Shown here: in pieces, positions 1-48,273 of the stretch
How positions within the stretch are numbered: the first letter of the stretch is position 1
Layout of the letters: every line of letters starts with the position of its first letter
Assembly: GCA_000999395.1 (NCBI GenBank)
Contig: LCOM01000001.1
Location: forward strand, 1 to 48,273
DNA: 48,273 nt
Direction: 5' to 3'
Origin: Parcubacteria group bacterium GW2011_GWA2_47_7
GTDB lineage: Bacteria > Patescibacteriota > Minisyncoccia > Phycocordibacterales > UBA6899
Notes under the pieces: model-generated
Told to the model about the DNA's origin: nothing
Databases searched by the model: none
What the model saw: only the letters and a program-made list of their open reading frames with translations
Made by a program: the position numbers and the translations under genes

Positions 1-37
1 ATCAAAGACCTTGCGCTCGAGATAAGAAGAATTCTTG

Positions 38-253
38 ATGAAAAAGCTCATCGCATCGAAGCTCGGAAATATGCCGAAGGAGCAGCAAGAAAAGATCATT
101 GGTCTTGTCACAAAGAATCCGAAACTGTTCGAGGAGATCGCACTCAAGATCAAAAAGAAGACCGATGCCGGTGCGAACCAGATGATGGCAACCACAACGG
201 TCATGAAAGAATACGCTCCGCAGATCCAGAAGCTGATGGCAGGATCGGATTAG
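38..253 (+). CDS. small hypothetical protein (71 aa, Lys/Glu-rich, helical-looking)
   Basis: Track ORF 35..253, first ATG at 38. In-frame TAA at 23-25 closes the frame upstream. A stem-loop terminator follows. No family recognised. Confidence 0.45.
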   Translation: MKKLIASKLGNMPKEQQEKIIGLVTKNPKLFEEIALKIKKKTDAGANQMMATTTVMKEYAPQIQKLMAGSD

Positions 254-285
254 CCTTTTTCACATAATAGAGAATCTGCAAAATA

Positions 286-313
286 AAAACCCCTCATAGA
301 GGGGTTTTGTTTT
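286..313 (+). terminator. rho-independent terminator
   Basis: Stem CCCCTC/GAGGGG (290-304) with ATA loop, followed by TTTTGTTTT. Confidence 0.7.
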
Positions 314-323
314 GACGGTTGTC

Positions 324-923
324 TTATGAAGCGAAAAAATATACGCACGCATAAATTATTGTCGAAATGACACCTGAGATTAATATATCAACCGGTGTTA
401 TTGGGTACATATATTCATGACGATACGAAGGAGATTTGCACATGCGACCCTCAAAAAGGTTTGCCTGTGACACTATCGCACACATCCATTGTTCTGTACG
501 TCGTTCTTCAAAAAACATTTTTTCCTCTTCGTACTGTGTCAATTCCTTTTCGCATTCAGTTTTAAAACGCTCGACACTCAAGCCTTTAGATATCCACATT
601 TCACGCTGCTTATGTGCATACCGATCACCTGCCCGTTTAATTTTCTGATCAGCGAAAAGCTTTTCACGATCTCCACGTTGGCGAAGCACGGGTACAAGAA
701 GAAGTGCGACAAGCATTGGAGACAATACGAGTAGCATAAAGACAAATCCAAGTATTGTTAGCATGAACATGATAAGCTCAACGTCGACCCCCGAATTCAC
801 CCCAGTGCCTTCATCATTGTCACTCCTTGATGATTTGTAGCTACTTGCACTGCCCCCACTACTACTTGAGGTGGTGCTGCTTTCCGAATTTTTTGGAGAA
901 AACGTATTTGGTATTGATGCCAT
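324..923 (-). CDS. hypothetical membrane protein with Ser-rich N-terminus
   Basis: 199-aa ORF. Low-complexity S/T/G N-terminus, then hydrophobic stretches (LIMFMLTILGFVFMLLVLSPMLVALLLVPVL and a C-terminal one). No family recognised. Confidence 0.5.
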   Translation of the reverse strand: MASIPNTFSPKNSESSTTSSSSGGSASSYKSSRSDNDEGTGVNSGVDVELIMFMLTILGFVFMLLVLSPMLVALLLVPVLRQRGDREKLFADQKIKRAGDRYAHKQREMWISKGLSVERFKTECEKELTQYEEEKMFFEERRTEQWMCAIVSQANLFEGRMCKSPSYRHEYMYPITPVDILISGVISTIIYACVYFFAS

Positions 924-949
924 GCGCGAATATTTATCGGAAGAAGCGT

Positions 950-1252
950 TTAACAGTGTAATGTCTGCAATTGAGCAAGGAATGTCGTAGGAGAAACAAT
1001 ACTCACGTGTTTGCTAAATGCATATTCAATAAGGTCTTGCGTGTTTACCTTTATGGCACCCACTTGGTTTACCAGTAAATCATAGAAGATCGCTTCGTGC
1101 GGGATAAACATTAAAGCAAAATCCATGGTTCTTCCCGACCTGTACGATCTTGTTTTCTCTTTCGAGTTGCGTGAGATAGCGAAGTGCAGTTGCGTTGGAG
1201 ACATGAAGAAGTTTGGCGACGTCACTATTCGTGATGTGTGACTTCTTTGCAA
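950..1252 (-). pseudogene. rmuC: remnant of DNA recombination protein RmuC (about 60 aa of the conserved C-terminal core only)
   Basis: 'DFALMFIPHEAIFYDLL...DLIEYAFSKHVSIVSPTTFLAQLQTL' matches the RmuC core (FxLMFIPxE ... VxxxSPTTLxAxL). The N-terminal ~300 aa and C-terminal ~100 aa of a normal RmuC are missing. The upstream part of the ORF is the out-of-frame read of the neighbouring HTH fragment. Confidence 0.6.
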
Positions 1253-1499
1253 AGAGTGCCATGACTTTCAGGAGTTTCTTTTGCTTGCGGAGTTGAGTGA
1301 CAAGCCGTGCTTTGGTGAGGAGGAGCATGAGAATGTTTTGGGGAGTGGTTCCGATTTGCGCGACCAAATTTTCTTGACGGTCATCCGTCTTAGAAAAATG
1401 AAGTGCCCCTATTGCCTGTCTCTCCGAATCGACAACGGCAATTGCGCAAAGCCGCACCAGAAGAAACATAAAGCAGTTTATGTTTAGCGGACTCTCCAC
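1080..1499 (-). pseudogene. winged-helix HTH fragment, probable gene remnant
   Basis: 'RKQKKLLKVMALFAKKSHITNSDVAKLLHVSNATALRYLTQLERENKIVQVGK' looks like a C-terminal wHTH module. It runs out of frame into the rmuC remnant. The N-terminal 60 aa are not protein-like. Confidence 0.35.
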
Positions 1500-1582
1500 C
1501 TACCGTGGCGGGTGATATTCGATCTCTAGGAATCGATAACGAATATCCTTTCGAGTCCGCTACGGAGTGCCGCAGGGCACTC

Positions 1583-1636
1583 CTCGGGTCCACAAATAAA
1601 AAGCGCCTTTCGGCGCTTTTTATTTGTGGACCCGAG
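1583..1636. repeat. perfect 25-bp inverted repeat with 4-nt loop, acting as terminator of tRNA-Ala(CGC); its right arm contains the last 10 nt of the tRNA
   Basis: ctcgggtccacaaataaaaagcgcc (1583-1607) / tttc / ggcgctttttatttgtggacccgag (1612-1636); checked base by base. Confidence 0.85.
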
Positions 1637-1699
1637 CGGACTCGAACCGCTTGCCTCGTCAATGCGAATGACGCGCTCTACCAGATGAGCTACGGGCCC
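1627..1699 (-). tRNA. tRNA-Ala (anticodon CGC), no encoded CCA
   Basis: Minus-strand cloverleaf GGGCCCG-TA-GCTC..GAGC-G-CGTCA-TTCGCAT-TGACG-..-T arm GCGGTTCGAGTCCGC-CGGGTCC-A. G3:U70 alanine identity pair is present. Confidence 0.9.
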
Positions 1700-1732
1700 G
1701 ATATGAGTAGTATAATCGGAAAGCCCGGAAAA

Positions 1733-3900
1733 TCAATCCTGTTCCTCTTTTGCTCCTGATAGTAACGCTTTCAATTCAGCGATATTTATCGGTTTTACCA
1801 TATGACGGTCAAACCCGGACTCTATGGCCTTTTTTATATCATCTCTTTGTCCATATCCGGATACCGCAACTAATATTCGTTTGCACGCTCTCCCCTCTTC
1901 GCGTTTACGCAACTCACGCGCGACCGCGTATCCGTCCATATCGAACATGCCAATATCCAAAATAACAACTTCGGGGTCAAAGGCATCTGCTTCTGCTAAT
2001 GCGGATATTCCATCAAAACAGGTACGAACATCAAAACCGTGCATTTGGAGCAATTTACCCATGAGTTTTGCCAAATCCCTATTATCATCAACGACAAGTA
2101 TTTTCATCTTTCCGACAGTTGATTGCATTAATGGTTCAACCAAAGAGAGTTGCGCGGGCAGTTCAGCCGAAGATACCGGCAAGCGTATAATAAACTCGCT
2201 GCCCTTTTGCGGCCCATCGCTGTGCGCGTCGACAGTTCCACCGTGCAAATCACAAATAGCACGGACGAGCGTCAGGCCCATCCCAAGCCCGCCCTGAGAC
2301 AATTGTAATGCATCGTTCGTCTGATAGAATTGCTCAAAAATGTGGGAAAGATGTTCAGGTATAATCCCCATGCCATTATCCTAAACGCTCACCAACGCTT
2401 GATTCTTTTCTGTGGTCACCGTAACCCAGATATGCCCCCCGCTCGGAGTATATTTACACGCATTTGAGAGGAGGTTGGCAACCACCTGAATCAATCGAAG
2501 CCTATCACCGTTAATCACAACGGGTTTTTTCGGCGTTGATAAAGAAAACTGTATGTTTTTATTCGTGGCGCTCGCTTTCAATCCCGCAATCGCATCATCA
2601 ACCACTTCACAGAGATCTATGGTCGCTTTCTTGATTATCATTTTACCGGACTCAAATCGAGCAACATCGAGCAGGTCATCAAGGATATTCGACATGCTTT
2701 TAATATGCAAGAGTGCAATGCCTATAACCTCGGACATCTCTCCTTGGTCAGCGACTTGCTTATCGCTCGCGTCAGTCACACGAGTACGTTCGCGGATTAT
2801 TTGTATCGATGAATACAGAGCACCCAAGGGAAAAGAGAAAGAGTAAGGGTTTCTCCCCATTTCGTAGAAACTAATATCTCACGTGCAAACGATTCGCCTC
2901 CTTGCTCTCGCAACCGTCCATTCGGATCATATGGAGATTGAGACTTCTGTAAAATAACAGTGTTGACATCAAAATCAGATGAGGTCATCTCTTCCGCAGT
3001 ATACCCCAGAGCTACGTGCATGTGAGGATTTGTGTATACAAGGCGACCCTCCTTTTCACTGTAGAGAAAGATAATTTGCGGTACCTCATCCATGAGTAAG
3101 CGAAACTTTTCTTCGCTTTCGAGTAGTAGTGCTGTTTTTTTCTTTAGTTCGGTAATATCTGTAAAAACCACAACGCTTCCGTTAAACTCATTGTTTACAT
3201 CCATTATCGGTCGTGCTGAGATTAGTGTGTCAACATTTTTTCCGTTCTTGCGGCGCCAACCTGCTTCATATGATGTTGCGATTCCATGAATATGCTTCTG
3301 ATACTCCCGCTCTACAATCTTCATATTTTCCTCGTCAAACATAATGCTTCCATGTTTACCGATGAGTTCTGTGGGGAAATAACCCAATATTTCACCAGCC
3401 CTTGGGTTCACGTAAGTAATTATTCTATTGTTATCTTGTATAACCAACCCCTCGCTCATGCGATCTATGATATCGCGATATTTTATCTCGGTGTTCGCCA
3501 TGTCTCTTTCAATGCGCCTTCGTTCCGTAACATCTCTTACTACACAAAATGCCGCCTTCACATCATTGCCACAACCGACTGCCTTCACACTCATGATGGC
3601 GTTGCGTGAATCCCCTGACTTGGTTGTAATCGAAAATTCAAAATCCTCCACCTGTTTTCCCTCAACAACATATTCAAAATTCTTTAGTGTTTTCGATAGA
3701 TGCTCTTCCGACATCAATCTACGAAATTGAAAATCTGGAGATGTCAGTTCCTCGGTGCTATAGCCGGTGGTTAATGCACAGCGCTCATTTACGTATGCTA
3801 TTTTGTTTCTACAATAAATAAAAATCATGACGGGCAACAAATTTCCCATTTCACGATAATCAATATTGTCACAATGCTCCATTAAGTCCTTTGTTGTCAT
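1733..3900 (-). pseudogene. decayed hybrid sensor histidine kinase (PAS x3 - DHp - HATPase - REC), with one frameshift and one in-frame TAG
   Basis: Three consecutive ORFs: 2797..3900 (PAS repeats), 2381..2860 (DHp plus N-box 'NLLSNACKYTPSGG'), 1733..2371 (G-boxes plus receiver 'ILVVDDN...ILDIGMFDMDG...MVKP'). Frame change occurs near 2800-2860. TAG at 2381-2383 interrupts '..ALVSV*DNGMGI'. No H-box histidine ('YSFSFPLGALYSS' sits where SHELRxPL is expected). Confidence 0.7.
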
Positions 3901-4157
3901 AAAAAATAAGTTTTTGACATAAAAATTGAAAAGAGACTCTGTCCTACCACAATCTCCATGAAAAATTCATGAAGTTTCAGCTCGGTGATAGGATTTCTTT
4001 GCTATATGTGCTCCCGTAGGCATGCAATTTTTCAGAGAAGCTTCTTCATTTTCACCACACAACATTAAAAGTATATCAGCTATACGTAAGTGTGTCCTAG
4101 TCAGTATCCACATTTATATTCAAAACATTTTTGAATGAAACCCCACAAAATCAATGT

Positions 4158-6158
4158 TTACGATACTACGGGAGGAAGGAGTACGGTGACCGTGGTTTCC
4201 TTACCAATCTCACTGCTTGCACGGATTGTTCCGTTGTGTTTTTCTACTATTTTTTTACAGATAGACAATCCTATGCCAGAGCCCAGTACGCCTTTTCCTT
4301 CTCCGGTCTTCACTCGATAAAACCGGTCAAAAATTTTTATTAAATATTCTTTTTCAATACCGATACCATTATCCTTCACGATCAATTCAACAGTAGAACT
4401 ACTTTTTCGTAGGGTGATGTCTAAGAATTTATCCACACGAGAAGGAGATACATACTTGAATGCGTTGCTCACCAGGTTGGTGACGAGCTCACTCAGCTGG
4501 TCTCTGTTACCAAGAATATGAATGTCTCGTTCAATTGAACTGATAATGCGAACCCCCTGGGCCTCTGCCAAGATTTGAAAATATTCGACCAATTCGTCCA
4601 TCAATATGCTCAAATCGAACAATTCCATTTTCACGTGAGCATCCCGGGTTTCAAGCTTTGCAAGAATAAAGAGGTCGTAAATAAATTTAGAAACATTATC
4701 GATAGATCTTTCAAGTATACCCAGATGTGCTGACTCTAAATTCGTTGTCTTTAATAACTCAATCTCGTTCTTGATTATCGTCAGGGGCGTCTGCAGTCCG
4801 TGCGAAATATCGAGCATCATTTGTTGCTCCTCGTTACGAAGGCGAACGAGCTCTGTGGTCCTTTCTTGAACTCTTGCTTCGAGCTCTTCGGAGTATGACT
4901 TTACTTTTGTATAAAGCGCCGCTTTCTCTAATGCCACCGCAAGCTGATTCACAAAAGTTTTTAAGAGCTGAATATCCTCGACGGAGTATGGATCTTCAGA
5001 TCGTTTTTCTCCAAGAATTATAACTCCGAGCTGTTGCTGCTCCAGCACAATGGGCAATGTCACCTGATACTCATCGTCGGTACCCGTGTTTCCTCCGTAA
5101 GTTTTTGCTGAACTAATGCGATCCCCATCAAGGTGTAATGAAACCAATTTCGCCTTATACGTTGTCTCGAGTTTTTCTGTTACCTCGCTGACTATTTTGT
5201 CGACGTCCATAGTTCGATTGAGTATTTCGCTCAAATCCTGAAGAACGCGCGCATAGTCGTATTTGTCCTTAAAAAAATATGAATCGGTTATTTTTCTGAA
5301 ATATCTTTCTATAACTGGTACGCCAAATATACCAATGACCATAGTAATTCCTGCGCTCCATACTGTCGCATATCCAGTTGCTTTCTGAAAAAAGAAACCA
5401 AAGAGATAAACGAAGGTCAGAAAAATCGTAATTATCGATACGAGAAGCATCGAATAGATTGCACCACGCTGTATGATGAGACGAATATCCATGAGCTGGT
5501 GCTTCACAATCGCGTAACCAATAAGAGTAATCATGGGCAACGAGAAGAGCGGTCCGAGGTTGTTGTATTGGAATATCCCCAGTAGTGGCAAAATAAGTTG
5601 AGTAAGAAAAACGGGGATTAAGAATATCGTGACACCCAAAATTATATACTTCAATTGTTCTTTGTGGTGGAAGGCTTGCGAATCTCGATGCTTTAGGATT
5701 AGTTTAATGAAGGCAAGAAAAATAAATCCAAAATAGTATGTCAGATATGGAAGATAAGTAGCGGGAAGGAGGACTCCTGAAATATATGTGTGGTTCACTG
5801 AAACAACACTTTCTATCATCAGGTCAGTAAGTGGTATCACAAAGAAAAACAATCCAAGTGTCCATATAACTATTTTTTCGATAAAGATACTTCCATCCTT
5901 CCAAGGAAAAGTCATAGCAAACAAAAAAAGACCTAATGGCATGAAAGATCCCATAGCAAAAGCCAGCCTCCCCCAAAAGAGTGGCTGGCCAAATTCACCG
6001 ATAACCATTAGTAGCGAAAAATTCCACCCAGCTGTGCCAATCGCAAAAGTGCAAAAATAGCGATTGACCTCAGAGCGCGGATTCTTGCTCAGAACAAAAA
6101 AACCAAGAATACCTATAAGGCAAAAGGCGACGAATTGAATAGTGAGGATGAGATTCAT
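4158..6158 (-). CDS. multi-pass membrane sensor histidine kinase
   Basis: About 8 hydrophobic segments, a linker/GAF-like region, H-box 'DISHGLQTPLT', N-box 'NLVSNAFKY', 'DNGIGI', 'GSGIGLSICKKIV'. Start taken at ATG 6158 (MNLILTIQF), which overlaps the upstream stop as ATGA. Confidence 0.88.
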   Translation of the reverse strand: MNLILTIQFVAFCLIGILGFFVLSKNPRSEVNRYFCTFAIGTAGWNFSLLMVIGEFGQPLFWGRLAFAMGSFMPLGLFLFAMTFPWKDGSIFIEKIVIWTLGLFFFVIPLTDLMIESVVSVNHTYISGVLLPATYLPYLTYYFGFIFLAFIKLILKHRDSQAFHHKEQLKYIILGVTIFLIPVFLTQLILPLLGIFQYNNLGPLFSLPMITLIGYAIVKHQLMDIRLIIQRGAIYSMLLVSIITIFLTFVYLFGFFFQKATGYATVWSAGITMVIGIFGVPVIERYFRKITDSYFFKDKYDYARVLQDLSEILNRTMDVDKIVSEVTEKLETTYKAKLVSLHLDGDRISSAKTYGGNTGTDDEYQVTLPIVLEQQQLGVIILGEKRSEDPYSVEDIQLLKTFVNQLAVALEKAALYTKVKSYSEELEARVQERTTELVRLRNEEQQMMLDISHGLQTPLTIIKNEIELLKTTNLESAHLGILERSIDNVSKFIYDLFILAKLETRDAHVKMELFDLSILMDELVEYFQILAEAQGVRIISSIERDIHILGNRDQLSELVTNLVSNAFKYVSPSRVDKFLDITLRKSSSTVELIVKDNGIGIEKEYLIKIFDRFYRVKTGEGKGVLGSGIGLSICKKIVEKHNGTIRASSEIGKETTVTVLLPPVVS

Positions 6159-7435
6159 GGAGCTTTGTTTTGAGCTTCCTTGTGTAACGTAAAAGCCATC
6201 GGAACTACAACGACATTGTGATAAGCGGAGGGTTCCCCGATTGTCTCCCAACCCATTTGTAGCAGGATTAAACTCAATTTGTCAACTCGAGGCGCACCGA
6301 TACTGGTGATGAAACCATGCTCCCTTTGCCACAAGTAAGCCCCACGAAGAAGGACGGTGTAAATTCCTCTATCCCGATGTTCTTTTTTTATGATGCCTCG
6401 AGAGTGTTCTACCGTGCGCGAACGATCGATAGAATCCGGCAATACAAAACATTCTTCCATAAGGAATCCATGGGTGCTATCACGAATGAGGCGAAGTATG
6501 CCGATGATCTCATCTCCACATCGTACAATCACGTGAGTTGAGAATTCGTCATATTTATCCGATTCTTGTTTTTCGGGATATTGAGACGGATCTAGCGAAC
6601 CCATTTCTTCACAATATGCCGTATAACGCAAGCGATAGAGAGCAGCCATATCATTTGCACCTTGTGCGATCTCACACACCAGTGGGTTGTCGAATTTGTC
6701 GTTCGAAACGAGCATTTTGCTTGCGACGATAAAAACATCAGTACCACCATATGCGTGCTCGGTACGCAGAACTCGAAAATGAGCCTGCTTGAGCAATTCA
6801 GACAACTCTTTATTGTCAAGAAAGTGATAGAGCCGCTTGGCCCCAAGTCGTTTAATCCACAAAAAATTAATGAGGAATATCAAGAGAAATATCGGAGAAT
6901 ATAATATCCCCTTCATCATGATTGGCACACCCGCCCAACCCTTTTTGAGGTTCATCTTTATGTGCTCCACAAAGACATCTCGCACGCGAGCCTCTTTTGT
7001 GGGATTTGCAAGAACCAGTTTTCCTCCGAACTTTAACACTCTACTGAACTCTCCCAACACCTTGATGGGGTCTTCGGTCGCATAGAGAGCGTTGAGACAC
7101 ACGATGTTGTCGAATTGTGCATCCGGATATGGAAGAGGCTGATTGAGGTCCACTCTTGCACAATGAACATTTGTGTATGCACGTAATTTATTTATTGCTC
7201 GACGGAGCATGCTTGGCGAAGCGTCGATACATTCGACTGAAACGTTCTTGTTCTTGCACCGATCAAGATATTCTTTTGTGAAATTGCCAGTACCACACCC
7301 CGCATCAAGAACATGAGAAGTAGTATCATTCTCTTCTTGAAGCGCCACCCGTGCTCGTTGTAACAATTCCTGGTACGAGAGCAGATGGCAGAGCGCATCG
7401 TAAATTATCGCGTAAATAGCCCATATGATCTTCAC
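6155..7435 (-). CDS. fusion protein: class I SAM-dependent methyltransferase + GNAT-fold N-acyl amino acid synthase (FeeM / autoinducer-synthase-like) domain
   Basis: N-terminal half: 'VLDAGCGTGNFT', 'CIDASPSML', 'FDNIVCLNALY', 'LKFGGKLVLANP', plus a hydrophobic insert. C-terminal half: 'ALYRLRYTAYCEEMGSLDPSQYPEKQESDKYDEFSTHVIV..GDEIIGILRL', typical of the FeeM / exosortase-associated N-acyltransferase family. GTG start with AGAGGTG SD. Confidence 0.75.
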   Translation of the reverse strand: MKIIWAIYAIIYDALCHLLSYQELLQRARVALQEENDTTSHVLDAGCGTGNFTKEYLDRCKNKNVSVECIDASPSMLRRAINKLRAYTNVHCARVDLNQPLPYPDAQFDNIVCLNALYATEDPIKVLGEFSRVLKFGGKLVLANPTKEARVRDVFVEHIKMNLKKGWAGVPIMMKGILYSPIFLLIFLINFLWIKRLGAKRLYHFLDNKELSELLKQAHFRVLRTEHAYGGTDVFIVASKMLVSNDKFDNPLVCEIAQGANDMAALYRLRYTAYCEEMGSLDPSQYPEKQESDKYDEFSTHVIVRCGDEIIGILRLIRDSTHGFLMEECFVLPDSIDRSRTVEHSRGIIKKEHRDRGIYTVLLRGAYLWQREHGFITSIGAPRVDKLSLILLQMGWETIGEPSAYHNVVVVPMAFTLHKEAQNKAP

Positions 7436-7613
7436 TTGTCACCTCTTTCAAAGAACCAATAAGTCTCCATCATAGATAATAGATGATGAAGACTTCGCGA
7501 AGATGAAAAAGGAGTCTCCAAAAAATGAAGACCATATGAGATATTTATGAATAATATCTCGTCTTGATGTATGCTGGTTTAATCCGACAAATACCCTTGC
7601 TGGTATGGGGCAT

Positions 7614-8285
7614 CTACAGTAAATCAATCTTATAGCCCCTCCCAGGCACGGTGTGAATCAGCTTTTTCTTACCCGGTTGGTGGATTTTCCTCCGCACGCT
7701 CATGATATGAGATTCAATGGTATTGGAAAATGGATCGGCCTCCATATCCCAAACATGCTCTAGAATCATCCCGCGGGAAAGCACCAGGCCTTGGTTGCTT
7801 AATAGATATTCCAACAACATAAACTCCTTTCTCGTTAGATAAATTTCCTCATTCCCGCGACGTACGCTTGCTGTTTTTTCATTTAAAACCAAGTCGTCAA
7901 TGCTCAATGTTTCTCTTTGCATTTGTTTTGGTCTGCGTAGTAGCGCACGCATTCTAGCGACAAGCTCCTGTAACGAAAAAGGCTTTATCAAATAATCGTC
8001 AGCCCCTGCGTTTAACAACTCAACCTTAGTGGCAGCATCAGATTTAACAGACAACATAATGATAGGCATAGTTTTTTCCGCCGTTCTGATATCTTTACAT
8101 ATTTCGAGTCCGTGTTTTAAGGGCAAAACGTTATCGAGAATAACGAGATCGTAATTTTCCGTGCGCGCAAGGAAAGACCCTCTCTCTCCATCGGTCGCAA
8201 CGTCAACAGCAAAACACTCCGCCTGTAAGCTCATTTTGAGGAAATCTGCTATTTGGGGCTCATCTTCGACGAGGAGAACTCTCAT
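7614..8285 (-). CDS. OmpR-family response regulator (REC + winged-helix)
   Basis: 'MRVLLVEDEPQ', 'DLVILDNVLP', 'YLIKPF', C-terminal 'LTRKEFMLLEYL...VPGRGYK'. Confidence 0.92.
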   Translation of the reverse strand: MRVLLVEDEPQIADFLKMSLQAECFAVDVATDGERGSFLARTENYDLVILDNVLPLKHGLEICKDIRTAEKTMPIIMLSVKSDAATKVELLNAGADDYLIKPFSLQELVARMRALLRRPKQMQRETLSIDDLVLNEKTASVRRGNEEIYLTRKEFMLLEYLLSNQGLVLSRGMILEHVWDMEADPFSNTIESHIMSVRRKIHQPGKKKLIHTVPGRGYKIDLL

Positions 8286-8498
8286 TGAATTTGACTTATC
8301 ATAAATCCGTGGCTAAAGTCTCTTGTTCTTAATAAATATTTCATAATTTCTTTATGTTTCTACTATCTCAGCAGACTATAGTAAAGCGCAAAGAAGGTTC
8401 GATGGCAATACTACGATGTCGTGAGCAACTTTTTACATATGTCGATAGTGTGTATCTGAGACCCTTAATTGTGTGAATATCCCCAATTTGTTTGTATC

Positions 8499-8897
8499 AT
8501 GAAAATAATAAAATCAAAAAAAACGATTTTAGTTGTGGAGGACGAGGTTGCCCTTCAGGAGGCCATTAGCATACGCCTCACAGCCGCAGGCTACTTTGTG
8601 GTAAGTGCAATGTCGGCTGAATGGGCAATTGAATTGCTAAAAACAGTAAAACCAGACCTCGTATGGCTTGATCTTCTGCTTCCTGGAATGGGGGGACTTA
8701 TTTTTTTGGAGCGTATTCGCAAAAATGAATTGTTAAAAAACATACCGGTAATGATTGTTTCAGTGTCAGGTGGGCCAGAGAAGATGAAAGAAGCATTTCA
8801 ATTGAATGTCGTTGATTTTGTCGTCAAAAGCAATCATCGCCTGGAAGATATCATCAAAAAAGTAGATGTATATACGGCGATGAAGAATACCGCTTGA
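8499..8897 (+). CDS. single-domain CheY-like response regulator
   Basis: 'KTILVVEDE', 'DLVWLDLLLPGMGG', 'FVVKS'. Start set at ATG 8499 (MKIIKSKK). Confidence 0.85.
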   Translation: MKIIKSKKTILVVEDEVALQEAISIRLTAAGYFVVSAMSAEWAIELLKTVKPDLVWLDLLLPGMGGLIFLERIRKNELLKNIPVMIVSVSGGPEKMKEAFQLNVVDFVVKSNHRLEDIIKKVDVYTAMKNTA

Positions 8898-8914
8898 TTC
8901 AGCCGCATTGGTGA

Positions 8915-9150
8915 GGAGCGTACGGGACTCTTCCTCTATTCGAGTTCGTCCTCGCAAGTTTTATATAGAGGGCGAGTTGTGTGGTGCATTCGCGGAGGCG
9001 AATACTTCTTCGAAAAAGCCGACCGGGTGTTTGGCTCTGCAAACTCGACTTACCAGGACAGTATGCCTTTGCGGTTTACTCAGCATAGGAATGCTTTGTA
9101 AACATCGCAAAGCCCTTCTCGTCCTGTACGGAGTGAAGCAGTTCACTCCT
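8915..9150. ncRNA. GC-rich, ORF-poor, hairpin-dense segment; candidate structured RNA of unknown class
   Basis: Long-range pairing GTACGGGAC (8920-8928) with GTCCTGTAC (9121-9129). Hairpins: ATTCGC-GGAG-GCGAAT (about 8987-9004), an 18-bp interrupted hairpin at 9066-9113, and GGAGTGAA-GCAG-TTCACTCC at 9129-9148 (it overlaps position 9129 of the long-range stem). Both overlapping track ORFs look non-protein-like. Confidence 0.25.
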
Positions 9151-9203
9151 ACGGCCACAACAAAAAATCCCCTTTCGGGGAAAATTTTTGTTGTGGACCG
9201 TAC
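9150..9203 (-). terminator. extended palindromic terminator downstream of the tRNA-like element
   Basis: Minus strand: ..ACGGTCCACAACAAAAATTTTCCCC-GAAA-GGGGATTTTTTGTTGTGGCCGTA. CCCC/GGGG core followed by a T-run. The outer arms include the 3' end of the upstream RNA gene. Confidence 0.6.
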
Positions 9204-9327
9204 AGGAATCTCGACGCCTACTGCGTCAGTACCCCTTTCCCATTTCCGCGAGATAGGAATGACTTAGAAATAAGGGGGAAGGGCTTCGAGTCCTTTCGCA
9301 AGCAATGCAGATTGCTTGCTACGGTCC
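9194..9327 (-). ncRNA. 134-nt tRNA-Ala-derived tRNA-like element (acceptor stem retained but G3:U70 changed to A3-U70; D/anticodon arms replaced by other hairpins)
   Basis: The 5' GGACCGTAGC and the 3' ...GATTCCTGTACGGTCCA mirror the 5'/3' ends of the adjacent tRNA-Ala(UGC), with a 16-nt identical repeat at 9192-9207 = 9372-9387. Internal 9-bp hairpin GCAAGCAAT-CTGC-ATTGCTTGC and a 9+5-bp long stem spanning 9233-9283. It has its own downstream terminator. Confidence 0.4.
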
Positions 9328-9382
9328 ACAAAAGCACAAAACCTGCCACAGGGGCAGGTATTTGTGTCTTATGTGGACCGTA
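9320..9382. repeat. imperfect extended palindrome / terminator between tRNA-Ala(UGC) and the tRNA-like element
   Basis: tacggtccaca..acctgcc-acagg-ggcaggt..tgtggaccgta. The outer 11-nt arms are the 3' end of the tRNA and the 5' end of the tRNA-like element. Confidence 0.6.
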
Positions 9383-9446
9383 CAGGACTCGAACCTGCCA
9401 CCCCTACATTGCAAATGTAGTGCTCTACCAGATGAGCTAACGGCCC
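9374..9446 (-). tRNA. tRNA-Ala (anticodon UGC), no encoded CCA
   Basis: GGGCCGT-TA-GCTC..GAGC-A-CTACA-TTTGCAA-TGTAG-..-GCAGGTTCGAGTCCTGT-ACGGTCC-A. G3:U70 present. Confidence 0.9.
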
Positions 9447-9573
9447 TTAAAACAGTTTGATGCAAAATGTTTAGGCGTCCGCACGGAGCGGATAAGCCTC
9501 AAACAATTACTGAGGTAGCATATATCAACTATTTAAAAAAAACAAGCATTCGAGTATGGAGGCCGGTCGAATG

Positions 9574-10542
9574 TTATCGATTACTCGTTAGTGAAAGTGA
9601 AAGAACGTGCTCGAGAAAATCTGAAAATTCGACCCTCCCAGCGGAAAGCGCTTTCGGAAAAAGTGACTCACTCGTCAACCCTGGAAGCGTATTGATCTCG
9701 ATGGTATAAATACCCTTCGGAGAAATCATAAAATCAGTTCGTGAATAATGCCTCGCGTCGATTGACTTATGAGCTTTTACAGCAAGGTCACGCAAGAGAC
9801 TATGTGTCGCGAGCGTGAACCTCCCCGGACATATCTCTTCCGTGGAGCCGTCATACTTCGTTTCATAATCAAAAAAAGGTTTAGTACTCGGAGGAACGAT
9901 TTCTATTGGATACAGCACGAGGAACTCCCCTTTTACACCGCCATCGATGACACAAACAGTCGCCTCCTGCCCTGCAATGAACTCTTCAACAAGGACGTCA
10001 CCATACTTCGCTGCCAACGTTATGGCATCTCCCAATTCTTCGAGGGAATACACAATAGTTGTGGCAATCGATGAGCCTCCGGTTACGGGCTTCACCACGA
10101 GCGGCAATTGTCTATTGCGATAGATTTCGAATGCCGCATCTGCAATATTCGCACCCTCTAAAACGATATCGCCGTGAGGCACCGTGAGGCCATACTCAAC
10201 AAATCTATCCTTCGCAAGACCCTTGTGCATGCCAATGGCTGATGACAATGCTCGTGAGCCAGTATAAGGAATGCCAAATTTTTCAAATAATTGCTGTATC
10301 TTTCCGTCCTCACCGTATGCTCCATGTAATGCATTCCACACGACATCAAGATGAGGGACAATATTCGAAAAGCTCTGCTGGACGCCACCCATAACCCACT
10401 CGCCATCCTTGGTAAGAAGTAGGTCGATCGGAATGTATTTGTCACGATCAAGATTACGCAATACATTTTCGCCCGTACGAAGCGATACGTCATACTCACT
10501 CGACGGTCCGCCTCGCACTACTCCTACTCTTATCTTTTGCAT
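9574..10542 (-). CDS. ddl: D-alanine--D-alanine ligase
   Basis: 'MQKIRVGVVRGGPSSEYDVSLRTG', 'LHGAYGEDGKIQQLFE', ATP-grasp core, C-terminal 'IEINTLPGLT'. Confidence 0.92.
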   Translation of the reverse strand: MQKIRVGVVRGGPSSEYDVSLRTGENVLRNLDRDKYIPIDLLLTKDGEWVMGGVQQSFSNIVPHLDVVWNALHGAYGEDGKIQQLFEKFGIPYTGSRALSSAIGMHKGLAKDRFVEYGLTVPHGDIVLEGANIADAAFEIYRNRQLPLVVKPVTGGSSIATTIVYSLEELGDAITLAAKYGDVLVEEFIAGQEATVCVIDGGVKGEFLVLYPIEIVPPSTKPFFDYETKYDGSTEEICPGRFTLATHSLLRDLAVKAHKSIDARHYSRTDFMISPKGIYTIEINTLPGLTSESLFPKALSAGRVEFSDFLEHVLSLSLTSNR

Positions 10543-10575
10543 GACATCAGTATAGCGCAACAGTGGCGCACCGTA

Positions 10576-11832
10576 CTAGTCCTTTTTGCATCCCAGCGTA
10601 TCTCGAATTTGCCGATGATATGCCACGGCAAAGCGGTGGGATTCCGCGTTGGCAAGCAAAATACCACGCTTATATGACTCTGCGATTTCACGATTTCCAA
10701 GTATCGCTTTCGGCTTATGGCGTGCATCCTTCACGACACTTACGACATCAACGGACAGTGCGAGTTCGCCAAGCACCTTTTCTGCACGTCTTTTTTGTGC
10801 AGTTCCACCATCAACGACAACTAAATCGGGTTTGGTCCATTCTTTGTGTCCGAAACGCCGCCGCAAAACCTCATCAAGATGAAGCGTATCGTTCGATACA
10901 TCACTTTCAATGCGAATCTTGAACTTGCGATAGTCGCTCTTTTTCAATTTCCCATCTTCAACGACGGTCATCACGCCAACCGTGTACTTACCGGAGATAT
11001 GCGCAACGTCATAGGCCTCAATACGGAATGGTTTACTACGCGATAGGGAGGTTTTCTGTGAATGGGAACGCACCTCTGCGCTCAATAGTGAAACATCTTT
11101 GATATGCTGAAGTGAGAATATCATGTTTTTAAACTCCTGCGCTTCCTCAAATTTCTGCTGAGTAGCATACTCATGCATCAATTTCCCGAGTCTTTTTACT
11201 AGCGTATTTTTTTTGCCTTCGAAAAATAATCTAATCTCTTGAATGCGCTCCATATACTCACGTGCGTTCATTTCGTCGGAGCAAATCCCCGGACAAAGCC
11301 CTATTTGACGATTAAAACAAGGCTTTCCCTGATGTGGTTGGCATTTGTCGCGAAACGGCAAAATCCGACGGATAATCTTCAACGATTCGTTCAGACTTCC
11401 ACCATCTGTGAATGGGCCAAAAACGTGAAGATAAATTCCACTCGCCCCTTCGGTACCCGAGAGCATGACCCGCTCACGGATAGTAAGGACTCGTGGAAAT
11501 TCTTCTTTCGTCATAACCACATAGTTCCAGCTACGATTGTCTTTTTCTCTGGTGTTGTAGAACGGCTGGTGGCGTTTAATGAGACTTGCCTCAAGAATAA
11601 GCGCCTCGATTACCGAATCGGTCACCTGATGCTCGACATTGCGTGCAAGCGTGACCATGTCGACGATATGTTTTCCACGCATATGAAGCAGATCATTAGA
11701 AAAATAGCTCCTCACGCGGTCGCGCAAGGACGTCGCCTTTCCGATATACAAGACCCTCCCTTTCGCATCGAGAAACCTATAGATACCTGGGGAATCGGGT
11801 AATTTGAACGATTTTAGCCTGTCCTGTGTCAT
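10576..11832 (-). CDS. uvrC: excinuclease ABC subunit C, short form lacking the C-terminal (HhH)2 domain
   Basis: GIY-YIG 'PDSPGIYRFLDAKGRVLYIGKATSLRDRVRSYF', UVR domain, endonuclease domain 'RIEAYDVAHISG'. It ends right after 'AESHRFAVAYHRQIR'. Start set at ATG 11832 (MTQDRL). Confidence 0.88.
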   Translation of the reverse strand: MTQDRLKSFKLPDSPGIYRFLDAKGRVLYIGKATSLRDRVRSYFSNDLLHMRGKHIVDMVTLARNVEHQVTDSVIEALILEASLIKRHQPFYNTREKDNRSWNYVVMTKEEFPRVLTIRERVMLSGTEGASGIYLHVFGPFTDGGSLNESLKIIRRILPFRDKCQPHQGKPCFNRQIGLCPGICSDEMNAREYMERIQEIRLFFEGKKNTLVKRLGKLMHEYATQQKFEEAQEFKNMIFSLQHIKDVSLLSAEVRSHSQKTSLSRSKPFRIEAYDVAHISGKYTVGVMTVVEDGKLKKSDYRKFKIRIESDVSNDTLHLDEVLRRRFGHKEWTKPDLVVVDGGTAQKRRAEKVLGELALSVDVVSVVKDARHKPKAILGNREIAESYKRGILLANAESHRFAVAYHRQIRDTLGCKKD

Positions 11833-11914
11833 TGCCGTATCATAAAGGAAGTCATTGGTATTGACAAACAACAACATGATGATTAGATGAAGGAGGAACA
11901 AACAGGAGAGTACC

Positions 11915-12331
11915 ATGATATCAGAACGGCTTGTTGGCAGACTTGCATTCGAACTACGGGAATATCACTTCAATAGACCGCTGCGTCCCTCCCTTTATGC
12001 ACCCAATCAGTTGATTGGTGACGATGGATTGATGGGGCAGTTTGTCTTCACTGATGCTTGGGCGTGTATTGTTGCCCACATCATCCAGACAGTGCAACTT
12101 AACGCGGGTGATCTTCGGGTGCGATTTCCGGTCGAAATTCCTCCGCAAGGCTTGAAAGATGTTTTCCCATTCATGAAACCAGAATTCTCGGGCGCATGTT
12201 CTCCTCAACGACTGACCGAGATTCTCCCGGGGGTTATAAAGGATTTCCTGAACTGGGTTGAGGATTTCCATTCCTGCCACGTTGAAGACATGGAAGATGA
12301 TCGCGGTAAACCGCCACTCAAATCCAGATAG
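11915..12331 (+). CDS. hypothetical protein (138 aa)
   Basis: ATG preceded by GGAGAG. The stop is followed 11 nt later by the bidirectional terminator at 12342-12367. A 133-aa ORF is open on the opposite strand, so strand choice is uncertain. Confidence 0.4.
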   Translation: MISERLVGRLAFELREYHFNRPLRPSLYAPNQLIGDDGLMGQFVFTDAWACIVAHIIQTVQLNAGDLRVRFPVEIPPQGLKDVFPFMKPEFSGACSPQRLTEILPGVIKDFLNWVEDFHSCHVEDMEDDRGKPPLKSR

Positions 12332-12341
12332 GTAAGTAAAC

Positions 12342-12367
12342 AAAAGGCGCCACACGGCGCCTTTTTT
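12342..12367. terminator. bidirectional rho-independent terminator (uvrA / 11915 ORF)
   Basis: AAAA-GGCGCC-ACAC-GGCGCC-TTTTTT. Confidence 0.7.
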
Positions 12368-15011
12368 ATTTACTCGTTTTTTTTAACATTTTGTTCAGAT
12401 ATTTCCCTGTGTGTGATTTTGAATTATTCGCGACCTCTTCCGGAGTTCCCTTCGCCACAAGCGTGCCTCCACCCGAGCCACCTTCGGGTCCAATATCGAT
12501 TACATAGTCGGAGGATTTGATTACATCGAGATTGTGTTCAATCAAAAGCACGGAATTTCCTTTATCGACGAGGGTTTGCAATATTTCGATCAATTTCTTC
12601 ACATCTTCATAGTGCAGCCCGATGGTTGGCTCGTCGAGAAGATACATGGTGCGTTGCATAAGTGGGCGATAAAGTTCGGATGCAATTTTCACGCGTTGCG
12701 CCTCTCCACCCGACAAGGTCGTTGCAGATTGGCCCAGCTCCAAATAGCCGAGCCCCACGTCTTCCATCGACTTTAATCGATCCGAAATAGCAGGAATATC
12801 CTCAAAAAAAGTCGTTGCCTCTTCAACGGTCATCTTCAGAACTTCGTATATATTCTTCTTCTTCCACTTCACTTCGAGCGTCTCTTTTTGGAAACGCTTT
12901 CCTTGGCACACATCACAGAGCACGTACACGGTCGGCAAAAAATGCATTTCGACTGCAATCATTCCGTTTCCCTCACACGCCTCGCAGCGCCCGCCCTTTA
13001 CGTTGAAGGAAAATCGAGATGGTTTCCACCCACGCACCTTCGCCTCTTCCGTCTCGGCAAACATATCGCGAATGAACGTCCATGCGCCGGTGTAAGTTGC
13101 GGGATTTGAACGTGGGGTTCTTCCGATGGGAGACTGGTCGATAAGTATGGTGCGGTGCAAATATTCAGTTCCTGTGAACGACGAGCAATTGTAAGTCTTT
13201 GCGCTACGATATTTTCGCTCAAATCGCGCCTGCAGATTTTTATAAACGAGCTCGTATAGAAGAGTTGACTTCCCTGAGCCCGAAACGCCAGTCACGGTCA
13301 CCAACTTTCCGAGTGGAATATCAACATTCATGTTGTTGATATTAAAAGCTTTGCCTCCACGTATCTGTAGCGTCCCCTTGTCTTTCGTGCGCCGTTTTTC
13401 GGGAATGGGAATTGTTTTATCTCCACGCAAATAGTCTAAGGTTAATGATTTTTCCTTTTTGTTTAACAATAAGTCTTCAAGATAACCCGCGGCCACAACG
13501 TGGCCACCATGCACGCCAGCACCTGGACCGATATCAACCAAATAGTCTGAAGCAAAGATAGTATCTTCGTCATGCTCCACGATGATAATGGTATTCCCCA
13601 TATCACAGAGATCACGGAGTGTTTTGATCAACTTATCATTGTCTTTTTGATGCAGACCAATGGTAGGTTCGTCGAGCACGTAAAGCGCTCCGACGAGCCG
13701 AGATCCGAGTTGTGATGCAAGACGAATGCGTTGTGCTTCGCCACCAGAAAGTGTGTTTGCGCGACGCCCAAGGGTCAGATACCCAATTCCCACATCAAGC
13801 ATGAATGATAAGCGCGACTGAATTTCCTTGATAACTACATTGGAAATTTCCTTTTCGGTCGGCGTCAGAACAAGTGAGTGAAAATATGCAGATGCCTCTT
13901 CAATGGACATATCCGTAATTTCAACAATATTTTTCCCACTCTCCTTCTTCAAAACCCCTTCCTTTTCTTTCTTGTTTATGACATTACCACCCCCAATGCG
14001 TACATGAAGTGCTTCCTCACGCAAGCGAGCACCGTGACACACCTCACATGCCTCCTCGCCAAAAAAGTGCTTTGTCCCGAGGCCATTACACCCTTGGCAC
14101 GCACCGGCGGGAGAGTTGAAAGAGAACAGTCTTGGTTCCACTTCGGGATAAGAAAACCCATCGTCAGGACAGGCAAATTTTGCCGACATAAGCGTGTCAT
14201 CTTCGCCAATCACGAGACGCACAAGACCCTCCGTCTCGTCGAGTCCGCGTTCGACAGCCTCCGCAAGTCGCTCGCGCACACCCTTCACATTGTCAGTAAA
14301 TTCGGACACGAAGAACTCATCAACGAGAATGTCGATATCGTGTTTTTTATTTTTTGAGAGTACGATCTGCTCACGAAGATTTTTCTGTTTTCCGTCGATA
14401 CGCGCCTTGATGTACCCCTTTGAAAGATAATCATAAAGCAACTGATAGTATTCCCCTTTCCGCCCGCGCACGACGGGCGCATAAATGCCAACCTTGAGCG
14501 TTGAATAGGAGACGCCGAGAACAATCTCCTTCGCTTCATGTTTTCCTATTTCACCGACCTTTTCTATAACGAAATTCATGATCTCCTCGTTCGTCAGACG
14601 CTTAATTGGCTTTCCACATGTGAGACAGTGCGGAATTCCGATACGGGCGTACAGAACACGGAGGTAGTCGTATAATTCAGTAATGGTTGCAACTGTTGAA
14701 CGCGGGTTCGAGGAGTGCGACTTCTGGTCTATGGAAATAGCTGGCGAAAGACCAATAATCTCATCGACATCCGGCTTTTGCATCTGATGAAGAAACTGTC
14801 GAGCATATGCCGAAAGCGACTCCACATATCGGCGCTGACCCTCAGCAAATATCGTATCGAACGCAAGTGAAGATTTTCCAGAGCCGGAAAGACCGGTAAT
14901 GACCACCATTTTGTTGCGCGGCATCTCCACGGTAATATTCTTCAGATTATGCGTTCGAGCACCGCGAACAATGATCGAGTCGAGTTCTTTAGTTTTGTGT
15001 TTATCGCTCAT
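12366..15011 (-). CDS. uvrA: excinuclease ABC subunit A
   Basis: '[53 protein letters not shown]', two ABC modules, zinc-finger CxxC pairs. Confidence 0.96.
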
Positions 15012-15101
15012 GAGTGTGCAATTCTAACACATTTTTTATAAAATGCAAAATCTCACAACTGGGCATTTCTCGCAAAGAGCAATTATTTTTATGCAGGTCA
15101 A

Positions 15102-16451
15102 TCAAACTATACCCTGCGCAAGCATCGCATCTGCGACACGGACAAATCCACCTATGTTGGCACCTTTTACATAATCCACACGGCTCTTACTCTCGCCACC
15201 AAAGGTGACGCAAGTTGCATGAATATTTTTCATGATCTCTTTCAGGCGCGCATCAACTTCATCAGCCGCCCAGGAGAGCCTCAGACTGTTTTGAGACATC
15301 TCAAGTCCGGACGTGGCAACACCACCCGCATTCGAAGCCTTTCCTGGGGCAAACATTATTCCCTGTTTCTGGAGCAAAGATACAGCCTCTTGCGTAGTGG
15401 GCATATTTGCCCCTTCAATAACAGCTAGCCCCTTGTTGTCGACAATCATTTTTGCATCATGTCCATTCAGTTCATTCTGCGTAGAACAAGGGAAGTAGAG
15501 TTCAGCTTTCACACTCCAGGGTTTCGCTCCGGCTAGGTACTCCGCTCCAAATTTATCGGCATATTCCTTTATGCGACCACGTTTCACATTTTTTAACTCC
15601 TTCACAAATGCAAGCTTCGTCGCATTGATACCATCTTTATCATAGATATATCCGTCGGAGTCCGACATCGTCAATACCTTTGCACCGAGCATAATGGCCT
15701 TCTCGACAACGTGTTGGGCTACATTTCCTGAGCCGGAAACAACGATCGTTTTATGTAACAAAGTCTCACTGTGTCTACTAAGCATTTCTTCCGCAAAATA
15801 AACAGCACCGTACCCTGTTGCCTCAGGCCGCATCAGAGAGCCTCCCCATCCATAGCCCTTTCCGGTAAGCACGCCAGTGAATTCATTGGTCATTTTCTTA
15901 TATTGTCCAAACAAATACCCAATCTCCCTTCCGCCAACCCCGATATCACCAGCAGGCACATCCGTATCAGCACCAATATGCCTATAAAGTTCCGTCATAA
16001 AGGCCTGACAAAAACGCATTACTTCTCGATCTGACTTGCCTTTAGGGTCAAAGTCAGATCCACCCTTCCCTCCTCCCATCGGAAGCGTCGTGAGGCTATT
16101 TTTCAAAACCTGCTCAAAACCCAAAAACTTCAATATCGACAGATTGACCGATGGATGAAATCGGAGCCCTCCCTTATATGGACCGATGGCGCTAGAAAAT
16201 TGCACGCGATACCCGCGATTGACGTGTATCTGCCCAACATCATCAGCCCATGGAACGCGAAATATGATTGTACGTTCAGGCTCCACTAGTCGCTCGAGAA
16301 GCATCTCGTTTTGATACTTTGCATGCTCGCTCAAATACGGCAAGATTGTTTCCGCAACCTCCTCTACCGCCTGATGAAATTCTATTTCACCCGGATTCTT
16401 CTCAACAAGCGAACCCATAAAATCTGAAATTTCCTTTTTTTGAATTGTCAT
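15102..16451 (-). CDS. gdhA: NADP-specific glutamate dehydrogenase
   Basis: 'GGGKGGSDFDPKGKS', 'VPAGDIGVGGREIG', 'GSGNVAQ' Rossmann motif. 449 aa. Confidence 0.95.
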   Translation of the reverse strand: MTIQKKEISDFMGSLVEKNPGEIEFHQAVEEVAETILPYLSEHAKYQNEMLLERLVEPERTIIFRVPWADDVGQIHVNRGYRVQFSSAIGPYKGGLRFHPSVNLSILKFLGFEQVLKNSLTTLPMGGGKGGSDFDPKGKSDREVMRFCQAFMTELYRHIGADTDVPAGDIGVGGREIGYLFGQYKKMTNEFTGVLTGKGYGWGGSLMRPEATGYGAVYFAEEMLSRHSETLLHKTIVVSGSGNVAQHVVEKAIMLGAKVLTMSDSDGYIYDKDGINATKLAFVKELKNVKRGRIKEYADKFGAEYLAGAKPWSVKAELYFPCSTQNELNGHDAKMIVDNKGLAVIEGANMPTTQEAVSLLQKQGIMFAPGKASNAGGVATSGLEMSQNSLRLSWAADEVDARLKEIMKNIHATCVTFGGESKSRVDYVKGANIGGFVRVADAMLAQGIV

Positions 16452-16452
16452 A

Positions 16453-17295
16453 TTAATTTCGTTTAAATTTTGCCATTTCCTTTACCTCGCCAACAATTTC
16501 ATCGAGTGTATAATTTGCCTTGACCATAAATTTATCAGCTCCTGCCTTCAGTGCCTTTTCAATGTCTTCGCGCTGACCAAAATTAGAAAGCATCGAAATG
16601 TGTGTATTTGAAAGAGCGGGATTTGCACGTAGTCGGCGCAATACTTCAAAGCCGTCTATCCCCGGTAACAATATATCAAGCAACACTACGTCCGGAAGCT
16701 CCTTTTCGGCAAATAGAACCCCCTGCTCACCATCCACCGCCGCAATGACAGTAAATCCTTCTTTCGAAATTTTTTGCACAGCAAGATCCCTAAGGAATTT
16801 GTCATCCTCAATGATAAGGAGCTTGGTTTGCGACTTCACTGATGGTGTGGGTGATGGAACAACCTCAGCTACTGTCGGTGATGCTGTCTCAGCCTCGATT
16901 TGTGTCGCTGATCCAATATATTTTGAAACATATGACAAAATCTGAGTTGCATTAAAATTCGACTTTACAAAATAGGCCTGGACACCACACTTCAATGCGG
17001 AAGAAATTTCGATGGGGTTTCCACTTTCAGAAACAATAATAATGGGTATTTCCGCTACATGCTTTTCCGAATGCTCGCGAATCATTCTGATTAAATTCAA
17101 ATTTTTTTCAGACTCTTTCCCGATATCCAGAATGATCAAACCTGGGGTGCCATCTGAAAAGACTTCAACTAATGTTGCTGGATCATGCGCCAATATGGAG
17201 CGATAGTGCGATTCCTCAAGCAAGCCAGAGAGTTTTTGGATAAAATTTTGATCAACCGACATGATGACGATACTTTGCGCAAATTCTTCATTCAT
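16453..17295 (-). CDS. tandem-receiver response regulator (degenerate REC + canonical REC, no output domain)
   Basis: Second REC: 'KLLIIEDDKF', 'DVVLLDILLPGIDG', 'FMVKA'. First REC keeps 'LIILDI' but lacks the N-terminal acidic pair. The stop lies 1 nt from the gdhA ATG. Confidence 0.85.
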   Translation of the reverse strand: MNEEFAQSIVIMSVDQNFIQKLSGLLEESHYRSILAHDPATLVEVFSDGTPGLIILDIGKESEKNLNLIRMIREHSEKHVAEIPIIIVSESGNPIEISSALKCGVQAYFVKSNFNATQILSYVSKYIGSATQIEAETASPTVAEVVPSPTPSVKSQTKLLIIEDDKFLRDLAVQKISKEGFTVIAAVDGEQGVLFAEKELPDVVLLDILLPGIDGFEVLRRLRANPALSNTHISMLSNFGQREDIEKALKAGADKFMVKANYTLDEIVGEVKEMAKFKRN

Positions 17296-17327
17296 ACGAA
17301 TAGTAGTATATCATAGATATCCTATCG

Positions 17328-18758
17328 TCAGCTGAGTGGCAATGTGACGTGGAAAACTGAACCTGACCCTATTTTGCTCTCAAACCATAATTTTCCGCCA
17401 TGACGCTTGACAATGCTTTGTGTAATAAATAAACCTAGACCAGAACCATCAGATGCAAAACGCGAAGCGTTGGAAGCCCTAAAAAAACGACCAAATATCT
17501 TCTCCTGCTCGTCGGCAGGAATTCCTATACCATCATCTTTGACCCAAAAGTGTATTTCGTCATTTTCTTTTGTGGCGCCAACAGACACCGTACCTCCCGG
17601 ATTGGTATATTTGATTGCATTATCGATTAAATTTTGAAGGACATCACGCAACTTGTCGACATCAACTTTTATCTTTGGCAACAACTCCCTTGGCGACGAG
17701 AACTCGACACGTATGTTTTTCTTCGTTGCGAGAGTCAAAAGGCTTCTAATCATATCTTGGACGATATCCTCAAACTGCACAACGACGAAATCATATTTTA
17801 ATTTGCCGGATTCGAGCTTGTCCACCGCAAGCATGTCGTTAATGAGCGTTATCATACGCTCATTGGACGTAAAACTTTTTTTTAAAAGCTCCTCTTGTTG
17901 TGGGGTCAATTCGCCAGCGTCTTTGTCAAGAATTATTTTCAGAGACCATTTTATAGCTGAAAGCGGTGTGCGTAGCTGATGTGCGACGACTGATATTATT
18001 TCAGACTTCATCTTGTCTAGCTGAATAAGCTTGTCGTTTGCGCTCGTAAGTTCGAGGTCGCGACGAACCAACAACTTTGCGCTTTGATCAAATGCTTTGG
18101 TTAATTCTTCGAGTCGCACTACGTGTACTTCTTCGCTGGCAATTTGCTCATGCAAAAGAACGTCACGAGCTCTCATGAGTCGTGATATATATCCTCCAAA
18201 AAATCCCGTAAGTAAATACAGAATAAAAATAACCCCAGACTGAAGTAATGTGTTTGAAAAACGAGGAGAAATGATAAACGGATTAGCTCCCGATATCAGA
18301 TCAGTAAATATACCTAAATGAATAAATGCTGACACCAATACAGCCACACCCGACACAATTGCAACAATAATGGCACCTCGAAAACCAAATACAATCATCG
18401 AAACGACTATAGGTATAAAGAAAAACGAATGACCAACACTGCTCACCCCACCGCCAGTGAACATCATCACGGTGAAGAAAAAAAGTAGATCAAGTGCGAT
18501 CTGTAATATGTTTATCGTACCGACACTCTTGTCCGAGGGAAATTCTTTCTCTGTTTTTCTGATATATATAGAGAAAAAAATATTGCAAAGTAATACAAAA
18601 AAAAGTGAACCACCAAGGATGACCAACGACCTCATTTGATCCCCATCCTCTCGCGCAATGATGCCAAGAAAAAAAGCTAGGGGTGCATAGTACCAACGAG
18701 CATCAATAATCCAGCTCGTCGATTTCAATCGAGTCCCTCCGTGTAGTTCATTTTGCAT
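17328..18758 (-). CDS. membrane sensor histidine kinase
   Basis: Six or so TM segments, H-box 'VVAHQLRTPLSAI', 'NLIDNAIKYT', 'DDGIGIP', 'GSGLGLFITQSIV'. Confidence 0.9.
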   Translation of the reverse strand: MQNELHGGTRLKSTSWIIDARWYYAPLAFFLGIIAREDGDQMRSLVILGGSLFFVLLCNIFFSIYIRKTEKEFPSDKSVGTINILQIALDLLFFFTVMMFTGGGVSSVGHSFFFIPIVVSMIVFGFRGAIIVAIVSGVAVLVSAFIHLGIFTDLISGANPFIISPRFSNTLLQSGVIFILYLLTGFFGGYISRLMRARDVLLHEQIASEEVHVVRLEELTKAFDQSAKLLVRRDLELTSANDKLIQLDKMKSEIISVVAHQLRTPLSAIKWSLKIILDKDAGELTPQQEELLKKSFTSNERMITLINDMLAVDKLESGKLKYDFVVVQFEDIVQDMIRSLLTLATKKNIRVEFSSPRELLPKIKVDVDKLRDVLQNLIDNAIKYTNPGGTVSVGATKENDEIHFWVKDDGIGIPADEQEKIFGRFFRASNASRFASDGSGLGLFITQSIVKRHGGKLWFESKIGSGSVFHVTLPLS

Positions 18759-18789
18759 AAGACTTACTTCATTTTACGCGAAAAATACA

Positions 18790-19968
18790 CTATTCCGCAA
18801 TAGCCCATAACAATAAAGAACCATTATGTATCTGTACACGCTCTCCAGACTGACCTCCGACTTGAGCATATGAATAGTACCCGGCGATGGGAACATCGCG
18901 TCCGATGATACGCTGTATGATTTCTATTTCCTCATCAGCGCGTAATCCGAACATTTTTTTCCTTGCCGCAGAATTAACAACAATAATTGCTTTGGGTGTT
19001 CTTCCTTGAAGCTTTTTCAATACTTCCCTTGCTGCACGCTCTGCAGTCTCTAACCCTCTATCGATATCAGAGATCATGAGGCGAATCTCAGATTTTTCAG
19101 GAATACCAGAGGCAAATGTCATGGCTCCTTTTTGATCAACAAAAATAGGATTTCGCAAAACAACATCATTATTATCATCAGTAAATACTCCGAGAGGATA
19201 AGCCACTGCAAGCGCCGGAAGTAATCCATCATGCAGTTCGTGCACATGGTCTTCTCCAAAATATTCTTCGTATATTGAAGACGCTGGCTTTCCGTCTAAT
19301 TCAAATAGTGTGGTGCCCTCTGATCGCGTCGCAACGCGCGATATTCCTATTGGCAAAAAACCATGCATTGCGACAGACGCTGTGTGATAATCCCCAGAGA
19401 GACCCATGCCGACGATAGAACCGCGATACACTTTATTCTGTAAATACTGATATGTTTCGAAAAATAACATCTCATCACCAGATGCACCTCCAGTGACGGG
19501 AAAAGTATCTCCTAATTTATTCGTCATGCCACGAATCGTCTCATCGCCAGAGCCAGAAAGTACGTCAAGAAACGTGAGGCAAGAAGAAATATATCCGTTT
19601 GAATTATACGTAAGCGTATTTGCGCACTCTTCACCTGCGAGACGCGCGTTCCAAAGAATGTGATTTCCGATCGCTCCCCAAAAACGTGCCTGATCGGAGC
19701 AAATAGCCATGACCACGACGGTGTTGTATGTAGAAAATCCCTCACTGGAAATCTCGCCTGCAGTGGAACATCCAATGAGTATGGCATTCGGTGCGACGCT
19801 TGTGACGCCGGCCACCAATGCATCTTGGTCAAAGGTCGTCGACCCAAACACAATGAGCGCATCAGCATCTTTTCCTTTCGGCAACCCAGAAATAGCCTGA
19901 GTACACGCCTCAGCACCAGCAGTATGTGAATCCTTTCCTTTTCCGACACCAATACTTGCGGCAATCAT
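18790..19968 (-). CDS. FIST-domain signalling protein (FIST_N + FIST_C)
   Basis: 392 aa. Layout and motifs ('ALIVFGSTTFDQ', 'LIGCSTAGEIS', 'GFYSYAQ'-like 'AGYYSYAQVG') are typical of FIST proteins. Confidence 0.75.
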   Translation of the reverse strand: MIAASIGVGKGKDSHTAGAEACTQAISGLPKGKDADALIVFGSTTFDQDALVAGVTSVAPNAILIGCSTAGEISSEGFSTYNTVVVMAICSDQARFWGAIGNHILWNARLAGEECANTLTYNSNGYISSCLTFLDVLSGSGDETIRGMTNKLGDTFPVTGGASGDEMLFFETYQYLQNKVYRGSIVGMGLSGDYHTASVAMHGFLPIGISRVATRSEGTTLFELDGKPASSIYEEYFGEDHVHELHDGLLPALAVAYPLGVFTDDNNDVVLRNPIFVDQKGAMTFASGIPEKSEIRLMISDIDRGLETAERAAREVLKKLQGRTPKAIIVVNSAARKKMFGLRADEEIEIIQRIIGRDVPIAGYYSYAQVGGQSGERVQIHNGSLLLWAIAE

Positions 19969-20038
19969 GATGCAAGTATAGCACTATTTTGCATCCTTCT
20001 AAATACATAAATTTAACCTCTAATGCTGCTGAGATTCC

Positions 20039-22090
20039 TTATGCTTTCTTCTTGCGCGACCCGCTCGTTGTTCGGGTATTTGCCGGTTCTCCTCTCAGCA
20101 TTTTAATTTCATCTCTCAATAATGCGGCTGTTTCAAAATCGAGCTCCTTCACCGCAGCGAGCATTTGCTTTTCCTTCTGCTTAATAAGTTTCGCTGGGTC
20201 TTTCGTAAATGCTTTTTGATCAAGCAATAATAGTTCATGTAAGGTTTTTTCATGTACAGTCCTCAATTCCTCCGTAATATCATGAATTTTCTTCTTGATC
20301 GTAACTGGAGTAATTCCGTGCTTGGTATTATAAGCTTCCTGTACCGATCGACGCCTATTGGTCTCGTTCACCGCAGCGGTCAGCGAACCAGTCATAACGT
20401 CTGCATATAAAAGCACTCGTCCTCTGACATTTCTCGCCGCGCGACCGATGGTTTGAATCAACGATGTCTCGGAGCGCAAAAATCCCTCCTTATCGGCATC
20501 TAAAATAGCGACCAAGGATACCTCGGGTAAATCGAGTCCCTCGCGCAGCAAATTCACCCCGACAAGACAGTCAAAAGTGCCCTTACGGAACTCCGTCAGA
20601 ATTTTTATTCTGTCCATGGTTTTTACATCACTGTGTAAATATTCCGACTTCACGCCGTGCTCCTTGAGATAGACGGACAAATCCTCGGCCATTTTCTTTG
20701 TAAGAGTGGTCACTAGTATACGCTCATCTTTTTTTACGACACTCACCGCTTCATCGATAAAATCTGCTATTTGTCCGCGGAACGTTCCTTTTTCCACTAT
20801 GGGACGAATCACAATTTCTGGATCGACGAGTCCGGTGGGACGGATAACCTGCTCGACAACCTGCTCGCCATGCTCACGCTCGTACGCGCCCGGCGTTGCA
20901 GAAGTAAAGATGACTTGCCCCACACGCGCTTCCCACTCAGAAAATGTCAACGGCCTATTGTCGGCTGCAGACGGAAGGCGAAAGCCATGCTCAATCAGCG
21001 TTTTCTTACGCGATTGATCGCCAGCAAACATCCCTCGAATTTGCGGGATTGTTACATGGGACTCATCAATAATAGTGAGGAAGTCGGCTGATCCATCTTC
21101 CTTGTGTGGAAAATAGGAAAGCAAAGTTTCCGGCGGCTCACCTGGTGCTTTTCCTGAAAAATGACGAGAATAATTCTCAATGCCACTGCAATAACCAACT
21201 TCTTCAATCATCGCCATGTCATATTTTGTTCGACGCTTCAGACGCTCAGCCTCAAGGATCTTCCCTTCCTTCTCAAGCACTTTCAGACGGTTTACCAGTT
21301 CGACTTTCATATCGAGTAGCGCACGCTTTCGTTCTTCATCATTCGTCACGAAATGTTTTGCGGGAAAAAAGAAAACAGATTTTTCCTCGGATACTATTGC
21401 TCGTGTAATGGGATCGATTTTTACTATTCCAACGATTTCACTCCCACTAAATGAAAGCTGGTAGATCATAATCTCACCAGTAGGCATAATCTCTAGAGTA
21501 TTCCCTATCCCGCGAAATGTTCCAGGACGAAGATCGGCATTCGTTCTATCGAAGTAGACATTCACAAGTTTACGTATGACGTCATTGCGTGAAATTTTTT
21601 CTCCAACCTCAAGCTTCAGATTCACGCGCAGATACTCGTCCGGCGAGCCGAGGCCGTATATACATGAAACAGAAGCGACGATGATAACGTCTTTTCGGGA
21701 AAGTAATGCTTGAGTGGATGCATGGCGCAATCGATCAATCTCTTCATTGATCTGAGCATCTTTCTCAATGTAAGTATCTGTCGTCGGAAGATACGCTTCA
21801 GGCTGATAATAATCATAATAAGAGACAAAATAGTGCACGGCATTATCGGGGAAAAATAGACGATATTCTTGAGCAAGTTGAGCTGCAAGTGTTTTGTTAT
21901 GTGCGATAACCAAAGTCGGCTTATCAACCTTCGCAATAATATTTGCAGCGGTAAAGGTTTTTCCGGAGCCCGTGACACCCAAAAGAGTCTGGTAGCACAT
22001 ATCAGCTTCTATGCCTTCGTAGAGCTTCTTTATGGCCAGAGGCTGGTCTCCAGAGGGCTCCCAGTCGGATTTAAGGTGAAAGTTTGTCAT
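20039..22090 (-). CDS. uvrB: excinuclease ABC subunit B
   Basis: 'GVTGSGKTFT', 'DESHVTIPQ', helicase motifs, C-terminal UVR domain 'ELDFETAALLRDEI'. Start set at ATG 22090 (MTNFHLKSDWEPSGDQP). Confidence 0.95.
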   Translation of the reverse strand: MTNFHLKSDWEPSGDQPLAIKKLYEGIEADMCYQTLLGVTGSGKTFTAANIIAKVDKPTLVIAHNKTLAAQLAQEYRLFFPDNAVHYFVSYYDYYQPEAYLPTTDTYIEKDAQINEEIDRLRHASTQALLSRKDVIIVASVSCIYGLGSPDEYLRVNLKLEVGEKISRNDVIRKLVNVYFDRTNADLRPGTFRGIGNTLEIMPTGEIMIYQLSFSGSEIVGIVKIDPITRAIVSEEKSVFFFPAKHFVTNDEERKRALLDMKVELVNRLKVLEKEGKILEAERLKRRTKYDMAMIEEVGYCSGIENYSRHFSGKAPGEPPETLLSYFPHKEDGSADFLTIIDESHVTIPQIRGMFAGDQSRKKTLIEHGFRLPSAADNRPLTFSEWEARVGQVIFTSATPGAYEREHGEQVVEQVIRPTGLVDPEIVIRPIVEKGTFRGQIADFIDEAVSVVKKDERILVTTLTKKMAEDLSVYLKEHGVKSEYLHSDVKTMDRIKILTEFRKGTFDCLVGVNLLREGLDLPEVSLVAILDADKEGFLRSETSLIQTIGRAARNVRGRVLLYADVMTGSLTAAVNETNRRRSVQEAYNTKHGITPVTIKKKIHDITEELRTVHEKTLHELLLLDQKAFTKDPAKLIKQKEKQMLAAVKELDFETAALLRDEIKMLRGEPANTRTTSGSRKKKA

Positions 22091-22194
22091 ATGATTGAAC
22101 GGAATAAACGTAGGATGAGTCTCGCCCGTGCACCGGCCTTGCGGTGTTTCGGGTCTCCAGAGGGCTTCCAATCGGATTTAAGATTGAAATTCAT
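22087..22194 (-). CDS. 35-codon upstream ORF beginning with a diverged copy of the uvrB N-terminus (MNFNLKSDWKPSGD...), stop overlapping the uvrB ATG (ATGA)
   Basis: Codon-by-codon check. 22152-22194 is about 86% identical to 22045-22090 with mostly synonymous differences. The frame ends ATA-TGA at 22087-22089. Confidence 0.35.
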   Translation of the reverse strand: MNFNLKSDWKPSGDPKHRKAGARARLILRLFRSII

Positions 22195-22201
22195 TCTTGA
22201 C

Positions 22202-22230
22202 AAGATAGCATAATGTTGTCATTTTAGCAA
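22202..22230 (-). promoter_or_regulatory. candidate sigma70-type promoter giving a leaderless transcript at the uORF ATG
   Basis: Minus strand TTGCTA - 17 nt (ending TGC, extended -10) - TATCTT - 7 nt - ATG(22194). Confidence 0.3.
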
Positions 22231-22303
22231 CGCGTACATACATTACCATTCACCAGATAATAGATTTCGGCATACTGAACACAGGAAATGTAGAGAGAGA
22301 TTT

Positions 22304-23503
22304 TTATACGGTGCCGTAGAAATCTTTTAATGTTTGCTTTTTTAATGACGCATATGTGCCGTCGAACAGTGATAGGCGGATGCGTTCGACGAGGTGGAGC
22401 GCAAAGTACAAGTTGTGAATCGACCCGAGTGCGGCGCCAAGCATCTCGCCTTCACGAAATAAATGCGCGAGGTATGCACGGGTGTGATGTTTACACGTGT
22501 AGCATCCGCAGTTGTTATCAATGGGAGTGTGATCATTCACGTACTGTGCATTTTTAATTATCATTCGTCCGTTCGTCGTATAGAACGAGCCATTTCTTCC
22601 CAATCGTGTCGGGGAAACGCAGTCAAAGGTATCCACTCCAGCTTCAACTCCATAAAAGAAATCTATCGGCTCACCAATTCCAAGGAGATGTCTTGGTTTA
22701 TCCTCAGGAAGTATTTTATTCACCCAAGCAACCGCAGTACCGATGTCATCCTTACTAAACGAGCCACCGATGCCAAATCCGTCAAAATCCATTGCGCCGA
22801 TGGTCTGCGCCGCTTCTTCGCGCAAGTCCTGAAACTTCCCTCCCTGAATGACCCCATAGAGAGCCTGATCTCCACCAAGTTTTTTGTGCTCAGCGAGTGA
22901 GCGCTTGGCCCATGCATGCGTGCGATCAAGAGAGCGTTTTTGTTTATCATGCGGATCGCGTGGCGACGTGCATTCATCGAAAGCGACAATTATGTCTGCC
23001 CCAATGTTGTGTTGAATCTGGATGGAACGCTCTGGGGTAAAACGATGCAAGCTCCCATCTCGATGTGATTTAAAAGTCACCCCATCGTCATCAACGGTGG
23101 CCAACTGCCCATGATCAGAATTGGTGTCCTCGGCATTTTCTTCCTCACTTGCCACCTTGCCTACCCCTTTTCCAAATGCGGCCCCCAATGAGAACACTTG
23201 GAATCCACCGGAATCTGTGAAAGTAGGCCCATCCCAATTCATGAACTTACCCAATCCTCCGGCTTTTTTCACCAACTCATCTCCCGGCGCGAGATACAGA
23301 TGATAAGTATTCGCAAGAACGACCTGCGTACCAAGACTTTTCACTTGCTCCATCGTAAGGGACTTCACGGTCGCCTTGGTCCCTACAACGATAAACGCCG
23401 GTGTTTTGATATCCCCGTGCGGTGTGTGAATCACACCAGTGCGCGCCAATGAATCCCCTCCGACCCTTTTCTCTATTGTGAACCCAAATGTATTTTTTGA
23501 CAT
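22304..23503 (-). CDS. tgt: tRNA-guanine transglycosylase (queuine tRNA-ribosyltransferase)
   Basis: 'TPHGDIKTPAFIVVGT', 'FTDSGGFQVFSL', zinc motif 'CGCYTCKHHTRAYLAHL'. Start set at ATG 23503. Confidence 0.93.
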   Translation of the reverse strand: MSKNTFGFTIEKRVGGDSLARTGVIHTPHGDIKTPAFIVVGTKATVKSLTMEQVKSLGTQVVLANTYHLYLAPGDELVKKAGGLGKFMNWDGPTFTDSGGFQVFSLGAAFGKGVGKVASEEENAEDTNSDHGQLATVDDDGVTFKSHRDGSLHRFTPERSIQIQHNIGADIIVAFDECTSPRDPHDKQKRSLDRTHAWAKRSLAEHKKLGGDQALYGVIQGGKFQDLREEAAQTIGAMDFDGFGIGGSFSKDDIGTAVAWVNKILPEDKPRHLLGIGEPIDFFYGVEAGVDTFDCVSPTRLGRNGSFYTTNGRMIIKNAQYVNDHTPIDNNCGCYTCKHHTRAYLAHLFREGEMLGAALGSIHNLYFALHLVERIRLSLFDGTYASLKKQTLKDFYGTV

Positions 23504-23532
23504 AGTAGAAATGACTATAGCACGTACGAGAA

Positions 23533-23561
23533 TTATTGTGGATAATGCATTTGTGCTATAT
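23533..23561 (+). promoter_or_regulatory. candidate thyA promoter with extended -10
   Basis: TTATTG - 17 nt - TGC-TATATT (23553-23561), 40 nt upstream of the ATG, with an AGGAG SD in between. Confidence 0.35.
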
Positions 23562-23601
23562 TCACTTGGAGAATGCTCATTTATCATTAGGAGAAATATC
23601 G

Positions 23602-24396
23602 ATGAAACAATACCTTCATTACCTGCAGACAATTAAAGACAAAGGCACACACAAAGAGGATCGGACCGGTACGGGGACAAAAAGTATTTTTGGTCACCAA
23701 ATGCGGTTTAACCTCTCTGAGGGATTTCCTCTCGTCACCACCAAGAAGGTATTTACGAAGGCTATTATTCATGAACTCCTCTGGTTCATCTCGGGCGACA
23801 CCAACATCAAATATCTGAAAGATAATGGGGTGACCATCTGGGATGAATGGGCAGATGCAAGCGGCGACTTGGGTCCCGTATATGGACACCAGTGGCGCTC
23901 ATGGGGTACACCGGACGGGAAAACTATCGACCAACTCTCGGAAATTATCGAGACGCTCAAGAATAATCCCGACTCGCGACGGATTATTGTCTCGGCGTGG
24001 AATGTTGCTGACTTATCCAAAATGGCGCTCATGCCTTGCCACTGCCTATTTCAATTCTATGTCGCGAATGGCAAACTCTCTTGCCAGCTTTATCAGCGCA
24101 GCTGTGATTCATTTCTGGGTGTTCCTTTCAATATCGCTTCGTATGCCCTACTTACGCACATGGTCGCCCATGTGACTGGACTTGAACTCGGTGAATTCAT
24201 ATGGGTAGGTGGTGACTGCCATATCTACAATAACCACGTCGACCAAGTTAATGAGCAACTTTTGCGTGCGCCTCGCGCACTCCCAAAGCTCGTAATTAAA
24301 CGCAAGGTAAACGCGATTGATGACTTCAAATATGAAGATTTTGAATTCGAGGGATACGACCCACATCCCGCAATCAAGGCTCCTATTGCCGTATAA
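23602..24396 (+). CDS. thyA: thymidylate synthase (ThyA type)
   Basis: 'DRTGTGT', '[11 protein letters not shown]', '[14 protein letters not shown]', '[20 protein letters not shown]'. Confidence 0.96.
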
Positions 24397-24400
24397 ATAC

Positions 24401-24429
24401 ATGCCCTACACTTTGTAGGGCATTTTTGT
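24401..24429 (+). terminator. strong stem-loop terminator between thyA and folA
   Basis: ATGCCCTACA-CTT-TGTAGGGCAT (10 bp) followed by TTTTGT. Confidence 0.7.
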
Positions 24430-24441
24430 ATAATAGTATAG
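24427..24441 (+). promoter_or_regulatory. TATAAT box 7 nt upstream of the folA ATG (possible leaderless folA mRNA)
   Basis: TATAAT at 24429-24434. No SD lies between it and ATG 24442. Confidence 0.3.
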
Positions 24442-24942
24442 ATGAATATCTCCATCATTGTTGCACATGACAAAAAACATGGCATTGGCAAGAATAACAC
24501 CATGCCGTGGGCGGGGAAATTGCCGCGCGACATGGCTCATTTTAAGGAGGTGACCTCTGGTAAATCAGTTATTATGGGTCGAAAAACTTATGAGTCCATC
24601 GGTCGCCCACTGCCTGATCGAATGAATATCGTACTCACGAGAGACAGAACATGGAGAGTCCCTGGCGTCTGGCGTGCCCATTCACTCTCCGAAGCATTCG
24701 CCCTAGCAAACAAAGAAAGCGATGACGTGTTCGTCATTGGCGGTGCTGAACTTTTTCGCGAGGCACTACCTTCTGCGACCAGATTATATATTACGGAGAT
24801 TGACGCAGTATTCCCCTGTGATGCATTTTTTCCAACATATGATTCCGCAGAATGGAGGGAAGATTCGACCCTTATTTATAAATCCGACGAAAAAAATGCA
24901 TTCGGACTCAAATTTATCGAGCTCGAGAAAAAAACCGCCTAA
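24442..24942 (+). CDS. folA: dihydrofolate reductase
   Basis: 'ISIIVAHDKKHGIGKNNTMPW', 'VIMGRKTYESIGRPLPDR', 'VFVIGGAELF'. Confidence 0.93.
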   Translation: MNISIIVAHDKKHGIGKNNTMPWAGKLPRDMAHFKEVTSGKSVIMGRKTYESIGRPLPDRMNIVLTRDRTWRVPGVWRAHSLSEAFALANKESDDVFVIGGAELFREALPSATRLYITEIDAVFPCDAFFPTYDSAEWREDSTLIYKSDEKNAFGLKFIELEKKTA

Positions 24943-24953
24943 GCGGTTTTTTG
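24928..24953. terminator. bidirectional terminator (folA / glucokinase)
   Basis: AAAAAAA-CCGC-CTAA-GCGG-TTTTTT. The loop contains the folA stop. Confidence 0.6.
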
Positions 24954-24958
24954 AAAAA

Positions 24959-25807
24959 CTATTTTCCGAGATTTTGTTTTATAAAATGGAGTGCACCGTG
25001 AAGCCCCCCAACGTCCGCGAGCGCTGAGTGTGTAATGACCGGAAGCTCAGGAAAAATATGAAGGATCCCTTTCAAGTGCGCGCGAACACGGTCAACGGGA
25101 ATACCAATTTTATTCATCATCGAGCCTCCAATAACAACGACATCAGGTGACCAGTGTACGATGGTGTTGTTCAATCCGAAAGCGAGAATTCTAGCCATTT
25201 CCTCCCAAAAAGCCTCATCCGTAATTTCATAAGGCTTTTTCTCATACCGCGCAGAAATCGCTGTGCCGGATACTGTCGACTCAAAATCGAGTCCAGCTCC
25301 GCAAACTGTCGAACGATAGAGCGTGTTGTCGGCATCAATAATCTGATGTCCCGGCTCAAAACCCATAGCAGAAACATCAATTTTTTTATCAACAATTCTC
25401 ACGCCTCCGACACCAGTCGACACGGTCATATAAGCAACAATCTGATGTCCCATGCCGCTACCCGCAACCGCCTCACCAAGACCAACAATGGCAGTATCAT
25501 TTTCCACAAACGTCGGAGCACCAAATGCCAATTCCAGAGCTGACTTTATGGGTTTACCGTTCCATCCATGAAGATTTGGCCCAATCAAAAACGTCGTCTT
25601 GTCGCGAGAAAGCGTACCAGCAATACCCCCTCCGGCCGCGATAAGCTTTTCGCCCCCAAGTAATTCATGTGCAATTTCTTTTAACATCTGCATTCCTGCA
25701 TCAAAATCTTTCGGTGTGTCTACAATTTTTGGGTCACCAAAAGTTTCACCGTTTTTAGAAAGCGCAATGCGCATCTTTGTTCCCCCGATATCAAATAGAA
25801 TATACAT
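24959..25807 (-). CDS. ROK-family glucokinase
   Basis: 'ILFDIGGTKMRIAL', 'ENDTAIVGLGEA', ROK-type glycine-rich motifs. Start set at ATG 25807. Confidence 0.8.
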   Translation of the reverse strand: MYILFDIGGTKMRIALSKNGETFGDPKIVDTPKDFDAGMQMLKEIAHELLGGEKLIAAGGGIAGTLSRDKTTFLIGPNLHGWNGKPIKSALELAFGAPTFVENDTAIVGLGEAVAGSGMGHQIVAYMTVSTGVGGVRIVDKKIDVSAMGFEPGHQIIDADNTLYRSTVCGAGLDFESTVSGTAISARYEKKPYEITDEAFWEEMARILAFGLNNTIVHWSPDVVVIGGSMMNKIGIPVDRVRAHLKGILHIFPELPVITHSALADVGGLHGALHFIKQNLGK

Positions 25808-25826
25808 AGTTTTATAAATTATTAGA

Positions 25827-27041
25827 TTATTTTTTTCCAAGATGTCCAAGGATAACCCTAGTTTCTTCCTTATAATCTTCAACGTTAGGCTGATTATATG
25901 GATCTACATGCAACAGAGTCGCAAGATAAATAACCACGAGCATGCGCCACTCCATGTATGCACCGATTGCGACCGCCGATACCGATGGTAATGTAACGAG
26001 AACGACCGGTAGTTTATTTTTGTGGTACGCTCGAACCACCCCCTGATATATTGCATCGTTTAACTCGACGGGACTTCTCATTGAGAGAGCCGGAGCGACA
26101 TCGTGAAGCACTCCATCCGAAGGAATCCTCTCCGTCGTGGTACGATTTGCCCTAACGATTATCGTCATCTTATCTTTTGGTCCACCAAAATAGAGTTGCG
26201 CCATGGAATGGAGATCTGTAGAACCAATAGAAACAATTGGAGTTATGCCACTCCTAATCTCGCGACCGGAAATATCATTTTTTTTTCCAAGTGATTCTGC
26301 AATAAGCTGGCGTTCCCACTTGCCAAGCGATTCAAGCTCAGGATGAAAATGAAAAATATTCAGTATGTTACAATGACCGACCGTCATCTCACGAAAAATC
26401 GATTCGGCAGCGAATTTTGCGGTCTGGTTACTATTCGACGACTCACGCTCAGCATCAAGTACTCCACGAGCGCCGTCAAGTAACGAGATGACATCAATAC
26501 CCGCAAGTAGGAGCGGGAAAATACCCGCATGAGAAAATACGGAAAATCTGCCGCCCACCATTTGTGGCATTAAAAGAATTCCATACCCCATTTTTGTAGC
26601 CACCTTGTGAAGCGGAGACTCTGCATCAGTCGTAACGACAATGCGCTGGTCTATCCCGTCGATGTGTTTATTTAAAAATGCACGCAATAGCTCGAAATTC
26701 GCAATGGTTTCAGTTGTACCACCAGACTTACTGGAAAGACTGATGAGTATTTCTTCTTTCACACGCACTTCTGCGTGAAGTATTTCCCTTAGTTCATGAA
26801 TGCCAATAAGAATGATGTACTTAAGATTTGAGGTATAGTACCGTTCAGCCATTTGTTTCGCAGCGAGAAGAATGTCGTGGTCTAAAGGAAGTCTTATGAC
26901 ATGATCATGCGTCATATACGCTCCTCCGCGCAGTAGACTAACGCGGACGAGTTCCTCACGGAGTTTATTGAGCGATTCGGAAGGAATCGTCATCAAAGCA
27001 TCCGTTAGGTCCCGGTGTTCTATGGAAAGAATATTATTCAT
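25827..27041 (-). CDS. pgi: glucose-6-phosphate isomerase (short type)
   Basis: 'SKSGGTTETIANFELL', 'VGGRFSVFS', 'PYNQPNVEDYK' PGI signatures. Confidence 0.88.
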   Translation of the reverse strand: MNNILSIEHRDLTDALMTIPSESLNKLREELVRVSLLRGGAYMTHDHVIRLPLDHDILLAAKQMAERYYTSNLKYIILIGIHELREILHAEVRVKEEILISLSSKSGGTTETIANFELLRAFLNKHIDGIDQRIVVTTDAESPLHKVATKMGYGILLMPQMVGGRFSVFSHAGIFPLLLAGIDVISLLDGARGVLDAERESSNSNQTAKFAAESIFREMTVGHCNILNIFHFHPELESLGKWERQLIAESLGKKNDISGREIRSGITPIVSIGSTDLHSMAQLYFGGPKDKMTIIVRANRTTTERIPSDGVLHDVAPALSMRSPVELNDAIYQGVVRAYHKNKLPVVLVTLPSVSAVAIGAYMEWRMLVVIYLATLLHVDPYNQPNVEDYKEETRVILGHLGKK

Positions 27042-29052
27042 AAGGCTTTTTTATTTCACGAATAATATTCAACTCCTTTAATTTATCGAGATACATAACT
27101 ACGGTGCGCACATACTCTGCATGACTCCATGTCAGTGGTGCTGCGCCAAGCTGTTCTCCCGTATGAGGGTTCAACTGCTCTGAAAGAATTCCTGAGCGTA
27201 GTGCATTTCGTTCTACCCAATTAAGCTCTGCGCGAGCACTATCGAGATCATGATCGCTCTTGGCAATACTTATTGCATGCTGCGTATACCACAGCGTCGT
27301 AATAAACCATGGGTTACCGGGAACATCATCGGCCACATGATAATACTGATCTTCCTCGTAGCGAGCAATACCGCCAACCGGGGTATGTATTGAAAGTTTT
27401 TCTTTTGTACGCGCAATAGCCCCCGTGAGTCGTGGGTCATCGGGTGGCAGCACTCCAAAAAGAAATATCCCATATGCACTCGACGCGTCAATCGCACGAT
27501 CAAAGGCCATTTCCCCTTTTTCATCCAAAAAAGAGGAGCGTAAAAAATATCCTTGTTCCGCATCGTATAAATGTTTTAAGATCGCATTCCGCATTTCATT
27601 GGCCGCTTTGTGAAAATTATGCTCACTACGATCTTTGCCGAGCAAGTCAGCAAATCGTGCTGCGGCCAACAGCCCAGCGTATACCGATGATGCGGTGTAC
27701 GTATGAATCCCGAATTTCTCTTCCCAGAGATTGTATGAAGACTTAGGCAAGCCGGTATATGGATCGCGATACGCCACCATGAATGTCGCTGCCTTTTTTA
27801 TAAATGATTCATAAAGTGACTCAATAAAATCAAGGTCTCGAGAAACAAGCCAATGCTCCCAAAGCGCCCACAAAATAAGCGCTGTTTCATCTTCTTGTAT
27901 GGGTAATTCAGAGTGGCCATCGACGACATAACCGTGCCACGATGAGCCCAATGATTCATCCGGGCGATACTTGTGCATCATATAGCCACCCTCCGTTATT
28001 ACATGATTACAAAAATCAAAAAATTTGCGTGCACTATGTCTATCACCAATCCAATCAAGCGCCACCGCAACATATGCTGCATCTCTCGGCCACACATATG
28101 CGTAGGTATCACGACCACCCTGAAGCATATCGGAATCCCCGGAAGCAATGATTCCTCCGTGCACGTCAACATGAGACCGAAGATAGAACTGTGACTTAAG
28201 GAAGAGATTGATCGCATTCTCGCTTAACCCATAGAGATTCCAATTACTTCTTTCAATCCAAGCGCTCCAATAGTCCCGTGATGTTTTCATAATATGCTCC
28301 GCAGAATGCTGCGAGACGTAAAGATTGAGTTCTTTTGTTTCGTCTATCGACTCGCCAACAGTGAACCAGTAGTAAAATACTCCGGTACTATCCGTTTCAA
28401 TTTCCATAGTCATGCCAATTACTGAATCAACACTGCCATGTTCTATATTGTTTTTCCCAAGAACACCGTCTTCCGCATCTTTGAATGCCCCCTCTTTTCC
28501 CTCCATGTGGAATAAACCAACAGTGTAATCAGTAAAGCCATGGCCATTCATGTTCGCATTAATGAGAATCGCTCGTTTGCCTTCATAGTGAACAATAGTA
28601 TTGTTCTGAGGGTCATAATATGCAGTATCCCCCTTTTCTGAGTGAAATAACTCAAATTGCTGATTAAAAAAAATACGCACTTCCCTCTTTTGCGACGCAA
28701 AATTGAGCACCTTAATCTTACGTAAAAAAATATTTTTCTCATGAGAAAGAACATCTGTAAAATGCAACTCGATCTGAAGGGAGTCAGAGTGCGCGGTCGT
28801 AAGGCCAGTATATGAAAGGTCCGATTGAACATCAACAGTCCACGATCCATCATCAATCCAAGAAAATCGTCCATCAACCCAAACACCTATACGATGTGCA
28901 TTGGAAGCACCTGCCTGATTTTCGAGTCCTATAAAGGGATAATAAATATCTCGCACGCGACCAAAATGATCAGTACAAATCAAGAGGGAGCCATTGCCGA
29001 ACGAAAGGGACTTAGCCATAGGTAAAGTATACCTGCTCCTCATCTTTTTCAC
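27034..29052 (-). CDS. GH15-family glycoside hydrolase (glucoamylase / glucodextranase-like)
   Basis: 'TYAYVWPRDAAYVAVAL', (alpha/alpha)6-type C-terminal half, 'LSEQLNPHTGEQLGAAPLTWSHAEY'. Start uncertain (GTG 29052, ATG 29043 or ATG 29019). 8-nt overlap with pgi. Confidence 0.85.
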   Translation of the reverse strand: MKKMRSRYTLPMAKSLSFGNGSLLICTDHFGRVRDIYYPFIGLENQAGASNAHRIGVWVDGRFSWIDDGSWTVDVQSDLSYTGLTTAHSDSLQIELHFTDVLSHEKNIFLRKIKVLNFASQKREVRIFFNQQFELFHSEKGDTAYYDPQNNTIVHYEGKRAILINANMNGHGFTDYTVGLFHMEGKEGAFKDAEDGVLGKNNIEHGSVDSVIGMTMEIETDSTGVFYYWFTVGESIDETKELNLYVSQHSAEHIMKTSRDYWSAWIERSNWNLYGLSENAINLFLKSQFYLRSHVDVHGGIIASGDSDMLQGGRDTYAYVWPRDAAYVAVALDWIGDRHSARKFFDFCNHVITEGGYMMHKYRPDESLGSSWHGYVVDGHSELPIQEDETALILWALWEHWLVSRDLDFIESLYESFIKKAATFMVAYRDPYTGLPKSSYNLWEEKFGIHTYTASSVYAGLLAAARFADLLGKDRSEHNFHKAANEMRNAILKHLYDAEQGYFLRSSFLDEKGEMAFDRAIDASSAYGIFLFGVLPPDDPRLTGAIARTKEKLSIHTPVGGIARYEEDQYYHVADDVPGNPWFITTLWYTQHAISIAKSDHDLDSARAELNWVERNALRSGILSEQLNPHTGEQLGAAPLTWSHAEYVRTVVMYLDKLKELNIIREIKKPYE

Positions 29053-29087
29053 AAAAACTGCTCAGTATGGGTCGGGTAACTCGCGTC

Positions 29088-30416
29088 TTATTTTTTTGCT
29101 ATTTTGGGCGCTTTTTTGCCCGAAACCTTCTTCACGTGCACTGTTGGCGCACGATTCGCAACTTTCTTGGCTACTTTTTTCTTCACGACAACATCTTTCT
29201 TGCTTTGCACACGCTTCGTTTTCCTATCAGCAATGCGAAGGCGGAGGTCATGCAATACATTGTTATATGCAATGAACGCCTCGTAGGGGGTATCGTAAGG
29301 ATTAAAATATTTATGAACATCTCCGTCGGCAAACCACTTTGTGCACATATAGTAAAAATGGTCAGATGTCTGTAACTTGCGCCAGTCTTCGATAATTTTC
29401 GCATCTCCCGTAGCAAAAACATCTGCCTCAAGTGCGTAAATATTGTTGATTGCTTCGTGTTGCATACTATTTGAAAGCCACGCTGAAAGGTCACGCTCAA
29501 CATCTGCCCAAGAGACAAAATTATGCGCATCATACTCACCAACAGCCGGATACTTCGCGACAGCCTCCGTCGGCGTGATGAATTCATTGTCCGGATGCTT
29601 CAATATTGCTCCTGGTAACGCACGCAGAAACTCAAATATTCCGGTATCTTCCCATTGATGTTCACCAAACGTTTCGTAATCCATGAAAAGATTAACAAGA
29701 TTCCCGTTTCCGTTGACCTCATTCACCCAGTTTGCAAATTTCTCTGATGTGAGCGGCCATTCGGTCCATGATTTGGAAGAAAATCGAAAAGCAATATCAT
29801 CAGACAGTTTATAATTTTTGAGTAATGTCTTGATGGTTGTTGTTCCGGGAGATCTGTACGCAAAATTTGGACTGCGCCATCCGAGTAGATTGTCGGCCCC
29901 TTCCGCAAGAATTGCTTTATACCCCATTCCCTCAACGAAATTTGCCAACTCATTGTTATAGATGAGCTCGGTATTGCGAAACACTTTCGGCGTAACACCG
30001 AACAGCTTCTTTATTTTTGCGCGATGAAGTTCAACCTGGCGTACAAATTCATCCTTAGAATAAAGAAACGCAAGTGAGTGATAATATGTTTCTTCGAGTA
30101 TCTCGACGCGGCCAGTCTTAACCAGTTTTTGAAAAGAAACCAAAGTCTCAGGAGAAAATTCCTCAAGCTGATCAAGAAAAACACCAGAAAAAGAATAGGC
30201 GATTTTGAATTCAGGATGTTTTTCAAGCAGTTCAAGCATCAGTTTGTTGGTCGGCAAATAGCACTTGTTCGCGACCTTGTGTAATATTTTTTCATTATTG
30301 ATATCTCTATCAGATTTGTCGTTAAAATAGTGATGATCATGCCCGACATCAAAAATCCTATATTTTTTTATACGAAACGGTTGATGTACCTGAAAATAAA
30401 AACATACTGAAGTCAT
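29088..30416 (-). CDS. GH57-family alpha-glucan-active enzyme (alpha-amylase / branching-like) with Lys-rich C-terminal tail
   Basis: 'VCFYFQVHQPFRIKKY', 'DYETFGEHQW'. The last ~50 aa are 'KTKRVQSKKDVVVKKKVAKKVANRAPTVHVKKVSGKKAPKIAKK'. Start set at ATG 30416. Confidence 0.85.
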   Translation of the reverse strand: MTSVCFYFQVHQPFRIKKYRIFDVGHDHHYFNDKSDRDINNEKILHKVANKCYLPTNKLMLELLEKHPEFKIAYSFSGVFLDQLEEFSPETLVSFQKLVKTGRVEILEETYYHSLAFLYSKDEFVRQVELHRAKIKKLFGVTPKVFRNTELIYNNELANFVEGMGYKAILAEGADNLLGWRSPNFAYRSPGTTTIKTLLKNYKLSDDIAFRFSSKSWTEWPLTSEKFANWVNEVNGNGNLVNLFMDYETFGEHQWEDTGIFEFLRALPGAILKHPDNEFITPTEAVAKYPAVGEYDAHNFVSWADVERDLSAWLSNSMQHEAINNIYALEADVFATGDAKIIEDWRKLQTSDHFYYMCTKWFADGDVHKYFNPYDTPYEAFIAYNNVLHDLRLRIADRKTKRVQSKKDVVVKKKVAKKVANRAPTVHVKKVSGKKAPKIAKK

Positions 30417-30417
30417 A

Positions 30418-31641
30418 TTACTTTGCAGAGTTAATGATATCTCGATAAATTTGAGTACACTTCCCGGCGGCACTCTCCCATGTCACGTGCTCAACATCTG
30501 TCGAGCCAAGCTCGCCGAGTGTGTCATGCAATCCCCTACTTGAAACGACATTAAGAATCTTGTCCGCCATATCATCTATATCCCAAAAATCGGATTTGAG
30601 TGCGTGCGTCACAACCTCCGATACGCCGGATTGTTTGGAGACGAGGATGGGTGTTCCGTTCGCGAGCGCTTCAAGTGCGGTGAGACCAAAAGGCTCGGAC
30701 ACCGAAGGCATCACAAAAAGATCCGCAGCACGATAAAGTTTGAGGAGTTCATCGCCTCGGACAAATCCAGCAAAAATGATTTTGTCCCCAAGCCCCATAT
30801 CTGATGCGAGGCGAATAATCTGATGTTCCATATCTCCGCTGCCGGATACTACAAAAAGGACGCTCGGATCAAGCTCGAGAACCCGTTTTGCAACTTTGAT
30901 AAAATAATCAGGACCTTTTTGAATGGTGATACGTCCAACAAAAAGTACGACTTTTTTTCCCGACTCGCGAACGTTTTTTAGTGCAGGCGGAAGTGCGTGA
31001 CGAAAATCTTTATGGTCGATACCATTATGAACCACCATGACGCGGGAAGGTTCTATGCCATAGTGTTCTACAATGACATTTTTGGTGAGTTGAGAAACAG
31101 CAATGATGCAGTCTGCCGCATGAAGCCCCCTGCGCTCCTCGTCATAGATAAACTGATTGGGTTTTCCTCCCGTGCGATCGAACTCCGTTGCATGTACGTG
31201 TACGATAAGTGGTTTACCGGAAATGCGCTTCGCCTCAATTCCCGCACGAAATGAAAGCCAGTCGTGTGCGTGAATAACATCGTGAGGTTCTTCGGCCGCG
31301 ATAAGTCTCGCCTGCAGACCGTAGCGCCTCACTTCGTCAAACAGATTGAGGCCATAGAGTTGATGCTCTGGGGCTTTGAGGAGGTACTCATCATACAATT
31401 CTGAAGTAATGTAAGGATGAATAAGCGATGTGACGCCACGAATTTTGATATTCCGAATATTTGCGAATACTATTTTGAGAAAATCATGGTTAAGTCCGCC
31501 GAGTTTTTTGGGTAACACGAACGTTACTGACACATTACTCTTTGTGAGACTTTTGGTCAGGCCATAGCACGCAGTTCCAAGACCGCCGCTGTTATGTGGC
31601 GGGAACTCCCATCCGAACATGAGCACCCTGATATTCTTCAT
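30418..31641 (-). CDS. glycogen-synthase-like retaining glycosyltransferase (GT4/GT5)
   Basis: 'VLMFGWEFPPHNSGGLGTACYGL', C-terminal 'PSVSEPFGLTALEALANGTP'. Confidence 0.8.
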   Translation of the reverse strand: MKNIRVLMFGWEFPPHNSGGLGTACYGLTKSLTKSNVSVTFVLPKKLGGLNHDFLKIVFANIRNIKIRGVTSLIHPYITSELYDEYLLKAPEHQLYGLNLFDEVRRYGLQARLIAAEEPHDVIHAHDWLSFRAGIEAKRISGKPLIVHVHATEFDRTGGKPNQFIYDEERRGLHAADCIIAVSQLTKNVIVEHYGIEPSRVMVVHNGIDHKDFRHALPPALKNVRESGKKVVLFVGRITIQKGPDYFIKVAKRVLELDPSVLFVVSGSGDMEHQIIRLASDMGLGDKIIFAGFVRGDELLKLYRAADLFVMPSVSEPFGLTALEALANGTPILVSKQSGVSEVVTHALKSDFWDIDDMADKILNVVSSRGLHDTLGELGSTDVEHVTWESAAGKCTQIYRDIINSAK

Positions 31642-31808
31642 TTTAAATAGAACTAAATTATGTATGCGTTCTTATGACGCTCAACGTGGGAATTATACCA
31701 CAAATTTTGAGATGTCAAAGAAAGCTATTAGCAATGATTATACTGAGTTATTCAAATATCGATATTCTTACTACTGAAAAATCTTATTCACGATAACTTT
31801 ACAACAAA

Positions 31809-32270
31809 TTATTTATATGGCCAAATTTTTTCAATCTTCCTAATTCGCCTCACGTGTCGTTCCTCGTCTTCAAAGACAGTATCAAGCCAAAGCTTCACTG
31901 CAGCCTTTGCTTCATCAACGGTAATACGGCGCGCGCCGAGGGAAAGGATGTTTGAATTGTTGTGCTCTCTCGTCAGTTTCACGATATCAATGTCACCGCC
32001 GTAATACACAGCACATCGCACATTGGGAAAGCGATTGGCGACCATTGCCTCCCCCTGTCCCGATCCACCGAGAATAATTCCTCGAGAAGCGCTTGGGTCG
32101 TGTGATACTTCTTGTGCGGCGAGCTGAATGAAGTCAGGGTAGTCATCTTGTATGTCCATTTGGTGTGCGCCCATATCCGCAACAGTGTACCCCAAATCCT
32201 TCTCGACATACGATGTGATGATCTCCTTCAATTCATATCCGGCATGGTCAGTGGCAATAAATATTTTCAT
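31809..32270 (-). CDS. rpiB: ribose-5-phosphate isomerase B
   Basis: '[16 protein letters not shown]', '[17 protein letters not shown]'. Start set at ATG 32270. Confidence 0.9.
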
Positions 32271-32277
32271 AGTCTCA

Positions 32278-33327
32278 TTACAGATATTTTGCAATTTCCA
32301 ATACATGCAAAACAAGGGTGTGAGTATACCCCATCTCGTTATCGTACCAAGACATAACCTTGACCAAATTGCCGTCAACCACCCGCGTGAGCTCTAGGTC
32401 GGCAACAGCACCATGTAAATTACCGATGATATCGGATGAAACAAGCGGTTCTTCAGTCACCGTAAATATTCCGGCCCAGCGAGGATCTTTTGCGGCATCG
32501 CGAAGAATTTGGTTCACCTCTTCAACCGTCGTGCTGCGTTTTGCAATAAACGTAATGTCAGCAATTGAGCCGGCTATAACGGGAACGCGAATAGAAATAC
32601 CGTCGAACTTCCCCTCCAGGTCTCCAATGACCTCACCGACGGCTATCGCTGCCCCAGTCGAGGCTGGGACCATATTTTGTGAAGCAGCTCGTCCGCCGCG
32701 AAGATCTTTTCCGCCGGGGCTATCTACGACGCGCTGTGTTCCAGTCATCGCGTGAGTGGTGTTGAGAAGCGCTTTTTCGATACCGATAGTTTCATTCAAA
32801 ATCTGAATCAAAGGACCGGATGCGTTTGTCGTGCATGATGCATTCGATGATATCTGACATGTACCAAGCTCACTATGGTTGATTCCCATGAGTACCATTG
32901 CCGCAGACACTCCGTCGGTTGGTGTTCCTTTTGCCGGCGCAGTAATAACAACGCGCTTTGCCCCCGAAGTAAGATGCACCTGTGCCTTGTCATAATTAGT
33001 AAAGAATCCCGTTGATTCAACGACAATGTCAATCGCATATTTGCCCCATGGGAGCTTTGTTGCATCCTTCTCCTGTACTAATATCACCCTGTGATCCCCG
33101 TCCATGAATCCGGCTTCGGAATCGCCATCGGCGGCAACTACGGAAATATCAAAGTCAGCCTGACCGTTTGCAGTATCATACTTGAGCAAATAGGACATGT
33201 TTGCTGGGTCACCGAGGTCGTTTATGGCAACAATTTCTATCTCAGGTTTCTGTCGCGCAAGCTTGTAAAAAGCACGGCCAATACGTCCAAATCCATTAAT
33301 CGCTATGCGTACTTTTTTGTCTGCCAT
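32278..33327 (-). CDS. gap: type I glyceraldehyde-3-phosphate dehydrogenase
   Basis: '[13 protein letters not shown]', catalytic 'SNASCTTN', 'WYDNEMGY'. Start set at ATG 33327. Confidence 0.95.
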
Positions 33328-33446
33328 AATATTATAAAGTGAATTAATCTGATTTGATTCATTATATTTCATTTCTACTAATTTGTCCCGAACAAAAAAG
33401 CTAGGATGATATCCTGTAGTGAGAACAATACACAAACATGCTTGCG

Positions 33447-34601
33447 CTAGCGATAGATGCGCCGAATAAGCGGATTCAAACGCGTGAGCACCTCGTAGTG
33501 GGTCGTAGCGGAATATCTAGCTATTTCACTCGCTTCGATATTCTCTTTCCCCTGATTTCCAATGAGCACCACTTCATCCCCCATCTTCACTCCGACGATA
33601 TCAGTGACATCGACGACGATCATATCCATCGAAACGCGCCCCACGATGCCGGCGCTCTTCCCGCGGATAAGCACGCGCCCCTTACTCGAAAGCAATCGAG
33701 GAATTCCATGCCAGTAACCGACAGGGATAATAGCGAGGGTGGAATCACGTCGAAGCATTTCCGTGGAGTCATATCCCACACGCCCCCCTTTTTTGACTGT
33801 TTTCACCTCACTCACCACCGCCTTCCATGACAATGCGGGCGACAACGTGATGTCGCGTGATAGGTGCTGTTTTGATTCATCAGAAGGCCAGAGTCCATAA
33901 CACCCGATACCAATGCGCACCATATCAAAATGTGCCTTATGATAAAGCATGGCTCCGCCGGTTGCAGAAGTATGATGAATCGGGTCGTGCCCTGCTTCGT
34001 AAAATAATTTTGCCCAATGTTCATATTCCTCAATCTGGCGTTTTGTAGCATCACTATTCTTGAGATCTTTTGCCTCTGCAAAATGTGTATAAAGTCCTTG
34101 AATGTGAATAATTCCGAGCGGTGCCTGCCCCAGCGTACTCAAAAGCTTTTGTGCGACGCCCAACTCAAACCCCTGACGATGCATTCCCGTATCCACCTTT
34201 ATGTGCACTTGGAGTGGGGTCTTTGACGGCTTCAAGCGCAATGCTTCATTCAACTGGGGAAACGAGGATATGGTAATGCTCACCTTATGCTTCCGCGCTT
34301 CGGGATAAAGTGTCGGCAACGTGAAACCAAGCACTAGTATCGGCGTTGTGATACCGTCCCTGCGTAATGCAAGTGCTTCGGTAATCGAATCGACACCAAG
34401 CCAGTCCACTCCGAGTCTGTCCATTGCTCCGGAAAACTCGCGCAAGTTATGACCATATGCATTGGATTTTACGACTGCCATGAAAAGAGTCTTCTTCCCT
34501 ATAAGCTTTCGAAATACGCGATAATTTTTCGCGATTGCCTTTGTGTCAATCTCAATCCAAGTACGGAGCGCTGCACTCTCTTTGCTTATTGATTGTTGCA
34601 T
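33447..34601 (-). CDS. alr: alanine racemase
   Basis: PLP lysine motif 'AVVKSNAYGHN', 'VGYWHGIPR'-type C-terminal domain. Confidence 0.92.
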   Translation of the reverse strand: MQQSISKESAALRTWIEIDTKAIAKNYRVFRKLIGKKTLFMAVVKSNAYGHNLREFSGAMDRLGVDWLGVDSITEALALRRDGITTPILVLGFTLPTLYPEARKHKVSITISSFPQLNEALRLKPSKTPLQVHIKVDTGMHRQGFELGVAQKLLSTLGQAPLGIIHIQGLYTHFAEAKDLKNSDATKRQIEEYEHWAKLFYEAGHDPIHHTSATGGAMLYHKAHFDMVRIGIGCYGLWPSDESKQHLSRDITLSPALSWKAVVSEVKTVKKGGRVGYDSTEMLRRDSTLAIIPVGYWHGIPRLLSSKGRVLIRGKSAGIVGRVSMDMIVVDVTDIVGVKMGDEVVLIGNQGKENIEASEIARYSATTHYEVLTRLNPLIRRIYR

Positions 34602-34602
34602 A

Positions 34603-35358
34603 TCAAGCCTCTATTTTATTGAATAATAATGCACCAATGACAATAACGACAGATGCCGTGAGTGCAAGTGCAAGGATGTCAACGGATAGACCAAAATGAT
34701 TTACGTTAATCAGTGTCGCGCGCATACCGTCTACGCCATACGAAACAGGATTGAGACGAACAGCAATGGCAAGTGCTCGAGGGAGTTGATCGACAGGAAA
34801 AAGAGCTCCGGAAAGAAAGAACATCGGCATGACGAGGAAATTCATGACAAGAGGAAATGCCTGCATGTCATTTAATCGCGATGCAATGGCCGTACCGAGG
34901 GCAGTAAAAAGCATACACATGAGAAACATGACGAGAGGGGCAAACAATAGTGCGGGGGTTATTTCGGGACGAAATCCCACGACAAGCGTTACGAGAAAAA
35001 TGACCAAACCCTGCACCATGGCGACCGTTGCACCACCGACCGTTCTTCCGAGCATAATCACAACGCGTGGCACGGGCGCGACGAGTGTTTCCTTCAGGAA
35101 TCCAAACTGCTTATCCCAGATGACTTCAATTCCACCAAACATTGATGTGAAAAGCATACTCATCGCAATGATGCCCGGCGCAAGAAAAGTAATATAGTCC
35201 CCTCCTCCGGCCTTTGCGTATATCGGTCCGAAACCAAATCCCAGTGCAACAAGAAACAAGAGGGGTTGCGCCACCGATGAGACGAGACGGGCGCGCGAGC
35301 GCAGATAACGCTTGAGCTGCCGTATCCAGAGTATATAAATGACGTTTGCGTAGTGCAT
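34603..35358 (-). CDS. ABC-2-type transporter permease
   Basis: 251 aa, six hydrophobic segments, directly downstream of the ABC ATPase. 1-nt gap to alr. Confidence 0.85.
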   Translation of the reverse strand: MHYANVIYILWIRQLKRYLRSRARLVSSVAQPLLFLVALGFGFGPIYAKAGGGDYITFLAPGIIAMSMLFTSMFGGIEVIWDKQFGFLKETLVAPVPRVVIMLGRTVGGATVAMVQGLVIFLVTLVVGFRPEITPALLFAPLVMFLMCMLFTALGTAIASRLNDMQAFPLVMNFLVMPMFFLSGALFPVDQLPRALAIAVRLNPVSYGVDGMRATLINVNHFGLSVDILALALTASVVIVIGALLFNKIEA

Positions 35359-35367
35359 AGTGATGTA

Positions 35368-36159
35368 TTAGCGTCTCCACATGCGCGCGCCGAGCCGCAT
35401 CGCATCATTTCCCGCATCCTGTGGTCGAATAGAACGTCCGGTGAGCGCAAGGAATGCACCCTCGAGATTATCTGTCTTGGTAGCCTCCTTAAGTTCGGTT
35501 GTCGTGCCCTGCATCACGATCTTTCCGTGGTCGATAATCGCGACTCGGTCCGCAACCTTTTCTGCTTCTTCAATATAGTGCGTAGTAACAAATACGGTGA
35601 TTTGCTCCTTTTCGTTCAGGTTCTTGATATAACTCCACATGTGATTGCGCGTTTGCGGGTCGAGTCCGAGTGTCGGCTCATCCATAAAAAGTACCGCGGG
35701 ATGATGCAGAAGCCCACGCGCAATCTCAAGTCGTCGCTTCATGCCACCCGAAAAATTTTTCACGAGCTCATCTTTCCTGTCCCACAACTCCACAAGTTCC
35801 ATCAATTCTTTAATACGGTCATCCATAGTCTTTCGACCGAGGCCGTAAAGCACCGCATGAAATTCCATATTCTCAAATGCGGTCAATTCGGTATCGAGGC
35901 TTGGGTCCTGAAAAATGATGCCAAACGATTTGCGGGTTTCATTCGGATTCACCATGACATCAAAGCCATTCAGCATTATCGAACCGGACGTTGGGTCAAG
36001 TAGTGTTGTGAGCATCTTGATTGTCGTTGTCTTCCCTGCCCCATTTGGCCCGAGAAAAGCGAAAATTTGCCCTTTTTCTACCGAAAAAGAGACATCGTCG
36101 ACAGCGACGAAGTCTTTAAATTTTTTGACCAAATTCTTCACCTCGATAATCTTCGACAT
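35368..36159 (-). CDS. ABC transporter ATP-binding protein (daunorubicin-type exporter family)
   Basis: Walker A 'GPNGAGKTT', signature 'FSGGMKRRL', Walker B 'VLFMDEPTLGLD'. Start set at ATG 36159. Confidence 0.92.
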   Translation of the reverse strand: MSKIIEVKNLVKKFKDFVAVDDVSFSVEKGQIFAFLGPNGAGKTTTIKMLTTLLDPTSGSIMLNGFDVMVNPNETRKSFGIIFQDPSLDTELTAFENMEFHAVLYGLGRKTMDDRIKELMELVELWDRKDELVKNFSGGMKRRLEIARGLLHHPAVLFMDEPTLGLDPQTRNHMWSYIKNLNEKEQITVFVTTHYIEEAEKVADRVAIIDHGKIVMQGTTTELKEATKTDNLEGAFLALTGRSIRPQDAGNDAMRLGARMWRR

Positions 36160-36240
36160 GTGACGGATTATATCACAAGTAGCATGGTGCAAATGTGGTT
36201 TTACAAATAATGATGAAGCTGTTATATTGCATTCACAAAT

Positions 36241-36324
36241 GCGTAGGTGGCAGAGCGGTCAAATGCAATAGACTGTAAATCTATCGTCCTATGGGCTACG
36301 CAGGTTCGAATCCTGCCCTACGCA
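36241..36324 (+). tRNA. tRNA-Tyr (anticodon GUA), class II with long variable arm, no encoded CCA
   Basis: GCGTAGG-TG-GCA..TGC-A-ATAGA-CTGTAAA-TCTAT-variable CGTCCTATGGGCTAC-GCAGGTTCGAATCCTGC-CCTACGC-A. Confidence 0.9.
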
Positions 36325-37989
36325 CAATGTAGGACAAACCGAGTTGAAAAGCTCGGTTTTGTCTTTCTCTGCCTCGTAATATCTAGGTTCGAACGCTGGA
36401 TAGGTTGCCTTAGCTTCGGCAAGTGCGTCAATAAGCTTCTGAAAAGGTTCCGCGTTGATAACGTTGAGTTTTTCTTCATCCCAGATTAGGTTCGATTGCA
36501 AGCGAGACAATACCGCTCTCTTTGCCTTTGTCTCACCCCTTCGTATTACTTCAGCAGCAGCCAAGGTGAGGTCGGCCATATCATTTGCCTGTGCCAACCA
36601 ATCCACTGCAACAGGAGCTTGGGATATGCTTTTTAGTTCCTGCTCTATTTCCTGAACATCCTTTTGATACTCATCAGGAGTAACAAGATTTTCAGCCAAC
36701 ATTTCACGGTAGCGTTTCTTCTTGCTTTCAAGGTTTGCCTTTCGCATATTTTGAGAACGCACCGCTTCAAGGTTTTGCTGTAGCTCCTTGTCACTCAGCT
36801 CGTGCAAATACTTCTTGCTCCACTCAACCAACCCAGGAGAAAGCTGTAAGTTTTTTTCAATATAGGTGGCGAGAAATTCATCAACCCTCTTTTCTTCAAT
36901 ATGCCTAGTTCTTTGTTTGGCCTTATGACGAGGAATATTGTAGTAGTAAGTGTAATTAAGATATTTGGGATTCTGAATTTTACCGAGAGCTTTTCCACAC
37001 TTGGGGCAAGCATCCTTGTTCAGATATGCAAATTTCTGTTTACACTCACAGATAAGCTGAAAATGTAAACTCTGCCCAATAAACTCTTTGTAGGGCGAAA
37101 CCATGTAACCAGAATACGTGGCAGTAAAATGCTCAGAGCGTGGTACATTTTTCCCCGACATCATTCTTAAAATCTTGAGATGTTCTTCCTCAGTAATGAT
37201 GCGTGGCATTGAAGGATGAAGCTCGTACCGCTTGCCACCCAAAAAGAAGAAGCCCGCATAGATGGGGTTCGCCAAAAGGTTGTATATCGCTGAACGGGCA
37301 ATAAGTTTGCCGCCCTGTCGCCTCCGCATGGGCGTAGTGAGCTTTAATTCTTCACGGGCAAAATAAGCGATTTGCGAGGCAGATATATTGCCATTCAGAT
37401 AGCGATAAAAAAGTTGCTGAACAAGCGGCCAACGCTCTGCATCAACCCTCCATTTTTTTGCACCCCTGTCCCCATCTTTCTCATTGAGGAAGCCTGTGAA
37501 CGCAACGCCATGTGGCCACCCCATCTGCGCTTTTGCTTCATGTCCACGCCTCACGCCTCGTTTTAAATCCACAACAAATTGACTTGGTGCGCCAAAGAGT
37601 ACGCCCAGAACAATTGCATTGTCGCCACTGTGATGTTCACCTGTCGAAGTGACGATGTGCCTTAGCTGCCCCTGTTGTAACAACCACTGCAGCAATCCAC
37701 CATCCATCGGATTACGCGAAAGACGGTCAAGTGCCCAACAAATTATTCCCTGTACCTCTCCGGTGGCAATGCGCCCCATCATTTCATTAAATTTCTCTCG
37801 TCCAGGGACACTCGCGCTTTTTGACTCTACTAGAACATCTACAACATTTAAGCCAAGCCTCTCTGCTCGCTCCAAGTTTTCTTTTCGCTGAGAGTCGAGT
37901 GAAAGAATTTGTCGGTTATCTTCCTCTGTGGATTTGCGACAGTAAACAACGTATTTTATTTTTTGGGCGACGACGGCTTTTGTTTTCAT
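36289..37989 (-). CDS. large serine recombinase (integrase)
   Basis: 'YVVYCRKSTEEDNRQILSLDSQ' catalytic Ser motif, recombinase domain, zinc ribbon 'CECKQKF..CPKCGK', coiled-coil region. The last 12 codons (..VGQDSNLRSP) are the reverse complement of the tRNA-Tyr T-arm. Start set at ATG 37989. Confidence 0.9.
   Translation of the reverse strand: MKTKAVVAQKIKYVVYCRKSTEEDNRQILSLDSQRKENLERAERLGLNVVDVLVESKSASVPGREKFNEMMGRIATGEVQGIICWALDRLSRNPMDGGLLQWLLQQGQLRHIVTSTGEHHSGDNAIVLGVLFGAPSQFVVDLKRGVRRGHEAKAQMGWPHGVAFTGFLNEKDGDRGAKKWRVDAERWPLVQQLFYRYLNGNISASQIAYFAREELKLTTPMRRRQGGKLIARSAIYNLLANPIYAGFFFLGGKRYELHPSMPRIITEEEHLKILRMMSGKNVPRSEHFTATYSGYMVSPYKEFIGQSLHFQLICECKQKFAYLNKDACPKCGKALGKIQNPKYLNYTYYYNIPRHKAKQRTRHIEEKRVDEFLATYIEKNLQLSPGLVEWSKKYLHELSDKELQQNLEAVRSQNMRKANLESKKKRYREMLAENLVTPDEYQKDVQEIEQELKSISQAPVAVDWLAQANDMADLTLAAAEVIRRGETKAKRAVLSRLQSNLIWDEEKLNVINAEPFQKLIDALAEAKATYPAFEPRYYEAEKDKTELFNSVCPTLCVGQDSNLRSP
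36333..36368 (+). terminator. tRNA-Tyr terminator, located inside the 3' end of the recombinase ORF on the other strand
   Basis: AACCGAG-TTGAAAAG-CTCGGTT, with flanking GACA/TGTC extension and a T-rich tail. Confidence 0.6.
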
Positions 37990-38500
37990 AAATTTATAAG
38001 CAAGAATGGGGCAACAACATTTACTCAATCGCCAGACCAAGTAGTTGCTACCCCATTGTTACTTATAAGTGAATTCACTTCTATCACTTGGTCTGGCATT
38101 TTTTATCCTACTCTCTTTGGGGGTACATTAAAAGTGTTTTCACTTTTTTGATAGGAATATCCCCCAAGCCTCTTTAAAAGAAACTTTGTGCAGATGATAT
38201 TTTGTCCGTTGTTTCTCGGTATCGTCTCAACTTTTCGCGGAGGCTTCCATGGCTATGAACATTGCTCTTGCGGAGTTGTTCAATCTGCGCCACCCCAGCC
38301 AACCGTAATCACTGCATCCCAAAAGTTATTTCGCACAAAACTAATGCAGTAGACGGGATACTTCTCCGATGAGGTTTCTCCCCCAGCTCACATTTAAATT
38401 CGGCATCCAAGAGGGGGCTGTGAGCTTCGCCTACCGTCCTCTCAGTATGGAGTTATTCCTAACCCTCATTTGGTCATGAATATTCACTAGCAAATTAAGG

Positions 38501-38665
38501 CTAACAACGTGTTTGCATTTTTATTTTTTGTGCCATTATTTCAAGTAAAAGTAGACCAATTTTTTCCAGCTCCTCATCTGAAAAAAGAGAGATGCGCTTC
38601 AAGCCAATTTCTTTCGCCAGAACGTCACGGAGTTCGCTAATTGATGCCGTACTCAAATTCTTCAT
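38501..38665 (-). CDS. small hypothetical protein (54 aa), not in the ORF track
   Basis: Hand translation: MKNLSTASISELRDVLAKEIGLKRISLFSDEELEKIGLLLLEIMAQKIKMQTRC. Its ATG overlaps the stop of the upstream gene as ATGA (38662-38665). Confidence 0.4.
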   Translation of the reverse strand: MKNLSTASISELRDVLAKEIGLKRISLFSDEELEKIGLLLLEIMAQKIKMQTRC

Positions 38666-39018
38666 ACGGAACGTTTCTGAACGAATTCAAGGCTCTTTTT
38701 TACCTCTCTTTGTACCTTTCCAGCACCCCTCAGGTCTTTCAAAAGCTGCTGCTTTTCAGGGAGCAGATAATCATCCTTGGAGACATTTTCGAAGTGTCGA
38801 ACAACGCTTCGGTCTGAAACCTCATGACCTGCTCCGCGAAGGGTGAGGATGATGCGCTTGTAGATTATGAAATCACCCAAGGCCGCCAAGTCTTTTCGTT
38901 TTCGAAGTATACGGAAAATCCTGCCCAACCCAGCGTTGTCACGCTCCTTCAGGGCAAGAATCTGCCCGTAGCTGTCTTGCGAGGGTGATAAATAAAAATC
39001 ATGACTTACTTTCGTCAT
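38662..39018 (-). CDS. hypothetical protein (118 aa)
   Basis: Track ORF on the same strand as the recombinase. No family recognised. Confidence 0.5.
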   Translation of the reverse strand: MTKVSHDFYLSPSQDSYGQILALKERDNAGLGRIFRILRKRKDLAALGDFIIYKRIILTLRGAGHEVSDRSVVRHFENVSKDDYLLPEKQQLLKDLRGAGKVQREVKKSLEFVQKRSV

Positions 39019-39068
39019 GACTTAATTTTATCAACAGAGTGATGTGCTTCCGTGACAGAATTATTTAC

Positions 39069-39890
39069 TCATTGTGTCCCACTTTCATGGCGACCAAAAC
39101 GCTTCTCCATCTCCTTGGCTCGTCTCTCAAGAGATTTGCGAACGGCTTCAGGCGAAGAAGATTTTTTCAGATTACGACCCTCAAGTGTTCCAGCAACTTC
39201 AGCAGATGTGAAAGACTCCTCAACAAGTTCAGGGTGTTCTTTGAGATACTTCTTTTTTGCCAACCTAAAAGCACTTGGGGAGAGAGTGGGCTCCAACTTA
39301 GTTAGGTAGTAGTCGTTGCCCGTCCTCTTGGCTCGCTTTCGAGAGTCTGCAAGTTTTTTTATTTCTTGGTCAACCAAAATATTCTCTACGGTCTTTTTTG
39401 ATATTTGAAAATTTTCAGATTCAGGAAAAGCCTCCTTTTGCCAAAGCTTCAACTCTTCAAAGGCAAGTTGGAGTTCGTTCTTATCAAGCTGTGCAAACGT
39501 GACAAGGTGCACTTCCCACGTCCTCTCCGTGGAGCCTTGTTGTAACGGATTCGGTTTAAATGAAAAGGAGTAATTGCTGTCTGGAATCTCTTCTTCAATC
39601 TCTTGCCCATAAACAAGATAGGAAAACAATACCTTGGTAAAGTTCTTTGGCAGGCGGTATTTTTCCAAGAGAGTAATAATTTTGGGATGAACAAGTTCAT
39701 CCACTGAAATACCTTCTTCGAGCGTGGCATCCTCGCCAAGCGGTAAGGTCAGTTTACATACCCTACGCACCTCAAGGCGTATGTCCCCAATATCTTGTTG
39801 AAAAGGCTGGTACTCACAAAGAAGTTTGAAAGTAGCCCAGTTTCTGCCACGGACTTTTGATTTGATTTGTCTTGCGCGAGCCTTATTCAT
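39069..39890 (-). CDS. hypothetical protein (273 aa), charged/helical C-terminus
   Basis: Track ORF, first gene of the leftward island module. No family recognised. Confidence 0.55.
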   Translation of the reverse strand: MNKARARQIKSKVRGRNWATFKLLCEYQPFQQDIGDIRLEVRRVCKLTLPLGEDATLEEGISVDELVHPKIITLLEKYRLPKNFTKVLFSYLVYGQEIEEEIPDSNYSFSFKPNPLQQGSTERTWEVHLVTFAQLDKNELQLAFEELKLWQKEAFPESENFQISKKTVENILVDQEIKKLADSRKRAKRTGNDYYLTKLEPTLSPSAFRLAKKKYLKEHPELVEESFTSAEVAGTLEGRNLKKSSSPEAVRKSLERRAKEMEKRFGRHESGTQ

Positions 39891-40158
39891 TCAACCACTG
39901 TAATACATTATGTTCTTTTGTTGCAAACAAATTTTCGGATGGGTAATTAACCTCAAATGCGAATTGATTGGGGCACACCCGCCCCCCCCAGGCGATGTAA
40001 AATCTTTTGTCGGCATGTCTCGGCGCATGATTATATACTTTCAAAATCTTTTTTATGTCCACAGGAGAGCAAACCCGTTATTTAAAGCCACATTTACTTT
40101 CACTACTCCATCATATAAACTGCTAATTACAATTGAATAGGTGCCTAAACTGCCCATA

Positions 40159-40179
40159 TATACGTATTACGGTATTACG
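40159..40179 (+). promoter_or_regulatory. candidate operator: palindrome ATACGTAT overlapping tandem direct repeat GTATTACG-GTATTACG
   Basis: Read directly at 40159-40166 and 40164-40179, in the divergent intergenic region of the island. Confidence 0.25.
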
Positions 40180-40204
40180 TTGTGTGCGCAGCATGGCAAA
40201 AAGT

Positions 40205-40246
40205 CGAGTTAAGCATAAAAACCCCATCATAGGGTCGCTTAACTCG
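40205..40246 (+). other. 10-bp inverted repeat stem-loop in the operon leader
   Basis: CGAGTTAAGC (40205-40214) / GCTTAACTCG (40237-40246), with an inner ACCC..GGGT pairing. Followed by the GAGCC-CTCG-GGCTC hairpin at about 40268-40285. Confidence 0.35.
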
Positions 40247-40340
40247 CCATACAGGGAAACTTGTATGAGAGCCCTCGGGCTCTACCTGTGGTGGGATTTT
40301 TGTGTCTCGTTACAGGCTTACGAGCTAAACCATTACAAAT

Positions 40341-40580
40341 ATGTTTTTTAAGCAATGGGAGGGGTCTGTAGTTACAAATACTAAAAGCGTGAAGATGCAG
40401 TGTCCTCATTGCGGCAACGAATCAGAACACCGCGCCTGCATAGACCATAAGTTTGGCGTGGGGATAATTTTTATGAAGACACCGCTTCTTTCAGTAAAAA
40501 AATACTATCTTGTTTGCCCAATATGTATGAACGCAACACAAGAGTTGAGCAAGGAGCAGGTTAACGCCTTAAAGCAATAG
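40341..40580 (+). CDS. small zinc-ribbon protein (zinc_ribbon_15-like), paralogue 1
   Basis: Starts MFF. 'CPHCGN' ... 'KKYYLVCPICMN'. Confidence 0.65.
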   Translation: MFFKQWEGSVVTNTKSVKMQCPHCGNESEHRACIDHKFGVGIIFMKTPLLSVKKYYLVCPICMNATQELSKEQVNALKQ

Positions 40581-40581
40581 T

Positions 40582-41067
40582 ATGTTCTTCCTTGCTGGGC
40601 TAGGGAGTAATGCTAAAAGAATCGGAAATGCGGGTTTTCAAAAATGTCCCAACTGTAACAACTGGAAGCCACAGGGTGTATACGAAATCTCAAAACAGGC
40701 CACGGCATTTTTTGTTCCCATTGCAAAATGGAGTAAGGAATATTATGTAATTTGTCCCATCTGCCAAGCTGGCTTACCCGTTAAGGAGGGAAAGTTAAAT
40801 GAATTGCTTCAGAAAAGTATTACTCTCCCTGATGACAATAAAGCTACTGAAATTTGGAATGACATTGACTCCGTCACCGTTGCTAATCTTGTTGAAATTT
40901 TGAAAACCACAGGAGGAACAAGCGGAGACAATCACGCAGCTCTCGCTATTTTGATGCAGACAATACAGAAAGAAATTGCAAGTAAGTACACCAAAGAGTA
41001 CTTTGAGCCAACACTCGCGTCATACATACGTAGCATGGCTGATGTAATGGAGATAAAACTAACGTAA
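40582..41067 (+). CDS. zinc-ribbon protein (zinc_ribbon_15-like) with helical C-terminal extension, paralogue 2
   Basis: Starts MFFLAG. 'CPNCNN' ... 'FFVPIAKWSKEYYVICPICQAG'. ATG lies 1 nt after the previous stop. Confidence 0.7.
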   Translation: MFFLAGLGSNAKRIGNAGFQKCPNCNNWKPQGVYEISKQATAFFVPIAKWSKEYYVICPICQAGLPVKEGKLNELLQKSITLPDDNKATEIWNDIDSVTVANLVEILKTTGGTSGDNHAALAILMQTIQKEIASKYTKEYFEPTLASYIRSMADVMEIKLT

Positions 41068-41190
41068 TGAAATATCTAGGATACGGAGCAGTGGGGCTGG
41101 CAATTGTTTACTGGACACTCAGCACCGCTGCCTCAGAATGGTTCTGCGTGCTTTCTTTGGGCTTTTTCTGTGGAGGAGTATAATCCTGAA

Positions 41191-41937
41191 ATGGATTCAC
41201 AGTTGAAACCAGAGGATATTAATTTAACCTTTGCAGACTATTTTAATGTTTCGAAGGAAGCCCTGGAAAAAGAGGGTTTATTTAATGTTTCGCTCGTAGC
41301 CGACTTGCCAGTATTTATTGACCCGTTTCTCCTATTTCACAGCAAAAAACCTCGTTACCAAAAGCTTCACAAAGAGATTATTAAGTACCTATTAAACTTG
41401 AAGAGCAAAAGTGAGGAACTCCATTATCGCGTCTCGCCTGCATATCTCAAATATTATTTTTCCTTTCCTGAGATACCACAAAATTGGTTTGGATTCACTT
41501 TTATCGGCAACAAGGGGCATGGCCTCGGACTAAAGTTTGCAGGATTACTTAGCAGAAACTTTGATACCCTTTTTGATAATTTTGGCAAAGAGAAAGTCAC
41601 CCAGTCGAGCCACTTTGAAAAGCTTTGCTTGATTACCAAGGGGGTTGGGCGTGACACCATTAGTGATTTTTCAACTAATCTGACCAAGGGTTTTCTTCTT
41701 GAAGAGACAGAGCGTTTTGCCAAGAAATATATTCACAAGAAATACCTTGCAAAAATGTCAGTAGGTAGAATAGTGTTTAACTACAGAACTCAGGTTTGGG
41801 AGAGTAGGGTGTTTACCCTCCCAATTTTTCGTGGTGACTTTGTTATCCTTACACCAAAAGACCTGTTGACCAGAGATGAGGCGTGGATAAACAAGGGTGG
41901 TTATAAATGGGAAGGAAAAGTCCGTGCTTACGACTGA
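41191..41937 (+). CDS. N-terminal part of a split ~480-aa protein (unknown domain, 'ADLPVFIDPFLLFHSKKP')
   Basis: GGAGGA SD 13 nt upstream of ATG 41191. The frame ends at TGA 41935-41937, overlapping the next ORF by 41 nt. Confidence 0.55.
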   Translation: MDSQLKPEDINLTFADYFNVSKEALEKEGLFNVSLVADLPVFIDPFLLFHSKKPRYQKLHKEIIKYLLNLKSKSEELHYRVSPAYLKYYFSFPEIPQNWFGFTFIGNKGHGLGLKFAGLLSRNFDTLFDNFGKEKVTQSSHFEKLCLITKGVGRDTISDFSTNLTKGFLLEETERFAKKYIHKKYLAKMSVGRIVFNYRTQVWESRVFTLPIFRGDFVILTPKDLLTRDEAWINKGGYKWEGKVRAYD

Positions 41938-42619
41938 AAATCGACACAAAGCAATTGTCGAAACCACAGAAAAATTTCCTGTTGTTATTGAATACTATAT
42001 TCGAAGAAAGGAAGAAAAAGGTACTGAGGCGGCAAACATCAGCAAGGAAAAAGTGCACGAGGTCGAAAATATCCTTGAAACACAGTACAGAAACTTTTTA
42101 ACTGATTTTGCAAACCTTAGACTGCCCGCACTCAGTAATACTCACACGGAGACACTGAAAAGGGCGCAGCACATGAAACACTGGATTGAATTTCAGGATG
42201 GTTACAAAAACCTTTATTCGGGCGACACCCCAATGGATGAGGATTGGATTCAAAGATTATTTTGGCTTTGCTGGTACGGCTCCATAAGCGATGTTAACCG
42301 CGAAGTAGCGAATGGTCGTGGAAAAGTGGACTATACTATTTCTCAGGGGAAAAAAGACAAAACCTTAGCTGAATTTAAGTTGGCAAAAAGCCCTTCACTA
42401 AAAGACAATCTGCAAGAACAACTTGAGCTGTATAAAAAAGTAAACCAGACCGAAAAGGGAGTTTGGATTATCATTTTCTTCACCGCAGAGGAGGGGGCAC
42501 GAGCCAGGGCAATACTCAAAGAAGTTGGAATGGAAAACGCTGAAAACGTTGTGCTAATTGATGCAAGGAAAGACAACAAGCAACCAGCGTCGAAGTTGAA
42601 GGCTAAAAAGTTAACCTGA
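41897..42619 (+). CDS. PD-(D/E)xK nuclease-fold protein (C-terminal part of the split gene, or separate overlapping gene)
   Basis: 'EDWIQRLFWLCWYG', 'GRGKVDYTIS', 'TLAEFKLAKSP', 'QLELYKK' give an E ... D ... ExK ... Q/Y arrangement. Only a GTG start. The frame opens just after TAA 41888-41890. Confidence 0.55.
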   Translation: MVINGKEKSVLTTENRHKAIVETTEKFPVVIEYYIRRKEEKGTEAANISKEKVHEVENILETQYRNFLTDFANLRLPALSNTHTETLKRAQHMKHWIEFQDGYKNLYSGDTPMDEDWIQRLFWLCWYGSISDVNREVANGRGKVDYTISQGKKDKTLAEFKLAKSPSLKDNLQEQLELYKKVNQTEKGVWIIIFFTAEEGARARAILKEVGMENAENVVLIDARKDNKQPASKLKAKKLT

Positions 42620-43315
42620 GTGAGCAACACCAAAATGCTAAATGACAAGAAGCTTGAAAGGGTTGCGAAACTCTCATACGAAAACGCGTTACGTCTTCAT
42701 CGGGACGCAATATCACTCTACAAGCTGAAAAGCTTTCCATCGGCCTTCTATCTCTCAGTGCTATCTCAGGAAGAAATAGGAAAAATGCACATGTCTATTC
42801 GCTTTCTCACTCTTGACTGGGATTCGGATGTTGAAAGGAGGGAGTTTTTTTTAAAGCTAGATGAAACTCTGCTTTATGGACTCTACAAACATTCACTCAA
42901 GCACAGTGCCTTTCTTAGAAATTCCCCACTGGAGAAATTTTCAATGCATGGATGGAAAATGATGGAAAAGATTTCGAATGGTTCTTTGGAGACAAAAAAA
43001 CAAAACTCGGTTTACGTTGGGCTCAACAAGACGCGAGGAAAAATTAATTTAAATGGTGCAATAAGAAATCCTTTTAGTGTGACAAAGGGGCAAGCATCCT
43101 TACAGATTACGAAAATTAATGATTATTTGCTTGTTGTTGGGATTGGTATCAGGTTCGAAAATCTTGCCGTCGAGAATGAGTACGTAGAACAACGAATGAA
43201 GAACAGGGGCATGCTCCGCTCTTTAAATAAGAAGTGGAAACGCATGGGGCGGAAGGCTGCTAAGTTGATACGTCTTTATCAGCAATACTTTAATGAGGAG
43301 GTTCTTGCGCTATGA
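42620..43315 (+). CDS. AbiV-like (HEPN-superfamily) abortive-infection protein
   Basis: 'LSYENALRLHRDAISLYKLKSFPSAFYLSVLSQEEIGKMH' matches the AbiV N-terminal helix pair. GTG start abuts the previous TGA (alternative ATG at 42635). Confidence 0.6.
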   Translation: MSNTKMLNDKKLERVAKLSYENALRLHRDAISLYKLKSFPSAFYLSVLSQEEIGKMHMSIRFLTLDWDSDVERREFFLKLDETLLYGLYKHSLKHSAFLRNSPLEKFSMHGWKMMEKISNGSLETKKQNSVYVGLNKTRGKINLNGAIRNPFSVTKGQASLQITKINDYLLVVGIGIRFENLAVENEYVEQRMKNRGMLRSLNKKWKRMGRKAAKLIRLYQQYFNEEVLAL

Positions 43316-43370
43316 AGTCTCCAACACGGTTCCTCTTCGATGATTAAGTTTATCCCTGTATAATTTATCA

Positions 43371-44630
43371 ATGGGTTCATACGCATATCTAAAGTTTGGA
43401 GATTTTGAAATGATGGTCTCTAAGTCGCAAGTCGTGCCAGAAAGCATGGTTATTTTTCGTGAATCAGACAAAAGGGAATTTAAGGAAAAGTTTGATGATT
43501 CGGATTACTCAAGATACGTATACACCAACTCAGCAAAAATCATAAAGGAGAGGCTAGCAATAATGGGATATACCCTAAATAAAGCCAGGCGTACTTTTGA
43601 TGAAGAAAGGAAGGGCGCACTTCAGGAGCTGAAGGATAGATACGATGAGGACAAATGGTTGCCTTTGTTGGACCGAATCAAAATTCTTGAAACAGCTACT
43701 TTCAACAAATGGGTAAAAGCGTGTAAGTATATTAGTGTGAATAAACTTGAATTTGATTACTCCTACTCTGTACAAGCAAATGCTCCGAAGGGAGCATCTC
43801 CACTGGTGAAATATCTTCTTACTAATGACGATTATGGAAGCTTTGGTTTTCCAGGCTCAGATATATATGATGTTTTTAGAATCTTTCTTGAATTCATCCC
43901 AGATAATACGCCTATCACAATGGACATATCGGACTTAGTTAATGGTGGGTATTACGAATCAAATGAAAAGGTTTGTGACAACTTACTAAATTCGCTTACT
44001 TACAATTATCCCATCAATGAAAAAATAATTATTTTAACTGAAGGCTCTTCTGATAAACGCATCCTAGAATCTTCGTTGCCCCTCCTATTTCCTCATTTGG
44101 CGGGATACTATTCATTTATGAATTTTGAAGATTCCAATGCTGCAGGTGGTGCTGGTTATTTACTCTCGACTATCCGTGCATTTGCTGGGTCAGGAATAAC
44201 CAACCGTATAATTGCCATTTTTGATAATGATACGGCGGGAGGGGTAGCAATTCAGTCCCTGCGAAAAACAAAAATTCCAAGAAATATTAAAGTGATGCAA
44301 TACCCCAACATAAAAATTGCAAAGAAGTATCCGACACTGGGACCGTCTGGCGTTAAGCTCTTAGACATAAATGGCTTGGCATGCAGCCTGGAAATTTACT
44401 TGGGAAGAGACGTGCTTGAGAATACGGGTAAACTGAGACCCGTGCAGTGGAGAGGTTACGACAATACATTAAACCAATACCAGGGAGAGATAATCGGAAA
44501 GAATGAAATACAAGAAAAGTTTTCAAAAAAACTTTCTGTGTGCACCAAAAACCCAGCATTGCTGAAACAGAAAGACTGGGAAGACCTGTCCTCCCTCTTT
44601 GGCGCAATCTTCAAGGCATTCCAAGAGTAA
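43371..44630 (+). CDS. HEPN/Toprim-associated N-terminal domain + Toprim nuclease-like protein (no ATPase domain)
   Basis: N-terminus 'MGSYAYLKFGDFEMMVSKSQVVPESMVIFRESDK'. Toprim Glu 'IIILTEGSSDKRIL' and DxD 'IIAIFDNDTAGG'. Confidence 0.65.
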   Translation: MGSYAYLKFGDFEMMVSKSQVVPESMVIFRESDKREFKEKFDDSDYSRYVYTNSAKIIKERLAIMGYTLNKARRTFDEERKGALQELKDRYDEDKWLPLLDRIKILETATFNKWVKACKYISVNKLEFDYSYSVQANAPKGASPLVKYLLTNDDYGSFGFPGSDIYDVFRIFLEFIPDNTPITMDISDLVNGGYYESNEKVCDNLLNSLTYNYPINEKIIILTEGSSDKRILESSLPLLFPHLAGYYSFMNFEDSNAAGGAGYLLSTIRAFAGSGITNRIIAIFDNDTAGGVAIQSLRKTKIPRNIKVMQYPNIKIAKKYPTLGPSGVKLLDINGLACSLEIYLGRDVLENTGKLRPVQWRGYDNTLNQYQGEIIGKNEIQEKFSKKLSVCTKNPALLKQKDWEDLSSLFGAIFKAFQE

Positions 44631-44634
44631 AGAA

Positions 44635-45183
44635 TTACCTTACCACCATAACAAAACGACCCTTCTCATTATCATAGCTAACGTGAATTTGCGTCACCTG
44701 CTGCTCTGTCGCCCTAAGTATGAATTTCAAAAAACTTTTTATATTTACTAAATAAAGGTATTGGGTGTGTGCTCGGTCTGAACAAACAAAAACATTTGTT
44801 AATTTTCTTCGGGTATTTGCGGTCGCTTGAAATACAAATGAATGCATAAATTGATTCAGAATGTCCCTTAGGCGCATTTTTACTCTGGTGGGTTTATCTA
44901 AGGAATATAATTTTTCAAAATCAAAAAACGCCCCCCTTCTTTTGGCGTTCCTTGGGAACCGAGTAATCCCTATTTCCATGTCCAAAACCGAATCAGGAAG
45001 CTTTTTGGTTTCAATTAGCTTCCTTGTCGAGAAGGATATCATGAATAGTTTGATTTCTACTTTCGAAAAAACTTCATCAAGCCTAGTATCAGTAAGGGGT
45101 GACAAGCTGGTGTCCAGCAGTTTTCTGATAGAGGTTATCTCCTTTCTTATATCACGCTTAAAATAGTGGGATTCAAATGCCAT
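44635..45183 (-). CDS. hypothetical protein (182 aa), convergent with the operon
   Basis: Track ORF. Its stop lies 4 nt from the Toprim gene stop. No family recognised. Confidence 0.5.
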   Translation of the reverse strand: MAFESHYFKRDIRKEITSIRKLLDTSLSPLTDTRLDEVFSKVEIKLFMISFSTRKLIETKKLPDSVLDMEIGITRFPRNAKRRGAFFDFEKLYSLDKPTRVKMRLRDILNQFMHSFVFQATANTRRKLTNVFVCSDRAHTQYLYLVNIKSFLKFILRATEQQVTQIHVSYDNEKGRFVMVVR

Positions 45184-45524
45184 CGAATAAGTATAGCAAG
45201 ATTCTCAAGGGGTACGTGCAAGCCTATTTCCAATTAATGGTTTTTTCGGCGATTGCCTTTGTGAGTCTAAAGCGCAGCTTGCCTGAGTGTTTTGCGGCCT
45301 TGTTGCCACCAATTAGACTAAAAAGAAATTTGAGCAAGAAGTTAACCACGCTCCCAAAGAGTTGATTGAAAAGAGGCGAACGTCCGTTTTTGTGGTACTC
45401 AGATTCATTTCGGCTAGGCATGCAAATGAAAACCGAGTCTTGGTTAAAAGGTAGCAAAGCTCTTGTTCTGGGCTAATAAAGCATTTCGGACATCGTCCCA
45501 CCCTCTGCACAGTAACAAAACCGT

Positions 45525-45549
45525 GCACCTCGCAAGAGGTGCCGTTTTT
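45525..45549 (+). terminator. orphan rho-independent terminator
   Basis: GCACCTC-GCAA-GAGGTGC followed by CGTTTTTG. No credible plus-strand CDS upstream. Confidence 0.5.
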
Positions 45550-45564
45550 GTCTGTGCGTGGGGA

Positions 45565-45586
45565 GAAAAGCCCCTGCGGGCTTTTC
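45565..45586. other. 9-bp hairpin GAAAAGCCC-CTGC-GGGCTTTTC
   Basis: Read directly. Symmetric A/T-flanked stem that could terminate in either direction. Confidence 0.4.
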
Positions 45587-45651
45587 GACAAGATTCGAAA
45601 GGGATTTCGTTATTGAGTCTGCGAAATCGAAATCCACCCGCGGCGGTAGCC

Positions 45652-45805
45652 GAGAATCCTGCCCACTATTTCTAAATATTTCGGAAAGGGATACTGCTTC
45701 TGTAAGGAGAGAAATTCCTGCCCTCAGAATTCGAAGAAGTTGAGTATATTTCGTCGGCGAAATACGAAACCTGTACCGTCCATGTAATGGAAGAAACTCC
45801 TGCCT
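45652..45805 (+). repeat. three degenerate direct copies of the tRNA-Tyr T-arm/3' end (att-like remnants)
   Basis: gaGAATCCTGCCCac (45652-45666), aaATTCCTGCCCTca (45712-45726), aaACTCCTGCCtt (45794-45806), compared with tRNA cGAATCCTGCCCTac (36307-36321). Each is preceded 50-80 nt upstream by a TTCG(G)AA(A)G motif. Confidence 0.5.
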
Positions 45806-45861
45806 TTTCGATATGTATGCAGGAAGAAGCAAGCTGCCTAAAATTCGGAGATATTTTTGTG

Positions 45862-45894
45862 TAAAAAAACCGCCATTCAAAAGTTGGGGCGGCT
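45862..45894 (-). terminator. terminator of the 58-aa minus-strand ORF
   Basis: Minus strand GCCGCC-(13 nt)-GGCGGT followed by TTTTTTT. Confidence 0.5.
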
Positions 45895-45921
45895 TGTCTA
45901 TGCTCAAAAAATTTGAGCGAC

Positions 45922-46098
45922 TTAACGTGGAGCGCGTTGCATCCTCCGTTTTTCATCAGCTACGGCTTCTTCTACTTCCTTAATGGCCTTGCGCATTTTT
46001 TCCAACCTCTTGAGCTCAAACTCACTAAGTGGCTCTATTTTTGATTCAAGCAACGAGATGGCCCTGAGGTATGCAAACGTGGTGGTAACATCGATCAT
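45922..46098 (-). CDS. small hypothetical protein (58 aa), not in the ORF track
   Basis: Hand translation: MIDVTTTFAYLRAISLLESKIEPLSEFELKRLEKMRKAIKEVEEAVADEKRRMQRAPR. AGGAGG lies 5 nt upstream of the ATG, and a terminator lies downstream. Confidence 0.55.
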   Translation of the reverse strand: MIDVTTTFAYLRAISLLESKIEPLSEFELKRLEKMRKAIKEVEEAVADEKRRMQRAPR

Positions 46099-46258
46099 AT
46101 CAGCCTCCTGTAAAACAGACTGTTTAAACGATACATCACTCCAAGGATTTTGTCAATAACACCCCATCGCTGTCGGATCAAATTTTCTTTATGTTTATTA
46201 TTATTGACATGGAATTGTCTTGGTGTAGCATATTGAAAGACATATAAAGGAGTTCGTG

Positions 46259-46375
46259 ATGTTCAAAAATCGTAAAGGTTTGATGAAGCTTACTGGGGGC
46301 ATAATCGCCATATTTGTCGCTTCTTATATCTTGGGATACATGCTCACAATGAGCTTAGTACACATGCGCTTCTAA
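46259..46375 (+). CDS. small hydrophobic protein (38 aa), not in the ORF track
   Basis: MFKNRKGLMKLTGGIIAIFVASYILGYMLTMSLVHMRF. AAAGGAG SD, TTGACA box at 46204-46209, terminator downstream. Confidence 0.45.
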   Translation: MFKNRKGLMKLTGGIIAIFVASYILGYMLTMSLVHMRF

Positions 46376-46393
46376 ATCAGCACTTTGAAGATT

Positions 46394-46418
46394 CCGCCAT
46401 TAAGGCGGATTTTATTTT
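46394..46418 (+). terminator. rho-independent terminator
   Basis: CCGCC-ATTAA-GGCGG followed by ATTTTATTTT. Confidence 0.6.
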
Positions 46419-46481
46419 ACAAAATATTACAAAGTTGAACCCACGGAATAAATCCGTAAAACTCTGTCTTAAATTTATATT

Positions 46482-47939
46482 TTACTTTGGTCGCATCAGA
46501 GGGAAGAGCTGTGCTTCGCGGATCGGTTTGTTCGCGAGGAATGAAAAGACTCGTTCAGATAAACCAAAACCACAAGTGGGCGGCATGCCATGCTCAAGCG
46601 CTTCGACAAATTCATGGTCGAACATCTGCGCTTCATCATCCCCAGCATCACGCATATTTTGTTGTGCCTGAAAGCGCCGCGCTTGGTCGATTGGATCATT
46701 CAGCTCACTGTACCCCTTCCCCAATTCGCTTCCCGCGATAATCGGCTGAAATTGCTCGACGGTCTTTCCATCTTTTGAAAGCTTTGCGAGCGGCGACATT
46801 TCTACGGGCATGTTTATAAGAAAACCGGGGCCCGCAATCTTTTTGCGACAATACTTCCAGAGCGTATCGATGGCGCGAATACGGTTCCATCCTTTTTTGT
46901 CATATTCGACTTTCAAATGCCTCAGCGCTTCTTCGATATCAGAAAGCGTTGCGGACTCGATGTCAGTATCGGTAAATTCCTTGATGGTTGCGCGGTAATC
47001 ATAGTGTTCCCATTTTTTTGCAAGATCTACTTCGAAATTTCCTATCGTAAATTGAAGAGTGCCAAATGTTTCCTGAGCAACCTGTTTGTACATGCGTTCG
47101 ACAAGCTCCATGCCGTCTTCGTAGTTTGCATAGCCCCAGTAGAATTCGAGTTGTGTGTAGTCTTGTGCATGCTCGGGACTGATACCCTCATTACGAAAAA
47201 TTCGCCCTATCTCGAAGACCTTGTTATAGCCCGCGACCATAAGGCGCTTCTGCCAAAGTTCGCCACACGAGATACGGAGGAACACATCTATATCGAGCGC
47301 ATTGTGATGCGTCTTAAAAGGTCGTGCGTCTGCTCCGCCCGTCGTATTCTCGAGAAGCGGGGTCTCTACCTCTAGAAATCCCTCAGCAATCATAAATGAT
47401 CGGATTGAGTTCCAAAATTTTGATTTCTTTACAAAAAGATCACGAAGCTCCGGGTCGAGCATAATGTCGAGATAGCGCTTGCGAAGCTTCACATCCTCAT
47501 CCTCCAGTCCGTGCCACTTCTCGGGAAGCGGAAGGAGAGATTTCGCCCCCATCACCCACATTTTTGCCATGATGCTTTCTTCTCCCCGCTGTGTCGTAAA
47601 GAGTTCCCCTGTCACGGAAATGAAATCACCCACGTCGATGACCGAGCCGAAAAAAGCCATCTCATCATCGCCGATAACGTCCTTCTTAAAAACGACCTGG
47701 AATTTCTCCGTACCGTCATTCAACACAACGAACTGGATCGCACCCTGTCCACGCACAGCCATCACGCGACCAGAAAGCGCGATGTCCTGCTTCGCCTCCG
47801 TAAGCTCAGCAAAATACTCTCGTACATAGTGCAACGAGTGATCTCGAGGAATTTTGTTCGGATAAGGATCGCGACCAGCTGCCTTCAAAAGTGAAAGCTT
47901 CTTCAGTCGTTCTGTTCTGATTTCCTCTATTCCTGCCAT
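46482..47939 (-). CDS. lysS: lysine--tRNA ligase (class II)
   Basis: OB-fold N-domain, motif 2 'FRNEGISPEHAQDYTQLEFY', motif 3 'PPTCGFGLSERV'. Start set at ATG 47939 (MAGIEEIRTERL). Confidence 0.94.
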   Translation of the reverse strand: MAGIEEIRTERLKKLSLLKAAGRDPYPNKIPRDHSLHYVREYFAELTEAKQDIALSGRVMAVRGQGAIQFVVLNDGTEKFQVVFKKDVIGDDEMAFFGSVIDVGDFISVTGELFTTQRGEESIMAKMWVMGAKSLLPLPEKWHGLEDEDVKLRKRYLDIMLDPELRDLFVKKSKFWNSIRSFMIAEGFLEVETPLLENTTGGADARPFKTHHNALDIDVFLRISCGELWQKRLMVAGYNKVFEIGRIFRNEGISPEHAQDYTQLEFYWGYANYEDGMELVERMYKQVAQETFGTLQFTIGNFEVDLAKKWEHYDYRATIKEFTDTDIESATLSDIEEALRHLKVEYDKKGWNRIRAIDTLWKYCRKKIAGPGFLINMPVEMSPLAKLSKDGKTVEQFQPIIAGSELGKGYSELNDPIDQARRFQAQQNMRDAGDDEAQMFDHEFVEALEHGMPPTCGFGLSERVFSFLANKPIREAQLFPLMRPK

Positions 47940-47944
47940 GACGA

Positions 47945-48273
47945 TTATTTGATCTCGAGAATTTGACAATGCTCTTCTCCGCGAGGAGATACGCATTTGA
48001 AATCTTCGCCTTTTCGTTTTCCCATCATTGATTCTCCCAATGGTGATTTATTTGAAATTTTCCCTTGCAAAATATCCGACTCTTCTGAGCCAACGATTGT
48101 ATAGGTCTTGGATTCTTTTCCGCGCATGACGGTAACGATAGAACCTATTCCGACAAAGTCCGTTTTGTGTCTTCCGCCAGTAATGACCGCATTCTTGAGT
48201 ATCTCTTCAACGATTGCGATGCGCTCCTCAACTCCCGCCTGTGCTTCGCGCGCAGAATGATATTCCGCATTCT
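47945..48273 (-). CDS. greA: transcription elongation factor GreA (5' end outside the window)
   Basis: C-terminal domain 'YTIVGSEESDILQGKISNKSPLGESMMGKRKGEDF...ILEIK'. The frame stays open to the window edge. Confidence 0.8.
   Translation of the reverse strand, partial: NAEYHSAREAQAGVEERIAIVEEILKNAVITGGRHKTDFVGIGSIVTVMRGKESKTYTIVGSEESDILQGKISNKSPLGESMMGKRKGEDFKCVSPRGEEHCQILEIK

What the first reader, a model, noticed from the sequence alone, without database searches (positions are those of the whole stretch)
4158..8285. Methyltransferase / N-acyl-amino-acid-synthase fusion inserted between a response regulator and its histidine kinase (autoinducer-like circuit?)
Seen in sequence:
- One 426-aa ORF (6155..7435) joins a class I SAM methyltransferase ('VLDAGCGTGNFT', 'FDNIVCLNALY') to a C-terminal domain, through a hydrophobic insert.
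- The C-terminal domain has 'ALYRLRYTAYCEEMGSLDPSQYPEKQESDKYDEFSTHVIV..IIGILRL'. This is the hallmark of the FeeM / LuxI-fold N-acyl amino acid synthase family (exosortase-associated acyltransferase type).
- Its TGA overlaps the ATG of a multi-pass membrane histidine kinase (ATGA at 6155-6158).
- An OmpR-type regulator lies 178 nt upstream on the same strand.

Established knowledge: this GNAT subfamily makes N-acyl amino acids or AHL-like lipids.

Inference: the locus could synthesise a methylated N-acyl amino acid (for example a methyl ester) that is sensed by the coupled kinase. That would be a self-contained signalling circuit. The fusion and its embedding in a two-component operon are unusual.
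Basis: partly seen in the sequence, partly recalled or inferred. Interest (0 to 1): 0.7.

Follow-up and report, generated by a model that had tools for sequence, protein, structure and literature searches.

The report
Methyltransferase–acyltransferase fusion coupled to membrane kinase
A candidate-phyla (Parcubacteria) bacterium carries a gene that fuses a methyltransferase to a LuxI/FeeM-like acyltransferase and overlaps a many-pass membrane sensor kinase gene; the same trio recurs in several phyla, so it is probably a lipid-like signal maker paired with its receptor, although no product has been shown.

Summary
On the minus strand lie an OmpR-type regulator (7614-8285), a 178-nt gap, a 426-aa methyltransferase–GNAT fusion (6155-7435) and a 666-aa histidine kinase (4158-6158). 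The kinase ATG overlaps the fusion's TGA.

The C-terminal domain belongs to the LuxI/FeeM/OlsB/exosortase-acyltransferase branch of N-acyltransferases. It passes Pfam FeeM and Acetyltransf_5, but fails Autoind_synth and TIGR03694. As a profile it is closest to CoA-dependent AHL synthases.

The fusion is not a chimera. At least 41 clusters (50% identity) of full-length fusions exist, and other phyla encode the two halves as adjacent genes.

The conserved unit is methyltransferase, then acyl enzyme, then HisKA_7TM kinase; 29 of 36 loci with this methyltransferase subfamily have the kinase. The acyl enzyme is swapped between lineages (GNAT, ketoacyl synthase, T_hemolysin-like protein, PaaK/LuxE-like protein) and the regulator varies.

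Best reading (about 0.45): a synthase–receptor pair for a methylated N-acyl amino compound, working like Ralstonia PhcB–PhcS. A lipid-homeostasis circuit is the main rival.

A 2020 survey already noted LuxI homologues next to kinases in CPR genomes, but not the methyltransferase. I rate this a new variant of a known kind.

The parts
7614..8285 (-). OmpR/PhoB-type response regulator (receiver plus winged-helix DNA-binding domain), 223 aa
   Evidence: Pfam Response_reg 2.6e-27 and Trans_reg_C 8.7e-25. The same regulator type lies upstream of the fusion in L004, L005, L006 and L172.
7436..7613 (-). 178-nt intergenic region. It holds a terminator-like hairpin (7533-7513), an AT-rich palindrome GAGATATTATTCATAAATATCTC (7560-7538), and a Shine-Dalgarno AGAGGTG (7446-7440) 4 nt before the GTG start.
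   Evidence: Sequence read; terminator-like site. L004 and L005 have a clear intrinsic terminator at the same place. The fusion and kinase genes are therefore probably a separate transcription unit.
6155..7435 (-). Methyltransferase-GNAT fusion gene (426 aa; KKU79859.1)
   Evidence: AlphaFold model: pLDDT 89.3, pTM 0.89.
6701..7435 (-). Class I SAM methyltransferase module (aa 1-245). Subfamily invariants: W5, Y8, Y12, D13, Y21, motif I DAGCGTGN, D71, N115, R132.
   Evidence: Pfam. PDB profile and Foldseek matches are to class I methyltransferases only. The invariants are shared across 36 loci with all partner types.
6839..6985 (-). Three-helix hydrophobic insert (cap) of the methyltransferase, aa 151-199, containing the conserved N190. 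Probably a lipid-substrate lid or a membrane-association element.
   Evidence: Helices 151-164, 166-178 and 180-199, pLDDT 71-88. Hydropathy 2.18 for aa 176-194. N190 is kept in 31 of 36 relatives.
6185..6688 (-). LuxI/FeeM-fold GNAT N-acyltransferase domain (aa 250-417). Conserved residues: R270, E277, D293, D296, R315, E343, S345, R346.
   Evidence: Pfam Acetyltransf_5 and FeeM above their cut-offs. Profile against PDB: BjaI 1.3e-18, TofI, RpaI, EsaI, LasI, and FeeM 2.5e-3. Domain model pLDDT 93.4; TM 0.73-0.75 to BjaI, LasI, RpaI, TofI and FeeM.
6155..6158 (-). ATGA stop/start overlap between the fusion gene and the kinase gene (implies translational coupling)
4158..6158 (-). Sensor histidine kinase (666 aa; KKU79858.1)
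5289..6158 (-). Polytopic membrane sensor region (aa 1-290, about 9 hydrophobic segments with short loops), of the HisKA_7TM type
   Evidence: Hydropathy. 19 of 23 aligned relatives match PF16927, best E 8.6e-18. The window copy itself gives no direct match, but it is 51-61% identical to PF16927-positive homologues.
4926..5261 (-). GAF-like domain (aa about 300-411)
   Evidence: GAF_3 6.4e-7, a partial match at aa 334-411.
4170..4826 (-). Kinase core: HisKA (aa 445-504, H-box DISHGLQTP) and HATPase_c (aa 550-663)
   Evidence: Pfam HisKA 9.7e-7 and HATPase_c 1.2e-25.

Best explanation
The locus is a synthase-receptor cassette for a small, methylated, lipid-like molecule.

Proposed mechanism (every step is inferred; none is shown):
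1. The GNAT domain transfers a fatty or other acyl chain from acyl-CoA or acyl-ACP to the alpha-amino group of an amino-acid-type acceptor. This is the chemistry shared by LuxI, FeeM, OlsB and the exosortase-associated acyltransferases.
2. The fused SAM methyltransferase, whose hydrophobic helical cap would hold the lipid, methylates that product. The most likely result is a neutral methyl ester on the free carboxylate, which would diffuse through membranes. C- or N-methylation cannot be excluded.
3. The product partitions into the membrane and is read by the polytopic HisKA_7TM sensor region of the kinase. The kinase gene is translationally coupled to the synthase gene.
4. The kinase then sets the phosphorylation state of the OmpR-type regulator encoded upstream.

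Functionally this is the logic of Ralstonia PhcB (methyltransferase) with PhcS (kinase) and PhcR, and of LuxM-LuxN and CqsA-CqsS. Here it is built from a methyltransferase plus a LuxI/FeeM-like acyltransferase.
For: Anatomy, shown directly:
- ATGA overlap of synthase and kinase genes, and a co-oriented regulator.
- Intact SAM motif I and an intact methyltransferase fold.
- A GNAT domain with the LuxI-family residues R270, D293, D296, R315, E343, S345 and R346. Its best solved relatives are the AHL synthases and FeeM.

Rosetta-stone evidence:
- At least 41 clusters of fused proteins exist.
- Coriobacteriia, Eubacteriales, Margulisiibacteriota and other MAGs encode the same two proteins as adjacent separate genes.

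Conserved linkage:
- A HisKA_7TM kinase lies directly downstream in 29 of 36 loci that carry this methyltransferase subfamily.
- The regulator type and position vary.

Modularity:
- Between the methyltransferase and the kinase, lineages carry one of several enzymes: a FeeM-like GNAT, a beta-ketoacyl synthase, a T_hemolysin-family protein, a PaaK/LuxE-like 513-517-aa protein, or nothing.
- All the identifiable ones handle acyl groups. This fits a family of related small acyl products rather than a housekeeping function.

View from the kinase side:
- Of 61 genes immediately upstream of HisKA_7TM-type kinases, 13 are class I methyltransferases and 11 are ketoacyl synthases. A further 3 are FeeM-type GNATs, 2 are class I/II aminotransferases and 3 are radical SAM enzymes. 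CqsA belongs to that aminotransferase family (from my own knowledge).

Precedents:
- The phcBSR operon makes and senses methyl 3-hydroxymyristate through a methyltransferase and a kinase (PMC11960443, PMC8578825).
- N-acyl alanine methyl esters are known natural products whose synthase genes are unknown (PMC11580390).
- LuxI homologues next to sensory kinases in CPR genomes were already proposed as complete QS candidates (PMC7567580).
Against: - There is no biochemical or genetic evidence of any kind. Product, acyl donor, amine acceptor and site of methylation are all unknown.
- CPR bacteria generally lack fatty-acid synthesis (my own knowledge), and none of the window ORFs that I scanned is an acyl-carrier or lipid gene. 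The acyl donor is therefore unclear.
- The LuxI Trp34 equivalent is absent in the window clade (GS instead of GW), so SAM may not be the acyl acceptor.
- The kinase also has a cytoplasmic GAF-like domain that could be the real input.
- Only 10 of 66 sampled HisKA_7TM kinases have this methyltransferase upstream, so the sensor family is not dedicated to it.
- In some ketoacyl-synthase/kinase loci a B12-radical-SAM enzyme stands where the class I methyltransferase would be. That hints at C-methylation rather than ester formation.
- A membrane kinase placed next to a lipid-modifying enzyme is also the layout of homeostasis circuits such as Des-DesK-DesR.
- Homology of this methyltransferase to PhcB, and of the kinase to PhcS, could not be tested.
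Confidence: 0.45

Rival explanations
1. Membrane-lipid remodelling under homeostatic control. The fusion would make a methylated aminolipid that stays in the cell's own membrane, comparable to an OlsB-type lyso-ornithine or glycine lipid followed by OlsG-type methylation. The polytopic kinase would sense the physical or chemical state of the membrane and adjust expression through the regulator, as DesK/DesR do for the Des desaturase.
For: - The GNAT domain also matches the OlsB ornithine N-acyltransferase models (window 2.8e-7; 7 of 13 relatives) and Acetyltransf_5. By my own knowledge, not checked here, Acetyltransf_5 is the Pfam family of OlsB.
- The methyltransferase resembles lipid-head-group methyltransferases as well as it resembles anything else (PmtA 8ys9: E 3.3e-15, TM 0.76).
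- It carries a hydrophobic helix suited to membrane association.
- The kinase has short loops and no large extracytoplasmic domain, which is typical of intramembrane sensing.
Against: - All OlsB model scores are far below their cut-offs (30 against 320 bits). At about 170 aa the domain is LuxI/FeeM-sized.
- No second (O-)acyltransferase of the OlsA type lies in the cassette in any locus examined.
- Swapping the GNAT for a ketoacyl synthase or a PaaK/LuxE-like enzyme while keeping the methyltransferase and the kinase is hard to reconcile with one defined membrane lipid.
- Tight stop/start coupling of enzyme and sensor genes is the usual layout of synthase-receptor pairs.
Confidence: 0.25
2. A specialised-metabolite cassette. 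The fusion would make a bioactive N-acyl amino acid derivative (antibiotic, surfactant or host-directed effector), like the long-chain N-acyl amino acids from environmental-DNA clones and the Fee pathway. The two-component system would only regulate production or provide self-protection, without sensing the product itself.
For: - The FeeM Pfam model is passed.
- CPR bacteria are episymbionts (my own knowledge), for which host-directed lipids would make sense.
Against: - Regulation alone does not explain why one particular sensor-domain family (HisKA_7TM) stays linked to the methyltransferase across phyla while the regulator changes.
- No transporter or immunity gene is part of the conserved unit.
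Confidence: 0.15
3. Protein-modification module. The GNAT would acylate or acetylate, and the methyltransferase would methylate, the kinase or the regulator itself, giving a CheR-like adaptation of signalling.
For: Physical coupling of the genes. GNATs and class I methyltransferases do include protein-modifying enzymes, and small protein or unknown-substrate GNATs score similarly by Foldseek E-value (3efa, SACOL1063).
Against: - Sequence-level placement is in the LuxI/FeeM/OlsB/TIGR03694 branch. By my own knowledge, not tested here, the characterised members of that branch are small-molecule N-acyltransferases.
- In related cassettes the GNAT is replaced by ketoacyl synthases and adenylate-forming-like enzymes, which do not modify proteins.
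Confidence: 0.04

Closest known systems
Ralstonia solanacearum PhcB-PhcS-PhcR(Q) quorum sensing (phcBSR operon)
   Same: A SAM-dependent methyltransferase gene lies directly upstream of, and in an operon with, a membrane sensor histidine kinase and response regulator(s). The methyltransferase makes a fatty-acid methyl ester (3-OH MAME or 3-OH PAME) that the kinase senses (PMC11960443, PMC8578825, PMC6989110). Loci L028, L031 and L033 have no gene between the methyltransferase and the kinase, and in L028 a receiver-only regulator follows the kinase, matching that order.
   Different: Here the methyltransferase is fused to, or followed by, a LuxI/FeeM-like N-acyltransferase, so the substrate is probably an N-acyl amino compound rather than a 3-hydroxy fatty acid. 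The sensor is of the HisKA_7TM type with a GAF domain. Sequence homology to PhcB or PhcS could not be tested. The organisms are CPR, Gram-positive and anaerobic lineages, not Burkholderiales.
LuxI-type AHL synthases, especially the CoA-dependent BjaI, RpaI and MesI
   Same: Best solved-structure relatives by profile (BjaI 1.3e-18; TofI, RpaI, EsaI and LasI from 5.6e-14 to 1.4e-10) and by fold (TM 0.74-0.75). The conserved Arg, Asp, Asp, Arg and Glu-x-Ser-Arg positions are kept.
   Different: The window domain scores below the Pfam Autoind_synth cut-off (18.6-20.6 against 24). It lacks the Trp34 equivalent. It is fused to a methyltransferase. It is paired with a histidine kinase rather than a LuxR-type receptor.
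FeeM / N-acyl amino acid synthases (PF21926) and PEP-CTERM/exosortase-associated acyltransferase (TIGR03694)
   Same: Passes the Pfam FeeM cut-off (37-40 bits against 27). TIGR03694 is the top NCBIfam model. Fold TM to FeeM 2g0b is 0.73-0.74.
   Different: The FeeM sequence itself matches the family profile only weakly (2.5e-3, C-terminal part only). The TIGR03694 score is about half the cut-off and covers half the model. No exosortase context was seen.
LuxM-LuxN, AinS-AinR, CqsA-CqsS, RpfF-RpfC (synthase gene next to a polytopic-membrane sensor kinase)
   Same: The gene for a lipid-signal synthase is adjacent to a kinase whose input is a multi-helix membrane domain. That these are synthase-kinase pairs is from my own knowledge. 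Two of 23 sensor regions weakly hit the LuxN model (2.1e-5) and two hit PrsK. A published survey found a CqsS-sensor HMM hit (6.2e-13) in a CPR kinase next to a LuxI homologue (PMC7567580 Table S4).
   Different: Different synthase chemistry. The similarity of the sensor regions is weak and could be compositional.
N-acyl alanine/glycine methyl esters (NAMEs) of Roseovarius tolerans
   Same: This is the kind of molecule a FeeM-like acyltransferase plus a carboxyl methyltransferase would make. Their synthase genes have not been found (PMC11580390).
   Different: No link between this gene family and Roseovarius was tested. NAMEs are reported not to act in AHL signalling.
Bernard et al. 2020 survey of QS genes in CPR/DPANN (PMC7567580)
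   Same: It reports 18 CPR LuxI homologues adjacent to a sensory kinase as candidate complete QS systems.
   Different: The paper never mentions a methyltransferase (0 occurrences in the main text). KKU79859/KKU79858 are not in the held supplement text (some files were cut when stored). There is no analysis of the fusion, of split forms in other phyla, or of the exchange of partner enzymes.

Membership tests
Class I SAM-dependent methyltransferase (Methyltransf_11/25/31) | Pfam models passed above the gathering score | tested here: met
   65-69 bits against cut-offs of 21-30, at aa 40-164.
Class I SAM-dependent methyltransferase (Methyltransf_11/25/31) | Rossmann-like fold with glycine-rich motif I and an acidic residue after strand 2 | tested here: met
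   DAGCGTGN and D71 are invariant or nearly invariant in the 14 fusion proteins and in 35-36 of the 36 methyltransferases compared. The AlphaFold model has pLDDT 89. Foldseek matches class I methyltransferases (Coq5, RebM, PmtA and others) at E about 1e-11 to 1e-12.
Class I SAM-dependent methyltransferase (Methyltransf_11/25/31) | Methyl transfer to a defined acceptor (O, N or C) | not testable with these tools
   Nearest solved relatives include O-, N- and C-methyltransferases alike.
LuxI-type AHL synthase (PF00765) | Pfam gathering score | tested here: not met
   18.6 bits for the whole protein and 20.6 bits for the domain alone, against a cut-off of 24. 10 of 13 relatives match at E<=0.01.
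LuxI-type AHL synthase (PF00765) | Conserved residues (LuxI-family numbering from my own knowledge: R24, F28, W34, D45, D48, R70, E101, S103, R104) | tested here: inconclusive
   R270, Y274, D293, D296, R315, E343, S345 and R346 are present and largely invariant. The Trp position reads Gly-Ser in the window clade, but Gly-Trp (or another residue followed by Trp) in split homologues L009, L013, L020, L025 and L056.
LuxI-type AHL synthase (PF00765) | AHL-synthase fold | tested here: met
   TM (query-normalised) 0.74-0.75 and rmsd 2.6-3.4 to BjaI, RpaI, LasI and TofI. Generic small GNATs reach similar E-values, so this is not discriminating.
LuxI-type AHL synthase (PF00765) | Uses SAM as acyl acceptor and releases an acyl-homoserine lactone | not testable with these tools
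   Needs biochemistry.
FeeM / N-acyl amino acid synthase (PF21926) | Pfam gathering score | tested here: met
   37.1 and 39.9 bits against 27. 13 of 13 relatives match.
FeeM / N-acyl amino acid synthase (PF21926) | Similarity to FeeM itself (2g0b) | tested here: inconclusive
   Profile E 2.5e-3, covering only profile positions 49-164. Fold TM 0.73-0.74.
FeeM / N-acyl amino acid synthase (PF21926) | Formation of a long-chain N-acyl amino acid | not testable with these tools
   Needs expression and LC-MS.
PEP-CTERM/exosortase-associated acyltransferase (TIGR03694) | NCBIfam cut-off and full-length match | tested here: not met
   56.5 and 59.3 bits against 111.95. Only model positions 13-126 of 241 are matched.
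PEP-CTERM/exosortase-associated acyltransferase (TIGR03694) | Genomic association with exosortase / PEP-CTERM genes | tested here: not met
   None among the window ORFs scanned or in the related loci. Only part of the genome could be seen.
OlsB ornithine-lipid N-acyltransferase | NCBIfam equivalog cut-off | tested here: not met
   30.3 against 320 bits and 25.4 against 350 bits.
PhcB-PhcS-PhcR type quorum sensing | Methyltransferase gene directly upstream of, and co-transcribed with, a membrane sensor kinase, with a response regulator in the cluster | tested here: met
   Window. 29 of 36 related loci.
PhcB-PhcS-PhcR type quorum sensing | Sequence homology to PhcB and PhcS | not tested
   No PhcB or PhcS sequence was reachable with the tools. 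tblastn against plasmids gave only generic methyltransferase-core hits.
PhcB-PhcS-PhcR type quorum sensing | Diffusible methyl-ester signal sensed by the kinase | not testable with these tools
   Needs chemistry and reporter assays.
HisKA_7TM sensor histidine kinase (PF16927) | Match to the PF16927 N-terminal membrane domain | tested here: met
   The window copy gives no direct match even at E<=1. Its N-terminal 330 aa align at E 1e-75 to 1e-128 (44-61% identity) with L004-L006. Of these, L006 is PF16927-positive on record. 19 of 23 aligned relatives match PF16927, best E 8.6e-18.
HisKA_7TM sensor histidine kinase (PF16927) | Functional kinase core (H-box, HATPase_c) | tested here: met
   HisKA 9.7e-7, HATPase_c 1.2e-25, H-box DISHGLQTP.
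OmpR/PhoB response regulator | Receiver domain plus Trans_reg_C | tested here: met
   2.6e-27 and 8.7e-25.

The most novel reading that the evidence does not exclude
The window would hold one member of a widespread, unrecognised class of lipid-type autoinducer systems in CPR bacteria and in Gram-positive and anaerobic lineages (Bacillota, Coriobacteriia, Margulisiibacteriota, Dehalococcoidia, Desulfovibrionaceae). In this class a dedicated SAM methyltransferase would work with an interchangeable acyl-processing enzyme: a LuxI/FeeM-like GNAT, a ketoacyl synthase, a T_hemolysin-like protein or an adenylate-forming-like enzyme. Together they would make methylated acyl signals, and HisKA_7TM kinases would be the receptors.

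If true, this would give HisKA_7TM its first ligand class. It would show AHL-like or N-acyl-amino-acid-ester signalling in ultra-small symbionts that cannot make their own fatty acids. It would also supply the missing enzyme type for N-acyl amino acid methyl ester (NAME) biosynthesis.
Probability: 0.35. Interest if true: 0.85.

Novelty: new variant of a known kind. Interest (0 to 1): 0.62.

Why it matters
Acyl-based quorum sensing is regarded as largely a Proteobacterial trait, and HisKA_7TM is a common sensor domain with no known ligand. A methyltransferase, acyl enzyme and HisKA_7TM kinase cassette conserved across phyla, with a natural gene fusion tying the two enzymes together, gives a concrete and cheap test. 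Express one 1.3-kb gene and look for a methylated N-acyl compound. Then ask whether the neighbouring kinase responds to it.

A positive result would do three things. It would define a new signal chemistry and its receptor family. It would show how genome-reduced CPR episymbionts might signal to each other or to their hosts. It would also suggest where to look for the unknown NAME synthases.

A negative result (a bulk membrane lipid) would still identify a new aminolipid pathway and its homeostatic sensor.

Tried and rejected
- **Whole-protein Foldseek against PDB.** It returned only generic class I methyltransferases. The AprA MT2-GNAT didomain (6d6y) matched through the methyltransferase alone, so it says nothing about the fusion. 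I therefore modelled the GNAT domain separately.
- **Regulator-binding motif search.** I compared the regulator-fusion intergenic regions of the window with L004-L006, L027, L032 and L039. Only AT-rich k-mers were shared. L004 and L005 share a terminator, but no operator could be defined.
- **tblastn of the methyltransferase module against PLSDB plasmids.** There were 566 records, none covering 80% or more of the query. All were core-motif hits, and none had a PhcB-like annotated context.
- **PDB sequence search with the kinase membrane-domain profile.** No hits.
- **hhalign of the T_hemolysin-like partner (L032) against the GNAT profile.** Probability 23%, E 9e-4, aligned over the equivalent core strands. 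This is inconclusive, so I do not claim the partner is a GNAT.
- **Assembly chimera.** Rejected, because the fusion recurs at 30-50% identity on independent contigs.
- **'Inserted into a two-component operon'.** Rejected, because the regulator, not the enzyme, is the variable element.
- **Phage or mobile-element origin of the cassette.** Considered and rejected. Composition is unremarkable at 4-8 kb and the neighbours are chromosomal genes.

Full report
**1. What is in the sequence**

All the genes of the finding lie on the minus strand.
- An OmpR/PhoB-type response regulator occupies 7614-8285. Pfam gives Response_reg 2.6e-27 and Trans_reg_C 8.7e-25.
- After a 178-nt gap, a 426-aa ORF runs from a GTG at 7435 to a TGA at 6157-6155. 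The GTG is preceded by AGAGGTG with a 4-nt spacer.
- That TGA overlaps the ATG (6158-6156) of a 666-aa histidine kinase ending at 4158.
- The exact protein is GenBank KKU79859.1, 'Methyltransferase type 11', from Parcubacteria group bacterium GW2011_GWA2_47_7. The kinase is KKU79858.1.
- The rest of the window is ordinary CPR chromosome: uvrA, uvrB, uvrC, ddl, tgt, thyA, folA, glycogen-related enzymes and tRNAs. None of the window ORFs that I scanned is a fatty-acid or acyl-carrier gene.

**2. The fusion protein**

Methyltransferase half:
- Residues 40-164 match class I SAM methyltransferase models at E about 1e-18 to 1e-19.
- An AlphaFold model built on 14 homologues is confident (pLDDT 89.3, pTM 0.89).
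- The 'hydrophobic insert' is not a linker. It is the last of three helices (151-164, 166-178, 180-199) inserted into the methyltransferase fold. After it, the methyltransferase sheet resumes (strands 220-245) before the GNAT begins at about residue 250.
- The segment 176-194 is as hydrophobic as a membrane helix. It carries an Asn (N190) kept in 31 of 36 relatives. I read it as a lipid-binding lid or a membrane-association element (inference).
- Foldseek and PDB profile searches place the methyltransferase among small-molecule and lipid methyltransferases of all kinds. Examples are Coq5 and UbiE, RebM, the phosphatidylethanolamine N-methyltransferase 8ys9, juvenile-hormone-acid O-methyltransferase and PKS C-methyltransferases. 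The methyl acceptor atom therefore cannot be inferred.

GNAT half:
- Residues 266-410 pass Pfam Acetyltransf_5 (52-54 bits against 22.4) and FeeM (37-40 bits against 27). They fail Autoind_synth (18.6-20.6 bits against 24).
- In NCBIfam the best model is the exosortase-associated acyltransferase TIGR03694. The score is half the cut-off and covers half the model. Next come OlsB and TraI-type AHL synthases, also far below their cut-offs.
- A profile of 13 family members finds AHL synthases first among solved structures. BjaI scores 1.3e-18, TofI 5.6e-14, MesI (6wns) 1.3e-12, RpaI 1.7e-12, EsaI 6e-11 and LasI 1.4e-10. FeeM reaches only 2.5e-3, and only over the C-terminal part.
- A separate model of the domain (pLDDT 93.4) superposes on BjaI, RpaI, LasI, TofI and FeeM with TM 0.73-0.75. 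Small generic GNATs reach similar E-values.
- The residues invariant in the fusion family are R270, E277, D293, D296, R315, S345, R346 and R354, with E343 nearly invariant. They align with the Arg, Asp-x-x-Asp, Arg and Glu-x-Ser-Arg positions conserved in LuxI-type enzymes (alignment; the LuxI numbering is from my own knowledge).
- The conserved Trp of the AHL synthases is Gly-Ser in the window clade. It is present in more distant split homologues.

Conclusion: a LuxI/FeeM/OlsB-branch N-acyltransferase that is not a member of any one named family. All the characterised members I know of acylate the alpha-amino group of an amino-acid-type acceptor.

**3. The fusion is real, and elsewhere it is split**

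- The word-indexed search found 13 further full-length fusions at 30-50% identity. It also found a larger set of 235-310-aa proteins that match only residues 1 to about 240, insert included.
- The exhaustive HMMER scan of 1.84 billion representatives gave 635 hits at E<=1e-30. Among the best 150 there were at least 41 full-length fusions, many methyltransferase-only proteins and several 170-190-aa GNAT-only proteins.
- In the window clade the two halves share one ORF. The two are separate adjacent genes in L009 and in MAGs labelled Eubacteriales (L013, L020), Coriobacteriia (L025), Margulisiibacteriota (L030) and Nitrospiraceae (L056). The same holds in several unclassified MAGs.
- A fusion in one lineage of two genes that are neighbours in others is classical evidence that the two enzymes act together.

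**4. The kinase is the constant neighbour; the regulator is not**

- In all seven fused loci that were not retrieved through the kinase and that have downstream sequence, the next gene is a homologue of the window kinase. These loci are the window, L001, L004, L005, L006, L008 and L172.
- The same holds in 7 of 8 informative split loci. L056 is the exception.
- The kinase's N-terminal 330 aa have about nine hydrophobic segments joined by short loops.
- The window copy does not itself reach the Pfam HisKA_7TM model. Homologues 44-61% identical to it align at E 1e-75 to 1e-128. Of these, L006 is HisKA_7TM-positive on record, and 19 of 23 aligned relatives match the model.
- No ligand for HisKA_7TM appears in the two papers that mention it.
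- Two of 23 sensor regions weakly hit the LuxN model and two hit the PrsK model. I treat this as a lead only.
- The regulator is OmpR-type and upstream in the window, L004-L006, L027, L032, L039 and L172. It is receiver-only and downstream in L001, L009 and L028.
- L004 and L005 have an obvious intrinsic terminator between the regulator and the fusion gene. The window has a weaker hairpin at 7533-7513. The synthase and kinase genes therefore probably form their own transcription unit.

**5. A wider pattern that changes the picture**

View from the methyltransferase side:
- A scan of one genome per species retrieved many loci with the same methyltransferase subfamily. All share the N-terminal W, Y, YD and Y motifs, the hydrophobic insert and N190.
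- 29 of 36 such loci have the HisKA_7TM-type kinase downstream.
- The gene between the methyltransferase and the kinase differs by lineage:
  - the FeeM-like GNAT;
  - a FabF-like beta-ketoacyl synthase, in nine loci from Bacillota, Dethiobacter, Syntrophomonadaceae, Desulfovibrionaceae and Armatimonadota MAGs;
  - a T_hemolysin-family protein, in three Patescibacteria/Saccharibacteria loci;
  - a 513-517-aa protein with no Pfam match, in L022, and upstream of the methyltransferase in L028. By eye it resembles PaaK/LuxE-type adenylate-forming enzymes; I did not test this;
  - nothing at all, in L031 and L033 (and in L028, where the 517-aa protein lies upstream instead).
- L172 carries an additional stand-alone methyltransferase in front of the fusion.

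View from the kinase side:
- Only 10 of 66 informative HisKA_7TM-like kinases sampled from metagenomes have this methyltransferase upstream.
- Of 61 genes immediately upstream of such kinases, 13 are class I methyltransferases and 11 are ketoacyl synthases. A further 3 are FeeM-type GNATs, 2 are class I/II aminotransferases and 3 are radical SAM enzymes. CqsA belongs to that aminotransferase fold family (my own knowledge).
- Ketoacyl-synthase loci that lack the class I methyltransferase have a B12-binding radical SAM enzyme or an acyl-CoA-ligase-type enzyme in front of the synthase.
- So this sensor family is repeatedly paired with enzymes of fatty-acyl chemistry and methylation.

**6. Most likely mechanism**

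I favour a synthase-receptor pair. The GNAT would N-acylate an amino-acid-type acceptor. The fused methyltransferase would methylate the product, most simply to a neutral methyl ester. The hydrophobic product would then be read in the membrane by the HisKA_7TM domain of the translationally coupled kinase, which controls the regulator.

Every one of these steps is inferred. What is shown is the anatomy, the family placement, the fusion/split relationship and the conserved gene linkage.

The closest working analogue is the Ralstonia phcBSR operon. There a methyltransferase makes methyl 3-hydroxymyristate or methyl 3-hydroxypalmitate, and the next gene's kinase senses it (PMC11960443, PMC8578825, PMC6989110). 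LuxM-LuxN and CqsA-CqsS share the same gene logic. N-acyl alanine methyl esters are known bacterial products whose synthase has never been found (PMC11580390), so the proposed chemistry has precedent.

The argument for a methyl ester has three parts.
- The methyltransferase is the constant component.
- No exporter belongs to the cassette.
- Esterification is what would turn an anionic amphiphile into a diffusible molecule.

The counter-argument is that B12-radical-SAM enzymes sometimes occupy the methyltransferase's place. By my own knowledge these are typically carbon methylases.

**7. Rivals**

- (a) A membrane-lipid remodelling enzyme under a Des/DesK-like homeostatic sensor. In favour are the OlsB-model hits, the PmtA-like fold match and the intramembrane-type sensor. 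Against are the LuxI-like size of the domain, the absence of a second acyltransferase, and the exchange of partner enzymes.
- (b) A bioactive N-acyl amino acid that is merely regulated by the two-component system.
- (c) Protein modification of the signalling proteins. This is unlikely given the family placement and the partner exchange.
- A cytoplasmic GAF-like domain in the kinase means that the input need not be the membrane region.

**8. Novelty**

- Bernard et al. 2020 (PMC7567580) already listed 18 CPR LuxI homologues next to sensory kinases as candidate complete QS systems. They even recorded a CqsS-sensor HMM hit in one such kinase.
- They do not mention a methyltransferase. This protein is not in the held part of their tables.
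- JGI auto-annotation labels two homologues 'UbiE/N-acyl-L-homoserine lactone synthetase'.
- I found no paper describing the fusion, its split forms outside CPR, the methyltransferase-kinase core or the exchange of acyl enzymes.
- I therefore class it as a new variant of a known kind (autoinducer synthase plus sensor kinase). It is of good but not exceptional interest until a product is shown.

Noticed in passing
window 1733-3900 (-): Three consecutive, partly overlapping ORFs together read as one hybrid histidine kinase broken by at least two frame disruptions. They are 2797-3900 (two PAS domains), 2381-2860 (HisKA plus the start of HATPase_c) and 1733-2371 (the rest of HATPase_c plus a receiver). 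This is either a pseudogene or assembly errors. It lies directly downstream of the kinase of the finding but is absent from the homologous loci.
   Followed up: partly
window 8469-8897 (+): A receiver-only response regulator (142 aa, TTG start) is divergently transcribed from the OmpR-type regulator, across a 183-nt intergenic region. Related loci L001, L009 and L028 have a receiver-only regulator downstream of the kinase, so it might belong to the same circuit.
   Followed up: no
window 7538-7560 (-): An AT-rich palindrome, GAGATATTATTCATAAATATCTC, sits between the regulator and the fusion gene. It is followed by two copies of GTCTTCAT...TGGAGACT. This is a possible operator or terminator, and it is not conserved in L004-L006.
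   Followed up: partly
window 16453-19968 (-): A second signalling cluster: a FIST-domain protein (18790-19968), a histidine kinase (17328-18758) and a double-receiver protein (16453-17295).
   Followed up: no
window 36241-46000: A serine recombinase (36289-38040, -) overlaps the end of tRNA-Tyr (36241-36325, +). It is followed by a lower-GC stretch (about 0.39-0.42 at 40-45 kb, with reversed GC skew) that contains a HEPN/Toprim-N protein (43371-44630). It looks like an integrated mobile or defence island.
   Followed up: no
L011, L014-L019, L021 (ketoacyl synthase between methyltransferase and kinase): These FabF-like ketoacyl synthases read KSMIGNPLAA. By my own knowledge, FabF has KSMTGHLLGA at this position with the second catalytic His. 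If so, they would have a Cys-His-Asn rather than a Cys-His-His triad on a FabF-type scaffold.
   Followed up: no
L112, L134, L154 (metagenome loci): The order is B12-binding radical SAM enzyme, then ketoacyl synthase, then HisKA_7TM kinase. A radical SAM enzyme appears to take the place of the class I methyltransferase. L131 has an AMP-binding ligase there, L116 has a class I/II aminotransferase directly upstream of the kinase, and L164 has an aldehyde dehydrogenase/LuxC-like enzyme.
   Followed up: partly
L171/L172 7231-8004: In a 904-kb JGI contig the cassette carries an extra stand-alone 257-aa methyltransferase immediately upstream of, and overlapping, the fusion gene. This suggests that two methylations occur in some lineages.
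   Followed up: no
L028 (labelled uncultured Gammaproteobacteria): The gene content is a PaaK/LuxE-like protein, the methyltransferase, the kinase, a receiver, and a TraG/VirD4-like ATPase. That content, and by eye the AT-rich coding, look CPR-like rather than gammaproteobacterial, so the bin may be mislabelled. L045, labelled Neisseria, also carries the cassette and is likewise suspect.
   Followed up: no
L005 2274-2638: The region upstream of the regulator contains two sequences with tRNA T-arm signatures (GGGGATTCGAACCCC and GAGGAATCGAACTCC) on the opposite strand. These are probably tRNA genes flanking the cassette.
   Followed up: no

Follow-up and report, generated by a model that had tools for sequence, protein, structure and literature searches.

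Several described families have counterparts in the locus presented here. AbiV of Lactococcus is a HEPN RNase toxin of the type III toxin-antitoxin/Abi kind, which comes with its own RNA antitoxin (abiV2) and has no protein partners (bioRxiv 10.1101/2024.05.05.592566; PMC13064643). A Toprim catalytic core is found in OLD, GajA (Gabija), AriB (PARIS) and the RT-Toprim protein of retron Eco2, and HEPN/Toprim-NTD1-Toprim proteins (PF18871) were described computationally already in 2013 by Anantharaman et al. (PMC3710099). The latter family is missing from PADLOC v2, and no experimental characterisation of it was found in the searchable literature. The LOOT motif (Rfam RF03000; Weinberg et al. 2017) is catalogued as an sRNA whose function is unknown. 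Finally, defence islands and cargo hotspots, such as those of P4-like satellites and ICEs, hold unrelated single-gene nuclease modules in one orientation with an integrase at a tRNA gene. The element described below shares this layout but differs in its large serine recombinase, its CPR host and the conserved structured RNA that heads its cargo arm.

The window, i.e. the whole stretch of 48,273 nucleotides that was analysed, belongs to Parcubacteria bacterium GW2011_GWA2_47_7, and its region from 36.2 to ~45.7 kb is best read as an integrative element. A tRNA-Tyr gene (GTA; 36241-36325, plus strand; ARAGORN and Rfam tRNA), at which the element probably integrated, has its 3′ end inside the ORF of a large serine recombinase on the opposite strand (36289-38040, minus strand), the 3′ end of which overlaps the tRNA gene. 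The recombinase contains Resolvase and Recombinase domains (PF00239, 1.4e-14; PF07508, 1.2e-6) and matches the integrase PHROG 95 (9e-46). Two further element genes in the same orientation (38662-39890) encode proteins of 118 aa (38662-39018) and 273 aa (39069-39890); both are called in sibling contigs too and gave no match in family libraries, and a homologue of the 273-aa protein is encoded 88 nt from LOOT at locus L225. The first-pass annotation had spoken of an integrase-bounded island. The location on a mobile island holds, but a recombinase is present on one side only, and the right boundary was sought and not located.

To the right, five genes lie on the plus strand with gaps of 0-123 nt. 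Gene A (40341-40580) encodes a 79-aa zinc-ribbon protein, B (40582-41067) a protein of 161 aa with a Zn_ribbon_15 domain and a helical C-terminal domain, C (41191-42619, a pseudogene here) a DUF8370/DUF8371 protein with a PD-(D/E)xK-like C-terminal domain, D (42620-43315) an AbiV-family HEPN protein and E (43371-44630) a HEPN/Toprim-NTD1 plus Toprim protein. A and B are 1 nt apart, D and E 55 nt. No convincing terminator was found between genes A-E; they probably form a single transcript behind LOOT, and functional cross-talk among them is therefore conceivable. Gene F (44635-45183, minus strand), the convergent 182-aa ORF reported earlier, lies 4 nt past the end of E and is possibly further cargo; it had no match in any family library and no homologue within the 10-kb flanks of 80 E loci. 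All ORFs, junctions and peptide signatures of the first-pass annotation were reproduced exactly in our ORF calls and translations. Its central proposal was that A-E make up a single composite defence system, lineage-specific, with several nucleases and no ATPase, in which the zinc-ribbon proteins serve as sensors or adaptors. The shared strand, the tight junctions and the single structured leader upstream argue for this proposal, as does the retention of the whole array in four assemblies, though these are of the same strain (99.8-100% identity).

The 450-nt intergenic region upstream of A (39891-40340) is strongly structured (z = -5.3), as had been noted before, and contains a LOOT RNA (40142-40304, plus strand). 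The Rfam model is matched over its full length at 40142-40283 (77.5 bits, gathering score 46.4). Beyond the model a 3′ extension was identified, in which the tail GTGGTGGG (40288-40295) pairs with CCCATCAT (40223-40230). The U-run ATTTTTGTG comes directly after this tail (40296-40304), and upstream of LOOT there is a TACAATTGAATAG box at 40128-40140. The range of the LOOT family fits the OD1/Parcubacteria host. Of 97 unique LOOTs, 88 showed perfect tail-loop pairing, whereas permuted tails averaged 34.7 and never exceeded 43. LOOT has a covarying loop-tail pseudoknot followed by a U-run, both missing from the Rfam model. Our survey comprised 120 LOOT loci, and 20 out of 20 sampled pattern matches were bona fide LOOT. 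A homologous serine recombinase was present at 35 of the 120 loci, divergent in all 26 cases where it lay upstream and co-directional in all nine where it lay downstream, and at 12 of 27 loci with a LOOT-linked recombinase the end of its gene meets or overlaps a convergent tRNA gene, as here. The first downstream gene was co-oriented with LOOT in 97 of 111 loci (median gap ~42 nt), genes upstream showed no strand preference (53 versus 49), and among 150 proteins encoded downstream 70 Pfam families were represented, with at most two members each. LOOT thus adjoins large serine recombinases, often inserted at tRNA genes, and is aimed at hyper-variable cargo. The pseudoknot with its U-run, the downstream co-orientation and the recombinase link are additions to RF03000 that are unreported in the literature searchable here.

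Genes A and B are the two tandem paralogous zinc-ribbon genes recognised in the first-pass annotation. Specifically, A is a paralogue of the B N-terminus (25-27% identity), and both proteins start with MFF and carry CxxC...YYxxCxxC. B exceeds the cut-off for Zn_ribbon_15 (PF17032; 30.7 bits, cut-off 28.9; 5.8e-7), A matches it below threshold only, and a profile search with B returned 737 representative clusters with E<=1e-3, of which 147 also passed E<=1e-10. Comparison by blastn with loci L097-L102 revealed a 981-bp LOOT-A-B cassette (40093-41073, plus strand) with sharp borders, 87.5% nucleotide identity and wholly different flanks; the A protein is 95% identical to the L097 copy. LOOT was also detected in the contigs sharing the cassette, the other context of which comprises fn3 surface proteins, an IS30-like gene and mraZ, and A is retained as an ORF in L095 and L096. 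LOOT and A-B travel as a unit of their own, without C, D and E. The cassette border at 41073 sets A-B apart from C and speaks against a single five-gene system.

Gene C had been described as a ~480-aa protein in two frames. There are indeed two frames (C1, ATG 41191-41937; C2, 41897-42619; 41-nt overlap), but they result from the deletion of 113 nt inside the gene, at 41904|41905, that is peculiar to this contig, and three other assemblies without the deletion (L081-L083, 99.8-100% identical) encode an intact form of 513 aa (P0121). C can evidently be dispensed with, given its deletion here, and this likewise counts against one composite system. The intact protein matches phrog_30194 as a whole as well as DUF8370 and DUF8371; DUF8370/DUF8371 proteins, PHROGs 30194 and 27295 and PADLOC PDC-M36 are its closest described relatives. 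The PD-(D/E)xK assignment proposed for its C-terminal domain is plausible in view of the invariant D...ExK...Q (D418, E432 and K434) and an alpha-beta-beta-beta-alpha-beta core (AF2, Foldseek). The family comprises at least 1563 clusters and occurs on P4-like satellites, in an ICE-like region, in another LOOT/serine-recombinase element and on a Halomonas chromosome. A, B, D and E were absent from 11 viral/satellite C loci and, overall, from all 14 C loci examined outside the island itself.

The PADLOC profile PDC-M36A, from a candidate multi-gene system, matches the N-terminal half of C only (~1e-18 to 1e-20; profile positions 8-259 of 457). Together with the C stop abutting the D start, this match would suit a hidden two-gene system, either C with D (DUF8370/8371 and a swappable effector, PDC-M36-like) or D with E as a HEPN and Toprim pair. 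However, PDC-M36B had no match anywhere in the island, and the PD-(D/E)xK-like half of C differs from PDC-M36. In favour of such a system, a tightly coupled gene also follows C in two of the 14 other loci (L234, -7 nt; L086, 0 nt), but these genes are unrelated to D and are matched by nothing in PADLOC; most C genes are solo, and in 9 of 14 contexts the next gene downstream is encoded on the other strand. As for D with E, among the 144 immediate neighbours of E from 80 genomes HEPN_AbiV was not one of the families matched at least twice. A two-gene system is unlikely on this evidence.

Gene D is well supported as an AbiV-type HEPN protein, as annotated before (HEPN_AbiV PF18728, 57.5 bits, cut-off 27.1, 2.4e-15; TIGR04498, 1.3e-15; PADLOC AbiV, 1.3e-6). 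It has the N-terminal helix pair of the crystallised AbiV proteins, with a weak N-terminal match to 9bj5 and 9bj7, and no close relatives were found in viral contigs. D starts at GTG 42620, 0 nt after C, or at the next ATG (42635, 15 nt), which is called in a sibling contig. This junction suggests translational coupling and, in contrast to AbiV, leaves no upstream intergenic room for an abiV2-like RNA. D further differs from AbiV in its CPR host, its position inside a cargo operon and the lack of a canonical Rx4-6H on simple inspection (KHSLKH is present at residues 90-95).

Gene E encodes HEPN/Toprim-NTD1 (residues 1-203), a Toprim domain and a C-terminal beta/helical region. The first-pass domain calls were borne out by HEPN_Toprim_N (90.3 bits, cut-off 25; 2.3e-25), the invariant Toprim residues Glu224 (TEG) and Asp285/Asp287 (DxD, in FDNDT) and the AF2 model (pLDDT 89.6), whose best PDB matches by Foldseek were two RT-Toprim chains of retron Eco2, 9lm3 (probability 1.0) and 9i2f (0.99). 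Profile and structure searches over the whole array thus recovered Zn_ribbon_15 (B), AbiV/HEPN, HEPN_Toprim_N and Toprim, with PD-(D/E)xK plausible. In its architecture E does not differ from the family described in 2013, a description that amends the background on NTD1 given earlier. Unlike OLD, GajA, AriB and Eco2, it has neither an ABC/AAA ATPase domain or partner nor a reverse transcriptase, and NTD1 is its putative regulatory module instead. The earlier statement that Toprim effectors always act with an ATPase was mistaken, since Eco2 is a Toprim-reverse transcriptase fusion and the E family (at least 713 clusters in many phyla) is a widespread stand-alone gene; hundreds of proteins 420-440 aa long are collinear with E over its full length at 40-52% identity.

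Around E homologues (80 genome loci, 10-kb flanks, phmmer) we detected no homologue of A, B, C or D and no recurrent neighbour cluster. Among the 144 immediate neighbours 101 Pfam families were matched, each in at most five loci, most commonly integrases, Abi_C, RhuM, type I R-M S subunits and transposases. The closest relatives of E (L001, L002) and the C relative L234 are themselves carried by serine-recombinase elements that lack the other genes. Neither around E nor around C, nor where A-B occur elsewhere, was any pair found together; the cargo modules are independent in other genomes. Since homologues of E (80 genomes) and C (14 contexts) never co-localise with the other genes and A-B form a separate cassette, a single new five-gene defence system was rejected as highly improbable.

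We therefore favour, as the likely explanation, a serine-recombinase element at tRNA-Tyr with a LOOT-led cargo arm of independent Abi-like or addiction modules. The recombinase gene abuts and overlaps its probable tRNA target, with LOOT in the divergent control region directed rightward into the cargo arm, which consists of four separable, probably co-transcribed modules: the LOOT-A-B cassette; C, a stand-alone protein inactivated here; D, a predicted RNase; and E, a putative stand-alone sensor-effector with NTD1 fused to a Toprim nuclease. C, D and E may each act singly as Abi-like, toxin-like nucleases, restrained by an N-terminal or partner-RNA control element until infection or element loss. 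A defence role of C and E is predicted from family context. A different emphasis would make the nucleases toxin-antitoxin-like addiction or stabilisation modules of the element, or weapons against competing elements, which agrees with their carriage on a mobile element, with the HigAB-like pairs and transposases near E elsewhere and with the occurrence of C on satellites and in an ICE-like region. We regard this reading as quite unlikely: it is compatible with defence and not exclusive of it, anti-phage activity of AbiV has been demonstrated in Lactococcus, and the loss of C by deletion while the element stayed speaks against C as a strict addiction module. Under the favoured explanation, the nuclease modules would guard the host or stabilise the element, and LOOT would act on the transcription of the cargo in cis. 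Taken as a new system, the gene set is ordinary; the LOOT RNA at the head of the operon is more unusual than the gene array, and its association with the recombinase is an interesting by-product of this analysis.

Our analysis confirmed the observation behind the first-pass annotation and supported its interpretation in part. All ORFs, junctions and peptide signatures described for the same-strand genes A to E (40341-44630) are present at their coordinates and the proposed folds hold, but the proposal that the five genes form one composite system does not, since homologues of E and C do not co-localise with those of the other genes in the loci surveyed elsewhere. The loci around E homologues, the genomic contexts of C and the edge of the A-B cassette leave a single system unsupported, and as judged by these sequence comparisons the array consists of modules that are stacked but independent of one another.

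Gene E, the last of the array, encodes an N-terminal HEPN/Toprim_N-terminal domain (NTD1, PF18871; 2.3e-25, 90.3 bits against a cut-off of 25, residues 1-203). The Toprim assignment made for its remaining part was borne out by a confident AF2 model (pLDDT 89.6, pTM 0.87) with its Foldseek matches and by the residues E224 (TEG) and D285/D287 (FDNDT), the Glu and DxD of the Toprim core, which are invariant among 30 homologues; Pfam Toprim_2 stayed below threshold (17.3 vs 22.1). The best Foldseek matches in the PDB were chains of retron Eco2 (Ec67; probability 1.0 and 0.99), with topoisomerase I and the small Toprim protein 2fcj lower in the list, and a search of PDB sequences with the E profile gave zero matches. 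Retron Eco2 combines a Toprim domain fused to a reverse transcriptase with an msr/msd RNA, whereas E shares the Toprim part only, and no reverse transcriptase domain was detected in E or in nine other island proteins scanned. OLD, Gabija and PARIS systems possess an ABC/AAA ATPase, unlike E and all island ORFs, which are without an ATPase domain, and the PADLOC match to AriAB reached only E = 0.027. The first-pass statement that Toprim effectors always come with an ATPase has to be given up, because ATPase-less ones already exist, as the retron Eco2 match illustrates.

The E family comprises at least 713 clusters from many phyla, whose members are 420-440 aa long and collinear. In 80 genome loci surveyed with 10-kb flanks, phmmer found no relatives of A, B, C, D or F around E, and clustering of the neighbours gave no recurrent partner. 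A Pfam scan of 144 genes flanking E returned 101 families, the commonest being phage integrase (5) and Abi_C (3), while RhuM, Trypsin_2, the type I R-M S subunit and Phage_int_SAM_5 were seen twice each; HEPN_AbiV was not among the families seen at least twice. Since no partner occurs in the 80 loci, E is a stand-alone gene whose mobile and defence surroundings vary from locus to locus. A paper of 2013 (PMC3710099) describes the fusion of NTD1 to Toprim, and a literature search found no experimental work on it.

Gene C was reported to lie in two frames, and this is the case (41191-41937 and 41897-42619, plus strand), both halves matching the same PHROG family of ~470 aa. The cause is a 113-nt deletion found in the window contig only. 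Three contigs from other samples (L081-L083) are 99.8-100% identical to the window but longer by 113 nt (L081 4246-4358) at the point where window position 41904 meets 41905, which restores an intact protein of 513 aa (P0121). The deletion costs C 38 conserved residues and changes the frame. Given that the 113 nt are present in L081-L083, C in the window contig is apparently a recent pseudogene, or else an assembly variant, and only there. C homologues in L092/L093 and in L094 are likewise broken over frames, and the gene family may often be inactivated. The nearest relative of E comes from Gracilibacteria, which prompted a test of genetic code 25 (UGA = Gly) for the window; long table-11 ORFs throughout and the Parcubacteria host rule this code out.

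Our survey assigned at least 1563 clusters to the C family, all of them with DUF8370 and DUF8371. Relatives of A, B, D and E are absent from 11 viral or satellite loci with a C homologue, where P4-like integrases are often found alongside. C homologues were also seen in three other settings: on a Halomonas chromosome, in a T4SS region of ICE-like type and on a second serine-recombinase element. The gene next downstream of C is on the opposite strand in 9 of the 14 contexts. D was also compared with the gene coupled to C in locus L234 and showed no similarity to it. The PADLOC candidate system PDC-M36 resembles the island in part: PDC-M36A matched the intact P0121 (2.3e-20) at profile positions 8-259 of 457 only, that is in its N-terminal half, and PDC-M36B matched none of 10 island proteins (E<=1) and no neighbour of C homologues, so that both a full-length PDC-M36A match and the PDC-M36B partner are missing from the island.

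A PD-(D/E)xK nuclease had been proposed for the C-terminal half of C, and a D...(D/E)xK motif on an alpha-beta-beta-beta-alpha-beta core was found there. In the AF2 model (pLDDT 84.6) the C-terminal 130 residues show this order of elements (helix 388-397, strands 405-407, 419-422 and 428-435, helix 441-455, strand 461-467), and D418, E432 and K434 are invariant, as are Q448 and Y452. With the whole of C as query, Foldseek returned SfsA 4dap (probability 0.80), PaqCI 8epx (0.51) and EndoMS 5gke (0.35) at E values of ~0.3-0.6, the better matches being PD-(D/E)xK enzymes, and the C profile had zero matches to PDB sequences. From the model, a PD-(D/E)xK fold of the C-terminal domain is plausible but not proven.

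The identification of D as an AbiV-type HEPN protein held up against PF18728 (57.5 bits, cut-off 27.1) and TIGR04498 (57.9 bits, cut-off 27). The catalytic motif of AbiV is Rx4-6H, corresponding to R91/H97 in Lactococcus AbiV. Inspection of D by eye revealed no R-x4-6-H; KHSLKH occupies residues 90-95 in the expected region, a stretch with no residue-level AbiV alignment. D starts 0 nt (GTG) or 15 nt (ATG) past the stop codon of C, and viral contigs yielded no close relatives. AbiV acts with its own upstream RNA antitoxin and not with protein partners (10.1101/2024.05.05.592566; PMC13064643). The abiV2 antitoxin RNA lies directly upstream of AbiV, whereas D has no upstream intergenic space for such an RNA; an abiV2-like RNA inside the 3′ end of C is conceivable. 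A conserved D-E or C-D pairing is excluded by the surveys around E and around C.

The description of A (40341-40580, plus strand, 79 aa) and B (40582-41067, plus strand, 161 aa) as tandem paralogous zinc-ribbon proteins proved correct, with MFF, CxxC and YYxxCxxC common to both; B scores above and A below the threshold of Pfam Zn_ribbon_15. A word-indexed search with B gave 3 clusters, and an exhaustive profile search gave 737 representative clusters (147 with E<=1e-10), A-sized proteins among them. A scan of viral contigs for B relatives with a four-sequence alignment returned nothing, and the sequences in the B profile diverge too much to yield a search pattern. The A-B tandem also occurs in L095 and L096 (33% identity to B) and in L097-L102 (95%). 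Window and L097-L102 have in common a block (40093-41073, 87.5% nucleotide identity) with exact edges, 49 nt upstream of LOOT, the RNA (RF03000) in the gap upstream of A, and 6 nt past the stop codon of B. LOOT is present in L097-L102 too, and the flanks there are unrelated to the window: on the upstream side lie fn3 surface proteins, on the downstream side mraZ and an IS30-like gene. On account of these sharp edges and unrelated flanks, LOOT-A-B is a separate cassette, whose right edge divides A-B from C. No LOOT was found upstream of the distant A-B pairs in L095 and L096. A near-perfect hairpin of ~80 nt that is not LOOT lies 5′ of the pair in L095 (1330-1409).

The island was thought to be bounded by integrases; a recombinase is present, but on one side only. 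This large serine recombinase (36289-38040, minus strand; PF00239 Resolvase and PF07508 Recombinase; PHROG 95 integrase) overlaps with its last codons the tRNA-Tyr gene at 36241-36325, where the left end of the element lies. On the other side, E is followed by the convergent ORF F (44635-45183, minus strand, 182 aa), which had zero matches in any family library scanned. The ~1.3 kb past F (45200-46480) hold no long ORFs, and a bidirectional terminator-like hairpin is seen at 45525-45542. An attR in the form of a repeat of the tRNA-Tyr 3′ end was rejected, as matches within the cargo reach scores at least as high as those of the two candidates (45654-45664 and 38917-38932). The right boundary of the element probably lies in the 45200-46480 stretch.

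A survey of a metagenome collection with a three-anchor DNA pattern yielded at least 120 LOOT loci with 114 unique RNAs, and all 20 tested were above the Rfam threshold (67-97 bits). In 97 of 111 loci LOOT and the first downstream gene share a strand, the median distance being ~42 nt, and for upstream genes neither strand is favoured (53 vs 49). Homologues of the window recombinase occur in 35 of 120 loci. The 26 copies upstream of LOOT all point away from it, and six of these are just 118-186 nt distant; the nine downstream copies all run in the direction of LOOT. Among recombinase genes with a complete 3′ end, 12 of 27 end in or beside a convergent tRNA gene, as in the window (tRNA identities Tyr, Glu, Asn, His, Trp, Ala, Leu and Gln). 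Loci with this arrangement include L117, L121, L129, L130, L140, L141, L204, L212, L214 and L222, as well as L001, which holds another close E relative and whose serine recombinase overlaps tRNA-Asn. The recombinases that end at tRNA genes have ~500-567 aa, and those of 424-446 aa located 118-186 nt from LOOT do not end in this way. It seems that a single stretch of element DNA provides both the 3′ end of the tRNA and the C-terminus of the recombinase. One LOOT locus (L144) also harbours a group I intron (1784-2027; RF00028, 73.5 bits); two tRNA genes follow it at a distance of a few hundred nt, and the serine recombinase has its 3′ end ~1.6 kb away.

The genes that follow LOOT are hyper-variable (70 Pfam families in 150 proteins, with at most two members each) and include DNA methylases, HTH_17, ParB, terminase, Shedu SduA and PycTM. 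With a covariance model derived from 37 LOOTs, the RNA was located also in L234, precisely where a serine-recombinase arm gives way to a cargo arm with a C homologue, and in L002, where it adjoins an E homologue and a serine recombinase. The L002 copy (4126-4249, minus strand) occupies the same divergent region between the arms in opposite orientation to the window copy (40142-40283, plus strand); either both orientations occur across elements or the segment is invertible. By the survey together with L234, L002 and L001, the window belongs to a family of LOOT-bearing serine-recombinase elements in CPR bacteria, among which C-like and E-like genes are shuffled singly.

The 450-bp intergenic region noted as structured in the first-pass annotation is indeed structured, and it contains a known RNA at full length: LOOT, which occupies 40142-40283 on the strand of the operon and matches model positions 1-121 of 121 with 77.5 bits, where the gathering score is 46.4. 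Beyond the Rfam model, a tail of 8 nt just ahead of a conserved U-run (consensus YGGYGGG-CUUUUUGU) is the complement of the P2 apical loop on its 5′ side. The window tail reads GTGGTGGG (40288-40295, plus strand) and continues into ATTTTTGTG, the U-run at 40296-40304, and its partner CCCATCAT (40223-40230, plus strand) lies in the P2 apical loop. This complementarity is perfect in 88 of 97 unique LOOTs, with 29 different tail variants, and permutation of tails among LOOTs gave a mean of 34.7 and a maximum of 43 perfect matches. The comparison indicates a covarying loop-tail helix that is missing from the Rfam model. In 76 of the 88, the same loop nucleotides could form a local apical hairpin of at least 3 bp, according to a permissive check without shuffle control. 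The two pairings exclude each other and one ends in the U-run, an arrangement that looks like, and suggests, a terminator/antiterminator switch.

Many loci have an ACAAYTGAATA box 2-25 nt upstream of LOOT, with variable spacing (TACAATTGAATAG at 40128-40140 in the window). The box may include a -10 element and could represent the -10/start region of a promoter or a 5′ extension of the RNA. A conserved NTG past the U-run was rejected as start codon, as ORFs of at least 50 codons were in frame in 20 of 97 cases compared with 34 of 194 control frames. In a literature search on LOOT, PDC-M36, PF18871 and DUF8370, the HEPN paper of 2013 and a motif catalogue of 2017 were the only finds, and LOOT is not treated in the text of the catalogue.

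Starting from the observed element anatomy, module independence and family memberships, a mechanism can be proposed in which transcription would start just upstream of LOOT and run through A-B, C, D and E, with the LOOT pseudoknot and U-run modulating read-through. D would be a HEPN RNase toxin restrained by RNA or another factor, E a one-protein combination of sensor (NTD1) and Toprim nuclease, and C a sensor joined to a PD-(D/E)xK nuclease, each of the three acting as an Abi-like or addiction module. It is a possible, if rather doubtful, reading that LOOT, so far listed just as an orphan sRNA candidate, is a hallmark cis-acting leader of large-serine-recombinase elements in CPR bacteria, many of them at tRNA genes, which sits between recombinase and cargo arms and gates cargo transcription as a switchable terminator; in the window this cargo would be a series of toxic nucleases.

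The find adds a further case of an integrative element with defence-type cargo and is ordinary as a defence-system candidate. It is also a cautionary case, where tight same-strand spacing on a mobile island mimics a five-gene system until neighbourhoods are surveyed. DUF8370/DUF8371 proteins are likewise widespread, as cargo genes that travel alone on satellites, in ICE-like regions and on serine-recombinase elements. The parts worth following are the LOOT association and structure and the NTD1-Toprim proteins, a large phylum-spanning stand-alone family among integrases and Abi/R-M genes that is missing from PADLOC v2 and makes a good candidate for a single-gene, ATPase-independent class of Toprim defence. 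For LOOT itself the outcome is a genomic context, an improved structure and a function that can be tested, which would give a first way into the control of cargo by mobile elements in CPR bacteria, a poorly understood group.
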